A program made the position numbers and the translations under genes. A stretch of 64,000 nucleotides of DNA from Naegleria gruberi. Its lineage: Eukaryota. Below, in pieces: positions 1 through 64,000 of the stretch (position 1 is its first letter; every line of letters begins with the position of its first letter). The stretch lies in the NCBI GenBank assembly GCA_000004985.1, contig GG738915.1; one strand, written 5' to 3'. The notes under the pieces were generated by a model that saw only the letters and a list, made by a program, of their open reading frames with translations, had not been told where the DNA came from and did not search any database.

Positions 1-3000
1 AGATCCCCATCCGCTGCTTCTGCCCTTGATGAGAGTGCAACGGTGCAGGGACTTAGTAGATTCAAACACTTTCATAGTGCAAGTGCTCCCGAATCTTTAG
101 GAGTAGATAAACTTGAGGTAAGTGAATTCAAAACGAGGAAGTAACCAACAAGCTCTCTTATAGTACAAACCTAAGAATACATACAACGTTAGACCAAAAA
201 CTACAATACAACCTCAAAAATTAAAGATACCTAAGGAATTACAACAATTTAATCATTTAGACCCATCTAGAAACACAAGTACAAAGAAGAGGTAAGAATA
301 TCATAACTGAAATCAATTATTAAAAAATGATTTAATTAAACAGAGAAACTAGTACTACAACAACAAAAAGAGCATCAGCACAAGAAAAATCAAGAAAAAC
401 ATTGGAAGAAAGACCACCAAAACAAGCCAAATATACTACCAGTGTCAGTAGATTGTCTGAATTGAACTCTTTGAATGTTAGTGCTAGAATCGGAGCCCTC
501 AAACAAATGGATGTTGAAGAAGGAACAATTGATGTAGCTAGTTACCCAAGACTTTTAATTATTAACAAGGAATTTTCGGAAGAGGAAAAGGATATCATCA
601 TGAGTGGGTATGTATTAATAAGAGGAATTTAATTAATAATTATGAATTGAACAGACAAGAGATTGAAAGCAAGAGCAAATTTCTACCATTAGAATTGTTT
701 GATGACGAAGAAATATTTGAAAAATTCACTATTGAAGATCTTCTTTCGAATAGCTACATTGTACAGTCTAAGTTTTATACTGGCGCCAAATCAGCTTATG
801 AAAAATCTTATAAGGTTTGTTTCATATTATTACTAGTGATCTAATCAAAAAACAGTGGGCTCGTTGCAGAGTTCTTGAATATAATCCTGATGAAAGAAGT
901 TTCCTTATTGAATGGTTAGATTCTCCAAACACAACTGGATATGAAATTACAACAACTGATGAAAACAATGACTCTCCAACCACTACTAATGGCAGAAAAC
1001 AAAAATGGGTAAAAAGATTGAATTTATTAGTTCATGGAGATGAAACTTTTGAATTGAGAATAAGATTTGCACAAATGAGAAGAAAAAAGTTTGAAGAGAA
1101 AATGTTTTATTATCTTCAAATTGACAAGACTATTACTGATGACTTGATAGATATTACCCCTTTTGAAAAACAAATTTATGAAAAAATTTTGAAGCTTGTT
1201 GCAAATGAATCCCAATTCCTTTCTAGGCATGTTCCAGTCATTGAAAAATATGTTGATGAAGCAAAAGAGCATTACAAAATTTCAATGAAAGAGGCTATAT
1301 TTTTGTATTATCTGAACAGTAGAGAAGAATATGAAAAGTATGAAAAATATTTATGGTGCAAAGAAGAGCTAAGGAAAAATAATATGACAGCACCATGTTC
1401 TGGTGTTATTGAGGTACCAGCCTATAACTATCAAGCCATTCACGATATTATTGAACAAAATATCTTTTATACTCACCTTGATTTGATAACAGCAATGCAT
1501 AATATTCACTCTCAATTATTTATTTTGCTTAAAAGCTTAAAGGAAGATGGAAAGAGTATGGACTTGATTACAACACAAAAATGTGATACTCCTTGTGAGT
1601 TAGGATCATTTTTGGAGCTCCAAAGAGATACATTACAATTATCCATGAAAAGAATTAAGGAAGATTGGTGCCAAAAAGTTATTTCGATAGTGCAAAATGA
1701 TCTTGATAGATTTTTCAACTTTTTCGAAGATGATATTGAAAGATTCGAAAGCTCTAGAATGAAGAAGTTCTTGAGATTGACCAATTTCGTTCTTTCAGCT
1801 CAGTTAAGAGATTATGTTTTTGATGAACTTCACAAGTTGAGAGACTTTATAATACCTTATAGATACAGAGGATCGGATCATTTTGATGCCAATGAAGTTT
1901 CTGGATTTGAACCTTTATTTATTATCAAGATTGTGGAGAAAATTGAAAATGGAGAATCTAAGATTGCATTCGATCCTCCACTCGAATCTGTATTAGATGG
2001 CTTACGACAAATATTTTATGGAGTGCTGGAGGAAACCAATTTTATTCCAGGTATAGGAGAGACTCTCTTCCCATTATTGACTCTTAAGCCAGAACAATAT
2101 TGTATAAATAACTTAGAACTAAGATTAGAAAAAGACACAAAAGGTTTATGGAAAGATATTCAAGAAGTAATTACTTCCAACTTTAGAGAACCAGAAATGT
2201 TGCTCTCCTTATATAAGGGATATGAACATTGCTTAAAGTTGGATCCAGTCGCGTTTGCTACAGAATTTTATAATGAACATGTTGGCAAAACAGAAATGTC
2301 AAAACTTCTTTCAATCTTTAGAGAAGAATTGGCAAGACTTAAAAGTGATTCAGAAGAAGTGTATAACATTTCAACTGATAATGTCAATTTCAACTTATTG
2401 CGAGTAGATTGCAGTGGTATCAAAAACTCACTATATTTGAGAACCGATGGTACTGCAAAAGAGTTGATGAAATTAATATCAAAATGGAGTACTGAAGAGA
2501 GTAGTAAAATTACTCAATCTTTCCGAGATGTATATAGCAAAGTTCAAATCATACCTCAAACTGCTGAAGAACTGGACTCTTTAAAGAAGTACTTAACAGA
2601 TTGCACAAAGGAAATTGAAAGATTACAATCTCAATTCGCAACAGTCAAATCAAGTGTCCATTTACTCTCAGATTTTTCATTCAACCTCGACATGGATGAT
2701 TTTACAGTATTTGTAGATACTCATTCATGGCCAAAGAAGGTTTATGGACTTCTTGAGGATAGTACTATTAGACTTGAAGAAGACAAGAGAAAATTCATGG
2801 ATGAATTACAAAGAGATATCAATAATCTTCTCAGCAACTTGGATTTATATGAAAAGATTATTGAACGATTTGCTGTTTTCGATGATTTAGAAAAGACAGA
2901 CCAATACTATGAAAAGGTAAAGGATATGGAATCTAAATTGGAGGAAGCAAAGAAAAATTCCGAATTGTATAATAATCGTGAAAGAATGTTTAATATGAAC

Positions 3001-6000
3001 ACAACAGAATTTTCCAAACTGAAGGACTTGGAGAAGAACTTTAAACCTTACTTTGACTTATGGAGAATTGCTTATGAAAAGGCACAAAACTTTCCAAAAT
3101 GGAATGAAGGCACATTCATGAATTTGGATGCCAAGTTTATTGATGAATCATTAAGTATGTGGCAATCTACATTGAAAAATTTAGAAAAGAACTTGCAACC
3201 AAAGGACGAAACTGCAAGAATTATTACAAGACAAGTGAAGAAGGAGGTTGTAGCATTCTTACTTCACATGCCACTTATCAATGCCTTGAGAAAGGATGGT
3301 CTTAGACAAAGACATTGGCAGAAAATTGCAAAACTTCCACTTGAATTTGGAAAATCCACAGCCCAATTGGATATTGAAAGTATTAATATCATGAACTTGG
3401 GAGACTTTACAAAGATTGGTTTCGAAGAAAAACCAATTTTAGAAAAGATTATTGATATTTCTACATTGGCCGAGAAAGAAGCAGAAATTTCAAAGAACCT
3501 CGAAAAAATGTACTCTGCTTGGAAGAATGTCAATTTCCATCTTGAGAAATACGGTATTACATACAAACTTGTTGAATTGGATGAATTACAAGTCCTTCTC
3601 GATGAACAAATTGTTTTAACTCAAGGTATGAGAGCTTCTCCTTACGTAAAGGAACTTGAGACTGAAGTTATTGCTTGGGAAAACAAATTATTAGAAAGAC
3701 AAGATATAATGACCGAATGGATTAAGTGTCAAGTTGCTTACTTGTATTTGGAACCAATCTTCAGTTCTCAAGATATATCAGCACAGCTTCCTGATGAAGC
3801 AACCAAATTCGGTATGGTTGACAAAATGTGGAAGAATGTTATGGAAGTTACCAATAAGGTCAAAGTTGTCGCTCAAGTTGTTTCTGATGAAAATATGAGA
3901 GATAACTTTGAAACAGCCAACAAGAGATTGGAGCAAATCCATTTTGGTTTGAAACAATATTTGGAAACCAAAAGAAGAGCCTTCCCAAGATTTTACTTTT
4001 TATCAGATGATGAATTGTTGGAAATCCTTTCTGAAACTAAGGATCCACTCAGAGTTCAACCCCACTTGAAAAAGTGTTTCGAAGGTATTGAAAGGTTAGA
4101 GTTTGACAAGGAAGGAAAAATCGTTGCCATGCTCAGTAAACAAGGTGAGCGTATTCCATTCCAAAAGCATGTAATACCAGCAGAAAAGAATGGCAGAGTT
4201 GAGTTGTGGTTGTTAGAAATTGAAAATGAAATGAAGGGTAGTTTGAGACACTCTATTGAACAATCCATCAATGCATATGCTGCTATTGCTGGTAATATTG
4301 ACAAGAGAGGTCAATGGATTCTTGCATGGCCTGGTCAAGTGGTATTGACTGTAAGTCAACTTTTCTGGACAAGAGAAGTAGAAGAATCTATCAAAGCACA
4401 AGGTGTTAAAGGAGTTCAAAGATATTACTCCAAGATGACCAAACAACAAAAATCTCTTATTGAACTTGTAAGAGGAGAAAATTTAACTGCTTTGCAAAGT
4501 ATCACACTTGGTGCAATGGTCGTTATTGATGTTCACGCAAGAGATGTTGTTGCTGGTTTGGTGAAAGAGGCAGTCGGAGATATTTCAGACTTTGAATGGC
4601 AAAGTCAGCTCAGATATTATTGGGAAGATGTTAAAGATATCAAGGATGGAAAGAATCAAAACCAAATTGTTGTTAGACAAGTTACTGCTGAAATTAACTA
4701 TGGATACGAATATTTGGGTAATCAAGAAAGACTTGTCATTACACCTCTTACTGACAGATGCTACAGAACACTTACAGGTGCTCTCCAATTATTTAAGGGC
4801 GGTGCTCCTGAGGGTCCTGCTGGTACAGGTAAAACTGAAACTACAAAAGATTTGGCTAAGGCTATCGCTAAACATTGTGTAGTTTACAACTGTTCAGATG
4901 ATCTTACCTATGAGTCTATGGCTCAATTCTTTAGAGGTTTGGCATCAAGTGGTGCTTGGTCATGTTTTGACGAATTTAACAGAATTGAATTGGATGTCCT
5001 TTCTGTTGTTGCCCAACAAATTCAAACTATCCAACTTGCTGTAGCTAGTAGAGCCACCAGATTCTTCTTTGAAAATATGGAAATTAACATGAATCCAACT
5101 TGTGCTATTTTCATTACAATGAATCCTGGTTATGCTGGAAGATCTGAACTTCCTGATAACTTGAAAGCTCTCTTCCGTCCAGTCGCTATGATGGTTCCTG
5201 ATTATGCCTTGATTGCAGAAATTTCATTGTTTTCTTATGGATTTTTGGAAGGTCGTAAACTGGCTAGAAAGATTGTTTCTACTTATAGATTATGTAGTGA
5301 ACAATTGTCATCCCAAGATCACTACGATTATGGTATGAGAGCTGTTAAAGCAGTATTGGTAAGAGCAGGTTCATTAAAGAGACAATTTCCAGATCTTAAC
5401 GAAGAACAACTCATGTTAAGAGCATTGAATGACGTAAATCTTCCAAAATTCGTTTCTGCTGATATCCCATTGTTCAACGGTATCATCAAGGATTTGTTCC
5501 CAACTACAGAACATCAAAAGGTTGACTACTCTGCTCTTGAAAACGCCCTTATTCAAACATGTGCTGAAATGAATCTTCAACCTGTTCCTTACTTTATTCA
5601 AAAGATTATCCAACTTTATGAAATGATTATTGTAAGACACGGTTTGATGCTTGTAGGTTTCCCAATGTCAGGTAAAACAGCTTCCTATATTGTTTTAAAG
5701 TCTGCTTTGGAGAAATTAGGAGAAAAGATCAATCTAAGAGTCTTATCACCAAAGGCAGTTTACGGTGGAAATCTATACGGTTATAGAGATACAAAGACCA
5801 AAGACTGGAAAGATGGTGTTCTTGCTCTTCACTTCCAAAAGTTGAGTACACTTGCAGAAAAGGAAAGAAAATGGCTCATGTGTGACGGTCCTGTTGATGC
5901 TATTTGGATCGAATCTATGAACACAGTTTTGGATGACAACAAGAAGCTTTGTTTAACATCTGGTCAAATTATCAAAATGGGTGAAAACATGAACATGATG

Positions 6001-9000
6001 TTTGAAGTCCAAGATTTAGCTGCTGCTTCGCCTGCAACAGTTTCCAGATGTGGTATGGTTTATTTGGAAGCCGAAAAGCTTGGTTCTTGGGAGCCTTACC
6101 TAGCAAGTTGGCTGAGCAGTAAGGAATTCCCTCAAGCTCTTAGAGAATCAAAAGATTTTGAAGAAGTGACAGAATTATTTAAAACATTATTCTCCACTTT
6201 CATTCCTCCTGCTATCAAAATTTTCAAGTCTCACTTTATGGCCAAAGCATATGTTAGAGTTAAAAGTGATGCCATGTTGGTGAATTCATTGATTAACATT
6301 TTGCAAAGCTTGATGGATGAATTTGCAGATCCAAAAGTGATCCAAAATTACATTAAGGACAAGTCAATTATTCTTGAATGCCTTTTCCAATTTGCTTTAA
6401 TTTGGTCAGTTGGTATTGTTTCTGTTGATAGAGTTAAATTTGATCAACTTTACAGAAACATGCTGGAAGAAAGGGCAAGAAATAAGGTCTACAAATTCCA
6501 AATACCAATGCCAGAAAAGCCAAACACACTCGTTTTCGACTTTGTGTTTGACAAGAAGAGTAGAAAATGGGTTGAATGGACTGCCTCAGAATATGCTCCT
6601 AAATTTGCTGTTTCACCAACAGAAGAATTTAGAAATATTATTGTCCCAACAATGGACACTATTAGATTCCAATTCATTCTTAAAACACTTCTCGACCACG
6701 GTAAGCAACCATTATTTGTTGGCCCAACAGGTACTGGTAAAAGTGAATATGTAAAACAATTTTTACTTAAACTTGGAGCTGGTTCAAGTGAAGAAAAGGA
6801 ACAAAATAACGAACCAAAGTCAAACTTCCTTCCTGCCTTTATCAATTTTTCAGCCACCACTACACCAAGTCTTATTCAAGATATTTTGGAATCCAAGCTC
6901 ACAAGAAGAAAGCAAGGATATATTGGTCCACCAATAGGAAAGAAGACAATTATTTTTGTCGATGACCTTAACTTGCCAACATTGGATGATTATGGTGCAC
7001 AACCAACCATTGAATTATTGAGAGAATGGCAAGACAGAGGAGGCTGGCATGAAAAATTCAGCAAGCAAGCAGCCTTTACACACGTAGTTGATGTATTGTT
7101 TGTTTGTGCTATGGGTCCTCCTGGAGGTGGTAGAAACGAAGTAACTCCAAGATTTATTCGTCACTTCAATGTTATTGGTCTTACCTCATTTGACAACCAA
7201 ACATTGACCACCATTTTCTCAGATATTATGGATTGGTTCCTCTCATCCAATAGCATTAATACTATCAGTAAGATTTTGGCTAGACAAATCGTTGTTGGAT
7301 CCATCAATTTATTTAATAATGTAATTGAGCAATTCAGACCAACACCAGAAAAATCTCACTATACTTTTAACTTGAGAGATTTATCAAAGATTTTCCAAGG
7401 TGTTTGCAGTGTTGGTCCAAGACTTGATGGATCAGAATTGGAGAAGGTATCTCTAGTCAAGATTTGGGCCCATGAGGCCACAAGAGTTTTCCACGATAGA
7501 TTGATTAATGAGCAAGACAGAGAGAGTTTCTACCAATTACTTGATAAGGAACTTCAAATTGGTGAAATCAAATATATCATTGAAGAAACACCTTTTGACT
7601 ATAGAAATACTCTCTTCACTTCTTTAACTCATGATTCTTGCGAAAGATTCAAGGAAGTTGTCTTGAACAAGACCTCCAATAATCCAAAGGTTGCTGATAT
7701 TTCCAAACTACATAATATCTTGTCATCTAAATTGGAAATTTACAATGATTCACACTCAAAGATGGATCTTGTATTATTCAACTTTGCTATTGAACATATT
7801 GTTAGAATTGTAAGAATTATAACTCAACCTGGTGGTAATGCTCTCCTTATTGGTGTGGGTGGCAGTGGTAGACAAAGTTTAACCAAACTAGCTGCTTTTG
7901 CTGCTGAATACAAATTGTTTGGTATTCAATTAACAAGATCTTTCACTGTTTCTGAATGGAAAGATAAGATGAAAGAATTGTTGATTAGTGTTGGTGGTGC
8001 CAAGAAAACTCAAACTGTCTTTTTATTCAATGATAACCAAATCAAGTATCAAGAATTTTTAGAAGATATTAGCAGTATTCTTAACACTGGTGAAATTCCT
8101 AACCTTTTCGATAGAGATGAATATAAGGATATTTGTGAAAGTCTGAGAGCACATGCAAGAAATGAAAACAAAGGACAAACACCAGAAGAATTATACAACT
8201 TCTTTGTTGATAGATGTAAAGAATGTTTGCACATTGTTCTTTGCATGAGTCCAGTTGGTGAAAATTTGAGAAATTATTTGAGAATGTTCCCTTCATTGGT
8301 AAATTGTTGTAACATTGATTGGTTCAGCTCTTGGCCAGACCAAGCCCTTCATGCTGTAGCTCAAAAGTTTATCAAGAGCATTAACGAAGTAACAGATGAA
8401 GAATTGGATAATAATGTAGAAATACCAAAGGATGATGCATTCGAAAAAGATTTTGACAAGTATGTCGATATATGTGCCTACTTCCACAATAGTTCCACCG
8501 AGCTTTCTAAGCAATTCTTATTCAAGATGAAGAGACATAACTATGTTACACCAACAACTTATCTTGGTCTATTGAAGAACTTCTCCTCACTTGTAAAAGA
8601 AAAGAGAACCGAGTTGCAAACTTTGAGAGGAAAATTCGAGTTGGGTCTTCAAAGAATTGCTGAAACCGATAAGGATGTTAATGAAATGCAAAAAGAATTG
8701 GAAATTTTGCAACCAAACTTGATTGAACTTTCCAAACAAAATGAAGAATTATCCAAGAAGATTGAAATTGAATCTCAAAATGCAAACGAGAAGGCTAAAA
8801 AGATTGAAATTGAACAAGAAGAAATCAACGCACAAGTTGCTAAGAATGAACAAGACAAGGTATATTGTATGGAAGAATTAGCTCAGGCTGAACCAATTTG
8901 GATTGAAGCCCAACAAAAGGTCAAAGATATCAGTACTGCCCAAATTGCGGAAGTCAGAGGTATGCAAGCTCCTCCAGAAGGTGTTAAAATGGTCCTTAAA

Positions 9001-12000
9001 GCTATCTGTATTATGAAGGGTGAAAAAGTTAAAACCATTGATGATGGTCTTGGTAACAAGTCTAAAGATTGGTGGGGTGCATCCAAGGAAATGATGTCAA
9101 GAAAGGATTTCTTAAAATATATTAAGAATTTTGATATGGGAGCATTGAATCAAGAAATTGTTGGTACTCTTACACCTATTTTGGCAGAAATGGATGTTGA
9201 AAAAATCAAACGTTCCAGTGCTGCTGCCTTTGCCCTTAACGAATGGTTGAATGCCCTAGTTAAATACTTTAGGGTTAACAGTGTTGTAGAACCAAAGAGA
9301 CTTGCATTGCAAGAAGCTGAACAAAAGTGTGCTGAAGCCGCCAGATATCTTGCTGAAAAGAAGAGGGAATTGGCTGAAATTCAAGGAATGATTGCACTCA
9401 AAGAAACTGAAAGAAAAGAATGTGAAGCAAAGAAGAATCAACTTGAACATGAATACCAACTTGTCAGTGTAAAGTTAGAAAGAGCTACAAAACTCATTGG
9501 TTTATTGGAAGGAGAAAAATTGAGATGGCAAGAAACATTAGCTAAAATTATGGAACAACAAACATGTATTAATGGAGACGTTATTTTAGCCTCAGGTATT
9601 ATTTCCTACCTTGGAGCCTTTACTTCTGAGTACAGAAGAAAGATTCTCAAGAAGTGGTCCAACAAATTGACCCAACATGGTATCAAATTCTCAGAAAATT
9701 TCACACTTTCAACAACTTTGGCTGAATCTATGGAAGTTAGAAATTGGATTATCAAGGAAGGTTTACCATCAGATGACTTTTCAGTTGAAAATGCTACTAT
9801 TGTCAAGAGAACTACCAATATTTGGCCACTGTTCATTGATCCACAAGGTCAAGCCATGGCCTGGATTAAGGAGAAGGAAAAACAACAAAAGAAAGATGCT
9901 GATTCCTTGTTAATCATTCAAATGTCCAACCCCAGTCTTATTAAGAGTTTGGAAAAGGCCATTACTCAAGGAACTACAACTATTGTTGAAGGTGTTGGAG
10001 AAGAATTAGATCCAGCATTGGAACCACTCTTAACTCAAAGAACTTATTACATTGGAGGTGTAAAGTATATCAATCTTAGTGATACTCCAACAATTTATAA
10101 TGATAACTTTAAACTCTATTTGGTTACTAGTCTTTCAAACCCTCACTATCTCCCTGAAGTTTCAACTAAAGTTCAAATTATTAACTTTATGATTACACCA
10201 AATGGTTTGGAAGAGCAATTGCTTGCTATTGTTGTCAAGATTGAAGAAAAGAAATTGGAAAGTGAAAAGAACAATTTGGCTGTACAGAATGCTAAATATC
10301 AAGAACAATTGAAGCATTACCAAGATAAGATTTTGCAATTGCTTGTTGAAACAACAAAGGAAAAATGTTGGATGATGACACTGTCATTAATACCCTCTCA
10401 TCATCAAAGCAAACCTCAAGAAAAATTGAACAAAAACAAATTGAAACAAAGAAGACTGAAAAGGATATTGATACCAAGAGAAACCTTTACCGACCAGTTG
10501 CTGAAAATGCAAGTACCTTATTCTTTGCTATTTGTGAATTGCCAAACGTTGATCCAATGTATCAATATAGTTTGAACTGGTACCAAGATTTGTTTACCCA
10601 ATGTGTAGTTGAATTGCCTCACGAAGAAAATAGATCCACCATTCAAAAGATTGAACAACTTAGAGACTTCTTTACTCATCAAATGTATACCAGAGTATGT
10701 AGATCATTGTTCCAGAAGGACAAGCTACTCTTCTCGTTATTATTGTGTATTCAATTGATGAGAAAGAAGAGCTTGATTGATCATGAAGAGTTGAAATTCT
10801 TACTTACAGGTACTAGCTCTGTCGTCAACTCTGATGAAACCACAAGAAAATTGCCAGAATGGATCACTCAGAACATGTACAATGAGTTATGTCAAATTGA
10901 TGGAATGTCAAGTGTCTTTAAGAACTTCAAACAAGAATTTTTCAATCACCTTGAAGCTTGGAAGAAGGTTTATGATTCATCCAAGCCTAATGAAGAACCA
11001 TATCCAGATAAATGGAACAACCTCTCAATATTACAAAAGATGATGGTTCTTAGAATTATCAGACCAGACAAACTTCTTCCAGCAGTTGAAACCTTTGTGG
11101 AAAAGAATATGGATAAGAGATTTATTGAGCCAAGTCAATTCAATTTGAAGGTTTCTTACATGGAATCTACTCCTGTAAAGCCACTCATATTTATTTTGTC
11201 ACCTGGTGTGGATCCTATGGAAAATCTTCGTAAATTTGCTGACCAAGAAGGTGTAGCCTTGAAGAGTTTGTCACTTGGTCAAGGTCAAGAAGAATTTGCT
11301 ATTGAAATGATTAACCAAGGAAGCTTCCAAGGAAATTGGGTTGTTTTACAAAACTGTCACGTTTTGCTTTCTTTCTTACCAAAGTTAGAAAAGATCATTG
11401 ATGATTTCGCCAGAAATGAAAATAAGCTAGCTGCAAATTATAGATTGTGGCTCACAAGTATGCCTAGTGAAAAATTCCCAGTCAGCGTACTTCAAAGAGG
11501 TGTAAAAATTACTAATGAGCCTCCTAAAGGTTTGAGAGCAAACCTCTTACAATCTTGGAATAGCGATCCTATCAATGATGCAAAATACTTTACTGGTTGT
11601 AAGAAGAGTAGGGAATTTAAGAAGTTATTGTTCGGTTTGACATTCTTCCATTCCTTGGTTCAGGAGAGAAGAACATTTGGTCCACTTGGTTGGAATATTA
11701 GATATGAATTTAACGATTCTGATTTGAACATCTCCTTGAAGCAACTTCAAATGTTTTTGAATGGAAAGGATTCAAATGTTCCTTTCAAGGCCCTTACCTA
11801 TTTAACTGGTGAATGTAATTATGGTGGTAGAGTTACAGATGACCATGATAGAAGAACTCTTATGGCAATTTTATCTGACTTCTATAATGAGGAAATTATT
11901 GAGGATGGTTACCAACTTTCACCTTCCGGTATTTACACTGTTCCAAATGGAGATAAGAAACATAGTGAATATATTCAAACAATCGAAAAATTCCCATCAA

Positions 12001-13049
12001 GCGAAACTCCAGAAGTATTTGGTTTGCACGAAAACGCTACCATTAGTAAGGATCAAACTGAGTCTAAACTAATGTTTGATGCATTACTTACCACTCAACA
12101 AAATAGTGCTCCTGAAACCAATGATGAAGATGACATTAATGAAAATTCTCATGAAACTGAAGTACTTTACGAATTAGCAGCAGATATCTTGACTAAACTC
12201 CCTGACAACTTTATTATTGAAGGAGATGGTGGCGCAGAGGCCAAGTTCAAGGTTGACTATCACGAAAGTATGAACACTGTATTTGTACAAGAGTTAATTA
12301 GATTTAACAAACTTTTGAATGCTATTAGAAACAGTCTTCAACAATTACAACTTGCATTGAAAGGTCTCACAGTCATGAGTAGTGATTTGGAACAATTGAG
12401 CAAGTCTCTTTCAAATGGTAAGGTACCTCTTGTATGGAGCAAGGCCAGTTATCCTTCTAGAAAACCTCTCAGAACATATATCCAAGATTTGATTAAGAGA
12501 ATTGAATTCTTTAATAATTGGTTTATTCATGGTAAACCATCAGTGTATTGGTTGAGTGGTTTCTACTTTACCCAATCATTCTTGACAGGTGTAAAGCAAA
12601 ACTTTGCCAGAAAGAATAAGATTGCTATTGACCAAATTGATTTTGAATTTGAAATTTTGGACAAGTACTATGAAGAAAACATTTCCTTGCCAGAACCAGA
12701 ATGTGGTTGCTATGTTTATGGATTGTTCTTGGAAGGTGCTGCTTGGGATAGAAAGAAGAAGTGTTTGACAGATCCAAGACCAAAACAATTGTTTGATGAA
12801 ATGCCAATAATTTGGTTCAAACCTGTAGATCGTAGTGTTGAACAAACAGAACCAACAAGTTCAGAGGTTAAAACCAAATCTAATACCTATGTTTCACCAC
12901 TCTACAGAACTAGTGAAAGAAGAGGTACCCTCACCACAACTGGTCACTCGACTAACTTTGTGATGAGTATCAAGTTGCCAATGGCCTCAGATAATAATGA
13001 AAAGTATTGGATTAAGAGAGGATGTGCCTTACTTTGCCAACTTGATTAA
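1..13049 (+). CDS. Axonemal dynein heavy chain (inner-arm-type motor), multi-exon; 5' end probably upstream of the window. Likely exons ~1-117, ~345-607, ~655-814, ~856-10364, then 10365-13049 after an apparent 1-nt frameshift.
   Basis: A 3252-aa ORF (817..10575) and an 894-aa ORF (10365..13049) in different frames together read as one dynein heavy chain. The AAA1 P-loop GPAGTGKTETTKDLAKA is at about 4801-4850. It is followed by AAA2-4 P-loops GFPMSGKT, GPTGTGKS and GVGGSGRQ, a coiled-coil stalk around 8600-9600, and AAA5/6 plus the C-terminal domain in the second ORF. The GPAGTGKTETTKDL motif is characteristic of axonemal rather than cytoplasmic dynein. The upstream small ORFs 402..632 and 647..844 start with TTG and join the main ORF through short GT..AG introns (GTATGT at 608, acceptor at about 654; donor at 815, acceptor at about 855). 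Bases 1-117 are an open frame ending at a GTAAGT donor at 118. Confidence 0.9.
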
Positions 13050-13129
13050 TTTGTATTAAAATAAAACATTAGAAAGATAAATAAATTAATGTTATTTATG
13101 TACATTAGAGTTAGAAAGTTAGAGAAAAA

Positions 13130-14503
13130 TTAGGCCCAAATAGCAATAATTGCCATAGATGCAAAACCGAGTGCCATAAGAATGAATCTAGACAACTTTA
13201 AAAACTTATTCTTAGGTTGATGGATTGCAATTTCCATCAAAGCAACATATAAGAATGCTCCAGCTGCAATAGATAAAAGTGTACCTTGAGCAACTTTCCA
13301 GCTGTTATTTTCTAGTGCTTGTTCATTTTGGACTGAATGAATAATAATCAAACCAATTGCAATACCAACAGGAACAGAAGCAGCATATAAGAATAAAAGA
13401 GCCAGAGCAACGAAAATATTCTTACAGCCCTTTTCAACAATAGCTCCCAAAGAGAATGCTTCAATAAATTGGTGCGCCACAATGGCAGCAAAGATACTCC
13501 ACATATTTCCCAAATCAGTTTCAGCACCAAAACCCAATCCAATGAAAATACTGTGAGTTGATAAAGCCAACCATAAAACTATAGCTGTAAGTACGAGAGG
13601 AACACCAGATTTGTGATTAGTTTCAAATAACATTTGAGTAGCTTCATGGTGAGCACATCCTGTATGGTCTCCATGACCGTGACCATGTTCATGATGCACA
13701 TGATGTTGATCACATACGGTTGGTTCATTGGTGGTTGTCTTTTCAATTTGTGGTGTTTCTGGGTTTTCCAAATCACCCTCCTCTTCATTTTTAACTTCAA
13801 TGTCATCACTATCAACAGGTGAGCTTGGTGTTTCTTCCTTATGAGGTTTAACCATTTCAATTTCATCCACACAACCAATTGTTGATATTGAAGGTGGTGG
13901 GGATTTAGCTCCATTGGATGTAAGTGTTTGATGCTCCTTATGGTCATGACCATGTGAATGATCACAATTACTGTGTGAATGAGAGTGTCCGTGGGAATGA
14001 CCATGAGAGTGGCCATGGTCATGTTCGCCTGCCTTAAACCATTTCGATAAGAATGCCAACAAGACAAATTCCAATCCGTACAACACCAAAAATGCAAGAC
14101 ACATTGTAAGAGGCCCTATTGGATAGGCAGAACTTCTACTATCTCCCAAACTTTCCAATCCCTCTGAGATTAACTCTCCACCTTCAGCCATCATGTGTAA
14201 AATACCAACACTCAATAAAACTCCTCCTGCAAACCCATTACATTGATCAATGGCAATGCTTATATATCCTGAATTAATTCTCTTTTTAAAATATTTCACT
14301 CTCGAAAATAGTATAGGAACCAATGAAATGAGAAAGCTGCCAATTAGCAAGCCAAATAAGGTTCCCAATTTGGCTCCCAACAATGTTGCCTCCACTGATG
14401 GATCTATTGATGTAGAATTATTCATTGTTTCGTTATCAGTACTCTCCTGAAGTACATTTAAGAGTGGAAATGTGCCACTTTCTATTGGAATCTGTTCATA
14501 CAT
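13130..14503 (-). CDS. ZIP (Zrt/Irt-like) family metal cation transporter with His-rich loops
   Basis: Continuous 457-aa ORF. It has multiple predicted TM helices and HSHGHSHGHSHSHS / HHVHHEHGHGHGDH histidine-rich cytoplasmic loops. The motif HQFIEAFSLG resembles the ZIP TM4 signature HSVFEGLALG. It is convergent with the dynein gene, and AATAAA-like signals lie in the 80-nt spacer between them. Confidence 0.65.
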   Translation of the reverse strand: MYEQIPIESGTFPLLNVLQESTDNETMNNSTSIDPSVEATLLGAKLGTLFGLLIGSFLISLVPILFSRVKYFKKRINSGYISIAIDQCNGFAGGVLLSVGILHMMAEGGELISEGLESLGDSRSSAYPIGPLTMCLAFLVLYGLEFVLLAFLSKWFKAGEHDHGHSHGHSHGHSHSHSNCDHSHGHDHKEHQTLTSNGAKSPPPSISTIGCVDEIEMVKPHKEETPSSPVDSDDIEVKNEEEGDLENPETPQIEKTTTNEPTVCDQHHVHHEHGHGHGDHTGCAHHEATQMLFETNHKSGVPLVLTAIVLWLALSTHSIFIGLGFGAETDLGNMWSIFAAIVAHQFIEAFSLGAIVEKGCKNIFVALALLFLYAASVPVGIAIGLIIIHSVQNEQALENNSWKVAQGTLLSIAAGAFLYVALMEIAIHQPKNKFLKLSRFILMALGFASMAIIAIWA

Positions 14504-15004
14504 ATCTGAAACTGTTTTGCAATTTACGGTAAAAAATTTGCGCTGTTAAATATTCGTGCCGAGAATCCTTTGAAAAAAAACGCGATAAAAAAAAGCTGAA
14601 AATCGAGGCTGTTTCTCGTTGTCTTATTTTTTTTTGAACCAATTTTTCACCACTCTTATTGGGGCGCAATATTTTACAATGAATTGTTCCGAAGTGTAGG
14701 AACATTACGTGCCACCTTCAATATTTTGATTTAATACTAGTAGTGAAGAGATCAACCGGTTCAATGAGTCACAAACGTTTTGATCCGTGTTCAGCTTATG
14801 TTCATTAATCTACAACAACTTTGTATCGACCTTATTCTTTTTTTTAATGAAGGTTTCTTAATATTGTAAGGATTATTGATGTTGGTAAATTACAGATGCT
14901 TTATGATTAAAAAAAGATCAATCCACAAAATCTTGGAAATAACATAGATAGATCTCCTTTTATGCTAATTTCCACCAATGAATGGAATAATCAAATAAAA
15001 AAAA

Positions 15005-15973
15005 ATGTGTGCCTTCCACATCAAGAATCTCTTCTCCTACTCGACATTGGATACTGACAATAATCCAATCTTGGGCAAACGATTGGATGAATCTCCCATT
15101 CACTACTCACACTTTGTTCCAGAACAACAACAATTTGGTATCTCTCTGTTGGGAGTGAGAGGTTCCGGTCGAACCACTCTCATGTTTCAATATGCTATGG
15201 GAGTGTTGAAGAATGATCCCGATACTTCTAGTACTGTGATGATTCTGTTGCATCGAAATTCATCACCACCTCTTCCGATATTTGATGAGGAGGATCCACA
15301 AGTTCTCAATATGCTGAAGCGCATCGAAGTTAAATATATTGATACGTATAATTTATTGGTAGCCTTCTTAGCCAATATTCAATTGTTGGATGACATTTCT
15401 CTGCCTCGATATTTATTTGTTGATAATTTATCAGCCTTCTTTGCTTCTCATCAGAAGGATAATCCACATCTTTCCATTATTAATGTGTTGAATGATGAAG
15501 AGGATGGAGGAGAGGAATTTAATTTTGCTCTCCTACCAGAGAATAATCAACAACAATCCACCACGAATCAACTCTTTGGTAGACAATCAACAACAACAAC
15601 AGCCCAATCATCTAATAACAATCCAGGCTTGGAGGCTCTTCATATTAGAGCTTTTGCTCTCCTTCAGAATGTCTGTGTCTTTCTTTCAAAGAAGTTTCCA
15701 TCATGTTATCCAAACTTTATGGTCACAGACTCGGACGAGACTTTTCCATTCTACTCGAGATGGTGTCCTATTGTTGTTACTATTGATCATTACAGGGAGG
15801 AAAATCAACAACAACCAATAACAAATCAACAAAAGAACAAATCTTCTTCCTTCATTGTTAAAGTTTCATCAATTAATGAAGTGAATGATCCGTATCGTAT
15901 GAAGGCTGTTTTTCAGCTTTCTGATAGTGAATGTTTGTTGAACAAGTTAGATTTTGCTCTGCCAGCACTTTAG
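15005..15973 (+). CDS. Hypothetical P-loop protein, possibly a RecA/Rad51-paralog-like (XRCC2-like) ATPase core with an N/Q/T-rich insertion
   Basis: 322-aa ORF. It has a Walker-A-like GVRGSGRTT followed about 80 aa later by a hydrophobic strand LFVDNLSAFFAS. This layout recalls XRCC2 (GPEGTGKTE ... LILDSLSAFYW). An internal tract reads QQQSTTNQLFGRQSTTTTAQSSNNN. Assignment to this family is from memory of motif spacing only. Confidence 0.35.
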   Translation: MCAFHIKNLFSYSTLDTDNNPILGKRLDESPIHYSHFVPEQQQFGISLLGVRGSGRTTLMFQYAMGVLKNDPDTSSTVMILLHRNSSPPLPIFDEEDPQVLNMLKRIEVKYIDTYNLLVAFLANIQLLDDISLPRYLFVDNLSAFFASHQKDNPHLSIINVLNDEEDGGEEFNFALLPENNQQQSTTNQLFGRQSTTTTAQSSNNNPGLEALHIRAFALLQNVCVFLSKKFPSCYPNFMVTDSDETFPFYSRWCPIVVTIDHYREENQQQPITNQQKNKSSSFIVKVSSINEVNDPYRMKAVFQLSDSECLLNKLDFALPAL

Positions 15974-16537
15974 GAATTATTTTCACATGAGAATTAGTTT
16001 GATGATTGGATTCAGGACTAACAATAACATATTATAGGAGAAGATTGCTACCAAACAATCTAATTTTGATATTATGGAAGGATGACAGGTATCTGTAGTT
16101 TCGCTCAATTGTATTAAACAGTTGTTGAAATTTCAATATCGTGCTTGAATCAACTTAAAGTTTGGGATTGAAGACGAAAGAGCTCCAAGCTTCAACAGCA
16201 GCTGGTTAACATTTTCAAATTGAATTGTCTCTCATAGAAATGATAATAAACCAGCGTGACGTGCTTCTTCTTTCCAACCTCTGATTTATATTTAGAAATC
16301 CATTAAAAAAATTAATAATTTTTGTTGTGGTGTTTTTAGAGTTGGAGGAATCATCAATAACACACAACACTACAATAAGTGCAATTTTATCATCATCATA
16401 CGTGTAGTTTGTGCTAGTCAATTTGTGTCCTGATCATAATATAACAACAACAACAATATTATCATCAGCATTAACAACATAATCTAGGAAACTAATAATA
16501 GTATTTTAATAGCATCATCACCAACAATAATAACAAG

Positions 16538-19500
16538 ATGAAGAATCGTATGTCTGTTGTGGATATCCGTTGCATTGTCGCGGAGTTGAGAGAACAATTG
16601 ATTGGTATGCGTTTGGCCAATCTTTATGACATTAACAAAAAGACTTATCTACTTAAATTTGCAAAAACTGATGAAAAGATTGTTGTTCTCATCGAATCAG
16701 GTATTAGAATTCATAGTACTGCTTTCGAAAGAGATAAATCAAAGATGCCAAGTCCATTTGTTTTAAAGGTAGGTTGTGATTTTCAAAGAAAATTCTTACA
16801 CAAATTATTTTCATCATGAAATAGATGAGAAAACATATTAGAACAAGGAGATTGGAAAAGTTGGAACAATTGGGAGTTGATCGTGTTGTTGATTTCACTT
16901 TCGGAGCTGAAGAAAAGGCATACCATCTTATAGTTGAATTCTTTGCAAAGGGTAACGTCGTTCTGACAGATTACCAATATAAAATCATTAGTATTTTACG
17001 TACACATAGTAAGGAAGCTGAGGCTGGTTTGTTTGCTGTGGGAGAAACATATCCAATTACAACTCGTTTACAATCTGATGGAATTTCAAAGCCAACTCTT
17101 GCACAAACAATCAAGACAGCTATAGAAAAGGAAAGAAATGCAGCCCTTGCACCAACAGAGGAAAATCCAGAAAATCCACAACCAACTCAAAAGAAGAAAC
17201 AACAAAAGAAAGCTCCAGCAGTTCCAACATTGACAGTGAAAAATTTATTGAATAATTATTTGGATTATGGTACAGGTTTTGTTGAACATTGTCTTTTGAC
17301 TGCAGATGTACTTGCATCTAATTTGAATTTACTTGATAATGCACATCCTGATACACTCAAATTAATTTCCGAGGTTGACAATGTCATTGCTTCATCCAAC
17401 GTTGAAACTCCAATTTTGGATAAGCTTGTATCTGCATTTAAACAAGTGGACGATTTCATTATGAGGATTAAGACTGAAAAACAAAGAGGTTATATTCTAC
17501 TGAAAGAAATTGTTCAACAACAAGTTTTGGATGAAGTTACTGTGGAAAATCCATTCCTTCCACCAAAGAAAGAACCAACCGAAAACGGTGAACCATCCTC
17601 AGAGGAACCTGTTGTTGAGCCTGAGATTGTATTGAACGATTTGCAACTCAAACAGATTGAGCTCATGAAGCAAGAAAAGAGGTTGTCAATTAAGAGAGAT
17701 CAATACGATGACTTTACACCATTTCTTTTTGAACAAGTCAGAAGAAAGATTCCTGCCGATAAGAATCAAATCAAAGTCATTGAATTTGACTCATTCGACC
17801 GATCTGCCGATGAGTTTTTCTCTGCCATTGAAGCTAAAAAGATTGAATCTCAAAAGTCAAGTATTGAAAATACAGTTGAAAAGAAGATGAGCAAGGTTAA
17901 AAGAGAACAAGAACTCAAATTGCAAGAATTGCAAGCCTCTTTCGATAAGTATGAAACAATTGCCACCTTGATTGAAACCCACTATGAGATTGTTGATCAA
18001 GCTATCCAAGTTATTTGTTCTGCTCTTGCCCAATCTCAATCATGGGAAACCATCAAGCAAATTATTAAGGAACACAGAGATGTGGATCCAATTGCTGCCA
18101 TGATTCACAAACTTAAATTGGAATCCAGTCAAATTACCGTTACCCTTCCTCCTCCATCTATCGATGACGATGATGAAGACGAATTTGAATATGAAGAATC
18201 AGATGAAGAAAATGATGATGAAGACGAAGAGAGTGATGATGAAGAAAAGAAGGAAAAGAAATCAGACAAGAAAAAGAAGGAAGAACCAATGAGAATTGAT
18301 ATTGACATTTCCTTGACAGCCCACGCCAATGCTGCCAAATACTACTCTCTCAGAAAGAAATCTGGAGAAAATAAGGAAAAGGCAGCTTTTGCTTCCAAGA
18401 AGGCCATTAAAAAGACCGAACAAAAGACTCTCGAATCTGCTAAAAAGTCTCAAATCAAATCAGAAATTACAATTAGAAGAAAGAGATTCTGGTTTGAAAA
18501 GTTCTATTGGTTTATCACCTCTGAGAATTATCTTGTTCTTGGTGGTCGTGATGCTCAACAAAACGAATTGGTTGTCAAGAGATATATGAGAAAGGGTGAT
18601 ATTTACATTCACGCTGATGTACATGGTGCTTCATCTTGTATCATTAAGAATCCAACGGGTGAACCAATTCCACCGCTCTCACTTCAAGAGGCTGGTATGT
18701 TTTGTGTTTGCAGAAGTGTTGCTTGGGACAATAAGGTAATGTCAAGTGCTTATTGGGTTTATGACCATCAAGTATCCAAGACAGCTCCAACTGGTGAATA
18801 TTTGACTGTTGGTAGTTTCATGATTCGTGGTAAGAAGAATTTCTTGCCTCCATCTCCTTTGGTTATGGGCTTTGCAGTAATGTTCAAAGTTGATGAATCA
18901 TGTATTCCAAATCACATTCAAGAGAGAAAACCAAGAATGTCTATAGAGGAAGCCTCTGAATATCTGACAAAGGTATCAGACTCTTTTGCTAATGATTATT
19001 ATGATAATGAATCGACCACTACTGGTACATTGGAGGAGGAAACTTCTACTGAAAAGAAGGAAGAAACCACCGTAACTACCACTACCTCTGCCAATGAAAC
19101 CACTGAAGAAGAGACAGATCCAGAAGTTAATCACAGCTCCAAAGTAACTAATGAAGAAATTCTTGAAATTGAAGAGGAAGATAATCAAAATGAGGAAGAA
19201 GAAAAAACTGAAGGAAATGATAAGAAGAGAGCTCTCTCTGCCAAGGAAAAGAAAATTTTACAACGTTTAAAGAAGAAGGGTATGACCGAACAAGCAGCCA
19301 GAGAGCTCATCATTTCTGGTCAAGCGACTGAAGATTCCAAATCTCAAAAAGAAGATGCCAAGAAACAAGACGAAGAAACCGAGGATAGTGAAAATACTGA
19401 GAATGACAAGTCAACTCTTCCAACCCACAAACCAAAGGGTATGAAGAGAGGTAAATGGAAGAAGTTAAAGACCAAGTATGCTGACCAAGACGAAGAAGAA

Positions 19501-20034
19501 AGACAAGTAATGATTGAATTAATTGGTAACAAGCCAAAGGAAAGACCAAAAGAAGATGAAATGAAGCAAGTACAAAAGAAGAAGGAAGAAGAACAACGTA
19601 AGAAGAAACAAGAACAAGCAGAAATTAAGAAATTCCTTGCCGATGAAAATATTCCTTTCATGGATGATGAAGATAAGGAAAAGCTTACTGAAATCGACAG
19701 TTTGACAGGTCAACCAAGAGATGACGATATTTTCTTATTTGCCATTCCAGTTTGTGCTCCATATACTTGCCTCAAGAATTATACCTATAAGGTCAAACTC
19801 GTTCCAGCAGGTACAAACACAAAGAAAGGTAAGGTTGGTAAGGAAGCTATTGCAATCATGAGATCAGAATCCAAGAACTTGCCAATGGTTGAGGCTTGCA
19901 TCAAATCAATTGATGAAGCTGATATTGGTGGTTGTTTGGTTGGTAATTGTAGAATTGCCTCATCAAGGAAGAGTAACTTCAATCCTCAAAAGAAGAAGAA
20001 GAAACCAACCTCTTCCTCTTCAAAGGACGAATAG
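16538..20034 (+). CDS. NEMF / Rqc2 / Tae2 (ribosome quality control complex subunit, NFACT family), 2 exons: 16538-16768 and 16825-20034
   Basis: The N-terminus MKNRMSVVDIRCIVAELREQLIGMRLANLYDINKKTYLLKF is a classic NFACT-N/FbpA start. A GTAGGT donor at 16769 and an ATAG acceptor ending at 16824 link it in frame to the 1069-aa ORF. The central region is acidic (DDDDEDEFEYEESDEENDDEDEESDDEE). The C-terminal region carries a conserved NFACT-R/C-like segment (KRFWFEKFYWFITSENYLVLGGRDAQQNELVVKRYMRKGDIYIHADVHGASSCIIKN). Confidence 0.85.
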
Positions 20035-20228
20035 CCCTGTATTGTAATAAAATAATATATTTTGTGTAAATGATTCTTCATGAGTAGTAACTACTTTCAG
20101 TTATTTCCAGCAAAGCATGCCAACTATCCCTTATTATCTATTCGAAAGAAGGAACTTTGAATACAAAATCTCTCTTATTTTTTAAGGAACTAATTTTGGC
20201 GCCATCCTTAAAAACTTTTTCAAATAAA

Positions 20229-21134
20229 ATGATGCAACGAAGAACTCCCTCATCCAATACAACAACGACTACAACTGCTTCTAAACCCCTCTCACAGAGA
20301 TCATCTTCTACAACCCGAATCACATCTGGAGGAGGCCTTTCTTCAAGACAACCCTCATCAACGCCGAGTAGTCAGAACACTCCGCTCAATACAAGAGGAA
20401 CAAGGCTAACTTCAGCCTCATCATCAACGAGTAGTGGCAGCACAACAGCAAGGAGAGCTAATTCAACCAATGCAAGAGGAACTACGACAACGAAATCATC
20501 AGGAAGCAATGCAACGAATGGTATTCCAATGGAGTCAAAACCTAAAAAACTCTCCCAAGAACGATATGATAAACATAAAACAGCAAATCCATTCACTGCC
20601 AAGAATAAATTCAAAACAACTTTCGGAGGAGTTTACGAAGCTGGTGGAATACCTTGTAGAATACATCACACTGCTGCACATATGCATTTGAGCTGGGAAA
20701 AACCACTTCCTGACATACCTTATGATCCTCTCATTCTCACTGTGTCTGATGGTTTGAGAGAAACTGATCACCCTTATATTTTCATTGTACAAAAGGCATT
20801 TGAAGAGATGTGTAAAGCTGAGGAAGCTGCAGAAAAGATTATTCCACTATTGAGACAAATAACATCCTTCATCAGAATGGCACTGCAGAGTAAGGAGAAT
20901 GTGATATTTGAAAATGCATTGTCTGCTGTTCAACATTTGACTGCCTGTGTTGGAGATGCCATCATTCCACACTTACCTCTTGTGCTTGTACAGATCAGTA
21001 AGAAGACATTTGATAAGAAATATGCAAATAAGATCATGGATATACTGCAAAATATTGAGCAATCATGCGAAAACTCTGCAGAAGTTGTCAAATTAATTAA
21101 GGCAAAAGTGCCAACCTATGTAAATATTCGCTAG
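20229..21134 (+). CDS. PACRG: PACRG (Parkin co-regulated gene protein; axonemal doublet inner-junction protein) with an S/T-rich N-terminal extension
   Basis: The C-terminal 180 aa align by eye with PACRG. VSDGLRETDHPYIFIVQKAF matches human FFDGLCEMTFPYEFFARQG. KIIPLLRQITSFIRMALQSKENVI matches [24 protein letters not shown]. The C-terminal KAKVPTY motif is conserved. The likely start is the ATG at 20229; the ORF track begins earlier at 20157. Confidence 0.8.
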   Translation: MMQRRTPSSNTTTTTTASKPLSQRSSSTTRITSGGGLSSRQPSSTPSSQNTPLNTRGTRLTSASSSTSSGSTTARRANSTNARGTTTTKSSGSNATNGIPMESKPKKLSQERYDKHKTANPFTAKNKFKTTFGGVYEAGGIPCRIHHTAAHMHLSWEKPLPDIPYDPLILTVSDGLRETDHPYIFIVQKAFEEMCKAEEAAEKIIPLLRQITSFIRMALQSKENVIFENALSAVQHLTACVGDAIIPHLPLVLVQISKKTFDKKYANKIMDILQNIEQSCENSAEVVKLIKAKVPTYVNIR

Positions 21135-21340
21135 TAGTAAATCAGTTTTTAAGAATTAGAATTGCCAAAGTTAATTTATTTAAAAACCAATTTTAGCTTT
21201 TGTAGAAACGAAATTATTATGAAGAGCTTTTACAAAAATTCAATGAGAACTGTTGTAAATGTTCAAATAAACAAAGCCTATAAAACATTACTAGTATTCT
21301 TAATAATATTAAGAATACTATTAATACTAAGTAAACTTGC

Positions 21341-22924
21341 TTAACAATCCGTTAGTTGCAATTGTGGGAAAATGTCCTTAAGTGAACTTGATGAAGAACA
21401 AGTAGAAAACCTATTGCCCATCAAAAGTAGTACTTTTAGTTTAGAAAATACTGGCTTTTTAAATAGGGGGATAGCAATCGTAGGCAGGAAATTGGAGGTT
21501 AAATTCAACACTTCTAAATTCTCAAATTTTCCTTCTGATAAGAAGTTGATACCTCTTGTCTTGATTCTATTAAACGAAAGATTCAATTCCTGTAATGATT
21601 TCAAAGTATCACAAGCTAAATTCTCACATCCAAAACATGTGATACAATTTCTATTCAGCTTGAGCTTTTTCAGATTTGAAAACATTGGTGATTGAAATAC
21701 TACACAACCTTCATCTCCAAAGAAATTACCTTCCAACGATAATTCACTAAGATTATTCATTATTCCTTCAGAGAGGTAAATCATTGCAGAACTATTGATT
21801 TTGGCATCAGCTATTTTCAGAGTTCGGATTTCTTTCAAACCTTTTGAAATAAAACTTGCTCCTTCGTATCCAAGTGGATTTCCTGTCATGTCCAAATGAG
21901 TTATACTCTCAAAATTCCCAATATTCTTGCATGCTGATCCAGGTATATTGTTTCCAACAATAATTAATTTCCTCATACTTGTATTTTTCTGACTGCACAA
22001 TGATTCAAAACCTTCTTCAATATTGTTAAATGATAGATCGAGATATTCCATATTCTGGAGACAACTAGATAAGTATTTAGCACCCTCTGAGCTGATACAA
22101 TTATGAGAAAGATCCAGTATTTTCAAGTTAGTCAGATTTGATAATTCTTTGCACGAGTCAAGTTCAATTGCACTGGCAGTTACTGAGAGAGAATAAACAT
22201 TGGAAAGGGTATTATTTCTGGCAAGATTGGAAAATCCATAATCACTGATCATGCAATGATCCAGTTTAAGTTCCTGCAAAAATGGTTTTGGAGTTCGTGA
22301 AAATTCCCTACATGCAAAATCTGTAATCCTCAATCCATGAATTTCTAATTTTCTGATATTATTTAAATTACCCATTACTGTTTCAATGTATGCATTTTCT
22401 TGTTCATTGAAAATATTAATAAATCCACAGTCATGCAAACTCAGCTCTTGAATGTTTGTGAAATGTCTACAAACACTTGCTACCAGTACACAATAGTAAT
22501 TTGTATTCTTAACCATACCAGTAATGGTATCATGGTAAAGGCTAGTTGCTGTTTGTGCTGAAGCATTAAACCACTTTTTACAAACCATTGCACACTTGGC
22601 CAATGATTCAAACTCTAAATACGAAAAAATCTCCATATAAAACAATTCATCTGGCACTTCATTCAAATGAGATAATATCAAACTTTGTTTTTTTCGTTTA
22701 GAATCTTGCACCACAACAGACCTATCTTTCAATTCTTCTTTCATTTCTCTATGCTCTCTCTTTCTTTTCAATTGCTTTGTGTTCATTTTTCTTTCGGACG
22801 AAGAAGCATTACAACGTGAGGCTTGTTTTAAATTTGGAATCTCGTCAATATTTTTTGGATCAAAGGTAAAAACGTTGTTGGCTATTTGCGGAGTTCGGTG
22901 TACTAGCTTCATTCTGATCATCAC
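21341..22924 (-). CDS. F-box / RNI-type leucine-rich-repeat protein
   Basis: 527-aa ORF. An N-terminal F-box-like segment (LILSHLNEVPDELFYMEIFSYLEFESLAKCAMVCKKWFN) is followed by more than 12 ribonuclease-inhibitor-type LRRs (L..L.L..N.I...G...L). Confidence 0.7.
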   Translation of the reverse strand: MMIRMKLVHRTPQIANNVFTFDPKNIDEIPNLKQASRCNASSSERKMNTKQLKRKREHREMKEELKDRSVVVQDSKRKKQSLILSHLNEVPDELFYMEIFSYLEFESLAKCAMVCKKWFNASAQTATSLYHDTITGMVKNTNYYCVLVASVCRHFTNIQELSLHDCGFINIFNEQENAYIETVMGNLNNIRKLEIHGLRITDFACREFSRTPKPFLQELKLDHCMISDYGFSNLARNNTLSNVYSLSVTASAIELDSCKELSNLTNLKILDLSHNCISSEGAKYLSSCLQNMEYLDLSFNNIEEGFESLCSQKNTSMRKLIIVGNNIPGSACKNIGNFESITHLDMTGNPLGYEGASFISKGLKEIRTLKIADAKINSSAMIYLSEGIMNNLSELSLEGNFFGDEGCVVFQSPMFSNLKKLKLNRNCITCFGCENLACDTLKSLQELNLSFNRIKTRGINFLSEGKFENLEVLNLTSNFLPTIAIPLFKKPVFSKLKVLLLMGNRFSTCSSSSSLKDIFPQLQLTDC

Positions 22925-23114
22925 GCGAAACCTTTTGTTGTTTTTTTATTTTTTAAAAATTTAAAAATTGTTTGTTCCTTTTTTTGTGCTATTTTGAGAG
23001 ATGGGAATTGCGATTCTTTTCCTTGATTGAACTCGCAGAAGTTTTATGGAACACTTTGTAAAAAAGACAAATGAATATGTTCTGAATTCTTAAATGGAGA
23101 GTTGGGAAATCAAG

Positions 23115-24605
23115 TTATTTGTTGTAGAAGAGGGAATAACCGTAGATTAGTCTAAGGATAATGTTTGAGCTAGTTTCTTCCACCAATCCAGTATCAGTGT
23201 TGTTAAGGGGTTGAGTATTGGAGAGGAAGATTTGTCTAATGACTGGCTGTAGGGAGTTAGAAATGACCTGAGAGAGAGGAATCTTACTACTGTGAATATG
23301 GAGATAGTTGTATCCATTCTTGAGGGTTGTGAATTTAATTCCCTCATTTCTGCAGCCATTTAGATTAAGTAATTGATTAATGGGAAAGTTGTGAATGAGT
23401 ACCATGATGGAGGTGATGATTTTTCTTATGGAAACAATGCTAAAGAAGAGGAAAGAGAAACTCAAGTAATAAACTGCAACAGTTGGATAGAGGAATATGC
23501 AAATGGTAAAGAGAATGATGCCTAGAATGAGTTGATCATTAGAATAGTCCTCACAATTGTCCAATCTCTTCTTGAGCGGATTAGCCTTCTTTCCTCTAAA
23601 TAATCTCCACAATGAAAATATCAAATGAATGAGTTGGTTGTAGAGTCTTGAAATTATTCTGTAAAAGAGTAAAATATTGATCGATACAACAAGTAGCAAA
23701 TCACAAACAAGTGCCAACATGGTCGATGCTCCCATCAGGCAAGAGGAGGATATAGACCATATTAAAACTCTAAACAAATCTACTGTGAAAAAATCTGAGA
23801 GATAGTAAAAACCAAAACTCAATAGAGTTTGCCACCATCTCAATCCTCCGAGTGCCATTTGTCCCAATATGATATTCAACTGTTTGTTCAATTTAATACC
23901 TCCTGGATTACTGTCCTTTATCAACCATTCAAAGTGTTGAAACATGTTAATTAAAATGTACTTGTAGAGAGAAATAAATCGTTTTTTCAAATCAATTAAT
24001 GTTGATTCATCCAATTTCCAAACATGATAGATTATCAAAAATCCTAATATCAAATCTAAAATCATATTAAAAGACATTCCAATCCTACTAATATTCTCCA
24101 AATGTTTCTTCAATATACTCGAATTGATAGGAGTGTTAAATAGTGAATATTCTATTGCTTCTCTTCTCGCTTTGGAATTTCCATTATTTAAATGTTCTAG
24201 TGATGACAAAGTTTTCTCCTCATCACGATCCAAAGAATATTTGTACTTTGTATTCCTATCATAATAAATATAATAAATATTATTAATTGAATAATCATCG
24301 GAATGATCAGTGAGAATTATTCTCGAATTTTCAAGAGTAAAATTGAATTTTGAATGATATAATTTAGGAGTGGTAGTACTGCTCTGATGTAAATATCCAA
24401 TACTAGTTGATGGATCACTATTTGCAATCAAATCTTCTTCTGATGAAGCAAGTAATGGTTTTGCATCTTGAATGATAACATCCAAAATTGATTCACTCGG
24501 TTGTCTGATAATTCCTTCCACAATGTGTAGTTTTGAATTTTGTGTTATGCATTCCTTTTCAAATCCGAACGGTATGTAAATATTCAGAGAAAGCAATCGT
24601 GCCAT
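23115..24605 (-). CDS. PIGQ: PIG-Q / Gpi1 (GPI-GlcNAc transferase complex subunit)
   Basis: 496-aa multi-TM ORF. The C-terminal region aligns with human PIG-Q. [55 protein letters not shown] matches [73 protein letters not shown] matches AGNPAGLKLNTPLDQFLGR. Confidence 0.8.
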   Translation of the reverse strand: [496 protein letters not shown]

Positions 24606-24629
24606 TTTTTTACAATAACATTTAATTAT

Positions 24630-26391
24630 TTAATTATTAACTATTTGATAATCGGAGGAGGAATTATTATGATCTGATAAGAGAGATTCCTTATTTGAAT
24701 TAGAAACGGAGTGTGTCTCTTTCTTTTTACAACAACAATAGAAATTAGAGAATTCTTCTGAATCAAACTCAACATAACTCAAACAGAACAAGAAAGAATG
24801 AATGAAAAACATGTGAATGACAGAGTAGAAGAATCCAATTTCACCCAGGGATACATTTAGAAGGTTGATGATCATAATTCCAACGTTATAAAGGAATAAA
24901 CAACTCATGCCAAGAATTGACAATTTCAAACTCTTCAGATTGTGTTAACATATTTAAATATTGAACACATTAACAACTTACACTAGAGTGGAAGAGGCTC
25001 ACTTCTGTCAGCCTTCTCAACATTAAGAAAATGAAAATTATAAAGACTCCAAATATTGTTGGCAGGGCTATTCCAACAGCAAATAAGAAGGCTGACAGAT
25101 TCCTGTACCTATCGAGTAGATCAGTACTTGAAGTTATAATAATTACAAAAAGTGTAACTTCCAACACGAGTGCAAGAATTAAAACACAATATGTGATGAA
25201 AGGAGAGAGTATCCTTTTGTACTTGAACGAGTAAATTGTTCTCAGCCATTGTAAAACAACTGAAAGTAAGGTTTGTGTGATAAAAATCAGAGCCATACTC
25301 GTAAAAACAAGGACATAAATTTCCTCTGAAAATATGAGAAGCATACTGGCCATTAAATATGAAAATTCTGTCAGGCATATGAAGAGTGAAGTAAGTATTT
25401 TCATGTGTTGTCTCCTTAAATCTTTGAGTTTAGGTAGGAAAATCAAAACAATTGTTATAATAAAAAATAGAGCCATGAAGAATAAGTAAGCAAACTTTAC
25501 ACCAAGTCTGAAATTAGAAGTCATATAGTTATTGTTACATTTGAAAGAGAAGTACTCATTGTTTAAATTTCCAACACAATTACAAATATAGCAATATTGG
25601 CTTGAATATTGATTTGGAAGAATAGATGTTGTGTCCACAATTATTGGTAGTCCCAGCTCTTCAAATCCACAATAACTGATACTCGATGGAAAATATCTAA
25701 TCATTTTTTGAACTATTGGATCCACAATTGAACGAGTGTCCAAATTCCTTATGGGGGTGTCACTGCAATAATTGCAGAAATTAATCCACTCATAAATAGT
25801 TGTTTGGTTTTTAGTAATTCTATTAATTCTGGAAATGATATCATTTTCTGTTGAATTGAACAGCAAATCTCCACAAGTTATATTCAGTTTCGTCTCCCAA
25901 AATTTAATCTTTTCACATAAATTATATTTTCCATAAGGCGTAAAGTAAAACTCTCCATATAGATTAGAAAGCACACCAATATGAGAGATTGGAACGTGAT
26001 AACTTCTCGATATTTTAACTTCGTTACATTTGAAATCTCCATACTCTGAATTTCTAATAACCTCATTAGCAAATTTACTTTTATCCATCAAGATTTCATC
26101 CACATTCACACAATCAACAAAGTTACTTCCAATCGATCTCAAAGAATGATTTCCTTTTTCAAAGAACTTATTCTCGCTCCACATATTAACAGTTGAATGA
26201 TCACGTCCATTCCTATTGATCGTCCTAATTTCATTCCGATACAGTTGATAAAATAACATAGAGGGTGAATAGCATTCTGCCTTAAATAACATGACGATAA
26301 TTGCCATCATCAAGACGAATATTAAAACAAAATAACTTTTCAAAGATAATTGAATGTTCTCTCCACCTCCTCGGACGAGATATCTCATCAT
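24630..26391 (-). CDS. 7-transmembrane receptor-like protein with a Cys-rich N-terminal ectodomain (GPR107/108/TMEM87 'LUSTR'-like topology), 2 exons: 26391-24982 and 24932-24630
   Basis: The 473-aa ORF ends three codons after a strong GTAAGT donor (minus strand, plus coordinates 24976-24981). A 49-nt intron runs to a CTGAAG acceptor. It joins in frame to the TTG-initiated 99-aa ORF 24630..24929, which supplies two further TM helices. The protein has a signal/TM at the N-terminus, a cysteine-rich ectodomain of about 270 aa, and then 7 predicted TM helices. Family assignment is weak. Confidence 0.5.
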
Positions 26392-26439
26392 TTTTTTTAA
26401 AAGGAAATACGCAAGCGTGATAAAGTATTATGTGTTAGT

Positions 26440-27249
26440 TTAATAAATGTACATTCTGTTGGTGGTTATGAAAACGGCATTGTAATAGTCCAATAATTCA
26501 GATCCGAAAATTCCCTCAACACCCTTAAAACAAGTCACCATGTAGGAGAGCTCACTAGGTAAGATGCCAAATTTCATTGTAAGATTGGCTGTTCCTTGGA
26601 ATAATTCACTCGAGTTTGAATCGCTATTTACAGTTACTGGAAGAGAGTAGAAATGTCCAACAAATTTACCAATTGATGGATGGAAATCGTCTTCCTCACC
26701 CAAATATCTCACTCCATTCACAGTGGAGCCATCAGTTGGAATTGAATCAAACCACTTCTCTGATCCATATGATAATTTAGCTCCAGTATCAAAGTACATT
26801 TTCACCTTTTTGAATGGAGTTGTTACTTGCATGATTGGCAGTGTCATTATTCTCTCCAGTGGAAAGCTAACCATTTCACAATCTATCGAATTAGCAGTGT
26901 TATGATTTTCCAACAACTCTGGTTCTGTTACTTGAGAACTGTAAAATGTCATTTTGGTTTTTCTAATCTCATAGCTGAAATTGCACAGGACATCATTACC
27001 AATAAGATAATCAAGTCCATGACCAATAAGCTCTCCAATTTTATGTGTTGATGCACCAAAAACAGGACTCTGCGAACTGAGGAAGGTGCACCCACCAAGC
27101 TCTAGATTCTTATGAGACGAAGAAAGAGTAACAGGAGAACCTGTATCAATCAATGCATACAAGACTGGGTCGTCTTGATGTTGTGGTATTTCAATAATGA
27201 CATGTCCATCTACAAAGAGCACTTTATAGCTTGTAATTGATCTGATCAT
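26440..27249 (-). CDS. Small aspartic-peptidase-like protein with two D-T-G motifs
   Basis: 269-aa ORF with ALIDTGSPVTLSS near the N-terminus and YFDTGAKLSYGS in the second half. There is no obvious signal peptide. It is shorter than typical pepsins and is not a single-DTG retropepsin. Confidence 0.45.
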   Translation of the reverse strand: MIRSITSYKVLFVDGHVIIEIPQHQDDPVLYALIDTGSPVTLSSSHKNLELGGCTFLSSQSPVFGASTHKIGELIGHGLDYLIGNDVLCNFSYEIRKTKMTFYSSQVTEPELLENHNTANSIDCEMVSFPLERIMTLPIMQVTTPFKKVKMYFDTGAKLSYGSEKWFDSIPTDGSTVNGVRYLGEEDDFHPSIGKFVGHFYSLPVTVNSDSNSSELFQGTANLTMKFGILPSELSYMVTCFKGVEGIFGSELLDYYNAVFITTNRMYIY

Positions 27250-27720
27250 TTTTTTTGCTTGTTATTGTCTGTTTTCATTCCAATGAATTGTTCTATTTTT
27301 AATGGAAAACTGATAACGTGCTGGAAAATGGTTCCGAGGTGTTGGCACGTCATTTCTATTAATGTAAGGTTCACTGCTGAAGATGGAACTAGCGTTTTTA
27401 AATTTGTTAAATCTTTACAAAATATTAAATAGTGTTGACAAATGCATACCCAAAGTGAACACCAGTATTGTTACATTTCATTCAAAAGGGTCATTGTGTT
27501 AACGTTGGTGGCGCTGATTCTCCAACACAACGACAAGAGATTCATAAATAGAAGTGTGAAACTGCAATAATGTATTACTCGATAGATTTATATGTACAAT
27601 TGTTACAAAGTAAAATAGTTTCCAGTTTAATACTTCTCCACACTAATTTACTCCAATAAAGTTCCATCATATCATTACTTTTGTTTTCCTTAGTGAAGCA
27701 CAAAAAGAATGATAGTCCAG

Positions 27721-29490
27721 TTAATGGGTTTGGTTCTTCTGTTTGGCAACATCAGCCATATATCTGGCAATTTGTTCACAAATTTCTTGGTCTGGGGTAT
27801 TGAGATACTTGAACACAAATGCGTGACTTAATAAATCTCTACATGAGTATCTATCTTCAGGCGATACTTTGAGGCAATTCTTGATAAAGTCTTCAAATAC
27901 TTCTGAATATCCCTTTCCTTCGAGTGGGTTCTTCGTTTCTACATTGTTAATTTCGTCCATTACATCGAAATAGGAACCAGATTTGAATGGGAATTCGCCC
28001 AATGCTAACTCCACCAATGTCACACCCAGAGACCAAATATCACTATTGTAGGAGTGAGGTTTTTCATTAATTCTCTCAGGTGACATGTACATGATTGTTC
28101 CTTGACATGTATTCCATACGTGTTGATTTCTTAGTCCGTATTTTCCTCCTTCGGTTACTTGGTTATTCTTTTTAAAAATACCTGTCAAACCCATATCACT
28201 AATTTTCACTTCACCATTCAGCTTGATGAGGATATTTGCTGGTTTCTATTTCAATATAAATTAAATAACAATTTCAATAAAATTATTACATACCAAATCT
28301 CTATGTACAATCTTTTTTCTAAAATGTAAGAAATACAAGCCTTTCAGCACTTGGAATGTAATCATTTCCAAAATTCTTTCTGGAATTTTAATTCCAGCAA
28401 GGGACTCTAAGGAGTTTCCATCCATATACTCTAATAAAATATTAATCTTATTATCTGCAAAGTTGGCATTGTAGAGCCTCAAAATGTTCGAACATTCAAC
28501 ACAATTATATAAAGTTGTAATTTCAGATAAAATTAATTTAGGTTGAATATCCTTTGCTAATTTGACAATCTTTTTGGCATATAATTTTCCAGTGTTATCT
28601 TTGACCAATTCAACTGTGGAACTTGCACCTTCTCCGAGTTTCTTAATAGTTTCCAAATCAGAAAATGACACAGAAGTAATCTTCTTTTGGCCATGTTTCT
28701 TCCTTTCAAAATGTAACAGATTGGCACCATTGGTTTGGTTCATGAAACGACTGGATTTTGTTGGTGAGGTGATAGATTCCAAATGATGTGTAGCTTTAAA
28801 TGGTGATTGGGATTGTGTTTGGGTACAAATTGTTGATGGCATATTTGTGATACCCTCCTCTGTAATTTTAACATCATCAATCCAAAAAGCACCAGAGGCA
28901 GTTATTTCATAATCTACTTGGGAGTAAGTGCCTTCATCATTTTTAGGTGGTGGTTTCAGTGGTTCTTCTGCTTTCGTCTCAACAACTTCTGCCTTGGTAG
29001 CGTTCAATAGTAAATTTGTTGGTTTGAATTTCTTTTGTTTCTTCTTCTTTTCAATTTTACCTTTTGGTTTATCCACGTTGTTTTGAATTTCTTCTGCCTT
29101 TGCTTCAATAATTTGTTTCTTGCCCATGCTCTCTCTCATGTGAGAGGAAAAGGATGGTGTGGAATTGTTATTGGCATTACTACTATTAACATCCACCGAG
29201 TGATTGGAATTATTAGCATTCAAGTCATCACTAGCAATCATTGCTGAGAAGAAAGTACTGGATGATCCCGATGAAGTTGGGGTAGGTGTTGAAACAAGCA
29301 TCGGATCATTGAATAAATCTAATTCTCCACCATCATTAACTGTTGTTGATGTTGCAGGTGTTTTCATATCAGTGAAGGATGCAAACAAATCCTTGGCAAA
29401 TTTGTCATCAAAAAACGTGTTGGATTTGTTGAGAGGTTGTTTCTGATTCTTGTCAGGACTATTGAAAAATTGGTTTATCATTTTGATCAA
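27721..29490 (-). CDS. MAP kinase kinase (MEK/STE7-like) with a long S/T/N-rich N-terminal extension; 2 exons: 29490-28294 and 28245-27721
   Basis: Exon 1 ends in ...KKIVHRDL directly at a GTATGT donor. A 48-nt intron (28246-28293) ends at a TTGAAATAG acceptor. Exon 2 continues KPANILIKLNGEVKISDMGLTG...GTIMYMSPERINEKPHSYNSDIWSLGVTLVELALGEFPF, which is the MEK activation loop and subdomains VIII-IX. The glycine loop and VAIK region (KKLGEGASSTVELVKDNTGKLYAKKI) are in exon 1. The DFG motif reads DMG. Confidence 0.85.
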
Positions 29491-29883
29491 TGTGTTATTA
29501 CAAGAAATTCTTTCAAATATTATAATTATTACTATTGCACTATGAATATGTTCTTTTGTTACAGATTTAGAAGAACATGTGTTGCCGAGCTATTTTTATA
29601 TAAATGTAAAAAATTGAAAGCCTCCTCGATTTTCAATATTTTTTTCTTTAGACATATACAAGTTCCAAACGCCACTCGAACAGGATGTTCAAAGCTTTTT
29701 CTTCAGAAACACATGATCATTGATAATAGTTAGATTTGGAATAGATATTTTGATCTAAGAAGCAGTGTACACCAATAAATATGAAAATAATGAGCTTTAT
29801 TCTACTACACATGTACGTAATAGATGAATTTCAACAATTTTGACTTTATACCCATTACACTCTGTTATTTAGTTGTGACAACT

Positions 29884-31737
29884 TTATTTTATTTTGAGTT
29901 TCTCTTCCAACTCCTTGACTCTTTTCTTTAATTCCACAATTTCGTGTTTGAGTTGTTCATTCTCTTCAATAATTTGAGGAATATCCTTTAACTCACTTAT
30001 ATCCTTGTAATTATCCATTTCCTTAAGAATTTGATGAATTGGAATACTGTCACCTTTCAAAAAACCAATTACTTTGGATAGAATAGTCATGTGTGTGAAA
30101 CAGTTCAATCTTTTGGATGCATCTTTTTGAATCATGGTAATTAAACATTTCACTAAAACAACATTCACTCCCAACTCAGGATCAACATGTTGATCAATTT
30201 CTTTTTGAATTGCATGATGCAACTTCTTTTCCCTCAATAAATCTGTCAATACCAAATAGAAATAACTTCCATTATCTTTGAAATATTGATACTCTCCACC
30301 ATATTTTTGAAAATTAGAATCTTCCAAGAATTCTCTGTCCAACCTCAAACTGCAATCTGTCAAAAGTTTCAATAACATACATCCCAGTGAGAATACATCA
30401 CATGAAGTGGTAATATTTCCAATATTGTGAGCAAGTTTTTCACCATCCAGTAACATTTCTTCGTAATTATCATGTGAAACTTCAGGTGACATGTATGCAA
30501 ATTTTCCAACTGTTAACGTGATTGAGTTACCAGTCTTGATCACTTTGGCAATATCGAAGTCAATAATTTTGTAATATTCTTTCATTTTCACAACATTTTT
30601 AGGATCCAAATCTCTGTGTGAAATGTTATGGTCATGAATTGATTTCACTGCTTGTAAAACTTTAGTAAATATAGTCAACCTTTCAATCAGAATTCCTTTT
30701 GAAATGGATGCTTGTTTTTGATGTACTGTCCTTTTTCTATCGATATAGTCTGCAAGTGTTTCTTCTCCCAACTCCATAATCGAATACATGTAATTGTCAA
30801 TTAAATTACATTCATAACACTTAATTTTTCCTTCAATGTCATTTCTTCTGATAAATTGAATTCGTTCGCGAGATGACACTTCATCATATTCCTTCTCAAA
30901 CTTGATTTTAATGGCAATCATTTCATTAATCTTCTTACTAAATGCTTTTAATGCAACTCCTTCTCCTCCATGACCTAATACTGATATCATATCATATTCC
31001 TTGTTGGAGTAGTAATCGAATTGAGTAATTACTCTAATAATTTTTGAGAAATCTCCTCCAAGTTGTTTGTACTTTGTTAATACTTGTTTGTGATCTTCAA
31101 ATGTTTTGGCATTGCTTGTCCATTCATTGAAAAAGCAAAGTATTGTTCCAATCTCTTTAGTGAAATAATTTAATGTTTCAAACTTGGATGAAATATCCTG
31201 AATTATTGTTCTAATCTTGGAATAATTGGTTTGTTTCATTAAGGTTGATTGATTTTCCTCTAAAAATCTATCCAGTTTAAAACAAAACAAATAGTAATCA
31301 ATTGTCTTGATCGCACTACTTGAATGATTAACAGTTGGCTCTATAGAACACAGATTTTTCAGAATTTGTAAAATAATCATCTTTTCCATAAATTGGATTG
31401 AGTACGATCTTTGATTTAGGTTGAATATTGAAGTAATAGATTTGGGAAATGTATCTCGTAATTGTAAACAATAGTACAAATAGGATTCATCACCAAAATT
31501 ATTAGAGTACATTCCTATTAAATCTCTTGATAATTTGGTCAAGGTTGAATCGTTCTTAGATCTTTCAAATACAGCAAACCATTTTGAATTACTATTTTTT
31601 GCCTTTTCTTCATCAACTTGTGAGAGTGAGTACTGAAATGACAAATCGGACAATAAACTATCATCTGCAAACTCAATGGTAGACCGTGGGAGGTGAGAAG
31701 GATTGACAAATATTTTTATAAAAAATTTAGAAGTCAC
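29884..31737 (-). CDS. Atypical protein kinase with a novel N-terminal domain and C-terminal coiled coil
   Basis: 617-aa ORF. The kinase core has LGHGGEGVALKAF, AIKIK, HRDLDPKNVV (Asp instead of Lys in HRDLKPxN), DFDIAKV (DFD instead of DFG) and YMSPEV. The C-terminal coiled coil is EENEQLKHEIVELKKRVKELEEKLKIK. Confidence 0.65.
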   Translation of the reverse strand: MTSKFFIKIFVNPSHLPRSTIEFADDSLLSDLSFQYSLSQVDEEKAKNSNSKWFAVFERSKNDSTLTKLSRDLIGMYSNNFGDESYLYYCLQLRDTFPKSITSIFNLNQRSYSIQFMEKMIILQILKNLCSIEPTVNHSSSAIKTIDYYLFCFKLDRFLEENQSTLMKQTNYSKIRTIIQDISSKFETLNYFTKEIGTILCFFNEWTSNAKTFEDHKQVLTKYKQLGGDFSKIIRVITQFDYYSNKEYDMISVLGHGGEGVALKAFSKKINEMIAIKIKFEKEYDEVSSRERIQFIRRNDIEGKIKCYECNLIDNYMYSIMELGEETLADYIDRKRTVHQKQASISKGILIERLTIFTKVLQAVKSIHDHNISHRDLDPKNVVKMKEYYKIIDFDIAKVIKTGNSITLTVGKFAYMSPEVSHDNYEEMLLDGEKLAHNIGNITTSCDVFSLGCMLLKLLTDCSLRLDREFLEDSNFQKYGGEYQYFKDNGSYFYLVLTDLLREKKLHHAIQKEIDQHVDPELGVNVVLVKCLITMIQKDASKRLNCFTHMTILSKVIGFLKGDSIPIHQILKEMDNYKDISELKDIPQIIEENEQLKHEIVELKKRVKELEEKLKIK

Positions 31738-32191
31738 TCAAAAAACAAAAATTTGTTAAAGTCGAGCCGAAGGTTTATTGGACCAAGAGTGAGACAGTGT
31801 GTTCAAAGTATCAATTACCACTTGTTCTTCTAGAAACAAGTACTTCTGGGTTCTTGTACATGAACCTTCGCTTTAATGTACCAACAATTTCAAGTAAATG
31901 GGCAGGCACTTATCTAGATGATGTTTTGGTGAGGTGAATGTAGTAATGGCTGGTGAGGAAGGAAGCAAAGGGAGAACTCTCCTCATGGTGGCTTCTCAAG
32001 GTAGCATGCTGAAGGTGGGAATACCAACCAATATACCTATTTAGCAGGGTGATGATGAAATCATGATGAGTAATTGTTGTTTGTTGTTTTTTTTTGTTGA
32101 ATATTTAACGGTAAGAACAGACAACTTGCAGCGGTTATTGGTTGGCGCGAAATTACCGTGATGTAACATTTTTTAGCTCACCTCCCTCGGT

Positions 32192-32789
32192 CTACTCAAT
32201 GGCTAATCCATTCTGCAAAACAGCTTGCAACACAATTTCTCTATCTCTTCTCAAAGACTCATCTGCATATTTGAGAGCTAGACCATCCTGTTTAACAGCT
32301 TCCAAAACAAATTCTCTATCCGTTCTTGACTTGATACCAGATTCCAATAAAAATCCTCCATCTTTCTGTAATGATTCATCTGCATATCCAATTGCCACTC
32401 TATTCTGTTTAATAGCTTGCAACACAATTTCTCTATCTCGTTTCAATGATCTATCTGCAAAAACAAGTACGCTCTCATTATGTTTAACAACTTGTAATAT
32501 AAACTCTCTGTCTCGTTTAAATGATTCATCGGTAAGTTCAATGGCACTCCCAATTTGTTTAACTGCTTCCAGTACTATTTCTCTGTCTTGTTTCAATGAT
32601 TCATCTACGAATTTCAAGTGCCAGACCATTTTCCTTGACGGCTATCAATACTATTTCTCTGTCTTTCTTAAATTCATCGGGTATCGAACGTGGAAATTTT
32701 CTGATTTTTTTGATAACAGCCTCTCTCTCACTCTTTTTTGCTGAAAGCATGGTTGGAATAATTTTGTTATTTCGTAATTGGTTATTCAA
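32192..32789 (-). CDS. DUF4116 tandem-repeat protein (25-aa / 75-nt repeats), apparently frameshifted (possible pseudogene or sequencing error)
   Basis: Two minus-strand ORFs (32601..32789 and 32192..32629) carry repeats of the form DESLKxDREIVLxAVKQNGxALxYA. They are offset by one nucleotide around 32605-32630. The plus-strand 200-aa ORF 32142..32744 is an antisense artefact of the repeats. Confidence 0.5.
32200..32620. repeat. Tandem 75-nt coding repeats (DUF4116 units), at least 5 copies
   Basis: The motif gacagagaaatagt(a/g)ttg recurs at about 75-nt spacing on the minus strand (visible as the periodic ctctgtc on the plus strand). The mirrored ORFs on both strands are a consequence of the repeats. 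Confidence 0.7.
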
Positions 32790-32905
32790 AAATCCACACC
32801 TAGATAAAGTTGTGAATTTTTTTCTTAAAGTAGAAAGCTGGTGAGCCCATAAAACCTTTTCTTGATGAAGAAAATCTTGATGTGATACAATAATTTTTAT
32901 TGTAC

Positions 32906-33204
32906 TTATGGCAACATCCAGCTAGCCATGGCTTCTTTGAATTCATCCCATTGAAGTTGACCATCACTGTTGGCGTCGATTTCCTTCATGACTTCCTTAA
33001 CTTGGGACTCGTTTCCTTCTTCTCCTAAAGCTTGAAGAATAGTTTTTAATTCAACAATATCGATCATCTTGTCATTATCAGTATCACATTGTCTGAAAGC
33101 TGCACAGTGTTTAGAAATTAAAATTGATAAAACTAAAAAATTGATCACATACCCAGAGTGATTTGATCTTGTTGTTTGGAAGAGAGCTGTTCCCAATAAA
33201 CCAT
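32906..33204 (-). CDS. Small two-EF-hand calcium-binding protein (~82 aa), 2 exons: 33204-33153 and 33099-32906
   Basis: The ATG is at 33204 and exon 1 is 52 nt. A GTATGT donor begins a 53-nt intron (33100-33152) that ends at a TGTGCAG acceptor. Exon 2 encodes two canonical 12-residue EF-hand loops, DTDNDKMIDIVE and DANSDGQLQWDE. The listed ORF 32906..33196 reads through the intron. Confidence 0.7.
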
Positions 33205-33280
33205 TTTTTTAAAATTATGTCGTCAATGTGTTGACATGTTCTGGAAATGATCTCATACAGTGTGGTAATTAAAAAGAAAT

Positions 33281-33353
33281 CGCCCCACGTGGGGCTCGAA
33301 CCCACGACCGTTGGATTAAAAGTCCAACGCTCTACCGACTGAGCTAGCGGGGC
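33281..33353 (-). tRNA. tRNA-Lys (anticodon UUU)
   Basis: The reverse complement GCCCCGCTAGCTCAGTCGGTAGAGCGTTGGACTTTTAATCCAACGGTCGTGGGTTCGAGCCCCACGTGGGGCG folds as a cloverleaf. It has a 7-bp acceptor stem (with one G-U pair), a GTTCGAG T-loop, and the anticodon loop CTTTTAA. Confidence 0.85.
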
Positions 33354-33618
33354 TGCTCGAGATCAATTTAAGCTAACTCAATATTTACAGGAATAGCCCT
33401 CTAACCTTGTCCTTTTATTATATATTTACTTTTTATTTAAAAAAATTAATTGCAAACATAATTTTATGTAGTGACTAAGGTGGTACTTTTAAAACTTAAG
33501 ATAAGTAAAAAAAACCGCTAAAAATATTTCCCTCCAAAATTTTTGTAATTCTTTCCCGCTTTTATTAAAATCGTTACATTCATTTGAAAAAATTTCACCA
33601 TCATCAGCGCCAAAAAAA

Positions 33619-36081
33619 ATGTATTCAACACGGTCTGCTACACCACAAACATCCTATCGCTTGCCTGGCTCGTCATCAACAACAACTTCATCAGGGACAA
33701 GCAATGCTGCTGCTCAAAAGCTTACAAGACCAGCTACTGCTTCTGGTGTTACAGCCACCAGAAGAACACCTACACCAACAGTTTCGCAAAACAAACTTCA
33801 ACCAACATCATCTACGCCCCGAATAATAATAGAGGAAAAGTATCATAAAAAGGTAGATAAAGACAGACAAGTGCTATATAGAAAGTATTATCAAGAAAGA
33901 TTTTTAGGTAAAGGTGGTTTTGCTCAGTGCTACTTGTTCAGACAAGTAGGTACAAATATTTTCCATGCTGCCAAGATTATTGACAAGAAAACTCTCGAGA
34001 AGGAAAATGTAAAGCAAAAACTCTTTTCTGAAATCAAAATCCACAGTTCTCTCTCCCATAGACATATTGTTAATTTTGTTAGATACTTTGAAGATATTAA
34101 TAATGTATACATTCTCTTAGAAGTCTGCAATTGTGGTTCAATGATGGATCTTTTAAAGAGCAGGACAAGATTAACAGAACAAGAAGCTAGGTTTTTCCTT
34201 CATCAAATTTTATTAGCTTGTCTGTATATGAACGAGAAGAAAGTTATCCATAGAGATTTGAAATTAGGTAATTTATTCCTTACAGATAAGATGGAGATCA
34301 AAATTGGAGACTTTGGACTTGCAACAGAAGTTGAATTCGATGGAGAACGAAAGAAGACAATCTGTGGTACTCCAAATTATATTGCACCTGAAATTCTTTA
34401 CAATAAGGGACACAGCTTTGAAGTTGATATTTGGTCTATTGGTGTAATATTGTACACCATGCTTGTTGGTACTCCTCCTTTTGAAACAAAGGATGTAAAG
34501 GAAACCTATAAGAAAATCAAACATAACGATTATAACTTCCCTCCAGATATTGAAATTAGTTCAAAAGCCAAGTCTCTTATTAGAAGTATTTTGAGACGTA
34601 ACCCAGACGATAGACCAGATATCAAGACAATCTTGAGTGATCCATTCTTTGCTGGACATTCAGTGGATGTTTGTCCAGTTACTCTTTTAGAATATGCCAG
34701 AACTCACGCTCTCAAGATTCCTGATGTTGAAGAAACAATGCCAGGATACAGTTTGAAACATCCTGAATTACAACAACAAATGCTCAAACTTAGACAAGAT
34801 CGTGGAGCACTTAGACAAATTGATAATAATACAATGCATCAAAGAGCTCAACCAACCGTGGAAACAGGACTTAAGAAACCACTCATGAGTGGTTTTCCAA
34901 CCTCAACAATGCGACCTCCACTTGCCACAGTGAATACCAATATTAATAATGAAAATTATAACCCTAATTCCCAACAAGTTGTAACCAAACAACCATTGTT
35001 TACTCCTTCTCATCCACCTCAACAACAAACTGAACAACCACAAAAACCTGTTCACCCAACTTTACAAACTCACTACACCTCAACAACTACAACCCAATCA
35101 GTTTCTACAACCAATTCCCCATCACACGTAACAGCTAGCTCTGTTACATCCTCCCCAAGTCTAGGCTCCCAACGTTCTGTACAAACAACTCAAACTACTT
35201 CACGTCTTCCAACCCCTAAGAGAAGATCTCCTAGTGAAGATGAAAGAAAATCTAAACCTCAAACACCAACTTCTGAATCATCTTTAGAAACTAGCAGATC
35301 AAAAGGACCACCAGTCAAGAAGGTTCGCAACACTGTTTCTTCTCCATATTCACCTTATGATGTATTAGATCCAATGACTGTTGACGAAGATGATACAACC
35401 AATGATAATGTTACTCATGATTTACCACCAATATGGATTACTCATTGGGCTGATTTTTCTGCAAAGTACGGTCTTACATATTTGATGAGCAATGGTTGTG
35501 TAGGTGCTGTTTATAATGATTCCTCAAAGATGACCTATATGCCTGCAACTGAACAAATTAATTACTACGAGAGAAAAGCTACTGGTGATAATATTTATGA
35601 AGAAAGGTCTACATTTACTGTATCTGATTTTCCTCCTCAAATGAATAAGAAGGTTACCCTTATCAAGTATTTTGCTGACGTTTTGAGCAAATTGAAGAGA
35701 AATGACCATAATTTGGTTTCTTCTCCTAATTCTGATACTGGCAGATGTAGTTATAGACCAAAGGATGATGTTTTCATTCAAAAGACTGGACTTGATGATG
35801 TATTTGTAAAGAGATGGTTGAGAACCTCACATGCAGTTATTTTCCGCCTCAGCAATAAGATAGTTCAAGTTTGTTTCCACGATCAAACTGAAATCATACT
35901 CACTGGAGATAGTAATCTTGTTTCATATACTGATCCTCAAGGTGTAAGAACTACCTATGCCTTGAATAAGGTTGTCAAGAGTCCAAGTCAAGAAATTGCC
36001 AAGAGACTCAAATACACTAAAGATGTCTTGTGCCAACTCATTAGTGGATCTGCTACCACTGATAAACACAGGAATCAATAA
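33619..36081 (+). CDS. Polo-like kinase (PLK1-type: N-terminal S/T/N-rich region, Ser/Thr kinase domain, C-terminal polo boxes)
   Basis: 820-aa ORF. The kinase domain has GKGGFAQCY, HAAKII, HRDLKLGNLFL, DFGLAT and GTPNYIAPE. A long Q/T/S-rich linker follows. The polo-box core motif WITHWADFSAKYGLTYLMSNGCVGAVYNDSSKM lies about 35400-35520, and a second polo box follows. Confidence 0.9.
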   Translation: MYSTRSATPQTSYRLPGSSSTTTSSGTSNAAAQKLTRPATASGVTATRRTPTPTVSQNKLQPTSSTPRIIIEEKYHKKVDKDRQVLYRKYYQERFLGKGGFAQCYLFRQVGTNIFHAAKIIDKKTLEKENVKQKLFSEIKIHSSLSHRHIVNFVRYFEDINNVYILLEVCNCGSMMDLLKSRTRLTEQEARFFLHQILLACLYMNEKKVIHRDLKLGNLFLTDKMEIKIGDFGLATEVEFDGERKKTICGTPNYIAPEILYNKGHSFEVDIWSIGVILYTMLVGTPPFETKDVKETYKKIKHNDYNFPPDIEISSKAKSLIRSILRRNPDDRPDIKTILSDPFFAGHSVDVCPVTLLEYARTHALKIPDVEETMPGYSLKHPELQQQMLKLRQDRGALRQIDNNTMHQRAQPTVETGLKKPLMSGFPTSTMRPPLATVNTNINNENYNPNSQQVVTKQPLFTPSHPPQQQTEQPQKPVHPTLQTHYTSTTTTQSVSTTNSPSHVTASSVTSSPSLGSQRSVQTTQTTSRLPTPKRRSPSEDERKSKPQTPTSESSLETSRSKGPPVKKVRNTVSSPYSPYDVLDPMTVDEDDTTNDNVTHDLPPIWITHWADFSAKYGLTYLMSNGCVGAVYNDSSKMTYMPATEQINYYERKATGDNIYEERSTFTVSDFPPQMNKKVTLIKYFADVLSKLKRNDHNLVSSPNSDTGRCSYRPKDDVFIQKTGLDDVFVKRWLRTSHAVIFRLSNKIVQVCFHDQTEIILTGDSNLVSYTDPQGVRTTYALNKVVKSPSQEIAKRLKYTKDVLCQLISGSATTDKHRNQ

Positions 36082-36204
36082 ATATATTTCGAAAAACAAT
36101 TGTATTAATAATATTTATAATAGTAACGAAATGATAAATGATAAACCAATTCTTTCCCGCCAATTTTGAAAAACTGTAGCAAGTTTTAAATAATAAAAAA
36201 TAGA

Positions 36205-37976
36205 ATGACATCAATGCCTGCTACCGATGGAGGGGAAGAAAACGAATTTCATGCAAAATATACCGTCATTAATGATCAGCTCATTCGTTCCTGTATTCAA
36301 TTAAAACAAATAGAGCATGATGACGGAACGGATCAGGAAAGTAAAACAATGAGGGCTTTGAAACTCAAGAGAGACACAATGGATTTTGCCCTTATCGAAC
36401 ACTTGAGTTTTTCATTTAAGAGTACGTACAGATGATGACTGTTTTTTGAATATCAAATTGAAAATAGACATTTTTAAAATATCAAACTTGGAGGGATTTG
36501 ATAAATTAATCATCTTACAATTGGATAATAACAATATTGTACAAATTGAAAAGATATCCCACTTGGTTTATCTAGAAAAATTGGATTTATCTTTCAATAA
36601 GATAACAAAAATTGAAGGATTGAAGGGATTGAAGAATTTGAAATACCTTTCTCTCTTTAGTAATGATATTGAAAAAATTGAAGGAATGGAAGATTTAATG
36701 GAATTGAAGAGTTTTTCAATTGCCAAAAACAAAATTAAGGAAAAATCAAGTGTAAGTACTTATCAAGTTAAACTTTTTCATAAATGATTTTATTAAAAGA
36801 TTCAATACCTAAGAATGTTCCCAAGACTAGGAATGGTGACTTTGTACGATAATCCAGTGTGTGAAGAAAGAGATTTCAGAAACATGGTTCTAGCCTTTTT
36901 GAGAAATTTAAAATTCTTGGACTATCGTTTAATTGAAGAGGAAGAAGTGCAAACTGCCAAAGAGAGATTCCACAATGAATTGCTGAAAGTTAGTGACAAT
37001 GAAGAACAATATGCACAAAATCAAGAAGAAGATGAAAAGAAACTGTTAGAAGAACAGTTGTTAGCTAAGGCCAACATCGCTGGTATCGATGATTTGTTCG
37101 ATGAAATGTTCGAATGTGAAGCAGACGAAACAATCAAAATATTCAACTATTGTACTGCGGATATCATTGAAAAGTATAGAACTAAATTTACAGACAAGAA
37201 GGATGAATTCAAGATGGAAATGATCAACTCCTCTAGAAACAAGGATAATGAGCTTGAAGAGCTTTATTCAACATTACAAAAAAGTCAATACGAAACAAAC
37301 TCCAGCTCAAAAACTCTCATTAAAGAATTCGAAAAGAAAAAGAAGGAAATTATTAGCAATGTAAAGGAAATGACTGCTGAGAGTGAAGAGGAAGATTTGC
37401 ATCAACTTGATTTGCTTGATAGAGAATTGGACATACTGGCAGAAAAACTCATTGAAGTTGAAGTCAACCAATCTGAAGCTTTCTGGGAAGTTATTGAAGA
37501 ATTCCTACCAAACTACAGAGAAATGGACTGTACAAGTAAGATTCAAAACTTTTTCAAAAAGTTGAAGAAAATTGAAGACAAATATAGTATTGAATTGAAA
37601 GATAGATTGATGGATCAAGTTACAACTATTGCTGAGGATACTAATGAGAAAGTTAAAGATGTAAGTTCCATTATTTTGAAGTTATTAACTCTATTCACAA
37701 TGTTGCCTACAGATTTTGGAGGATAAGGATCAGTTGTTCACTCTTGTTCAACGTTCCAAGGAAGCACACAAAGAGATTATTGGCCAAAAAGAACTCAAAC
37801 TCATCCAAAACGAAAAGGATAGAATGTTATTTACTGTTGAAAAAACAAAGAAGGATGAACATGAACGAAATAGATCTAGAATTTCAGAAATTTGGACCTT
37901 TGTTGAAAGAGTGAAGGAAGAAATTGAAGAAACAAGAAAGTTCATCATTTCGCCAGAAGAATACTACGAAGATTAA
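36205..37976 (+). CDS. SDS22-type LRR plus coiled-coil protein, 4 exons (36205-36421, 36468-36751, 36800-37660, 37713-37976); candidate axonemal DRC3/LRRC48-like protein
   Basis: Four ORF fragments in three frames are joined by three short introns with GTACGT, GTAAGT and GTAAGT donors and AG acceptors, all phase-consistent. Exon 2 encodes LRRs of the form L..L.L..N.I..IE.L. Exon 3 continues with an LRR cap (LGMVTLYDNPV) and then about 300 aa of acidic coiled coil. The architecture matches dynein regulatory complex subunit 3, but this is not proven. Confidence 0.5.
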
Positions 37977-38043
37977 TTCTTCTAGAAGTGTTTACAATAA
38001 ACGGAGCCAATATTATTAAAAATAATTATTCCAGAAATTTATA

Positions 38044-39561
38044 TTAACGAACCCATGTGTAATGCTGAAATAAATCTAATCTATTTTCTGAAATATCTAC
38101 CGTTTTGATTTTACTTTTCTGAAGTAGAATGACTTCTTGATCTGTTATTCCAGTAGACCTTAAATTGAGGAACTCTAATGTGCTGAAAGGTTCTGATAAC
38201 CATTCTATAAAATTAGAGGTGAGGGTATTGTAACTTAGGTCAATAGATTGTATAGAAGGAAGGGCTTCTGATCTTCGTATTGGAACGTTTTCAAAAACAT
38301 AATTACCTCTAATCCGCCCACTTGCCAGTAATGTTTTCAAGCTTGTAAGAGAGCCACAAAATAAACGTTCCAATTTTAGGCTGTTGCTACCAATATCTAA
38401 ATAAGTTAGCGTCGAATTGAAAGCAGAATTCACAATATGTTCACAAGCGGAATGATGCAAACCACAATTATTGAGAATCAGTGTTTCAATATGTTCCAAA
38501 TTTTTACTCTTACATAAATGTTCTACTCCTTTTCCAATTCTATTCTTTTCAAGATTGAGATATTTCAATTTGAAAGATAATATTTTTGATAGTTCCATAC
38601 AGGCCGATTCTTCAATTCCTTGACATCCCAATTCCAAATGTTCAATTGTTTCAGTTGGTGATTCAGCTATATATTTACATCCGTTCACACCAATATAGTT
38701 AGTATTGAGATTGACCTGTTTTAAACTATTCCACTTTTGTGAAAATATGAATTTCACTCCATCATCTCCAATTTTACAAAGACTCAAATCCAAATACGTC
38801 ATTGAAGAAAAATTATCACTATTAAAACTCTTGAAAGCTTCATCCAATCGTTTTTCAAATTTGTGGCACTCTTTAAGAATCAGACTAGTCAAATTTGGAA
38901 AACTTTGAGATTGAAATAATTGTTTCAGCCCAGCAACACCAAGCATATTTTTTCTCAAATCCAGAATCTTCAAATTGTTGAACTTTAGAGTGTCCAATTT
39001 TGAAATTCCCTCCTGTGTTATTCTCTGTGATATTTTAGTATTGTCTGCTGAGAGACAAAGCTCCTTCAAGTCCAGTAACTTTTTGTGTTTAATCAAATAG
39101 TCAACACCCTCATCACCAACTCCATTCAATTCCAAGCCAGACAATCCATCAAATAACGACAGTAAATGCACATGCTCAAAACTCAATTTTGTGAAACTCT
39201 TCATCACCTCAACTCCATAATTAAACCAGTAAGCAAGCACTCCTTGTTTTTTGTGGTGATGAAAATTGGTCAAATCTCTGGGAACCAACGATAGATGCAT
39301 TGCATCAATATCCAAACCAATAATTGCAACTCGGTCCAATCTTTTAAAAACACCACTCACTCCACTCTCCATAAACTGATCAATTCTCTCCCTATTCAAT
39401 GATCCTAAATTAATGGAAATGGAGAGAGGACTCGAGAGAATGGCCTCATTCCATTCCGAACAAACCAATCTGCCACAAGTAAATATCCACTTTGTATCAA
39501 AGTGTTCCATCATGATTGAAGAAACCAGAACATCACCCGAGAGACCACAACTTGGAATCAT
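38044..39561 (-). CDS. F-box-like / RNI-type leucine-rich-repeat protein (paralog-like of 21341..22924)
   Basis: 505-aa ORF. An N-terminal F-box-like segment (SSIMMEHFDTKWIFTCGRLVCSEWNEAI) is followed by about 14 ribonuclease-inhibitor-type LRRs (L..L.L..N.IG..G...L). Confidence 0.65.
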   Translation of the reverse strand: MIPSCGLSGDVLVSSIMMEHFDTKWIFTCGRLVCSEWNEAILSSPLSISINLGSLNRERIDQFMESGVSGVFKRLDRVAIIGLDIDAMHLSLVPRDLTNFHHHKKQGVLAYWFNYGVEVMKSFTKLSFEHVHLLSLFDGLSGLELNGVGDEGVDYLIKHKKLLDLKELCLSADNTKISQRITQEGISKLDTLKFNNLKILDLRKNMLGVAGLKQLFQSQSFPNLTSLILKECHKFEKRLDEAFKSFNSDNFSSMTYLDLSLCKIGDDGVKFIFSQKWNSLKQVNLNTNYIGVNGCKYIAESPTETIEHLELGCQGIEESACMELSKILSFKLKYLNLEKNRIGKGVEHLCKSKNLEHIETLILNNCGLHHSACEHIVNSAFNSTLTYLDIGSNSLKLERLFCGSLTSLKTLLASGRIRGNYVFENVPIRRSEALPSIQSIDLSYNTLTSNFIEWLSEPFSTLEFLNLRSTGITDQEVILLQKSKIKTVDISENRLDLFQHYTWVR

Positions 39562-40264
39562 TTTTTTTAGTGTGCTCTTTTGATTATTGTAAAGTTTCGA
39601 TTGTGTTGTGGGATAAAGAGGGTTGCATGTGTCTATGGGGAGTGAGTGGAATGGAGGGCGATCATTGAAATTAAAACGGAATGAATTGTCAGATTGTTGT
39701 AATGTCTTGAAGTTTAAAAAAATTACTGAACTTTCTTAATTGTATTCGTATGTTTTGGAAGCGCAAGATGTTGTCTTTTTCTCGGCTATCCGTTTATTAT
39801 CTTTATCAATTTTCTATTGTTAATATTGAAATAAGATTAAACTCCATTGTCCTAATAGCATCTAAGCATTACTTGTAAGCACTTAAGTTTAATATTAAGT
39901 CTTATCCACGTTCTTATCTTTTTTCATTCAAACTATTTTTTCGTTATCGAGGAGGAACTAGGCTTTATTTTTAGAACGCTTTCCTTCAAACAACAATTCA
40001 ATTTGTTGTCTTCATCACTCTAAAAAAAAACACAGTGCTTGGTTTTTTATTGCTTTCTTTCGATTGTTTTATTTGTTGTATTAAAGCTTTTCAAACACAT
40101 CAGTTTAAACAATATTAATAGTAGAATAGACGACAACTATTTAGAATCAACAAGTACTGATAACTAGTTATTGTTATAATATTAGGATTAAAATCTGATC
40201 AAGAAATTTAAATAGGATTTTTTGTTGTATATATCATCACCCGATTAATAATACTTAAATCAAA

Positions 40265-41401
40265 ATGAAGGAACAATGTATGATCTGTATAGATAACTCT
40301 GAATGGATGAGAAACGGAGATTATGCACCAACAAGATTAGATGCTCAACTTGAAGCAGCCAATCTTATTTGCGGAAGTAAAACTCAAAGTAATCCAGAAA
40401 CAACAATAGGTGTACTCACAATGGGCGACTCAAATCCATCAGTTAAGGTTGCACCAACAACAGATTTGGGTAAACTTCTTTCCAGTCTTTCATCAGTTAG
40501 TGTGGGAGGAGACACTCACTTTTCTAAAGCACTCCAAATTGCTTATCTCGTTTTAAAGAATAGAGCCCCAGAGCAAGGTACACCAAATAGACGTCTTGTG
40601 ATTTTTGTTGGTAGCCCAATTGAAGAAAATAAGGATGATTTGGTTAAATTGGGTCTTCGTATGAAGAAGAATGGTGTTGCTTGTGATGTGATCAACTTTG
40701 GAGAAGTTCATGAAAATACAGCCAAGTTGGAAGCTTTCATCAGTTCTGTCAACAGAGATGATAATTCGAGAATGGAAACTATTCCACCTGGACCACATAT
40801 TCTTTCCGATATGTTACTTTCATCACCAATTGTTGGAATGGGAGGTGCTGGTGTATCTTCCTCACCAAGTGGTACTGGAGGTGCTGCCACAGGTGGTGAA
40901 GGTGGTGGTGATTTTGAATTTGGTGTTGATCCAAGTCTTGATCCTGAATTGGCTATGGCCATTCGTTTGTCTTTGGAAGAAGAAAAGAGAAGACAAGAAA
41001 GAGAAAAACAATCATCTGGAACCAGCTCAACTGAACAACAACCAGCTGCTGGATCATCTTCTACAACTGAATCCACTAGTGCTCTCCCAACTACTGCCGC
41101 TTCTGAACCAACTGATGATGACGACATAGAAATGGAAGATGATGAAGCTTTAGAAAAGGCTCTCCTTCTCTCAAAGCAAGAAGCTGGTATGGCTGACGAA
41201 GAAGAAGAAGAAATGGACGAAGATGCTGCTTTGGAAGCTGCCCTTAGAATGTCAATGGAAGAATCGAAAAAGAATGACGAAAATATTGATGATATTGTAG
41301 AAGATCAAGAATTCATGCAAGATCTTGTTGGCGGCTTAGGTAAGAATGTTAACTCTGATGAGGTTTTAAAGAAGGATAAGAAAGACGAAGAAAAGAAATA
41401 A
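40265..41401 (+). CDS. PSMD4: 26S proteasome regulatory subunit Rpn10 / PSMD4 (vWA domain plus three UIMs)
   Basis: The N-terminus MKEQCMICIDNSEWMRNGDYAPTRLDAQLEAANLICGSKTQSNPETTIGVLTMG is near-identical in pattern to human PSMD4 ([54 protein letters not shown]). VINFGEV and the PPGPHILSDMLLSSPI motif match. The C-terminal UIMs are LAMAIRLSLEEE, LEKALLLSKQEA and LEAALRMSMEES. Confidence 0.92.
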   Translation: MKEQCMICIDNSEWMRNGDYAPTRLDAQLEAANLICGSKTQSNPETTIGVLTMGDSNPSVKVAPTTDLGKLLSSLSSVSVGGDTHFSKALQIAYLVLKNRAPEQGTPNRRLVIFVGSPIEENKDDLVKLGLRMKKNGVACDVINFGEVHENTAKLEAFISSVNRDDNSRMETIPPGPHILSDMLLSSPIVGMGGAGVSSSPSGTGGAATGGEGGGDFEFGVDPSLDPELAMAIRLSLEEEKRRQEREKQSSGTSSTEQQPAAGSSSTTESTSALPTTAASEPTDDDDIEMEDDEALEKALLLSKQEAGMADEEEEEMDEDAALEAALRMSMEESKKNDENIDDIVEDQEFMQDLVGGLGKNVNSDEVLKKDKKDEEKK

Positions 41402-41494
41402 TTGTATTACCATACCACCTGTAAAATAAATTCTACTGCTCTATCTCACTAATCAAATTTTATGTACAATTAATTTCTAATATTACATGATATT

Positions 41495-42325
41495 TTACAA
41501 TAAATCTAGACCTGCATGTCTTCTACTAGCGAATGGATCAGTTCTGCGACCTAATCCCTTCTTTGCCTTTGCATTAAGTTCATAATGGAAATAGGTCCAC
41601 ATATTAAATAACATGTGTTTGATCTTGTCAGGATTCATGGCAATTTTCAGTAAAATTCTTTGAGTTGCAGCAGGTCCACCATTAGTATAAGATAAATAAT
41701 CACCTCTTCTCAATAAACTATTTACATCATTGGTTTGATATCTGACATCATCTTCAAAATAATCATCATCCTCATCATCCCAATATCCAGCCTCTGAAAA
41801 ACTCGATCCAATAAAAGCTCCATTCATCCAATCCTCTTTACCATTAGAAACTATAGTACTATTATTGTTGGAAGAACTCGAATTGCTAGTTGAAGCACCA
41901 CTTCCAACAATCAAATTTTGATTCGAACTAAATTGCAAAGTATCCTTTGAAGAAACTTGCACTAAACTCAATCTCACATTCCATCTCGCTAATTGCTGAA
42001 ATAAAAAATCTTTCCAGAAATTATTCTGAACCGTTTCACATTCAGACCATTCTCTATATTGCCGACTAATGGACGAAATTTCAATCATTTGTTTTATATA
42101 GTGTTGAACATTTTCAGGGTTGAGTTGAGGAATGCGTGGAATTAAAAAACTAGTTATCAAATAAATTGTATCCGGTGGAAGGTCATTGAGTGTATATTTT
42201 GGAGGATTGTTTTTCGAATAGACTTGCAATCCTGATGATGATGATGATTTGGAAGTGGCTGGTGACAAGGAAGACGACGATGACCGTACTCTCGAGAAGA
42301 AGGAGCTTCGAGATGGTGAGGACAT
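41495..42325 (-). CDS. Hypothetical Ser-rich protein with an F-box-like motif
   Basis: 276-aa ORF. The N-terminus is poly-Ser. LNDLPPDTIYLITSFL resembles an F-box (LxDLPxEIL..IFSYL). No other recognisable domain. Confidence 0.35.
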   Translation of the reverse strand: MSSPSRSSFFSRVRSSSSSLSPATSKSSSSSGLQVYSKNNPPKYTLNDLPPDTIYLITSFLIPRIPQLNPENVQHYIKQMIEISSISRQYREWSECETVQNNFWKDFLFQQLARWNVRLSLVQVSSKDTLQFSSNQNLIVGSGASTSNSSSSNNNSTIVSNGKEDWMNGAFIGSSFSEAGYWDDEDDDYFEDDVRYQTNDVNSLLRRGDYLSYTNGGPAATQRILLKIAMNPDKIKHMLFNMWTYFHYELNAKAKKGLGRRTDPFASRRHAGLDLL

Positions 42326-43087
42326 TTTTTTTCTATGTGTTCTTCTTGATGTGTGGTGACATGGTGCAATACAATTTTCAGAAGTGGATTTCTAGATCAG
42401 ATAAAGGCAAGTTCGCTCATTCAATTTAATGGTGTTATCATTTAAAATATGCTAACGTCTAATCAAGCCTGAATGTTTGATTTTGCAAAAAGTCATGATA
42501 ATGAAAATAAATGTATCAGAGGAGGAATTGTAAATCACCCATTGGAAAATTGTAACATGTTGCTGAAGTGTAATATATGAATAAATTCGATAAACTCAAC
42601 GCAAATAGTGCCTAAATGAGTGACATCCCCATTCAAAACTTCCATTTTTTTGATTACCTTCCATTATGATATGAAAATACTGGTAACCTCAGACATTTAC
42701 AACAACCATTCGAAACTGAACGAATCAAATTAAGACAAGTTTGGCCTCATTCCGTACTATTGGTCTTTTATGGGGATTTTGAAGAAGTCAATAAGCTAAG
42801 GGTGACTTCATTTGTTGAGCGTGAGCATGCAATAATTGTTACTCGAATGTTAAACTGTGAAGCACAAGTGGTGTTGCATCTCTCAAAAAAACAAACCTAA
42901 ATAGCTTCAATTCGCGAAACATCCATTCAGCATAGCTTTACAAGAAACACACAAGTTACTTCAACACATACTTTAGGATAGAGATTATATCGAATTGTAA
43001 ATTTCATAATTAGTAATTCCTGCAATCACAGACCATTAATCTCCAAACACACTGCCAATTACTCTCTCCATCTCCAACACCAAAAGA

Positions 43088-45700
43088 ATGTCATCAACAT
43101 TGCCCTCCAAAACAACAGCAACAACGACGAGCAATGCATCTTCTAAAAACAATAACAACAATAACAACCAAACAAACAAGAGAGTACTGAGTGTTTCAAC
43201 CACCTCAACGACACCAACCATAAACATTGAACAAAACAATAGATCGAAAAAGTTGCCCTCCTTACTAATCTCTCGATCTGAGAGAAGTACAGATGATGAG
43301 GATCAACCTCAGGATAATTTCTACTACTCATCAAATAACAAGAACAATACGAACAATCATCAGAATCATCAGAGAAATAATGATGTCGTTCACCCGTTCA
43401 ATAATAATCACCATTCAAAAAAGAGCAACAATAGGAACGAGAGAGTCTTCACCTCGGTTGTTCCATCGAGTCCTTCATCACCATTAGCCTTGCCGAATAC
43501 GACACAGGGAAAGAAAATGCATGCCTTTGAGAATGATTTCAATAAGAGACAACAACAACAACGAGATGGAAGTGTTTCTGTTAGTGATGATGACTCTTCA
43601 CAAAAATCGCTTATTCCAGTACAGTTACTTGGTTTGCGATCAAAGACAATGACTGCTCTGATTATTACCTTTCTATTGATTATTGCCTTGTGTGTTATTG
43701 GATTGTCCATTTCGTTTGATTCGTCTTTTAGGAGTGTGGAAGAGAGAGAGGCAACCGATTCAATTCTCAAACTATCAAAAGCTCTACAAGATGATTACAC
43801 AATTCTAGCCAATCGATTATATGAATATGCTGCTTGGGATGATGTTTATAATGTATTACAGGAAGAGAGTGCAACAAAAGCACAAGATCTTCTCAAGTCA
43901 TTCTTCGCCTGTGAATACATGGATAGGGTAAATTTGAATTTTGCCATGTATTACTTGCCAAATGGAAGCTTTCTTACTGGACTTGGATGTTATAATCAAG
44001 TTGAGTTATCGGTCTTCCCAACAGAACTCACCAATTTGGATCTATCCTTTTTTTCTCAAGTTTACACACCCACAACAAGGATGAGAACGTACATGATTCC
44101 AACAATGACTGTTGAGGATTTACTGGAACAGAGTGGACAAACCAGACCCTCCACATCATCAAGTACCAATATTTTGATGGTCACTGTACAACCAACTCAA
44201 ACAACTGATAATACAGTTTCTAATGGTTTGGCAATCTTTGCAAGTTATATTACAATGAAACTATTGGAGGAAGAATCAAAGAGAGTTAGATTGTGTGCAA
44301 CTTTTTACAATGTCAATAATACAGAGGATAGAAAATATTTGGAAAAGTACTTTTCTCCTGCAAGTGGACAAACTTTGGATCAATATATTTCCCTACAAGC
44401 ATCTTCAATGGTGAGTCCAAATGATACCTGGACATTTAATGGACCTTTCAAAATGTTGGCAGGCTCAGTGAAAGACACGTCCAAAAGAAAATGTGTTAGT
44501 GATGATGATGGAGGTAAGAGAATTTCCTCATTCAAAATTTTGTCAGATTCCAATGGAGTGGGAAGAGTTGTGATGAGAACAGATCTTCCAAGAGATATCT
44601 ATAATCTTGGTTGGTATTCATTCCTCTATACAATTATTGCATTCCTCGTGTTGATTATTATTTTGACATTTTCAATTTTACTATTTGTGGAATTTGTAGT
44701 CTTGAGGAGAGTAATCAAGATTGGATCATTTGTGAGAAATGTTACCACTGAGAGCGACACTTCAAAGAGAATTCAAAAGATGGGAAGAGACGAGCTTGGA
44801 AATTTGTCTCGTGACATTAACAAAATGTTGGAAGCATTGGAATTTTCACAGGAAAAGCTTGCTCGTGACAATAGCTTAATGGAGAAGATTCTTGAAAGAA
44901 CAGCCCTCGAAGAAGAAAAGAGTCGTTGTCTATTGAATTCAATTACGGATTTTATTGCCACTGTGGAGTGTTCTACTGGTTTGATTGTGAGCATCAACTC
45001 ATCATTTGAAAATAAGGTTTTAAAGAAGAAACAAGTAACCAGCGATGATAATAAGGAAGTATTCGATATTTTCGAATATCTCAAAGAATTTTCTGACAAC
45101 AAACAATTATTGGAAAAATTGGACAAATTGTCACATACAGAGGAGAATTTTGATACAATGGTAACAACAGGTTTAGGTAGCAAGTACCCAGTCTCTATCA
45201 ATGTAAATAAGACCAAGATGACACTCAGAGAGGGACAAGTTGGAGAAGCTTTCATTGTAGTGATGAAAAACCTCTCCGAACAAAAGGATTTCAGAAATCT
45301 AGTTCAACAAGAGAAACTTTCTCAAATCCAACAAATTACCAAATTTGAAAAGATGATGAATGATCAAGATATGAGAAAACGATTCAGAGCTTTTGCAGAA
45401 AAGGAACAAAGCGTTGAAAACTTCCTCTTCTTGGAAGATATTGAAGTTTACAAATCACTGCCAACCACAAAGGAAAGAGCCATTCTCCAAGAAGCAATTA
45501 CAAAGAAATATCTGCAAAATGATAGTGAATTCCCACTCAATGTTTCACAAAAAGTATTAGAAACAGAGTATAAGAAAATTTCAATAGGTTATGGACAACT
45601 TTCTCTCTTTGATAGACTAGAAACCATTGTAAAGGGTATGATTTTAGGTGATACATTCCAAAGATTTATTGATCATGAACAAAATGAGCTCAATAAATAA
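43088..45700 (+). CDS. Receptor-like RGS protein with N/S/T-rich cytoplasmic N-terminus, TM1, ~300-aa extracytoplasmic sensor region, TM2, HAMP, PAS-like domain and a C-terminal RGS domain
   Basis: 870-aa ORF. TM1 (ALIITFLLIIALCVIGLSISF) is at about 43645-43715 and TM2 (YSFLYTIIAFLVLIIILTFSILLFVEFVVL) at about 44618-44706. A HAMP-like linker with the DE-L-G-x-L-x-x-x-I-N-x-M signature (GRDELGNLSRDINKMLEALE) follows immediately after TM2. A PAS-like segment follows (LLNSITDFIATVECSTGLIVSINSSFENKV ... GEAFIVVMKN). The RGS domain is at about 45360-45690 (SVENFLFLEDIEVYK ... GDTFQRFIDH). Confidence 0.6.
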   Translation: MSSTLPSKTTATTTSNASSKNNNNNNNQTNKRVLSVSTTSTTPTINIEQNNRSKKLPSLLISRSERSTDDEDQPQDNFYYSSNNKNNTNNHQNHQRNNDVVHPFNNNHHSKKSNNRNERVFTSVVPSSPSSPLALPNTTQGKKMHAFENDFNKRQQQQRDGSVSVSDDDSSQKSLIPVQLLGLRSKTMTALIITFLLIIALCVIGLSISFDSSFRSVEEREATDSILKLSKALQDDYTILANRLYEYAAWDDVYNVLQEESATKAQDLLKSFFACEYMDRVNLNFAMYYLPNGSFLTGLGCYNQVELSVFPTELTNLDLSFFSQVYTPTTRMRTYMIPTMTVEDLLEQSGQTRPSTSSSTNILMVTVQPTQTTDNTVSNGLAIFASYITMKLLEEESKRVRLCATFYNVNNTEDRKYLEKYFSPASGQTLDQYISLQASSMVSPNDTWTFNGPFKMLAGSVKDTSKRKCVSDDDGGKRISSFKILSDSNGVGRVVMRTDLPRDIYNLGWYSFLYTIIAFLVLIIILTFSILLFVEFVVLRRVIKIGSFVRNVTTESDTSKRIQKMGRDELGNLSRDINKMLEALEFSQEKLARDNSLMEKILERTALEEEKSRCLLNSITDFIATVECSTGLIVSINSSFENKVLKKKQVTSDDNKEVFDIFEYLKEFSDNKQLLEKLDKLSHTEENFDTMVTTGLGSKYPVSINVNKTKMTLREGQVGEAFIVVMKNLSEQKDFRNLVQQEKLSQIQQITKFEKMMNDQDMRKRFRAFAEKEQSVENFLFLEDIEVYKSLPTTKERAILQEAITKKYLQNDSEFPLNVSQKVLETEYKKISIGYGQLSLFDRLETIVKGMILGDTFQRFIDHEQNELNK

Positions 45701-46632
45701 CTGTAGTTTCAAATTCTCAAAAAGACAATTGAAACTTAAAAGGAAAGAAATTGTTTAATTGTCCATGGGATTCTTTTAGTAGCTAGATGTGATATATCAT
45801 GTTGGTTCTTAGAAAGACCTTGCTTGAAAATGACTGCTATTGTCAAATGCATTTTCATTATTTAATAATTTACAACAATTCAACATTTTAAACTATTATT
45901 ATTCCACATTCTTTTCATGTATGCTGCTGAATTTGTTTCTAAGCATGATTTTTGTAAACCGGAGTTCGGTCATTTAATCGTTGGTCATGAAACTCTCAGT
46001 CTCAAACGATGAAATATTAATAACAATCCATTCGGTCTCCAATCTTCTTTTCCAATCTACATGTGACCCTAGAACAGAACATTCTTAGAACAAGCTAGCC
46101 AGCAATTCAATTTTGATTGCTCATCAATCTTTTTGAATAAATATAAAGTGTAAGGATTCAATAATTTCATATTGAGCACCCAATCTTACCTCTAACATTG
46201 ACAAACATCGAATTTTTCAATCATTTTCGTATCAATGAGCCAACCATTCATGTCTCTTTGATGTCTTTGGTTTTTTTGAGGCTTTCACCGAAAATGAACG
46301 AGACTCATCTCCTTCCTTTGTGTGACTCGAATTAAAATTTTCCCTCCAAAAAAAAAATCAAGAGACTGTGTTGTGCTACTAATCCGCTAGTCGACGACGT
46401 TTATTTGCACGAACAACAATAACAACTGCACGCTCTCTCTAATTTCTCTAGTAGTAGTGTAGTTTTTCATAGTAGTAAAAAAGACGATTATTTTTAATCA
46501 AAAATCCCATCAACAATAACAACTTCATCATCTTTAGAGTTGTTTTACTTCCATCACAGAGAAAAATTTTGTTATTTTATCTTGTCTACACCGCCCTTTT
46601 AAACACCCTTTAACAATATACAATAATATAAA

Positions 46633-47077
46633 ATGTCAAACCCAGAAGACCAACCAATTAATGAAGTCGATGCTGACGAAGAAGTCGAAATGACTGAGGA
46701 AGAAAAGAGAGAAATGGAAAAGAATCAAGAAGCCAAGCTGAAACAAATGCGCGGTGCTGAAGAATTGAAGGTTAGTTTACAAGCTCTTACTAGTATAATA
46801 ATAATATTATAATTAATTATAATAATGATTTTAATTGGCTGCAATTACGATTGGAATTTATACAAAATAATTATCTAAATTATTATAATAATAACAATAG
46901 AATACTAAACATTCATATCTTATTAAGAAGGATCGTAAGAAGTTTGACTCTGCTGACTATGTCATGAAGAAGAATAATGCTGAAAACAAGGGTGAAACAG
47001 TTCCAAATACCATCAAGAAGGGTGAAATCGCTCAAAGAAGATTCGGAAGCCACGTGACTGGAGATAAGAAAGAATAA
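46633..47077 (+). CDS. Endosulfine / ARPP-19 family protein (Greatwall-kinase substrate, PP2A-B55 inhibitor), 2 exons: 46633-46770 and 46928-47077
   Basis: Exon 1 reads MSNPEDQPINEVDADEEVEMTEEEKREMEKNQEAKLKQMRGAEELK and ends at a GTTAGT donor. After a 157-nt AT-rich intron, exon 2 encodes KDRKKFDSADYVMKKNNAE... The KxFDSADY motif corresponds to the conserved endosulfine FDSGDY core. An alternative in-frame acceptor lies at 46900. Confidence 0.7.
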
Positions 47078-47345
47078 TTCACAAATTCCCACCTTTTTAA
47101 TACCACAAAACCTTAGCTTTCCCATGTATACTTTACACTTCCATCTTTCCCACTATTCAAATACATCTTGGATAGACTTTTCGTTCAACACCAATCCCGT
47201 TGTCTCCTTTTTCAATAATAATAAATTTTGAAATTTGTTAGATTTAACACACTTAATGGTACTTGAATCTTGCACCATACACACGAATCCTTCCAGATTT
47301 GGTTATGCACTAAAATTGTGTGTCAATGGACATTGAGCCAGCTCT

Positions 47346-47909
47346 GTGAAGTTATTGAGCAGTACATTAATATTAACGAATAGGTTGGGAAGGTTTAAAG
47401 AAAGTTTATTCAAAAAAATGTTTTTCAATCTAATCGATAGTGATACATCAACCCCCTCTCTGCATCATAATACAACATCAAACAATAATGGATCGGATCA
47501 TGCAAATTCTATCAATTCCTTCATTGACAAAATACAAGATAAATTCGCAACGAATCAATTAGTGAGTGATTTGATCATCTTCCACAATTCCAAACTCTTG
47601 ACCAGCAAGAAGGAACAACAATACTCGATAGAGCCATCACTCTCTGATGCTCTCTTCCGTGATGATGGAGAAATGATGAACAATCATCAAACCTGCATTC
47701 AATTTAATAATACCAAATTTATCATCACTCAGAGACCTTCCTCAAATATGATTATTGCCACAACTGTGCATCAGAGAGAGGCCCTTTTATTGTCTCAGAT
47801 TTATTCAAATTGTTTTTTGGTTTTGAGATTTGAGAGGAGACAAGGTATTATCATGATGAAAACAATTCAGGATGCTATTTGTTATATTGAGAAATGTGTT
47901 GAATTGTAG
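47346..47909 (+). CDS. Hypothetical protein (possible small alpha/beta roadblock- or longin-like fold; unassigned)
   Basis: 187-aa ORF with no recognisable motif. The true start may be a downstream ATG (MFFNLIDSD...). Confidence 0.3.
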   Translation: MKLLSSTLILTNRLGRFKESLFKKMFFNLIDSDTSTPSLHHNTTSNNNGSDHANSINSFIDKIQDKFATNQLVSDLIIFHNSKLLTSKKEQQYSIEPSLSDALFRDDGEMMNNHQTCIQFNNTKFIITQRPSSNMIIATTVHQREALLLSQIYSNCFLVLRFERRQGIIMMKTIQDAICYIEKCVEL

Positions 47910-48119
47910 AGAATTTATTTCAATTCATATCCATTACTAATGAAATAATATTAGAATAGTCAATTAAGGTTTGAAATATATTAGAATCGTGCCACCAATC
48001 CATTTGATTATATGAATGTATTGTGATTATCTTTACCATAGTAATCATTTGCTTCTGAAGAACAAAATTTGACCACAGGTTTTCGATCACAAAATCTACT
48101 TTATAAAAAATCTTTTAAA

Positions 48120-48936
48120 ATGGTGGTATGTAAAATTGCTCTCCGCTTGAGGAGGAACGAGAATCTAATCATGATGTGCTGGTAAAACTACAAATATCAA
48201 ACAATATATATTAAAAATCTTTATGATCACGATTTGTGGAATTAAATTAATAATAATATTGGACCTATGAAAAACAATAATTTGTGAAATAATTATTCTT
48301 CATCAATCATCATCATATGAAAAACTTGTCATCATCAAAATGTGAATAACATCATCAATCGGATATTGAATATAATAGCTTGTTTTAGTTATTGGAGATC
48401 TCCACATTCCACACAGAGCCAACGATCTTCCAGAACAATTTAAAGCCTTGCTTGTTCCTGGTAAAATTCAACACATTCTCTGTACTGGTAACTTGTGTTC
48501 AAAGGAAACTTATGAATATTTGAAAACTATTGCTCCTGATGTTCATGTTGTTAAGGGAGAATTTGATGAAAAATTCAAAGGAATTTCACCACCAAAGGAA
48601 TCTGAAATTATAGAAATTGGACAAGTTAAAATTGGTCTCATTCATGGTCATCAAATCGTTCCATGGAATGATAAGGAATCACTTTCCATGTGGCAAAGAA
48701 AATTGGATGTTCACTTGTTAATTTCTGGACATACTCACGAACACAAAGCTTTTGATTATCAAGGAAAGTTTTACGTAAATCCAGGTAGTGCAACTGGAGC
48801 CTTTTCTCCATTAACAGAAAACGTTGTTCCAACATTTGTCTTGATGGATATTCAAGGAGGAACTATTGTGAATTACATTTACCAATTAGAAGATGGAGAA
48901 GTTAGAGTGAAAAAGAAGGAATTTCGTATTCAATAA
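48120..48936 (+). CDS. VPS29: Vps29 (retromer subunit, metallophosphoesterase fold), 2 exons: 48120-48125 (ATG GTG micro-exon) and 48379-48936
   Basis: The open frame from 48379 reads [49 protein letters not shown] ... [11 protein letters not shown] ... LLISGHTH ... [12 protein letters not shown]. This matches human VPS29 ([50 protein letters not shown] ... GLIHGHQVIPW ... ILISGHTH ... [12 protein letters not shown]). There is no in-frame ATG before 48448. The best model is ATGGTG at 48120 with a GTATGT donor, a 253-nt intron and a TATAATAG acceptor at 48378. Confidence 0.85.
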
Positions 48937-49038
48937 AAAAGTGTAATATTAAATATTTAAATAATCGAATTTAGTGGAATTGTAATTTAGCCAAAACCTA
49001 AAACTAGTCTCATGTTAGTCAAATCGGAAATTATGGGT

Positions 49039-49840
49039 TTATTCCAAAGCAACAACAGCACCCATTTCTTCAAGAGCCTTCTTGAGAGCTTCAGCTTCTT
49101 CCTTTGGAACGTCCTTTTGTATAACAACTGGTGCAGATTCAACCATTTCCTTAGCAGCCTTGAGGGTAAGGTTCTTATCAATCTTTCTAAGTTCCTTGAT
49201 GATTGAGATTTTACCCTTTTCGTCAATCTTTTCAATTTTAACGTTGAATGAAGATTTGACAACTTCTTCCTTCTTTTCTTCCTTAACTTCTTCCTTAACT
49301 TCAGCAGCAGCTGGGGCAGCTTGAGCGGCCATAGCTTGCATCATAGCTGGGTTCATGGCCATCATACCGCCACCACCCATTGGTCCGAAATCCAATCCCA
49401 AACCAACCTTGAGCATAGCTTCAGTTGGGTTAGGTATATCAATATCAATACCAACACTGTTCTATTAAAGTTATTGTTGTTGTTGTTGTTGTGTGTTATC
49501 ATTGTTATTATATTGTTAGAGAAATTTGTGTCATTTAAAGGCGCAAACAATATTCCGTGAAAAATTGCCGATAATTATTAATTAATTATTGATACTCTAT
49601 CATTCGTTTCGGTATGAATCTACTTACTCTCAAATATTGTTGAAGCATTATACTTTCCAAAACATTGAGAGACAAAACATCATCACCAATTTTCTTAACT
49701 TTTTCTGGAAGAACAACTTTACCCTTTGATGGGATTTCAACGAATTCTTCGCATCTACAAGCAGATGTATGATATGATTTAAAAGAAGAAACTCTTGAGA
49801 GTCTAAGTTTGCGGGAAGTGGAGGCAATTCTACTCAACAT
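49039..49840 (-). CDS. Mitochondrial ribosomal protein bL12 (L7/L12), 2 exons: 49840-49628 and 49461-49039
   Basis: Exon 1 reads [24 protein letters not shown]..., a mitochondrial presequence followed by the bL12 N-terminal domain ([26 protein letters not shown], compare human MRPL12 [31 protein letters not shown]). A GTAAGT donor begins a 166-nt intron that contains a (TTG)6 microsatellite at about 49474-49491 and ends at a TTAATAG acceptor. Exon 2 carries an Ala/Met-rich hinge and the C-terminal domain [69 protein letters not shown]. Confidence 0.85.
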
Positions 49841-50246
49841 TTTTTTTTCGAGTTTATTTTTTTACAACTCTTCTTAAAATTACAACACCGAATAGAGCAC
49901 AATTTAGATTGGATTTTAGAAGAATTAATTATATAATATTGTATACTTGTTGTTCTAATAGTAATAGAAGAAGAATTGTGAGAAGTTTGTTGAAGGTTTT
50001 TATGGTTGTTTCATTGGAGTGTGATGAAAAAACCTCACATAAAATGTGAGCAAGAAAAAATCTTCGGGAGATGCAAATTACATCTAGAATAGTAGCCAGA
50101 ATATGATAGAACTTTTCTATTACTACTATGAGCCAATAACAACAAAGTTAACACCAACTAGTTAGACAGCAAACCAAGTAGTCAGAGCAGTGACGAACAT
50201 TACATGTTTGATGACGATGTAATCTAAAAATTATTATTATTAAAAA

Positions 50247-50807
50247 ATGGAAGCATTCATTCATCAGATCAAGGGACTCTTTATTTTGGACAAGGAGGGT
50301 AAACGATTGCTTAGCAAATACTACTCCAACGATCTGAAGAGTAACTTGTCCAAACAATTAAATTTGGAGGAAAGTGTTTCTAGTAAGACGATTAAATCTA
50401 AAATACAACCAACTGGTGATATTGATATCATCATGATTGAAAGTTATAATATTGTTTATCAAAATGTTCAAGATGTATACTTTTTTGTTGTTGGAGCTGG
50501 ATATGAAAATGAATTAGTATTATCGGAAGTGTTATCAGGATTTATTGATGGATTATTAATGTTATTTAGAAATCAATTAAATAAGAGAACATTCCTCGAA
50601 AATTTCGATTTGATCGTCTTATCCTTAGACGAAGTTTTAGAAGATGGTATAATCATAGAAATTGATGCTACAGCTATTGCTCAAAAAGTTGCTGCTGTTG
50701 AATCTGGAACAGACACAGCAGTTGAAGGAGCCGAAACCTTCACACAAGTTTTCAAATCGGCCAGAGACCAATTATCAGAATTGGCTGGATCTTTCTTCCA
50801 ATTCTAA
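50247..50807 (+). CDS. COPZ: Coatomer (COPI) zeta subunit
   Basis: 186-aa ORF. [20 protein letters not shown] matches zeta-COP [47 protein letters not shown] matches [42 protein letters not shown] matches VILESDPQQVVHRVA. Confidence 0.9.
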   Translation: [186 protein letters not shown]

Positions 50808-51300
50808 TTATTTATTTTGTAATAATAACAATCCCTAATACAACAACAAAACTCTTAAATACATTCATAACACACAACATTAAATTTTGATTTAAAATCT
50901 CTTCCAATCATAATCGCCACTTTACTGTAAACAATTACATTTCATTTGAACATTAATACTGTGTGTGGTGAAGAGCTGGTATACCACCTCAACTAAATAG
51001 TTAGCATCAACCACATTGGACCAACTTCATGATTTTGACTGAATGCTCTCGATAAAATTGTTCTTTTCATTGTGGCCAAAGAAGAGCTTGGCACTTTCAA
51101 TCAAAAAAATAGAGCAACAAGAGTTTGAGAAAAACTTTATACAGTTGCAAGCACCCTCACCAACTTAAAGGAAGTCTGTTTAAATTGTTCATCAAGCAAA
51201 TACAAGAAAAACAGCATCAATAACATTTCTAACTGAAGAATATCATCATTATAAATCACTTCCGACAAGACCTTTTCGAATTAATTGGATTTTAAACACA

Positions 51301-52365
51301 ATGAACAACAATAACAAAACAACCAATTCTACAGAAGTTCTCATAGATATTGAAGATACATCAACAACCATAACAGAATCGGATATCAAACATGAACCAC
51401 AACCATCTAAACAATCATCCTTCTTCTCAGCAAACAAGAATACTATTAATTTCCTTGCAGGAGGTATCTCGGGATCCATTGCTGCTGTTGCAACCCAACC
51501 ACTAGATGTGCTTAAAACAAGATTCCAAAGCTCAGCAGGAATTTACAATGAAACTACAGCCCAAAGTCGTTTTTTCCTCACTAAAATTATAGATTCCCTC
51601 AAAGTAACAGCTAGAAATGAAGGTATGCATGGTCTTTTTAGAGGATTAATACCAAATATTGTTGGTATTTTCCCATCTAGAGCTATTTACTTTGCCACAT
51701 ATTCAGCAGCTAAGGATTTTTTCAGCAAATATACCTCCTTATCTACAGAGAGTCCAATAGTTCACATTGCAAGTGCTGCTGCTTGTGGTGTTGTGGTCCC
51801 AGGTACAATGAATCCAATGTTTTTGGTCAAGACTAGAATTCAATTAGATCAACATTCCCGAAATCAAACTCCAGGTAGCAATACTCCTGGCTATAATGGA
51901 TATGCTGATTGTATTAAGAAAATTTATAAGAATGAAGGAATTGGAGGTTTTTATAAGGGTCTCACTGCATCCTTCTTGGGAATATTTGAAACAGCCATTT
52001 ACTTTGTTCTCTATGAGCAAGTTAAGGCCTTTGCACAGAAATCTTCAAATGGAGAGGACAAGAAATTCACACCTCTCACATACATTACACTTAGTGGAAG
52101 TTGCAAACTTATTGCTAGTGCACTGACCTATCCACACGAAGTTGTGAGAACAAGAATGAGAGAAATAGTTAATGGCAAATGTAGATATGATAAGGGTATG
52201 ATTAATGCCTTTAAAACTATCGCTGTAGAAGAAGGAACAAAGGGTCTCTATTCTGGAATGGGTGCTCACTTGGTTAGAGTTGTTCCAACAACTGCTATCA
52301 TGTTCTTATCATTTGAATTTATTGTTCACTTTATGGAAAAACATTATGGTGAAGCCAAACAATAA
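51301..52365 (+). CDS. Mitochondrial carrier family protein (SLC25; three Px[DE]xx[KR] repeats; Rim2/pyrimidine-nucleotide-carrier-like)
   Basis: 354-aa ORF with three carrier repeats: GGISGSIAAVATQPLDVLKTRFQ, AAACGVVVPGTMNPMFLVKTRIQ and GSCKLIASALTYPHEVVRTRMRE. The YPHEVVRTR motif resembles the SLC25A33/36 (Rim2) subgroup. Confidence 0.8.
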   Translation: MNNNNKTTNSTEVLIDIEDTSTTITESDIKHEPQPSKQSSFFSANKNTINFLAGGISGSIAAVATQPLDVLKTRFQSSAGIYNETTAQSRFFLTKIIDSLKVTARNEGMHGLFRGLIPNIVGIFPSRAIYFATYSAAKDFFSKYTSLSTESPIVHIASAAACGVVVPGTMNPMFLVKTRIQLDQHSRNQTPGSNTPGYNGYADCIKKIYKNEGIGGFYKGLTASFLGIFETAIYFVLYEQVKAFAQKSSNGEDKKFTPLTYITLSGSCKLIASALTYPHEVVRTRMREIVNGKCRYDKGMINAFKTIAVEEGTKGLYSGMGAHLVRVVPTTAIMFLSFEFIVHFMEKHYGEAKQ

Positions 52366-52754
52366 TTTTCAAAGAATATTTGCTTAATAAGCCACAATTT
52401 TGAATAATATAACGAGAGAGGAATAGGTAAAGAAGATTGGCCCTATTTTAAGGTCATTGCTTTTTGATGATTGAGTGAACTCAACCATAAAAATCAACAA
52501 CCATTTCATATTTTTTTATTCGTTATTTACCTGTTGGTGACTGACTTGAAATGTTGACAAACTTACATGGTTTCAAACTCTTGGTTTCATAATTTGAAAG
52601 AATGATTTTTGAAATAAAGCATTTTGGACTTGAAGATCAGTCTTTAACACGTACTACTACCCAATGAATTCCTCTTCAATGACATTCTCCTTGGAAATTG
52701 GAACTACCTTCCTTACAAGAAACTATTTAAATATGAACAAGGACCAAACAATTC

Positions 52755-53825
52755 TTGCATTTTCAAAACAAAAAAATAATGTCATTCAATATCACTAGTT
52801 TAGCTAAAGGTAAATGGATCAGAGCCAATCACTTGGAGGAGCCTGGTTATGATCAAGAATTGGTTGATTGGAGTGAAAAACTTGTCGACTTGGTTATTGT
52901 AATGGACAATACTTCATCAATGAGTGGCGAGATCAAAATTGCCAAAGATACAGTTCAATCGATCATTACAACATTGCACGACCACTTTCAATCAGATTTG
53001 AGATTTTCAGCAGTTAGTTACAGAGACCACACCGATGACTATGTTGTGAAGGAATATCCATTCACAAAGAATGTTGAAAAAGCAAAAGGTTATGTCAATG
53101 AAATGTTTGCTAAAGGGGGAGGAGACATGCCTGAGGCCTTGGCTTCGGCATTAAAGGTCGTCAATGAAATTCCATTCAATAAGAAGGGTAGAAAGATATG
53201 TATTTGGATTGCAGACGCTCCACCTCATGGAATGGGAGCAAGTGGAGATTACTTCCCAGATGGATGTAAGGATGAACAGGGAGAAATCATTGATTGGATC
53301 AAATTGGCTTCTCATTTGCAGGAAAAGAATGTCGTATTCTATTCCATTATTTGTGGAAGATCAAAGAATGATCAACAATTATCCTTATTCATGGATTATT
53401 TGGCTACCAAGACAGATGGAAAATGCATGTTATTAACTGAGGCCAATAAGATTCCAAATCTGATTATCAATGGATGTATTGAAGATGAACAAATGGATCG
53501 TCTTGTTGAGGAGAGGATTAAAGAGCTTGGAAAGGAGAATGCCAAGGCAATGAAAGAAGAAGAGTTGATTGCTCACGTTCATAAATTAACATTGGAAGCC
53601 AAGGTTCCACAAGTCCACAATTACAAAGTCTCCTCAAGCAGGACTGGAGCCCTACTGGCATGCTCATCAATGTCTTCAGTTGATAGAAATTGGTACTCAA
53701 CAGCTACCAATGCATTCCAAGCTGAAGGAGCATCTGACAACCCGTTCTCTGTTGGTTCGGTTTCAGTTGCACCTCCAACAACTGATCAATTAAAGAAGGC
53801 ATGTGCAAGAAACCTTAGAAAATAA
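52755..53825 (+). CDS. von Willebrand factor type A (vWA) domain protein
   Basis: 356-aa ORF. A MIDAS-like DLVIVMDNTSSMSGEI motif is followed by an alpha/beta pattern with FSAVSYRDH, GGGDMPEA and IWIADAPPHG, typical of vWA/copine-type domains. The C-terminal 100 aa are unassigned. Confidence 0.6.
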   Translation: MHFQNKKIMSFNITSLAKGKWIRANHLEEPGYDQELVDWSEKLVDLVIVMDNTSSMSGEIKIAKDTVQSIITTLHDHFQSDLRFSAVSYRDHTDDYVVKEYPFTKNVEKAKGYVNEMFAKGGGDMPEALASALKVVNEIPFNKKGRKICIWIADAPPHGMGASGDYFPDGCKDEQGEIIDWIKLASHLQEKNVVFYSIICGRSKNDQQLSLFMDYLATKTDGKCMLLTEANKIPNLIINGCIEDEQMDRLVEERIKELGKENAKAMKEEELIAHVHKLTLEAKVPQVHNYKVSSSRTGALLACSSMSSVDRNWYSTATNAFQAEGASDNPFSVGSVSVAPPTTDQLKKACARNLRK

Positions 53826-53880
53826 ACTCCAGTGTAAATAACAAAATCGATTATTTTTGTGTTGAAAACTAAAATTCATT

Positions 53881-53953
53881 CGCCCACCGTGGGGGTCGAA
53901 CCCACGACCACAAGGTTAAGAGCCTTGCGCTCTACCGACTGAGCTAGACGGGC
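53881..53953 (-). tRNA. tRNA-Lys (anticodon CUU)
   Basis: The reverse complement GCCCGTCTAGCTCAGTCGGTAGAGCGCAAGGCTCTTAACCTTGTGGTCGTGGGTTCGACCCCCACGGTGGGCG is a cloverleaf with anticodon loop CTCTTAA. It lies 55 nt downstream of the vWA gene stop. Confidence 0.85.
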
Positions 53954-54123
53954 TACATTCAAACATTTGTATTCTATTGATATTCTTATAGATGTGTAAA
54001 ACAGTGTGGTTTCATTGTACTTGTGTGATATTTATCATTGCCTCTTTATGAAAAAACCACCACAAAACAATAAGTAATTGTATGAACAAATTGAATGGAT
54101 AATAAAATATCATTACAAAAAAA

Positions 54124-55572
54124 ATGCAAGACAATCCACCTTCAACAACCACACCGAAAGCGGAACCTGTTGAACAACAACAAGAGGAACAACCGGAGAC
54201 TGTTAGCATTGATGATAAAACAGTCTCAACATCAAATCAACAAGATATAACTAGGGATGAAGCTGCTTCATTGTATGATGATGTGTTATCATCGTCAAAT
54301 AATAATTCGAATGTTGAGAGTAATGTAACTGCAGAAGATGATTCGACAAATAATAATAATAATCAGGACAATGATCAAACAGGATCACTAGAAGGAGAAA
54401 AGGAACAACAAACAACACCTAGTACGAATAACTCTGTTGCGGATAGCAAGAATGAATCTAAAGAAAACACTAAGTCAAACAACACCACCGGCAAATATTA
54501 CAGCAATAATAATAATAACAGAGGCAACTTTAAAGGTGGAAGAGGATTCTATAATAATAACAACAATAGAGGATATTATAATAACAATAACAGAAATAAT
54601 TATAATAACAATAGCAGAGGAGGTTATAACAATAATAATAACAGAAATGGAGGTTATAACAACAATAGAGGAAACTACAATGATTACCAAGGCAATTCAT
54701 ACAACCAAGGCTCAAATGACCTCAAGAGAAATTATCAATCATACAACAATGGCAGTGGCAGTAGCAGTAGCAATAATAATAATAGAGGATATAACAATAA
54801 TAACAACTACAATGGTGAGCAATCGTACAATTATCAATCTTATGATAATAAGAGAAGAAGAGAAGATAACGCACCAGCTGCCACAAGTAGTACTACTGCG
54901 GATAACACTGAAAAACCATTGTCTGAAGTGAGAGGAGTAGCTGCTTTCTTATCAAAGGATTCACAAAATACTAGAAGTGGAGGAGATTTTAGAAACAACA
55001 ATTCAAAACAATATAATAATCAAGGAGGTTATCAAAATAAGCCATACAATAATAATCAAGGAAGTTATCAAAGTAATAACAATAATAGTACCAGCAATCA
55101 AGGATATAACAATAATCGTCCATACAATAATAATAATAATACCAACAACAACAAGACATATAACAACGATTATCAAAAGAACAGTGGCAACCAATTCCAA
55201 GATCGTTCAAACTGGGGAAATAGTGGAAATTCTTCTGATTTCCAACAAAGAAATTACCAATCACAATCATATGGTGGAGGATATAACAATACTAATAACA
55301 ATAATAGATATGAAAATGATTATAGAAAGGATGATGCTGATAGATCTAGAGGATATGATCAGCAGTATGGTGGCTATAAAAATGATTATAGAGTGGATTC
55401 AAATGTTCAAAGACAACAATACAACACACAACAATATCAAAATAATAATAATAATAATAATAATATTGAACCAGCTTTACCAAGTGGATGGAAGCAATAC
55501 TTTGATGATAAAACTGGTAAATATTATTATCATAATGAAAGAACGGACACAACACAATGGGAAAGACCATAA
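54124..55572 (+). CDS. Low-complexity N/Y/G/R-rich (RGG/prion-like) protein with a C-terminal WW domain
   Basis: 482-aa ORF dominated by NNNNRGYYNNNNR, GGYNNN and QGSYQSNNNN tracts. The last about 35 aa (LPSGWKQYFDDKTGKYYYHNERTDTTQWERP) form a canonical WW domain (W...Y..H.T..TQW..P). Alternate-frame ORFs within 54437-55621 are repeat artefacts. An (AAT)8 run lies at about 55441-55465. Confidence 0.6.
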   Translation: MQDNPPSTTTPKAEPVEQQQEEQPETVSIDDKTVSTSNQQDITRDEAASLYDDVLSSSNNNSNVESNVTAEDDSTNNNNNQDNDQTGSLEGEKEQQTTPSTNNSVADSKNESKENTKSNNTTGKYYSNNNNNRGNFKGGRGFYNNNNNRGYYNNNNRNNYNNNSRGGYNNNNNRNGGYNNNRGNYNDYQGNSYNQGSNDLKRNYQSYNNGSGSSSSNNNNRGYNNNNNYNGEQSYNYQSYDNKRRREDNAPAATSSTTADNTEKPLSEVRGVAAFLSKDSQNTRSGGDFRNNNSKQYNNQGGYQNKPYNNNQGSYQSNNNNSTSNQGYNNNRPYNNNNNTNNNKTYNNDYQKNSGNQFQDRSNWGNSGNSSDFQQRNYQSQSYGGGYNNTNNNNRYENDYRKDDADRSRGYDQQYGGYKNDYRVDSNVQRQQYNTQQYQNNNNNNNNIEPALPSGWKQYFDDKTGKYYYHNERTDTTQWERP

Positions 55573-55645
55573 ACTAATTTATTGGAAGAAGAAATTGTTA
55601 AATTATAAATATATTGACTAGTCTGAAAATGTACAATCAAGTGAA

Positions 55646-56551
55646 CTATTTATTGTTTTTACTGAAAACACTTTTCCACTGTGAAAACTGAATTGTGGAG
55701 TTGCCTGTTTTCATAACTGTGTAGGATTTCTTGTTATTAAATGGTTCTTCGTCAAAATCAATACGGTTTGGATGATTAATAATTGGAAATGAGGATGGTT
55801 GTTTGAAAAAGAAACTATCTTCAACCATTGGACTATCAACTACATTGTTATCTTGGAGATGATTCAGTAATACATCATCCAATTTTGTTGCTGGTATGCA
55901 CTGCTCATCCAGGCTGCCAAGTATTCTCTGGAGTTGCTGAGGAGTTTTGGATACAAGAGATAAGGAACCAGATTCAGATTGTAATCTTCTACTCTTACAG
56001 GAGGGTTGAAATCTACGCTTAGTATTCTCCTCATATTGTAATGTGCTTGCCCTCAATAAACCTGTTTGTTTCTTTGATAATCTGTTGTGTGTTTTGCAGA
56101 ATTGATCAAATCTTGAATCAATTTCATGCTCCTTCTCCATTCTCTCAAAATCGAATGGTTGTCTTTGTTCGATCATTGATGTAGGCTTTTGAATTCTGTC
56201 CACTTGCTTTTCATTCAGGTTTACAAATTCACCATCAACACGAGAGGGTTGGTGTACTCGCAACATCATCTTCATTTGATCAATTTCTCTTTGTCTCTGT
56301 TGTGCTCTCTGTTTGAAAGTTTCCCTAGGGGTAGACCTTGATGGAGGAGGCATTTCAACTTGATTAGTTTCCTTTCCGCTTTCCACATTCCTAGCCTTGT
56401 CTTCATTATTCACCTTAGGAGAATTTCTTTCCACCATCCTCTCATCATTATCATAAACAGAGGTAGGCTCCACAATACTCAACTTCTTCTTCCAAAGGCT
56501 AGCCTTTTCTAATTGACTATTCATGTTGCTGTCAGCAGTCTCTTGAGGCAT
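55646..56551 (-). CDS. Hypothetical basic/charged protein
   Basis: 301-aa ORF, rich in R/K/E/Q, with no recognisable domain. Coding is inferred from ORF length and codon composition only. Confidence 0.35.
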   Translation of the reverse strand: MPQETADSNMNSQLEKASLWKKKLSIVEPTSVYDNDERMVERNSPKVNNEDKARNVESGKETNQVEMPPPSRSTPRETFKQRAQQRQREIDQMKMMLRVHQPSRVDGEFVNLNEKQVDRIQKPTSMIEQRQPFDFERMEKEHEIDSRFDQFCKTHNRLSKKQTGLLRASTLQYEENTKRRFQPSCKSRRLQSESGSLSLVSKTPQQLQRILGSLDEQCIPATKLDDVLLNHLQDNNVVDSPMVEDSFFFKQPSSFPIINHPNRIDFDEEPFNNKKSYTVMKTGNSTIQFSQWKSVFSKNNK

Positions 56552-56679
56552 GTTGTTAAGATATTTTTTTTAAGGTATGATTGAGGACTACACAAGAACA
56601 CAACAATGTGTGGCGGGAAATGTCAACAATGCAACAAAACAAAATTCAAAATAATCTATTTTACAAGAAATATAACAAC

Positions 56680-59600
56680 TCAACAGTCGTTTAATAAACG
56701 TTCTTGATGTCTCTTGTTAAATTCAACATGGTCCAATAAGTGAGTGACAATATTTTGAGATTGTTGGGCTTCATAGTACAATGCTTCTTGGGGTGAGCTC
56801 TCTCTTTGAATATCTTGCTGTTCATCATGATCATCTGAGTATTCTTCGTCCATGAAAGATCTAGGGTGTGAAAAACTAAGACCTCTATTACTAAGTGTAT
56901 TATGTGAAATAGAGGAAGATCGACTATTGTAAAAGTCCTCCCTGGATGTGAATTTGGCAAGGACATTATTTTGGAAACGTTCAGCGTATGAAATTGGCTC
57001 CACACTACTGATACCATTTGGATCTTTTCTTAAAATCTTCGTTTTGATTAAAGTTTCCATCTTCTTATTCATGTCATAGAGCTGCAAAATATCAATTACA
57101 GAAGAGTACATGATGGCTGCTCTATTGTAAGGAGAATCCAAGTCTATAACTTGAATTCCTCCCTTATAAGTTTTGTGGAATGGCTCATAAAACTTAATCT
57201 CATTTGGTAAACTTTCCACACTAATAACAGCTGGGTCATCTTCAGCTAAACCTAGAAGGAGCGAATAATCCATAATCTTGAGAGATTTGAGAAAGTTGGA
57301 ATCAATAGTCAATTGTTGTTTGAATCTTTCATAAATTGCCTTATTTTCAAAAATTATTTTACGCTTTCTAGTAAAATCATTATCAAGTAATAACTTGTTT
57401 CTGTTTTGAACATGACTGGCATATGCATCCTCAGCATTGGATGTAGATTTGAATTTAAGAGTATTGGCATAACCATCAAAGGTAGGAAGGTTGTTTCTGT
57501 TAATCCAACTTCCTTTCAAGTCAAACTTGGTATAGACACTCATTGGATCATATTGTGCTCCACGATCCTTTGCTAATCTACAATTCAAAGCATTGTTAAT
57601 GACAATAAATTTGATTTTAAAGTTGGCTGTCATTTTCAATTCATAAATACCAAATATTTTCACAATAAATGTATCTCTAAATGTTGTGTAATGCTTGTAA
57701 AAGAATTGAATATTGTCCAATAGTAATTTCAATTCATCATCATTAATAGTCTTGATCATAAATTGAGAATCGTAAGTGAATAGGAAGAAACTACCTGACT
57801 TTCCTTCACTGAAATTATTTCTCACAGATTCCAACACTACAGAAGTTGGTTCAAAAGATCTCTTGTAAGATTCCATAATAGAATGAATATCTGCTGAACC
57901 AGTAAGATTATCAACAAAGTAGTAGCTTCTCAAGTGATGGAAAGCTGTTGGATAATACTCAGTGACACTAATCTTGTGTTTTGTAACAAGGTTGTAAAGT
58001 CCAGGATGTGTTTTGGATCTCAGAGATGGATGGAAGAGTTTCTTCATTAGTGGAGAACCGTACAGAGTATTTCTATGAGAGGTCAATTCAGATTCTGAAT
58101 AATTGAATTGTTTGATAATGTCTTCACATTCATGAGCTTGTTTCATACAGTGTTGAGTAGCCAACAAGACACAAAAAATCAAATCTCTTCTGACCATATA
58201 GTCAATGGCAACGTTTGAAAGAGAATCCTCAAAGAATTTTTGATCTTGTTGTGATAGATATTTCAAGAAACGTTCTTGGTCTGCTTCAGAACCCTCATCC
58301 ATAATACCTTCGAAGAGTAATCTTTGATGGTAAAGTGATTCCTTAGCTTTTTCAATGGCCATTCTTCTTCTAGAGAGAAGATCGAGTTCCTCATCCACAG
58401 CAACACCTTCCGCTAAAATGGAAGTATAGAGTGTTGAGCTTTTGATAACACCCTTCTTCTTGATTCTATCGAGAATATTTTGTCCCTCATCGTTTTCTGT
58501 AAGCATACAAAGAAAGTCCTTAAATTTCTTAATATGTCTCAAAATGATAGGATCTGAAAGTAAGATTAGTGACAAAATGAGACCTTCAATACTCGATACA
58601 ATAATTGAAATATTACGAGCAATAATTGTGAAAATAGTAATTCCAGCATCACTAAAGTCCTCCCCTTTTTGTTTCAATTCAGAAATCTTACCCTTCAAAA
58701 TAACACTTGAAAGTAAAGTTCCCAATAAAGAAATGCCAATAACACCACTGAAAATACATTGTCTAATAATGATACCATTTCTTAATTTTTGAGTACCTGG
58801 TAAACCTCTTCTCAAACTTGACCAAACATATAAACAAATACCAATACCTATAATGGCCATAATACCATTGATACCATAGATGGCATAACCAATATATAAT
58901 TCATCAGGAAGAATTGAACATGCCTGATTGTTTTGTGTTAGTGTACTCTCAACTACAGATCCTACAATTGCAAGAATGGTGAGTGTCCACATGCAAATAT
59001 GATACATGATGTGTTTTTTCTTATTTCCCTTGATGGGATTCGTAGCAACATTGAGTAAATCCAATACAATGCAAAATCCATAACAATATGAGCAAAAATT
59101 AAATCCATATTCGAATATAGCAACAACTATACACATGTTTGGTTCATAGATCGTCTCTGGAAAGTGTAAAATTAGCAATATGAGAAAGTGTTTCACGCAA
59201 CTGAGAGCTTCAGTGGCCAGAAAAGCCATAATGAGAGCAAAATTCTTTCTACCTCTCAATTCAGCAAGTCCAACAAAGGCCACCATCAATATGATACAAA
59301 AGCAAAAGCTTAATGCTGCAAACACCAATTCAAAATAGGAGCACACTCTTGCCAAGAGTGCTATCCTCATCATTAATAAATCCATGGTAGGATCAGTTGA
59401 ATTTGTTCCATTATTATTTGAAGAATTATCAAGTAATACCAAGTGTTCCATTGTTGTAAATTCATTTTTCCAAAATTCGTCAATTCCAATTTTAAAAGTT
59501 GCTGCACCTTTTCGAGAGTGAATGAATGAATCGTAATTATCATCATCCTGATGTTCCTCCTCCTCATGATCATCGTAATGAAAAGGCAGTGAATTAGAAG

Positions 59601-59964
59601 GGGTGGTAAATCGATCTCTAAACAGACTTGTCTTTAATTTGTTACTATACATTTGGTGAATAGAATTTTGATTTGATAAACTTGTATGATCCGGTGTTAA
59701 ATTATTGTTACTCGAAAGGCTAAGAGATGGTCGGATGATAACTACATGATGAAGAAATAATAAACATGAAAGGAGGAGAAGGAAAAGGACAATATACAAG
59801 GAGGTAGTCATGATTGTTGAAAAGGAACAGAATGATTTTGTTGATGAAGATGATGTACTAGTTATTCCGTCATTGCTATTCGCCTGTTGCTTTCCAGCAG
59901 CAACACTAACACAACAAGAAGAATCGGACTTGCTCGTTGTGAGTCTTGTTGGAGATGATGGCAT
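56680..59964 (-). CDS. GPCR-PIPK: N-terminal 7-transmembrane receptor-like domain fused to a C-terminal phosphatidylinositol phosphate kinase catalytic domain
   Basis: 1094-aa continuous ORF. The N-terminus has a signal/TM followed by seven predicted TM helices between about aa 195 and 480. The C-terminal about 400 aa carry PIPK signatures: GKSGSFFLFTYDSQFMIKTINDDELKLL (PIP5K GKSGSxFYxxxDxRFxIKTI) and MDYSLLLGL (activation-loop-proximal MDYSLL). The same architecture is known from Dictyostelium RpkA and oomycete GPCR-PIPKs. Confidence 0.85.
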   Translation of the reverse strand: MPSSPTRLTTSKSDSSCCVSVAAGKQQANSNDGITSTSSSSTKSFCSFSTIMTTSLYIVLFLLLLSCLLFLHHVVIIRPSLSLSSNNNLTPDHTSLSNQNSIHQMYSNKLKTSLFRDRFTTPSNSLPFHYDDHEEEEHQDDDNYDSFIHSRKGAATFKIGIDEFWKNEFTTMEHLVLLDNSSNNNGTNSTDPTMDLLMMRIALLARVCSYFELVFAALSFCFCIILMVAFVGLAELRGRKNFALIMAFLATEALSCVKHFLILLILHFPETIYEPNMCIVVAIFEYGFNFCSYCYGFCIVLDLLNVATNPIKGNKKKHIMYHICMWTLTILAIVGSVVESTLTQNNQACSILPDELYIGYAIYGINGIMAIIGIGICLYVWSSLRRGLPGTQKLRNGIIIRQCIFSGVIGISLLGTLLSSVILKGKISELKQKGEDFSDAGITIFTIIARNISIIVSSIEGLILSLILLSDPIILRHIKKFKDFLCMLTENDEGQNILDRIKKKGVIKSSTLYTSILAEGVAVDEELDLLSRRRMAIEKAKESLYHQRLLFEGIMDEGSEADQERFLKYLSQQDQKFFEDSLSNVAIDYMVRRDLIFCVLLATQHCMKQAHECEDIIKQFNYSESELTSHRNTLYGSPLMKKLFHPSLRSKTHPGLYNLVTKHKISVTEYYPTAFHHLRSYYFVDNLTGSADIHSIMESYKRSFEPTSVVLESVRNNFSEGKSGSFFLFTYDSQFMIKTINDDELKLLLDNIQFFYKHYTTFRDTFIVKIFGIYELKMTANFKIKFIVINNALNCRLAKDRGAQYDPMSVYTKFDLKGSWINRNNLPTFDGYANTLKFKSTSNAEDAYASHVQNRNKLLLDNDFTRKRKIIFENKAIYERFKQQLTIDSNFLKSLKIMDYSLLLGLAEDDPAVISVESLPNEIKFYEPFHKTYKGGIQVIDLDSPYNRAAIMYSSVIDILQLYDMNKKMETLIKTKILRKDPNGISSVEPISYAERFQNNVLAKFTSREDFYNSRSSSISHNTLSNRGLSFSHPRSFMDEEYSDDHDEQQDIQRESSPQEALYYEAQQSQNIVTHLLDHVEFNKRHQERLLNDC

Positions 59965-60135
59965 TATTTTGTGATAGTGAGTGTTGTGTCTGCAAACGGA
60001 TAATAATTAGTGAAAAGGTAATCATGCGATAGATTTTTTATGAATTTAAAAAAAGACATCACACAATACTGACAATTCCTGTCTACAAGGAATTTACAAC
60101 ATTGGGATGTCTCATTCAACTAAGGCTAAAATCTT

Positions 60136-60695
60136 TTATTTGTATTCCAATAAATTACTAAAAACCCATCTAACAACAGATTTGGCCACCACGGGTTCAC
60201 AATTAATTTCTTTGACAGCATGTGCAGTCTTGGCTTCTTTATCACCATTAAAACTAATCAAAGCATCCACAACATTCTCCAAAACATATCCTTTCAGGGT
60301 TGTGTTGGGAATATCTTCTTTACTGATACCAATCCCTCCTTTATTCCTTGGAGTGAGTAATATTGTCTTGATTGATTCAACTGACCATGTTGTGCAATCA
60401 GTTTTATCATACTTGAATGAATCGATTTGAAAGGTATTAACAGCTCTTTGTAGGGTTGGAGTATGTTTGATTTGTTTTGGTGGTGATGTAACTTTTGGTT
60501 TGTTTTTATGGGCATCATGAACAATATAAGGATCGTTGATCTAGCTGCTGACACAATATTGTCTCCAATTGTTGGCCTTGTGTTAAATTGTCTTCTTATT
60601 TGGCACCTTACCGGAAATATTTTAGCGAAGGCTGTGAGTGTTCTTTTTGCATGTTGTTTTGGTGGTATGTCCACCTCCATTTCTATAGCCACCAT
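60136..60695 (-). CDS. Hypothetical ~162-aa protein, 2 exons: 60695-60612 and 60540-60136
   Basis: ATG at 60695. Exon 1 (MVAIEMEVDIPPKQHAKRTLTAFAKIFP) ends at a GTAAGG donor. A 71-nt intron (60541-60611) ends at a CAGCAGCTAG acceptor. Exon 2 (405 nt) runs open to a TAA at 60136-60138 (INDPYIVHDAHKNKPKV ... TPRNKGGIGISKEDIPNTTLKGYVLENVVDALISFNGDKEAKTAHAVKEINCEPVVAKSVVRWVFSNLLEYK). The listed ORF 60294..60734 reads exon 1 plus the intron. No family assigned. Confidence 0.4.
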
Positions 60696-60850
60696 TTTTC
60701 TTTTAAAAGTATTTTCGAAAGAAATAGCCGCCAAAAATAGATACTGTCAGCAAGTTTTAAACTTAATTTCCAAAGTCACACAATAAAAAACTTTCTTCCT
60801 TAATATTCAACAACAACAATACTGCTACAGCATAAAATCAAAAGTTTATA

Positions 60851-60931
60851 CGCAGACTGCAGGATTCGAACCTACGAAGGTTTCCCCAACAGATTTCAAG
60901 TCTGTCGCCTTAACCACTCGGCCAAGTCTGC
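60851..60931 (-). tRNA. tRNA-Ser (anticodon UGA) with long variable arm
   Basis: The reverse complement GCAGACTTGGCCGAGTGGTTAAGGCGACAGACTTGAAATCTGTTGGGGAAACCTTCGTAGGTTCGAATCCTGCAGTCTGCG has a 7-bp acceptor stem, a GCCGAGTGGTTAAGGC D-arm, an ACAGA/TCTGT anticodon stem with loop CTTGAAA, a variable arm of about 14 nt and a GGTTCGAATCC T-arm. Confidence 0.8.
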
Positions 60932-61074
60932 TACATATATTTTCGCCATTTTTGCTTAAGGGCTCCACTACAATCACATGGATTAATTTTTTTGCTCATT
61001 TTGTTCTCTTTAGAATTTCCTTTTTCGGAGAGATATCATGAATACAACTGATAACTTTTTTGTTAACAATGTAT

Positions 61075-61147
61075 GCGCAAGTAGATCAGTGGTTAGATCG
61101 TCCGCCTCACACGCGGAAGGTCGCGGGTTCAAACCCCGCCTTGCGTA
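61075..61147 (+). tRNA. tRNA-Val (anticodon CAC)
   Basis: GCGCAAGTAGATCAGTGGTTAGATCGTCCGCCTCACACGCGGAAGGTCGCGGGTTCAAACCCCGCCTTGCGTA folds with a 7-bp acceptor stem (G1-U72), T8-A9, a GATC/GATC D-stem, an anticodon stem TCCGC/GCGGA with loop CTCACAC, and a GCGGG-TTCAAAC-CCCGC T-arm. Confidence 0.85.
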
Positions 61148-61228
61148 AAATTTTATTGGGAAAAATCATTTTATTTTCAAGCATGTTTTTTGCTATTATT
61201 TTCCAATGCAAACAGTGTGAAAAGTTTA

Positions 61229-64000
61229 TTAGAGAACAAAGTTTAATGTGGAAACAACCAAAGCAATCATCAATACACCAACCATCTTCAAAGAATGAGA
61301 ATGTGAAATAATAGAAGCTCTTGGAACTTGTGGGCTTGAAAATCCACTCACTGAATTGGAGGCACCTGGCTGAACAGTAGTATCAGGTTCAACAGTTGGA
61401 TCTGCAGAAGGTCTTGTCTCTGTGGCAACATCAAAGAACAATGAGGAAACCTTAATTGGATCCTTGTCTGGACTTTCTGAAACACCACATGTAGAAACAG
61501 AGCCCCATTTCTTAATTTCACCTGATGTGATAAATCTGGAGGTTTCTTCTTGTCCCTGATCACCAATAAATCTTACATTATCCACAATCAAATCTCTGTA
61601 CGGACTTGTAGCAGTGATGGTACCAGAGAAATAGAAGGAAAATCTTTGGAATTGTTGAACTCCTGTAAAACTCAAGTCAGAGAGTGGAATTCTAACTCTT
61701 GTGAGACGAGTTTCATCAATCTTGTAGAATTGAGTATAGGTGCTGTTAGTTGTCAGAGTTTTGATTGTTGTAAATTGTTTGGTATTTGAATTGTAAGAAG
61801 CAAAGCTCATTGTCAATTCAAAAGAGCCACTGCTATTAGTTTCTCTCACAAAGAATTCGAAATACTTGTAAATGGAAGTATCAACAGCAAAAGAAGTGTA
61901 TCTGTACAATTGTAATCCACCTCTTCTGAAACTCATGTAGAATGATGAGCTTCCACATACTGGATTAATAGAGTAGGATGTATTCGAAACTACATAATCA
62001 CCACTACCTGAATTGGAATAGACTTGTGCAGTAAATCCAGTTGACTTGGAAGGATCTCCATCATTGTACAGATACAAGGCCTCTGACTCATTCTTTACAA
62101 CACAAGGTGAAGTAGTAATAACAAATGGTGGTAAATTACAAGTTCCACTACAATACAATTGGGCTCTCAAATGTCCCTTTGGATTTTCAGAACTTGAAAC
62201 CTTTACAAAAATTCTTCCTTTCAACAAGTCAACCCATTCACCATGAGATAATTGTAAACCAAATCTACTTTGAGAATATGGAGATGGAACATAGGAATAT
62301 GAAATAATTCTTTCAACAGAACCAACGGATCCAACACCCACTTCAACAAGAGTTGCCTTGTCATTCATATTATGATGCAGAATCAAATCTAACATCTTGT
62401 CATTGTAATTGAGAAAACCAAAAACTGTACCAACTGCACTACTCGATCCAGATGCTAGTGGAGTAATGGAATTTTGTTGACACATTTCCAATCGACCAAC
62501 AAATCTATCTTCCTTCAAGAAAACTCTGTAGGTTTCTCTTGGATTTTCTGGAAGACTTGGATTGGCAGTTCCACAATAATTATTTGGACAAGTGGCAGTG
62601 ATAACAATATCTTTAGAGTTACTCCATGAACCATAATCAACAAATCCATACCATTCCTTCTTATTATTTTTGGAATAGGTATTTTCAAATTTGATATACA
62701 AGTGACCAGTAGTAGAATTGAATATTATATTATGATAATATTCAGTTGGATAATTGACAACGTCTTGGAATGAATTGGACAATTTCAAAGTCTTTGGATC
62801 TGATGTAGAGGTTATAGAGAATTTAGAACCTTTTGGATATTGAATGACCATGACAACCCAATCGCCAGAAGCTGAAGATTGCATTTGTAAACTCATTGGG
62901 TTTGGAGGAGGAAGATCAAAAGCATATTTCATGGCATAGAAACCACGTGATGGAACATTGGATTGCATATAGAAAGTTCCACCAGAAGACATTCCACCAG
63001 CAGTACTTGTTTGGATGTTTCTAGTGAGGTCTGTAAGGTACATTCTTGGAATTCTTGTATTGTAGGAAATATATTCTGGATGGGAAATACCATATGGATC
63101 GATGATTACAGAACTAGTAATATTGTAATTCAAAGCTCTAAATTGAACGTAGGATTCACCAATAAATGGACAAACAGAGGCGTTGTTCCACTCTGATCTA
63201 ATTTCACAACCTTCAAAGTTTTGAATTGCATCATTACCACTAATCCATGCACCAGCAGCAACACCAGTGATCGATCCATCTATATCCATGAAAACAGCAC
63301 CCTTTCACAATATCTATTTCTGGTATGGAGCTTGAAATAATTGTCAAGATAGGACAATGCACCAGCTCTTCTATATTGATCAGTGACAAAGTTTCTAAAA
63401 GTCACATTTCTCAACAATTCAGCACCGCCGTTATCATAAGTTTCATAACCCTTAATGACCACAGTTGTTGAGGCATATAAATTTGGTCTTGTTCTATTTC
63501 CCTTATCAACATTTGGTCTCAAAGTATAGTCTCCAATATTATCCGATTCTCCAATCATGATTGAATCGGTAATGTATGAAGTACCAGGTGGAGAATTCAT
63601 CTGTCTCATATTATCAGTCAAGTACAAGTTTTTGAAAACGATATTTCCACAACGAGCCCAAATTCCATAATTTCTCAACTTGTAAGCTGTGAAATTATCA
63701 ATGAGAGCCTCAATAGATGGATAGTAACCAGCTTGTTCAGTTGTGCCATCAGCTTTTTCCATATCATCCATGAATAGTCCATTATGTCCACTGTGAGCTA
63801 CATTTCCTGAAAATGGTTTAGGTGGAGCAGTTCTTGGATTGATAGAACCTGGGGCGTACAATGAGGCACTGGCACCTGTTGGGAAAGTTGGCCTAAATAA
63901 GAATTAAAAACACTTAGGTGATCATGAATATTTTGTAAAAAACTTACATTCTAATAACAATTTGAAAATTAATCAAGTAATAAAGATGATAACTTACGTA
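61229..64000 (-). CDS. Large secreted, probably GPI-anchored cell-surface protein with a CHRD-like domain; 5' end beyond the window; contains an apparent frameshift near 63290
   Basis: Two long minus-strand ORFs (63280..63861 and 61229..63289) overlap by about 10 nt in different frames. Coding sequence continues to the window edge. The C-terminus is a Ser-rich stalk followed by a hydrophobic tail (MVGVLMIALVVSTLNFVL), typical of a GPI-anchor signal. IFVKVSSSENPKGHLRAQLY resembles the conserved C-terminal strand of CHRD domains (YVNVHT..NP.GEIRGQ). There are many N-glycosylation sequons and Cys residues. Confidence 0.45.

What the first reader, a model, noticed from the sequence alone, without database searches (positions are those of the whole stretch)
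24606..26439. Three co-oriented genes with 48-nt and 24-nt spacers (Asp peptidase - 7TM receptor - PIG-Q): possible polycistronic or tightly coupled unit
On the minus strand the aspartic-peptidase-like gene stops at 26440 and the 7TM gene ATG is at 26391, a spacer of 48 nt. The 7TM gene, after its 49-nt intron, stops at 24630 and the PIG-Q ATG is at 24605, a spacer of 24 nt. These spacers are too short for an independent promoter and 3' UTR. That implies overlapping UTRs, co-transcription, or trans-splicing-like processing. Other intergenic spacers in the window are 100-900 nt. Because PIG-Q acts in GPI-anchor biosynthesis, a functional link between it and a neighbouring membrane receptor and peptidase is conceivable but speculative.
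Basis: seen in the sequence. Interest (0 to 1): 0.5.

Follow-up and report, generated by a model that had tools for sequence, protein, structure and literature searches.

The report
Three tightly packed Naegleria genes
Three same-strand genes of the amoeba Naegleria gruberi really are only 48 and 24 bases apart, but they look like unrelated genes brought together recently in a compact genome, not a conserved operon-like unit.

Summary
The window is Naegleria gruberi. On the minus strand, an aspartic-protease-like gene (26440-27249), a 7TM gene (26391-24630, with a 49-nt intron) and Gpi1/PIG-Q (24605-23115) are separated by 48 and 24 nt. Homologues support all four coding boundaries. These are the two shortest same-strand spacers in the window; the next is 128 nt.

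The proposed functional unit is not supported.
- In N. fowleri, N. lovaniensis and Willaertia, Gpi1 lies head-to-head with mitochondrial ribosomal protein L12. That gene sits about 25 kb away here, so Gpi1 moved in the N. gruberi lineage.
- The protease-like gene has only bacterial relatives (Leptospira, 65% identity) and is probably a horizontal acquisition.
- The 7TM gene belongs to a Naegleria-only family and appears to be missing from public protein sets.
- Neither spacer contains an AG, so there is no canonical trans-splice acceptor.
- Each gene has the standard A-run before its ATG.
- The 48-nt spacer varies in length (57 nt) in a second strain.

Most likely these are three separate mRNAs with overlapping control regions: promoters inside the upstream gene's 3' coding end, and ATTAAA hexamers over the upstream stop codons. 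No transcript data could be reached, so read-through co-transcription is not excluded.

The parts
26440..27249 (-). Aspartic-protease-like gene, 269 aa, no intron (NAEGRDRAFT_81847). It has two DTG motifs (D35, D154) and is a probable bacterial acquisition.
   Evidence: ORF. It is 100% identical to N. gruberi P0038, and the nearest relatives are Leptospira sp. 'Mane' (65% aa) and other bacterial-context proteins. The AF2 model has pLDDT 78, and the top Foldseek PDB hits are pepsin-family proteases. No Pfam hit. Against the second strain there are 4 synonymous and 0 non-synonymous differences.
26392..26439 (-). 48-nt spacer between the Asp-like stop and the 7TM ATG. It has no AG dinucleotide, contains an in-frame TAA, and ends in a run of 7 A (26392-26398).
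   Evidence: In the second strain (L001) it is 57 nt, with a 10-nt insertion, a 1-nt deletion and 3 substitutions. That is 29% divergence against 0.4-0.5% in the flanking DNA.
26439..26444 (-). ATTAAA hexamer overlapping the Asp-like stop codon; a candidate poly(A) signal.
   Evidence: An A(A/T)TAAA hexamer sits at exactly this register in 7 of 28 predicted genes in the window. Its function is inferred, not shown.
24982..26391 (-). 7TM gene, exon 1 (470 codons): signal anchor, Cys-rich ectodomain and TM1-5.
   Evidence: It belongs to a Naegleria-only family of 28 cluster representatives, and the best hit is only 33% identical, so this copy is absent from public protein sets.
24933..24981 (-). 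49-nt GTAAGT..AG intron of the 7TM gene.
   Evidence: Removing it restores the frame. Many paralogue models stop inside the same intron position, while full-length paralogues read through into homologous TM6-7.
24630..24932 (-). 7TM gene, exon 2 (100 codons plus TAA): TM6-7, the YVEFDSEEF motif and the C-terminal tail.
24606..24629 (-). 24-nt spacer between the 7TM stop and the Gpi1 ATG. GC is 8%, there is no AG, it contains a 3-codon mini-ORF (ATG TTA TTG TAA), and it ends in a run of 6 A (24606-24611). It is in frame with Gpi1 and stop-free.
24621..24634 (-). Two ATTAAA hexamers (24629-24634, overlapping the 7TM stop codon, and 24621-24626) within a direct repeat TAATTAAA x2; candidate poly(A) signals.
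   Evidence: Function is inferred.
23115..24605 (-). Gpi1/PIG-Q gene, 496 aa, no intron.
   Evidence: Pfam PF05024 at 2.2e-62. It is 100% identical to N. gruberi P0001, with orthologues in N. lovaniensis, N. fowleri and Willaertia.
48379..49855 (.). Metallophos (48379-48933, +) and mitochondrial ribosomal protein L12 (49042-49855, -). These are the conserved ancestral neighbours of Gpi1 in other heteroloboseans and now lie about 25 kb from it.
   Evidence: tblastn of N. lovaniensis, N. fowleri and Willaertia locus ORFs against the window, and the gene orders.

Best explanation
These are three unrelated, separately translated genes that lineage-specific events placed head-to-tail in a compact genome. 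Those events were a bacterial gene acquisition, membership of a fast-evolving Naegleria-only 7TM family, and relocation of Gpi1.

Each gene most likely makes its own mRNA (inferred, not shown):
- The transcription start for the 7TM gene and for Gpi1 lies in, or just upstream of, the short AT-rich spacer. The promoter elements are embedded in the 3' coding end of the upstream gene.
- The upstream mRNAs are cleaved and polyadenylated in the spacer or the first bases of the next gene. ATTAAA hexamers that overlap their stop codons would direct this.
- The transcription units therefore physically overlap or abut, as in other compact eukaryotic genomes. There is no functional coupling between them.
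For: Shown:
- The gene boundaries are real.
- The arrangement is not conserved. Gpi1 is divergent from L12 in N. lovaniensis, N. fowleri and Willaertia. The L12 and Metallophos genes sit at 48-50 kb in this window.
- The Asp-like gene has only bacterial relatives among 5.8 billion proteins and none in other Naegleria proteomes.
- The 7TM paralogues in N. fowleri lie in a tandem array with no Gpi1 or Asp-like neighbour.
- All three ATGs carry the generic N. gruberi context of at least 6 A in positions -8..-1. This is seen at 15 of 28 predicted starts against 3% of all ATGs.
- The 48-nt spacer is the fastest-evolving stretch between two strains and changes length to 57 nt, so it is not a length-constrained coupling element.
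- Each upstream ORF contains 20-39 AUGs, which makes downstream translation by leaky scanning from a polycistronic mRNA implausible.
- All seven E2F-like sites in the window are intergenic, and six lie within 12-70 nt of an ATG. This suggests promoter-proximal elements normally sit very close to start codons in this genome.

From the literature:
- Heterolobosea average about 2 genes per co-directional run and show no sign of polycistronic architecture (bioRxiv 10.64898/2026.07.29.740908).
- Overlapping transcripts, 5' UTRs under 7 nt and poly(A) sites 16 nt after the stop codon are documented in the compact genome of Encephalitozoon (PMC2803860).
Against: - No transcript evidence of any kind was reachable, so start sites, poly(A) sites and expression of the 7TM gene are all inferred.
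- N. gruberi is not an extremely reduced genome, and other same-strand spacers in the window are at least 128 nt. It is unexplained why both flanks of one gene are so short.
- Naegleria promoters and poly(A) signals have not been characterised. The roles assigned to the A-run and to ATTAAA are analogies.
Confidence: 0.58

Rival explanations
1. This is a true polycistronic unit. One promoter upstream of the Asp-like gene (in the 471-nt region 27250-27720) drives a bi- or tricistronic primary transcript. The downstream ORFs are expressed after RNA processing, or by internal initiation or re-initiation.
For: - The spacers are too short for a conventional promoter plus UTRs.
- Six consecutive genes (21341-31737) share the minus strand.
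- Naegleria belongs to Discoba, whose euglenozoan branch uses polycistronic transcription.
- Multigene transcripts occur in other compact genomes.
Against: - Neither spacer has an AG acceptor, and Rfam found only four tRNA genes in the window, none in or near the triplet.
- The arrangement is not conserved in three related species.
- The upstream ORFs are 269 and 570 codons long with 20-39 AUGs, which excludes leaky scanning.
- The spacer length varies between strains.
- Comparative genomics places Heterolobosea with conventional monocistronic genomes.
Confidence: 0.12
2. The 7TM copy is silent or decaying. In that case its 3' part effectively serves as the promoter and 5' region of the relocated Gpi1 gene, and the 24-nt 'spacer' has no significance for two active genes.
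For: - This copy appears to be absent from every public protein set, although the N. gruberi proteome is present there.
- In the first 107 codons it shows 5 non-synonymous and 1 synonymous differences between two strains. Its neighbours show 0 non-synonymous and 4 or 2 synonymous differences.
Against: - The reading frame is intact over 570 codons in 32% GC DNA.
- The splice sites are canonical.
- Every family-invariant Cys, Pro, Gly and Asn is retained.
- The strain differences fall in the N-terminal region, which is poorly conserved across the whole family (pLDDT below 50).
Confidence: 0.15
3. The short spacers come from wrong gene models. The true start codons would lie further downstream, or the 7TM gene would end at the unspliced stop at 24970, which would leave a 364-nt spacer.
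For: - The 7TM protein has internal Mets at positions 28, 29 and 34.
- Without splicing, the ORF stops at 24970.
- Several tight spacers in related annotations turned out to be artefacts. The N. fowleri 32-nt spacer came from a TTG start call, and the Willaertia 62-nt spacer is really an intron of Gpi1.
Against: - Homology supports every boundary.
- Exon 2 carries the family's TM6-7 and C-terminal motifs.
- Gpi1 has no alternative in-frame ATG before its conserved domain.
- In strain L001 the 7TM ORF is open even further upstream, from an ATG 21 nt after the Asp-like stop.
Confidence: 0.05
4. Stop-codon read-through fuses the 7TM protein to Gpi1. The 24-nt spacer is in frame with Gpi1 and stop-free (IIKCYCKK).
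For: - The frame relationship is.
- The topology is compatible: the 7TM C-terminus would be cytosolic, and I assume from general knowledge (not tested here) that the Gpi1 N-terminus is cytosolic too.
Against: - The chance of an in-frame, stop-free 8-codon spacer is about 0.14.
- From general knowledge, a TAA stop followed by A is a strong termination context.
- Gpi1 keeps its own ATG in the standard A-run context.
Confidence: 0.02

Closest known systems
Overlapping or abutting transcription units in compact eukaryotic genomes (microsporidia such as Encephalitozoon cuniculi and Antonospora locustae; nucleomorphs)
   Same: Head-to-tail genes lie closer together than a promoter plus UTRs would need. 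Control elements are displaced into neighbouring genes. 5' UTRs are very short and poly(A) sites lie a few nucleotides after the stop codon (PMC2803860).
   Different: N. gruberi has a 41-Mb free-living genome with typical spacers of hundreds of nucleotides in this window. The tight packing here is a local exception rather than a genome-wide rule. No transcript mapping exists for this locus.
Polycistronic transcription units with SL trans-splicing in Euglenozoa (kinetoplastids, diplonemids, euglenids)
   Same: Both involve co-oriented neighbouring genes, and Naegleria shares the Discoba supergroup with these organisms.
   Different: The spacers have no AG acceptor or acceptor-type signal. Heterolobosea show about 2 genes per co-directional run and conventional intergenic proportions. 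Intercistronic regions in Diplonema clusters are not especially short. From general knowledge, SL trans-splicing has not been reported in Heterolobosea.
   Same: Two ORFs on one strand are separated by tens of nucleotides.
   Different: As I recall, those pairs are usually conserved in order and have short upstream ORFs that permit leaky scanning. Here the order is not conserved, and the upstream ORFs are 269 and 570 codons long with many AUGs.
Prokaryote-to-protist horizontal gene transfer in phagotrophic amoebae
   Same: An intronless gene whose only close relatives are bacterial (Leptospira-type, 65% aa) sits between genuine eukaryotic genes and has acquired the host's A-run start context.
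   Different: The homology ends exactly at the stop codon, with no bacterial flank retained. With only five family members known, the direction of transfer rests on distribution and not on a phylogeny.

Membership tests
Gpi1 / PIG-Q (GPI-GlcNAc transferase subunit, PF05024) | Match to the Gpi1 profile above the curated cut-off | tested here: met
   211 bits against a cut-off of 22.2, E 2.2e-62, covering profile positions 14-254 of 265. Orthologues in three heteroloboseans align over the domain.
Gpi1 / PIG-Q (GPI-GlcNAc transferase subunit, PF05024) | Participation in GPI-GnT activity | not testable with these tools
   Needs biochemistry or genetics.
Pepsin-like (A1) / retropepsin-like aspartic peptidases | Catalytic D-T/S-G motif in each of two lobes | tested here: met
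   D35-T-G and D154-T-G-A are invariant in all five family members.
Pepsin-like (A1) / retropepsin-like aspartic peptidases | Bilobal beta-barrel fold | tested here: met
   The AF2 model has pLDDT 78 and pTM 0.79. The Foldseek PDB top 50 is almost all pepsin-family aspartic proteases (renin, plasmepsins, cathepsin D), plus a putative bacterial endopeptidase at rank 1 and a pepsin-fold plant globulin. E is about 1e-6 and TM about 0.5.
Pepsin-like (A1) / retropepsin-like aspartic peptidases | Sequence membership in a curated family (Pfam PF00026, PF13650, PF13975 and similar) | tested here: not met
   No Pfam hit even at E up to 10. Only the most distant homologue, P0042, carries PF13975. I therefore call it 'aspartic-protease-like fold' and not an A1 member.
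G-protein-coupled receptors | Seven transmembrane helices with the N-terminus outside | tested here: met
   Hydropathy shows a signal anchor plus 7 TM segments. The AF2 model has seven long helices at residues 288-525.
G-protein-coupled receptors | Sequence or fold membership in a GPCR class | tested here: inconclusive
   No Pfam family matches any of 20 family members. All the best Foldseek PDB hits are GPCRs, but they are weak (E 5e-3 to 3e-2, target-normalised TM 0.45-0.63).
SL-trans-spliced polycistronic unit (euglenozoan or nematode type) | AG acceptor (with a pyrimidine tract) in the intercistronic region | tested here: not met
   There are no AG dinucleotides in either spacer. AG-free stretches of these lengths are not rare by chance (P = 0.08 for 48 nt, 0.26 for 24 nt).
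SL-trans-spliced polycistronic unit (euglenozoan or nematode type) | Single primary transcript spanning the genes, with a shared leader on the mRNAs | not testable with these tools
   No RNA data were reachable. Exact look-ups found no transcript-derived contigs. Rfam found only four tRNAs in the window.
Conserved bicistronic gene pair or functional gene cluster | The same adjacency in related genomes | tested here: not met
   In N. lovaniensis, N. fowleri and Willaertia the order is Metallophos, L12(-), Gpi1(+). Those neighbours lie at 48-50 kb in the window. The Asp-like gene is absent from their proteomes.
Horizontally acquired bacterial gene | Nearest relatives are bacterial and sit in genuine bacterial contexts; the gene is absent from sister eukaryotes; it is embedded among eukaryotic genes | tested here: met
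   Searches give a complete Leptospira chromosome and bacterial-type contigs. An intron-containing kinase and Gpi1 flank the gene here, and the kinase and the 7TM gene flank it on a second strain's contig. Caveat: unannotated copies in other Naegleria genomes could not be searched.

The most novel reading that the evidence does not exclude
The Asp-like, 7TM and Gpi1 genes are co-transcribed from one promoter, and the downstream cistrons are expressed from a processed or internally initiated polycistronic RNA. This would be the first operon-like unit in Heterolobosea, the sister lineage of the polycistronic Euglenozoa. It would have arisen de novo when a relocated housekeeping gene (Gpi1) and a horizontally acquired gene landed without promoters of their own.
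Probability: 0.1. Interest if true: 0.65.

Novelty: new member of a known kind. Interest (0 to 1): 0.27.

Why it matters
As a gene-packing oddity it matters little. Compact protist genomes are known to place genes closer together than classical promoter models allow.

It does have some practical value:
- It reveals a probably unannotated member of a Naegleria-specific receptor-like family.
- It flags a clean candidate for bacterium-to-amoeba gene transfer.
- It provides a natural test case of a relocated housekeeping gene with only 24 nt of upstream non-coding DNA. Naegleria promoters and UTRs are still uncharacterised, so this locus could help define the minimal sequence needed to start transcription.

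If the genes were truly co-transcribed, the finding would bear on how polycistronic transcription arose in Discoba.

Tried and rejected
- **Transcript evidence.** Exact-sequence look-ups for Gpi1, the unspliced 7TM ORF and the N. gruberi Gpi1 model found nothing. The Asp-like protein was found only on one 2.3-kb contig labelled as a metagenome and collinear with the genome, probably from a second strain. No RNA-derived contigs turned up.
- **More relatives.** Two metagenome scans, one with 7TM exon 1 and one with the Gpi1 alignment, returned nothing.
- **Word-indexed homology search for the 7TM protein.** It returned nothing. The exhaustive HMMER search was needed to find the family.
- **Literature.** I found no published Naegleria UTR lengths, transcription start sites, poly(A) signals or intergenic statistics. 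Transfection papers use about 1-kb flanks and do not define promoters.
- **Other tight spacers as precedent.** The 32-nt spacer after N. fowleri Gpi1 is an artefact of a TTG start call; the real ATG is about 134 nt downstream. The 62-nt gap before Willaertia 'Gpi1' is probably an intron inside a split gene model. Neither counts as a precedent.
- **A bacterial 3' flank or terminator remnant in the 48-nt spacer.** Homology to the Leptospira locus stops at the stop codon.
- **An Asp-like neighbour beside the N. fowleri 7TM paralogues.** The 263-aa gene between them is itself a partial 7TM paralogue.
- **Base composition as a marker of transfer.** It was uninformative. The Asp-like gene has 37% GC, the host genes 32-37% and the Leptospira homologue 38%.
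- **A shared promoter motif upstream of window genes.** Only the A-run before the ATG is general.
Full report
**Organism and observation**

The window is Naegleria gruberi. The ORF at 23115-24605(-) is 100% identical to an N. gruberi predicted protein and matches Pfam Gpi1 at 2e-62. The window has about 34% GC and short GT..AG introns.

- The Asp-like ORF stops at 26440.
- The 7TM ATG is at 26391, leaving a 48-nt spacer.
- A 49-nt GTAAGT..AG intron (24933-24981) restores the 7TM frame, giving 570 aa and a stop at 24630.
- The Gpi1 ATG is at 24605, leaving a 24-nt spacer.

**Are the gene models right?**

Yes, at all four boundaries.
- The Asp-like protein begins at the same Met and ends at the same RMYIY as its homologues.
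- The 7TM protein found nothing in the word-indexed search. The exhaustive HMMER search found 28 cluster representatives. All seven that carry a source name are Naegleria proteins: N. gruberi NAEGRDRAFT_71816 and 70071, and several from N. fowleri and N. lovaniensis.
- These paralogues share the N-terminal signal anchor ('MRRYLI' against 'MMRYLV' here), a Cys-rich ectodomain (DWINYCxYC; FPxSxxYCG) and seven TM helices.
- The paralogues also align across the splice junction into exon 2, including Y(V/M)EF(D/E)xEEF and a C-terminal S-S/T-Y/D-Y tail. Many annotated paralogues end inside the same intron position, so the intron is old in this family.
- Gpi1 has only one in-frame ATG upstream of its domain. 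Its N-terminal NIYIPF motif recurs at the very N-terminus in Willaertia and in a metagenomic relative.

The best database hit to this 7TM copy is only 33% identical, although the N. gruberi proteome is in the database. The copy therefore seems to be unannotated.

**Is the spacing unusual?**

Within the window, yes. About 27 ORF-level gaps range from 73 to 2554 nt. Two further values, 66 nt and a 10-nt overlap, are probably introns inside single genes. The next-shortest same-strand gap is 128 nt.

Annotated N. lovaniensis and N. fowleri loci show same-strand gaps of 83-773 nt. Two apparent precedents dissolved on inspection. One came from a TTG start call and the other from a split gene model whose 'spacer' is probably an intron. 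The chance that the two shortest of 27 gaps are adjacent is only about 2/27, and I could not compute genome-wide statistics.

**What the three genes are**

- **Gpi1/PIG-Q** is secure.
- **The 'Asp peptidase'** matches no Pfam model even at E = 10. It has two invariant DTG motifs, and its AF2 model (pLDDT 78) matches pepsin-family proteases. It is a compact protein of 269 aa, with no obvious N-terminal hydrophobic signal (by inspection) and an aspartic-protease-like fold.
- **Origin of the Asp-like gene.** Only five homologues exist among 5.8 billion proteins. Apart from N. gruberi itself, the best are from Leptospira sp. 'Mane' (65% aa, 63% nt; complete chromosome) and from other contigs with bacterial gene contexts. 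No other Naegleria proteome has it.
- **Why it is not contamination.** The gene lies between an intron-containing kinase and genuine eukaryotic genes, and it recurs on a second strain's contig. That makes it a probable bacterium-to-Naegleria transfer. Homology ends at the stop codon.
- **The 7TM protein** has a signal anchor, a roughly 260-aa Cys-rich ectodomain and seven helices. Its fold matches are weak but exclusively to GPCRs.

**Comparative test of the 'unit'**

In N. lovaniensis, N. fowleri and Willaertia the order is Pribosyltran, (endosulfine), Metallophos, L12(-), Gpi1(+). In this window Metallophos and L12 sit at 48379-49855, about 25 kb from Gpi1.

The N. fowleri order of X, Polo kinase and MAPKK-like kinase matches window 37973-27721. 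This places Gpi1 on the opposite side of that block in N. gruberi. Gpi1 therefore moved in the N. gruberi lineage, and the junction 24 nt upstream of its ATG is young.

The N. fowleri 7TM paralogues lie in a tandem array with no Gpi1 or Asp-like neighbour. The triplet is thus made of a foreign gene, a lineage-specific family member and a relocated housekeeping gene. That does not look like an ancient functional cluster, and no link to GPI anchoring emerges.

**Sequence of the spacers**

- Neither spacer has an AG dinucleotide, so there is no canonical 3' splice or trans-splice acceptor. Rfam finds only four tRNA genes in the window, all elsewhere.
- All three ATGs are preceded by a run of A. 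At least 6 A in positions -8..-1 occurs at 15 of 28 predicted starts against 3% of all ATGs. Each gene therefore carries the organism's standard start context.
- Both upstream genes have an ATTAAA hexamer overlapping their TAA stop. A(A/T)TAAA sits in exactly that register in 7 of 28 genes. The 7TM gene has a second copy 8 nt later. If these act as poly(A) signals, which is an inference, cleavage would fall in the spacer or the first bases of the next gene.
- All seven E2F-like sites (TTTSSCGC) in the window are intergenic, and six lie 12-70 nt upstream of an ATG. This hints that promoter-proximal elements and 5' UTRs are short in this genome.
- Between the window and a 98.7%-identical second strain (L001), the 48-nt spacer is the divergence hot spot. 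It carries a 10-nt insertion, a 1-nt deletion and 3 substitutions, and is 57 nt long.
- In that strain a new in-frame ATG opens the ORF 21 nt after the Asp-like stop.
- Over the same comparison, the Asp-like CDS has 4 synonymous and 0 non-synonymous changes. The first 107 codons of the 7TM gene have 1 synonymous and 5 non-synonymous changes.

**Mechanism**

A single mRNA could not deliver ribosomes to the downstream ORFs by scanning, because 20-39 AUGs would have to be bypassed. Separate mRNAs are therefore required.

The simplest reading is independent initiation at or just upstream of the AT-rich spacers, with promoter elements inside the upstream gene's 3' coding region. Upstream 3' ends would form in or just beyond the spacers. 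This is overlapping or abutting transcription of the kind documented in microsporidia.

A comparative preprint places Heterolobosea with conventional monocistronic genomes: about 2 genes per co-directional run, and a ratio of about 1 between intergenic lengths between and within runs.

Read-through co-transcription, a silent 7TM copy whose sequence now acts as the Gpi1 promoter, and (remotely) read-through fusion across the in-frame, stop-free 24-nt spacer all remain possible. No RNA evidence could be reached.

**Verdict**

This is a local example of a known kind of compact gene packing. It comes with three modest by-products: a probably unannotated receptor-like gene, a probable bacterial gene acquisition, and a relocated Gpi1 with only 24 nt of upstream spacer.

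Noticed in passing
window 24630-26391 (-): This 570-aa 7TM gene appears to be missing from public protein sets. The best hit among 1.84 billion cluster representatives is a 33%-identical N. gruberi paralogue. It belongs to an uncharacterised family of Cys-rich ectodomain plus 7TM proteins; all members that carry a source name are from Naegleria, and no Pfam model matches any of them.
   Followed up: yes
window 26440-27249 (-); L005-L009: The aspartic-protease-like gene has only bacterial relatives (Leptospira sp. 'Mane', 65% aa) and no homologue in other Naegleria proteomes. It is a probable horizontal acquisition. The whole family has only 5 known members and no Pfam model.
   Followed up: partly
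window 48379-49855 versus 23115-24605; L002, L003, L004: The divergent L12-Gpi1 adjacency conserved in N. lovaniensis, N. fowleri and Willaertia is broken in N. gruberi. Gpi1 now lies about 25 kb away, on the other side of the Polo and MAPKK-like kinase block, and the Metallophos-L12 block is inverted relative to N. fowleri.
   Followed up: partly
window 783, 20195, 32145, 33552, 33607, 36153, 56613: All seven E2F-like motifs (TTTSSCGC) in the 64 kb are intergenic. Six lie 12-70 nt upstream of a predicted ATG. This suggests very compact promoters and a set of E2F-type regulated genes.
   Followed up: no
stop codons of the window genes ending at 24630, 26440, 29884, 36081, 49039 and 53825: An A(A/T)TAAA hexamer overlaps the TAA stop codon in the same register in 7 of 28 predicted genes. 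This may be a poly(A) signal fused to the stop codon. I estimate that about 2-3 would be expected by chance.
   Followed up: partly
window, upstream of 15 of 28 predicted start codons: A run of A directly before the ATG (at least 6 A in positions -8..-1) marks real starts; only 3% of all ATGs in the window have it. It could help choose start codons when annotating Naegleria.
   Followed up: partly
L001 (ENA ERZ929261 contig) versus window 26071-28323: A contig labelled as a metagenome is 98.7% identical to the window and is probably a second N. gruberi-like strain. It has the same order of kinase, Asp-like gene and 7TM gene. Divergence is concentrated in the 48-nt spacer and the 7TM N-terminus.
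   Followed up: yes
L004 9627-11203 (Willaertia magna): The annotated 103-aa gene upstream of Willaertia 'Gpi1' carries the Gpi1 N-terminal motif (NISIYLPF). It is probably exon 1 of Gpi1, so the gene model is split.
   Followed up: partly
L011 10001-15004 (N. fowleri): There is a tandem array of 7TM-family paralogues: FDP41_003040, a 263-aa partial paralogue, and FDP41_003042. Several annotated family models end inside the conserved intron and so lack TM6-7.
   Followed up: partly
window 33281-33353(-), 53881-53953(-), 60851-60931(-), 61075-61147(+): Four tRNA genes lie in intergenic regions. The two at 33281 and 61075 have identical Rfam scores.
   Followed up: no
window 21341-31737 (-): Six consecutive genes share the minus strand: F-box/LRR, Gpi1, 7TM, Asp-like, MAPKK-like kinase and a second kinase. 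This is longer than the roughly 2 genes per co-directional run reported for Heterolobosea.
   Followed up: no

What the first reader, a model, noticed from the sequence alone, without database searches (positions are those of the whole stretch)
56680..59964. GPCR-PIPK fusion (7TM receptor domain fused to a PIP kinase catalytic domain)
One continuous 1094-aa ORF combines seven predicted TM helices with a C-terminal PIPK catalytic domain (GKSGSFFLFTYD...IKTI, MDYSLLLGL). This links receptor activation directly to phosphoinositide synthesis. The architecture is rare and lineage-restricted; it is known from Dictyostelium RpkA and oomycetes. It is a useful taxonomic and signalling marker for this genome. 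The membrane domain has a long N-terminal ectodomain of about 120 aa with a separate N-terminal hydrophobic segment.
Basis: partly seen in the sequence, partly recalled or inferred. Interest (0 to 1): 0.55.

Follow-up and report, generated by a model that had tools for sequence, protein, structure and literature searches.

The report
Naegleria GPCR-PIPK receptor–lipid kinase fusion
This gene of the amoeba Naegleria gruberi really does fuse a seven-helix receptor to a phosphoinositide kinase, but this exact protein was already catalogued as a GPCR-PIPK in 2018, so the finding is correct and not new.

Summary
An uninterrupted 1094-codon ORF lies at 56680-59964 on the minus strand. It encodes an N-terminal hydrophobic segment, a roughly 115-aa glycosylation-rich ectodomain and seven TM helices plus helix 8. 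The 7TM AlphaFold model has pLDDT 82.8, and all top-50 PDB fold matches are GPCRs. A conserved linker and a complete PIPK catalytic domain follow (Pfam PF01504, E=1.6e-53). The G-loop, the IKT lysine, DLKGS, MDYSL, IDIL and the activation-loop KK are all intact.

The window is Naegleria gruberi. From Met52 the ORF is 100% identical to XP_002670481.1 / UniProt D2VZQ3. Van den Hoogen et al. 2018 (mBio) list that protein by accession as the single N. gruberi GPCR-PIPK.

- The family's LRxGI hallmark is a variant here (VRRDLIFCVLLAT).
- That motif probably corresponds to the N-terminal α1 helix of canonical PIPK cores (suggestive, not proven).
- The activation loop carries the type-I-like Glu, which predicts PI4P 5-kinase activity.

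Ligand, G-protein coupling and kinase activity remain unknown for the whole family. Verdict: already known, low interest.

The parts
56680..59964 (-). Whole ORF, 1094 aa plus stop codon: the GPCR-PIPK gene as a single exon
   Evidence: From Met52 it is 100% identical to XP_002670481.1 / D2VZQ3.
59812..59964 (-). aa 1-51: S/T-rich N-terminal extension upstream of the annotated start (Met52). It is uncertain whether this stretch is translated.
   Evidence: The public model starts at Met52. An 'MTT' aligns at this position in three Naegleria-type orthologues, and P0004 starts there.
59737..59799 (-). aa 56-76, LYIVLFLLLLSCLLFLHHVVI: N-terminal hydrophobic segment. It would be a signal peptide if translation starts at Met52, and a signal-anchor or extra TM if it starts at Met1.
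   Evidence: Hydropathy 2.78. In the orthologues P0002 and P0004 the equivalent segment lies 50-110 aa inside the protein.
59392..59736 (-). aa 77-191: poorly conserved extracellular region with 4 N-glycosylation sequons, three of them just before TM1
58528..59391 (-). aa 192-479: 7TM GPCR-fold domain.
- TM1 192-232
- TM2 242-267
- TM3 275-308
- TM4 315-343
- TM5 358-383
- TM6 389-432
- TM7 440-469
- helix 8 472-479
Conserved features: Cys278/Cys349 extracellular pair, NP310 in ICL2, YH322..W326 in TM4, LRRGLPGT 384-391 after TM5, LLSDP at the end of TM7.
   Evidence: AF2 model with pLDDT 82.8. Foldseek top 50 are all GPCRs. Family alignment and invariant columns. Pfam 7tm_2 is only sub-threshold at 12.8 bits.
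58195..58527 (-). aa 480-590: helical linker conserved among Heterolobosea (e.g. FLCMLTEN, LYHQRLLFEGIMDE). It has no detectable counterpart in the other lineages aligned here.
58156..58194 (-). aa 591-603, VRRDLIFCVLLAT: the Naegleria variant of the family hallmark 'LR(x)9GI' motif. It probably corresponds to the α1 helix of the PIPK core.
   Evidence: Aligned with LRRELSLCVLSGL, LRFELLKNILVGI, RpkA LRNNILTCSLRGI and PiGK LRKEVLHFTTRGI. hhalign places it on the canonical helix ELIFMMLMGIRTAV. Predicted helical, with block pLDDT 68-87.
56965..57825 (-). aa 714-1000: PIPK catalytic domain (Pfam PF01504).
- G-loop 721-727
- Lys738
- DLKGS 815-819
- MDYSL 898-902
- IDIL 957-960
- activation loop 961-990, with KK 967-968 and Glu970
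56683..56964 (-). aa 1001-1094: S-rich and acidic low-complexity C-terminal tail, not conserved between species

Best explanation
This is the single GPCR-PIPK (type IV PIP kinase, RpkA-like) gene of Naegleria gruberi.

Shown here:
- One exon encodes a membrane protein with a signal or anchor segment and a glycosylated ectodomain.
- It has a 7TM domain with a GPCR fold, homologous to the 7TM domains of other GPCR-PIPKs.
- A helical linker ends in the family's LRxGI-type motif.
- The cytosolic PIPK domain has every catalytic residue intact.

Inferred:
- Topology places the ectodomain outside (or in the lumen) and the kinase in the cytosol against the membrane.
- The kinase is active and most likely converts PI4P to PI(4,5)P2, because the specificity position of the activation loop carries the Glu of type I PIP5Ks and not the Ala of type II.
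- An unknown extracellular or luminal ligand changes the 7TM conformation. That change passes through TM7, helix 8 and the linker to the N-terminal helix of the kinase, altering its activity or its orientation on the membrane. Local PIP2 synthesis would then be coupled directly to sensing.
- By analogy with Dictyostelium RpkA, the likely uses are phagosome/endosome function and density or chemical sensing.

Whether heterotrimeric G proteins also take part is open.
For: - Identity: 100% match to XP_002670481.1 / D2VZQ3, which van den Hoogen 2018 lists as the N. gruberi GPCR-PIPK.
- Kinase: PF01504 at E=1.6e-53. PI5P4K and PIP5K structures are hit by sequence and by fold, with TM-score 0.64-0.74 normalised to the target. 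The catalytic residues are invariant across eight GPCR-PIPKs.
- Membrane domain: seven helices plus helix 8 at pLDDT 82.8. All top-50 fold hits are GPCRs.
- Homology of the 7TM domain: a profile of the 7TM + linker region finds 15 proteins in 1.84e9, and most full-length ones carry PIP5K. Several pass the Pfam 7tm_2, Dicty_CAR or Frizzled thresholds. All seven TMs align, as does the extracellular Cys pair.
- Conservation: the linker motif is present in all family members found. Orthologues in N. fowleri, N. lovaniensis and Willaertia magna keep the whole architecture at 57-73% identity in the linker + kinase region and 40-56% in the 7TM domain.
- Substrate: Glu970 aligns with the Glu of KKLEH in zebrafish PIP5K1A and with Ala381 of PIP4K2B. 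Activation-loop swaps exchange substrate specificity (Kunz 2000/2002, as cited in PMC5262455).
- Biology: rpkA-null Dictyostelium has reduced PIP and PIP2 and phagocytosis defects.
Against: - No GPCR-PIPK has a known ligand, a demonstrated kinase activity or product, or demonstrated G-protein coupling.
- The Naegleria 7TM domain is very divergent. It is below the Pfam threshold, and the TM3 'SWN' motif of the family is replaced.
- The LRxGI motif deviates at three of its four named residues (V for L, A for G, T for I).
- The substrate prediction rests on one residue and on literature I did not read directly.
- RpkA's kinase domain bound PI3P as well as PI4P.
- The structural models come from shallow alignments of 8-12 sequences.
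Confidence: 0.85

Rival explanations
1. The 7TM domain is only a membrane anchor or targeting module that places a constitutively active PIP kinase on a particular compartment such as phagosomes or endosomes. There is no ligand sensing.
For: No ligand is known for any family member. RpkA localises to endosomal and phagosomal membranes. The ectodomain is poorly conserved even within Naegleria.
Against: A simple anchor would not need seven helices with a GPCR fold. Nor would it need a conserved extracellular Cys pair and conserved intracellular-loop motifs (NP in ICL2, RxGLPG after TM5, LSDP at the TM7 end) kept across supergroups.
Confidence: 0.2
2. It acts as a conventional GPCR, a guanine-nucleotide exchange factor for one of Naegleria's slow-exchange Gα subunits. 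The attached kinase is then a downstream effector, or it supplies PIP2 for PLC.
For: Naegleria has conventional Gα subunits limited by nucleotide exchange, yet only one candidate GPCR was listed in the N. fowleri inventory, which did not consider the GPCR-PIPK. The fold resembles G-protein-coupled class A and B receptors in active complexes, and the model has a helix 8. This is model C of van den Hoogen & Govers.
Against: There is no DRY-type motif at the TM3 end. No family member has been shown to couple to a G protein. Many Naegleria Gα subunits self-activate and are controlled by 7TM-RGS proteins instead.
Confidence: 0.25
3. The kinase domain is a pseudokinase, and the protein is a receptor or scaffold without lipid-kinase activity.
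For: Kinase activity has never been demonstrated for a GPCR-PIPK. This is model E.
Against: All ATP-binding, catalytic and substrate-binding motifs are present. They are invariant across eight GPCR-PIPKs from distant lineages.
Confidence: 0.03
4. The fusion is an artefact: two neighbouring genes read through as one ORF, or an assembly chimera.
For: None found.
Against: The frame is continuous over 3.3 kb. The same architecture, with a conserved linker, occurs in N. fowleri, N. lovaniensis, Willaertia magna and an environmental relative, and in Amoebozoa and other supergroups.
Confidence: 0.01

Closest known systems
D2VZQ3_NAEGR / XP_002670481.1, the N. gruberi GPCR-PIPK listed in van den Hoogen et al. 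2018 (mBio 9:e02119-17), Tables S1 and S2b
   Same: The same protein: 100% identity over 1043 aa.
   Different: The ORF in the window extends 51 codons further upstream to an earlier ATG. [quoted passage not shown]
Dictyostelium discoideum RpkA (DDB_G0283615), the founding GPCR-PIPK
   Same: The order of parts: 7TM, then an LR(x)9GI helix, then a PIPK domain. Also shared are the extracellular Cys pair, the TM7 end 'L[ST]xP' and the catalytic motifs.
   Different: RpkA has a short N-terminus with no extra hydrophobic segment or ectodomain, a canonical LRNNILTCSLRGI motif, and a low-complexity linker. The 7TM identity between Naegleria and non-heterolobosean family members is only 15-18%. I could obtain RpkA only as a truncated sequence.
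Phytophthora GPCR-PIPKs (PiGK1-12, e.g. PITG_05519 / PiGK4)
   Same: The same architecture and hallmark motif (LRKEVLHFTTRGI).
   Different: Oomycetes have 9-12 or more paralogues, while Naegleria has one. The oomycete motif lies about 35 aa before the kinase N-lobe strands. In Naegleria about 85 aa of extra helices intervene.
Type I PIP5K (e.g. zebrafish PIP5K1A, PDB 4TZ7) and type II PI5P4K (e.g. PIP4K2B, PDB 1BO1)
   Same: The same kinase fold and catalytic residues. The GPCR-PIPK profile scores 191.6 bits against type I and 190.8 bits against type II. The activation-loop Glu is as in type I.
   Different: Types I and II are soluble peripheral enzymes without a 7TM domain. Published phylogenies place GPCR-PIPK kinases in a separate type IV clade; I did not recompute this.
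Plant and protist 7TM-RGS proteins (AtRGS1, the 28 N. fowleri 7TM-RGS proteins) and other 'GPCR-bigrams'
   Same: The same design principle: a 7TM receptor fused to a cytosolic signalling domain.
   Different: The C-terminal module is different (a GAP rather than a lipid kinase), and the 7TM family is unrelated.

Membership tests
GPCR-PIPK (type IV PIPK, RpkA family) | N-terminal domain with seven TM helices and a GPCR fold | tested here: met
   Hydropathy gives seven peaks. The AF2 model has seven helices plus helix 8, with pLDDT 82.8 and pTM 0.79. The Foldseek top 50 against PDB are all GPCRs.
GPCR-PIPK (type IV PIPK, RpkA family) | 7TM domain homologous to the 7TM domains of other GPCR-PIPKs (a family-specific 7TM cluster, eLife 2025) | tested here: met
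   A profile of the 7TM + linker region retrieves PIP5K-bearing proteins at E=1e-4 to 1e-8 out of 1.84e9 representatives. All seven TMs and the family motifs align. Similarity outside Heterolobosea is weak, at 15-18% identity.
GPCR-PIPK (type IV PIPK, RpkA family) | Diagnostic LR(x)9GI motif between the 7TM and PIPK domains | tested here: met
   Present as a conservative variant, VR(x)9AT (VRRDLIFCVLLAT, aa 591-603), at the homologous position. The Arg is invariant. Other Naegleria species have VR(x)9GT, and the fragment P0006 has VR(x)9GI. The 2018 table does not flag the motif as absent in this protein.
GPCR-PIPK (type IV PIPK, RpkA family) | C-terminal PIPK catalytic domain with DLKGS, MDYSL and the activation-loop (di)lysine | tested here: met
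   PF01504 at E=1.6e-53. DLKGS 815-819, MDYSL 898-902, KK 967-968. The fold matches PI5P4K and PIP5K.
GPCR-PIPK (type IV PIPK, RpkA family) | The kinase domain falls in the type IV clade, separate from types I, II and III | tested here: inconclusive
   No tree was built. phmmer scores to the kinase domains of other GPCR-PIPKs are mixed: 100 bits to Cavostelium and 65-67 bits to P0008 and P0011, but 37-46 bits to P0012, P0014 and P0016. The best score to a solved type I or II structure is 52 bits. The family profile scores type I and type II equally. The published tree included this protein.
GPCR-PIPK (type IV PIPK, RpkA family) | Function: ligand sensing, lipid-kinase activity, G-protein coupling | not testable with these tools
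   None of these has been established for any family member.
Secretin-type GPCRs (Pfam 7tm_2, PF00002) | Score at or above the Pfam gathering threshold of 20.6 bits | tested here: not met
   12.8 bits, E=0.07. More typical GPCR-PIPKs do pass (P0008 scores 54.7 bits). The resemblance is therefore real but remote, and this protein is not filed as a class B receptor.
Type I PIP5K (PI4P 5-kinase) | Glu at the activation-loop specificity position (KKxEH), versus Ala in type II | tested here: met
   Glu970 aligns with the Glu of zebrafish PIP5K1A KKLEH and with Ala381 of PIP4K2B. This supports 'works like a PI4P 5-kinase', not membership of type I. The architecture and the published phylogeny place it in type IV.

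The most novel reading that the evidence does not exclude
The 'LRxGI' hallmark may not be a separate linker element unique to GPCR-PIPKs, as published. It may be the N-terminal α1 helix of the canonical PIPK core (…QMGIRxS… in type I, …QWGVxHT… in type II).

If so, the receptor's TM7 and helix 8 are tethered directly to a structural helix of the kinase. A conformational change or dimerisation of the receptor could then re-orient the kinase on the membrane without any G protein.

Naegleria has many self-activating Gα subunits and very few candidate GPCRs, so this protein could be a G-protein-independent sensor. Alternatively, it could be one of the very few exchange factors for the organism's conventional Gα subunits, overlooked in the 2022 inventory.
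Probability: 0.3. Interest if true: 0.4.

Novelty: already known. Interest (0 to 1): 0.15.

Why it matters
As a discovery it matters little. The gene, its architecture and its evolutionary meaning (an ancient link, dating back to the last eukaryotic common ancestor, between 7TM sensing and phosphoinositide synthesis) were published in 2018, and the 7TM family was re-examined in 2025.

The value here is confirmation, plus some annotation detail:
- GenBank still names the protein only as a PIP5K-family protein.
- The 2022 inventory of Naegleria G-protein signalling did not list it as a 7TM receptor candidate.
- Its N. fowleri orthologue belongs to a lethal human pathogen and has no counterpart in animals apart from sponges, so it is a conceivable drug target.

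The open questions for the whole family are its ligand, whether the kinase is active and on which lipid, and how the receptor talks to the kinase. Sequence analysis does not answer them.

Tried and rejected
- Three word-indexed homologue searches returned only Naegleria-type sequences or short fragments, and no named RpkA or PiGK. The queries were the full protein, the 7TM-to-kinase core, and a 12-sequence 7TM alignment.
- The exact-sequence contig look-up found no record.
- Pfam placement of the 7TM domain in a GPCR class failed, with 7tm_2 below threshold. GPCR status rests instead on fold and on transitive homology.
- Pseudokinase: rejected, because all catalytic residues are present.
- Gene-fusion artefact: rejected, because of the continuous frame and conservation across species.
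- The test of 'LRxGI = PIPK α1 helix' gave mixed results. The hhalign shuffle control timed out. A first block comparison was spoiled by insert columns. The clean helix-only comparison gave the expected GI-on-GI register, but its score was not significant against column shuffles (441 of 5000, z=1.4). The idea therefore rests on collinearity and is reported only as suggestive.
- The start codon (Met1 or Met52) could not be settled from sequence.
Full report
**1. Observation**

The window holds an uninterrupted ORF at 56680..59964 on the minus strand, 1094 aa from an ATG. The window has about 35% GC, so stop codons are frequent and a 3.3-kb open frame is not a chance event.

Pfam finds a PIP5K domain (PF01504, 182 bits, E=1.6e-53) at aa 714-1000. 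Over aa 209-415 it finds only a sub-threshold match to 7tm_2 (12.8 bits against a cut-off of 20.6).

Solved PI5P4K and PIP5K structures are matched by sequence (best hit 6UX9, E=3.4e-13).

Kyte-Doolittle hydropathy shows one N-terminal hydrophobic segment (aa 58-76, score 2.78). It then shows seven peaks between aa 196 and 476, with TM3 the weakest.

**2. Provenance, and what is already published**

Van den Hoogen et al. 2018 (mBio, PMC5784254) report GPCR-PIPKs in 'two Naegleria species'. They list one gene each for N. gruberi and N. fowleri in Table S1. In Table S2b they give D2VZQ3_NAEGR with this very sequence, without flagging the motif as absent.

The family was described in 2006 for Dictyostelium RpkA and Phytophthora. 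It is now reported in all eukaryotic supergroups except plants. A 2025 eLife survey confirms that the 7TM domain alone defines the family and recovers members from Discoba.

The finding is therefore correct but already known.

**3. Independent test of the membrane domain**

Word-indexed homologue searches reached only Naegleria-type sequences.

I then built a profile of the 7TM + linker region only (aa 190-640, no kinase) and ran it exhaustively against 1.84 billion representative proteins. It gave just 15 hits at E<=1e-3.

The two strong hits are an environmental Naegleria-like protein and Willaertia magna KAL9652835.1.

The weak hits match TM1-TM5, and most full-length ones carry PF01504:
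- The hits with PF01504 are P0008, P0009 (Cavostelium), P0011, P0012 and P0014. P0016 was not scanned, but its sequence shows the catalytic motifs.
- Several pass Pfam GPCR thresholds: 7tm_2 at 54.7 bits, Frizzled at 44.9 bits, Dicty_CAR at 38.3 bits.

In an alignment of these proteins all seven TM segments line up. Conserved features, in ORF numbering, are:
- Cys278 before TM3 and Cys349 in ECL2, the classical GPCR disulphide pair
- Pro310 of an 'NP' motif in ICL2
- His322 and Trp326 in TM4
- Gly387 and Arg395 of 'LRRGLPGTQKLR' after TM5
- Leu469 of 'LLSDP' at the TM7 end

AlphaFold2 on this alignment gives a confident model with mean pLDDT 82.8 and pTM 0.79. It has helices at aa 192-232, 242-267, 275-308, 315-343, 358-383, 389-432 and 440-469, plus a short helix 8 at 472-479.

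Foldseek against the PDB returns 156 hits at E<=1e-3. The top 50 are all GPCRs, including the angiotensin AT2 receptor, calcitonin/amylin, PTH1R and PAC1 receptors, opioid and orexin receptors, OXGR1 (TM-score 0.75) and Smoothened.

**4. The kinase domain**

HMMER alignments to PIP4K2A and PIP4K2B let the residues be mapped onto 1BO1 numbering:

| Element | Position in ORF | PIP4K2B equivalent |
|---|---|---|
| G-loop GKSGSFF | 721-727 | |
| Lys of IKT | Lys738 | K150 |
| DLKGS | 815-819 | |
| Asp of MDYSL | Asp899 | D278 |
| Asp of IDIL | Asp958 | D369 |
| activation-loop KK | 967-968 | |

All are invariant in an alignment of eight GPCR-PIPKs from Heterolobosea, Amoebozoa and unnamed GC-rich relatives.

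A profile of that alignment hits type I zebrafish PIP5K1A (191.6 bits) and type II PIP4K2B (190.8 bits) about equally.

The AlphaFold2 model of linker plus kinase (pLDDT 67.8, pTM 0.73) matches only PI5P4K and PIP5K structures, with TM-score 0.64-0.74 normalised to the target.

The second refutation criterion (a missing catalytic core) is not met either.

At the activation-loop position that distinguishes type I from type II, the protein has Glu970. This aligns with the Glu of KKLEH in PIP5K1A and with Ala381 of PIP4K2B.

Activation-loop swaps, and a single-residue swap, are reported to exchange substrate specificity. I know this from Kunz et al. 2000 and 2002 as cited in PMC5262455; I did not read those two papers. 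I therefore infer a PI4P 5-kinase that makes PI(4,5)P2. This is an inference: no GPCR-PIPK has a demonstrated substrate or product.

**5. The linker and the hallmark motif**

The family's diagnostic 'LR(x)9GI' motif is present at the homologous position as VRRDLIFCVLLAT (aa 591-603). Related forms are:
- Other Naegleria species: …LLGT
- Willaertia: IRRDLIFCILFAT
- Fragment P0006: VRRDIMVCIFVGI
- Cavostelium: LRFELLKNILVGI
- RpkA: LRNNILTCSLRGI
- A P. infestans GPCR-PIPK: LRKEVLHFTTRGI

The Arg is invariant.

I tested the idea that this motif is the N-terminal α1 helix of canonical PIPK cores. Examples of that helix are …ELMSAIQMGIRQSI… in type I and …PLLAVLQWGVDHTM… in type II, taken from the paper's Table S2.

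Evidence for the idea:
- hhalign between the type IV block and canonical PIPKs gives one continuous local alignment (probability 99.9%, E=4e-31). It starts at this helix with GI on GI.
- The helix is predicted with good local confidence.
- The Foldseek alignments span 390-423 columns of a 468-residue query, so they probably reach back to it.
- In the P. infestans protein the spacing to the first kinase strands is canonical.

Evidence against: the helix segment scored on its own is not significant against column shuffles (7.23 against 5.60±1.17; 441 of 5000). The GI-on-GI register is nonetheless the best of all offsets across the N-lobe.

I report this as suggestive only.

**6. N-terminus**

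The hydrophobic segment at aa 56-76 would be a signal peptide if translation starts at Met52, the annotated start. An 'MTT' aligns there in three species, and P0004 starts there.

In N. fowleri and in P0004 the equivalent segment lies 50-110 aa inside the protein, which looks like a signal anchor or an eighth TM.

Either way, the region with N-glycosylation sequons at N88, N180, N185 and N188 faces outside or into a lumen, and the kinase faces the cytosol. The choice of start codon stays open.

**7. Mechanism**

What is shown is the anatomy. The coupling is inferred. Published models range from direct conformational activation of the kinase to conventional G-protein signalling.

In Dictyostelium, loss of RpkA lowers PIP and PIP2 and impairs phagocytosis and defence against Legionella.

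Naegleria has both self-activating and conventional Gα subunits and 28 7TM-RGS proteins. The 2022 inventory listed only one candidate GPCR and does not mention this protein. Both a G-protein-independent role and a role as a rare exchange factor therefore remain possible.

**8. Context**

The neighbourhood is an ordinary eukaryotic gene set with nothing functionally linked. It includes dynein heavy chain, a ZIP transporter, NFACT, Gpi1, a polo-like kinase, F-box/LRR proteins, a mitochondrial carrier, VWA proteins and four tRNAs.

**9. Verdict**

Novelty: already known, as the same accession is published as a GPCR-PIPK. Interest is low (0.15). The only increments are annotation details and a suggestive reinterpretation of the LRxGI motif.

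Noticed in passing
window 43088-45700 (+): An 870-aa ORF with an unusual architecture:
- an N-rich N-terminal tail
- a TM at aa 190-208
- a CHASE4 sensor domain (PF05228, 35.9 bits, aa 232-406)
- a second TM at aa 516-534
- a HAMP-like stretch
- a C-terminal RGS domain (PF00615, 52 bits, aa 752-863)
This is a bacterial-type two-TM extracellular sensor fused to a eukaryotic Gα GAP domain. The 2022 Naegleria G-protein paper describes 7TM-RGS proteins. A full-text search for CHASE together with RGS or Naegleria found no description of a CHASE-RGS protein, and that paper holds no 'CHASE'.
   Followed up: partly
window 59812-59964 (-), and orthologues P0002 and P0004: The gene model is ambiguous at the 5' end. 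The ORF extends 51 codons upstream of the annotated Met52. In N. fowleri and in an environmental relative, the N-terminal hydrophobic segment lies 50-110 aa inside the protein. It would then be a signal anchor or eighth TM and not a cleaved signal peptide.
   Followed up: partly
literature: PMC9283941 compared with N. fowleri NF0081820 (= P0002): The 2022 inventory of N. fowleri G-protein signalling lists a single cAR-like GPCR candidate and does not mention the GPCR-PIPK orthologue. That orthologue had been catalogued in 2018.
   Followed up: partly
window 60851-60931 (-) and 61074-61148 (+): tRNA-Ser(TGA) and tRNA-Val(CAC) sit divergently 0.9-1.2 kb upstream of the 5' end of the GPCR-PIPK gene. 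Two tRNA-Lys genes are at 33281-33353 and 53881-53953.
   Followed up: no
window 817-10575 (+) and 10365-13049 (+): Two long ORFs overlap in different frames. The second carries the dynein heavy chain D6, AAA-lid and C-terminal domains. Together they probably form one dynein heavy chain gene interrupted by an intron or a frameshift near 10.4-10.6 kb. The first ORF was not scanned.
   Followed up: no
window 54124-55572 (+): A 482-aa protein made almost entirely of Asn-rich low-complexity sequence, with RGG/YNNNN-like repeats. It ends in a single WW domain (PF00397, 47 bits).
   Followed up: no
window 61229-63289 (-): A 686-aa ORF with a C-terminal hydrophobic tail, possibly a GPI or TM anchor. 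Its only Pfam match is a sub-threshold hit to CEMIP domain X (20.1 bits against a cut-off of 27.6). Function unknown.
   Followed up: no
ORF aa 480-590 (window 58195-58527, -): The segment between helix 8 and the LRxGI-type helix is strongly conserved among Naegleria and Willaertia (FLCMLTEN, LYHQRLLFEGIMDE, FLKYL). It has no counterpart in the amoebozoan or other GPCR-PIPKs aligned here, so it looks like a heterolobosean-specific helical insert of unknown role.
   Followed up: partly
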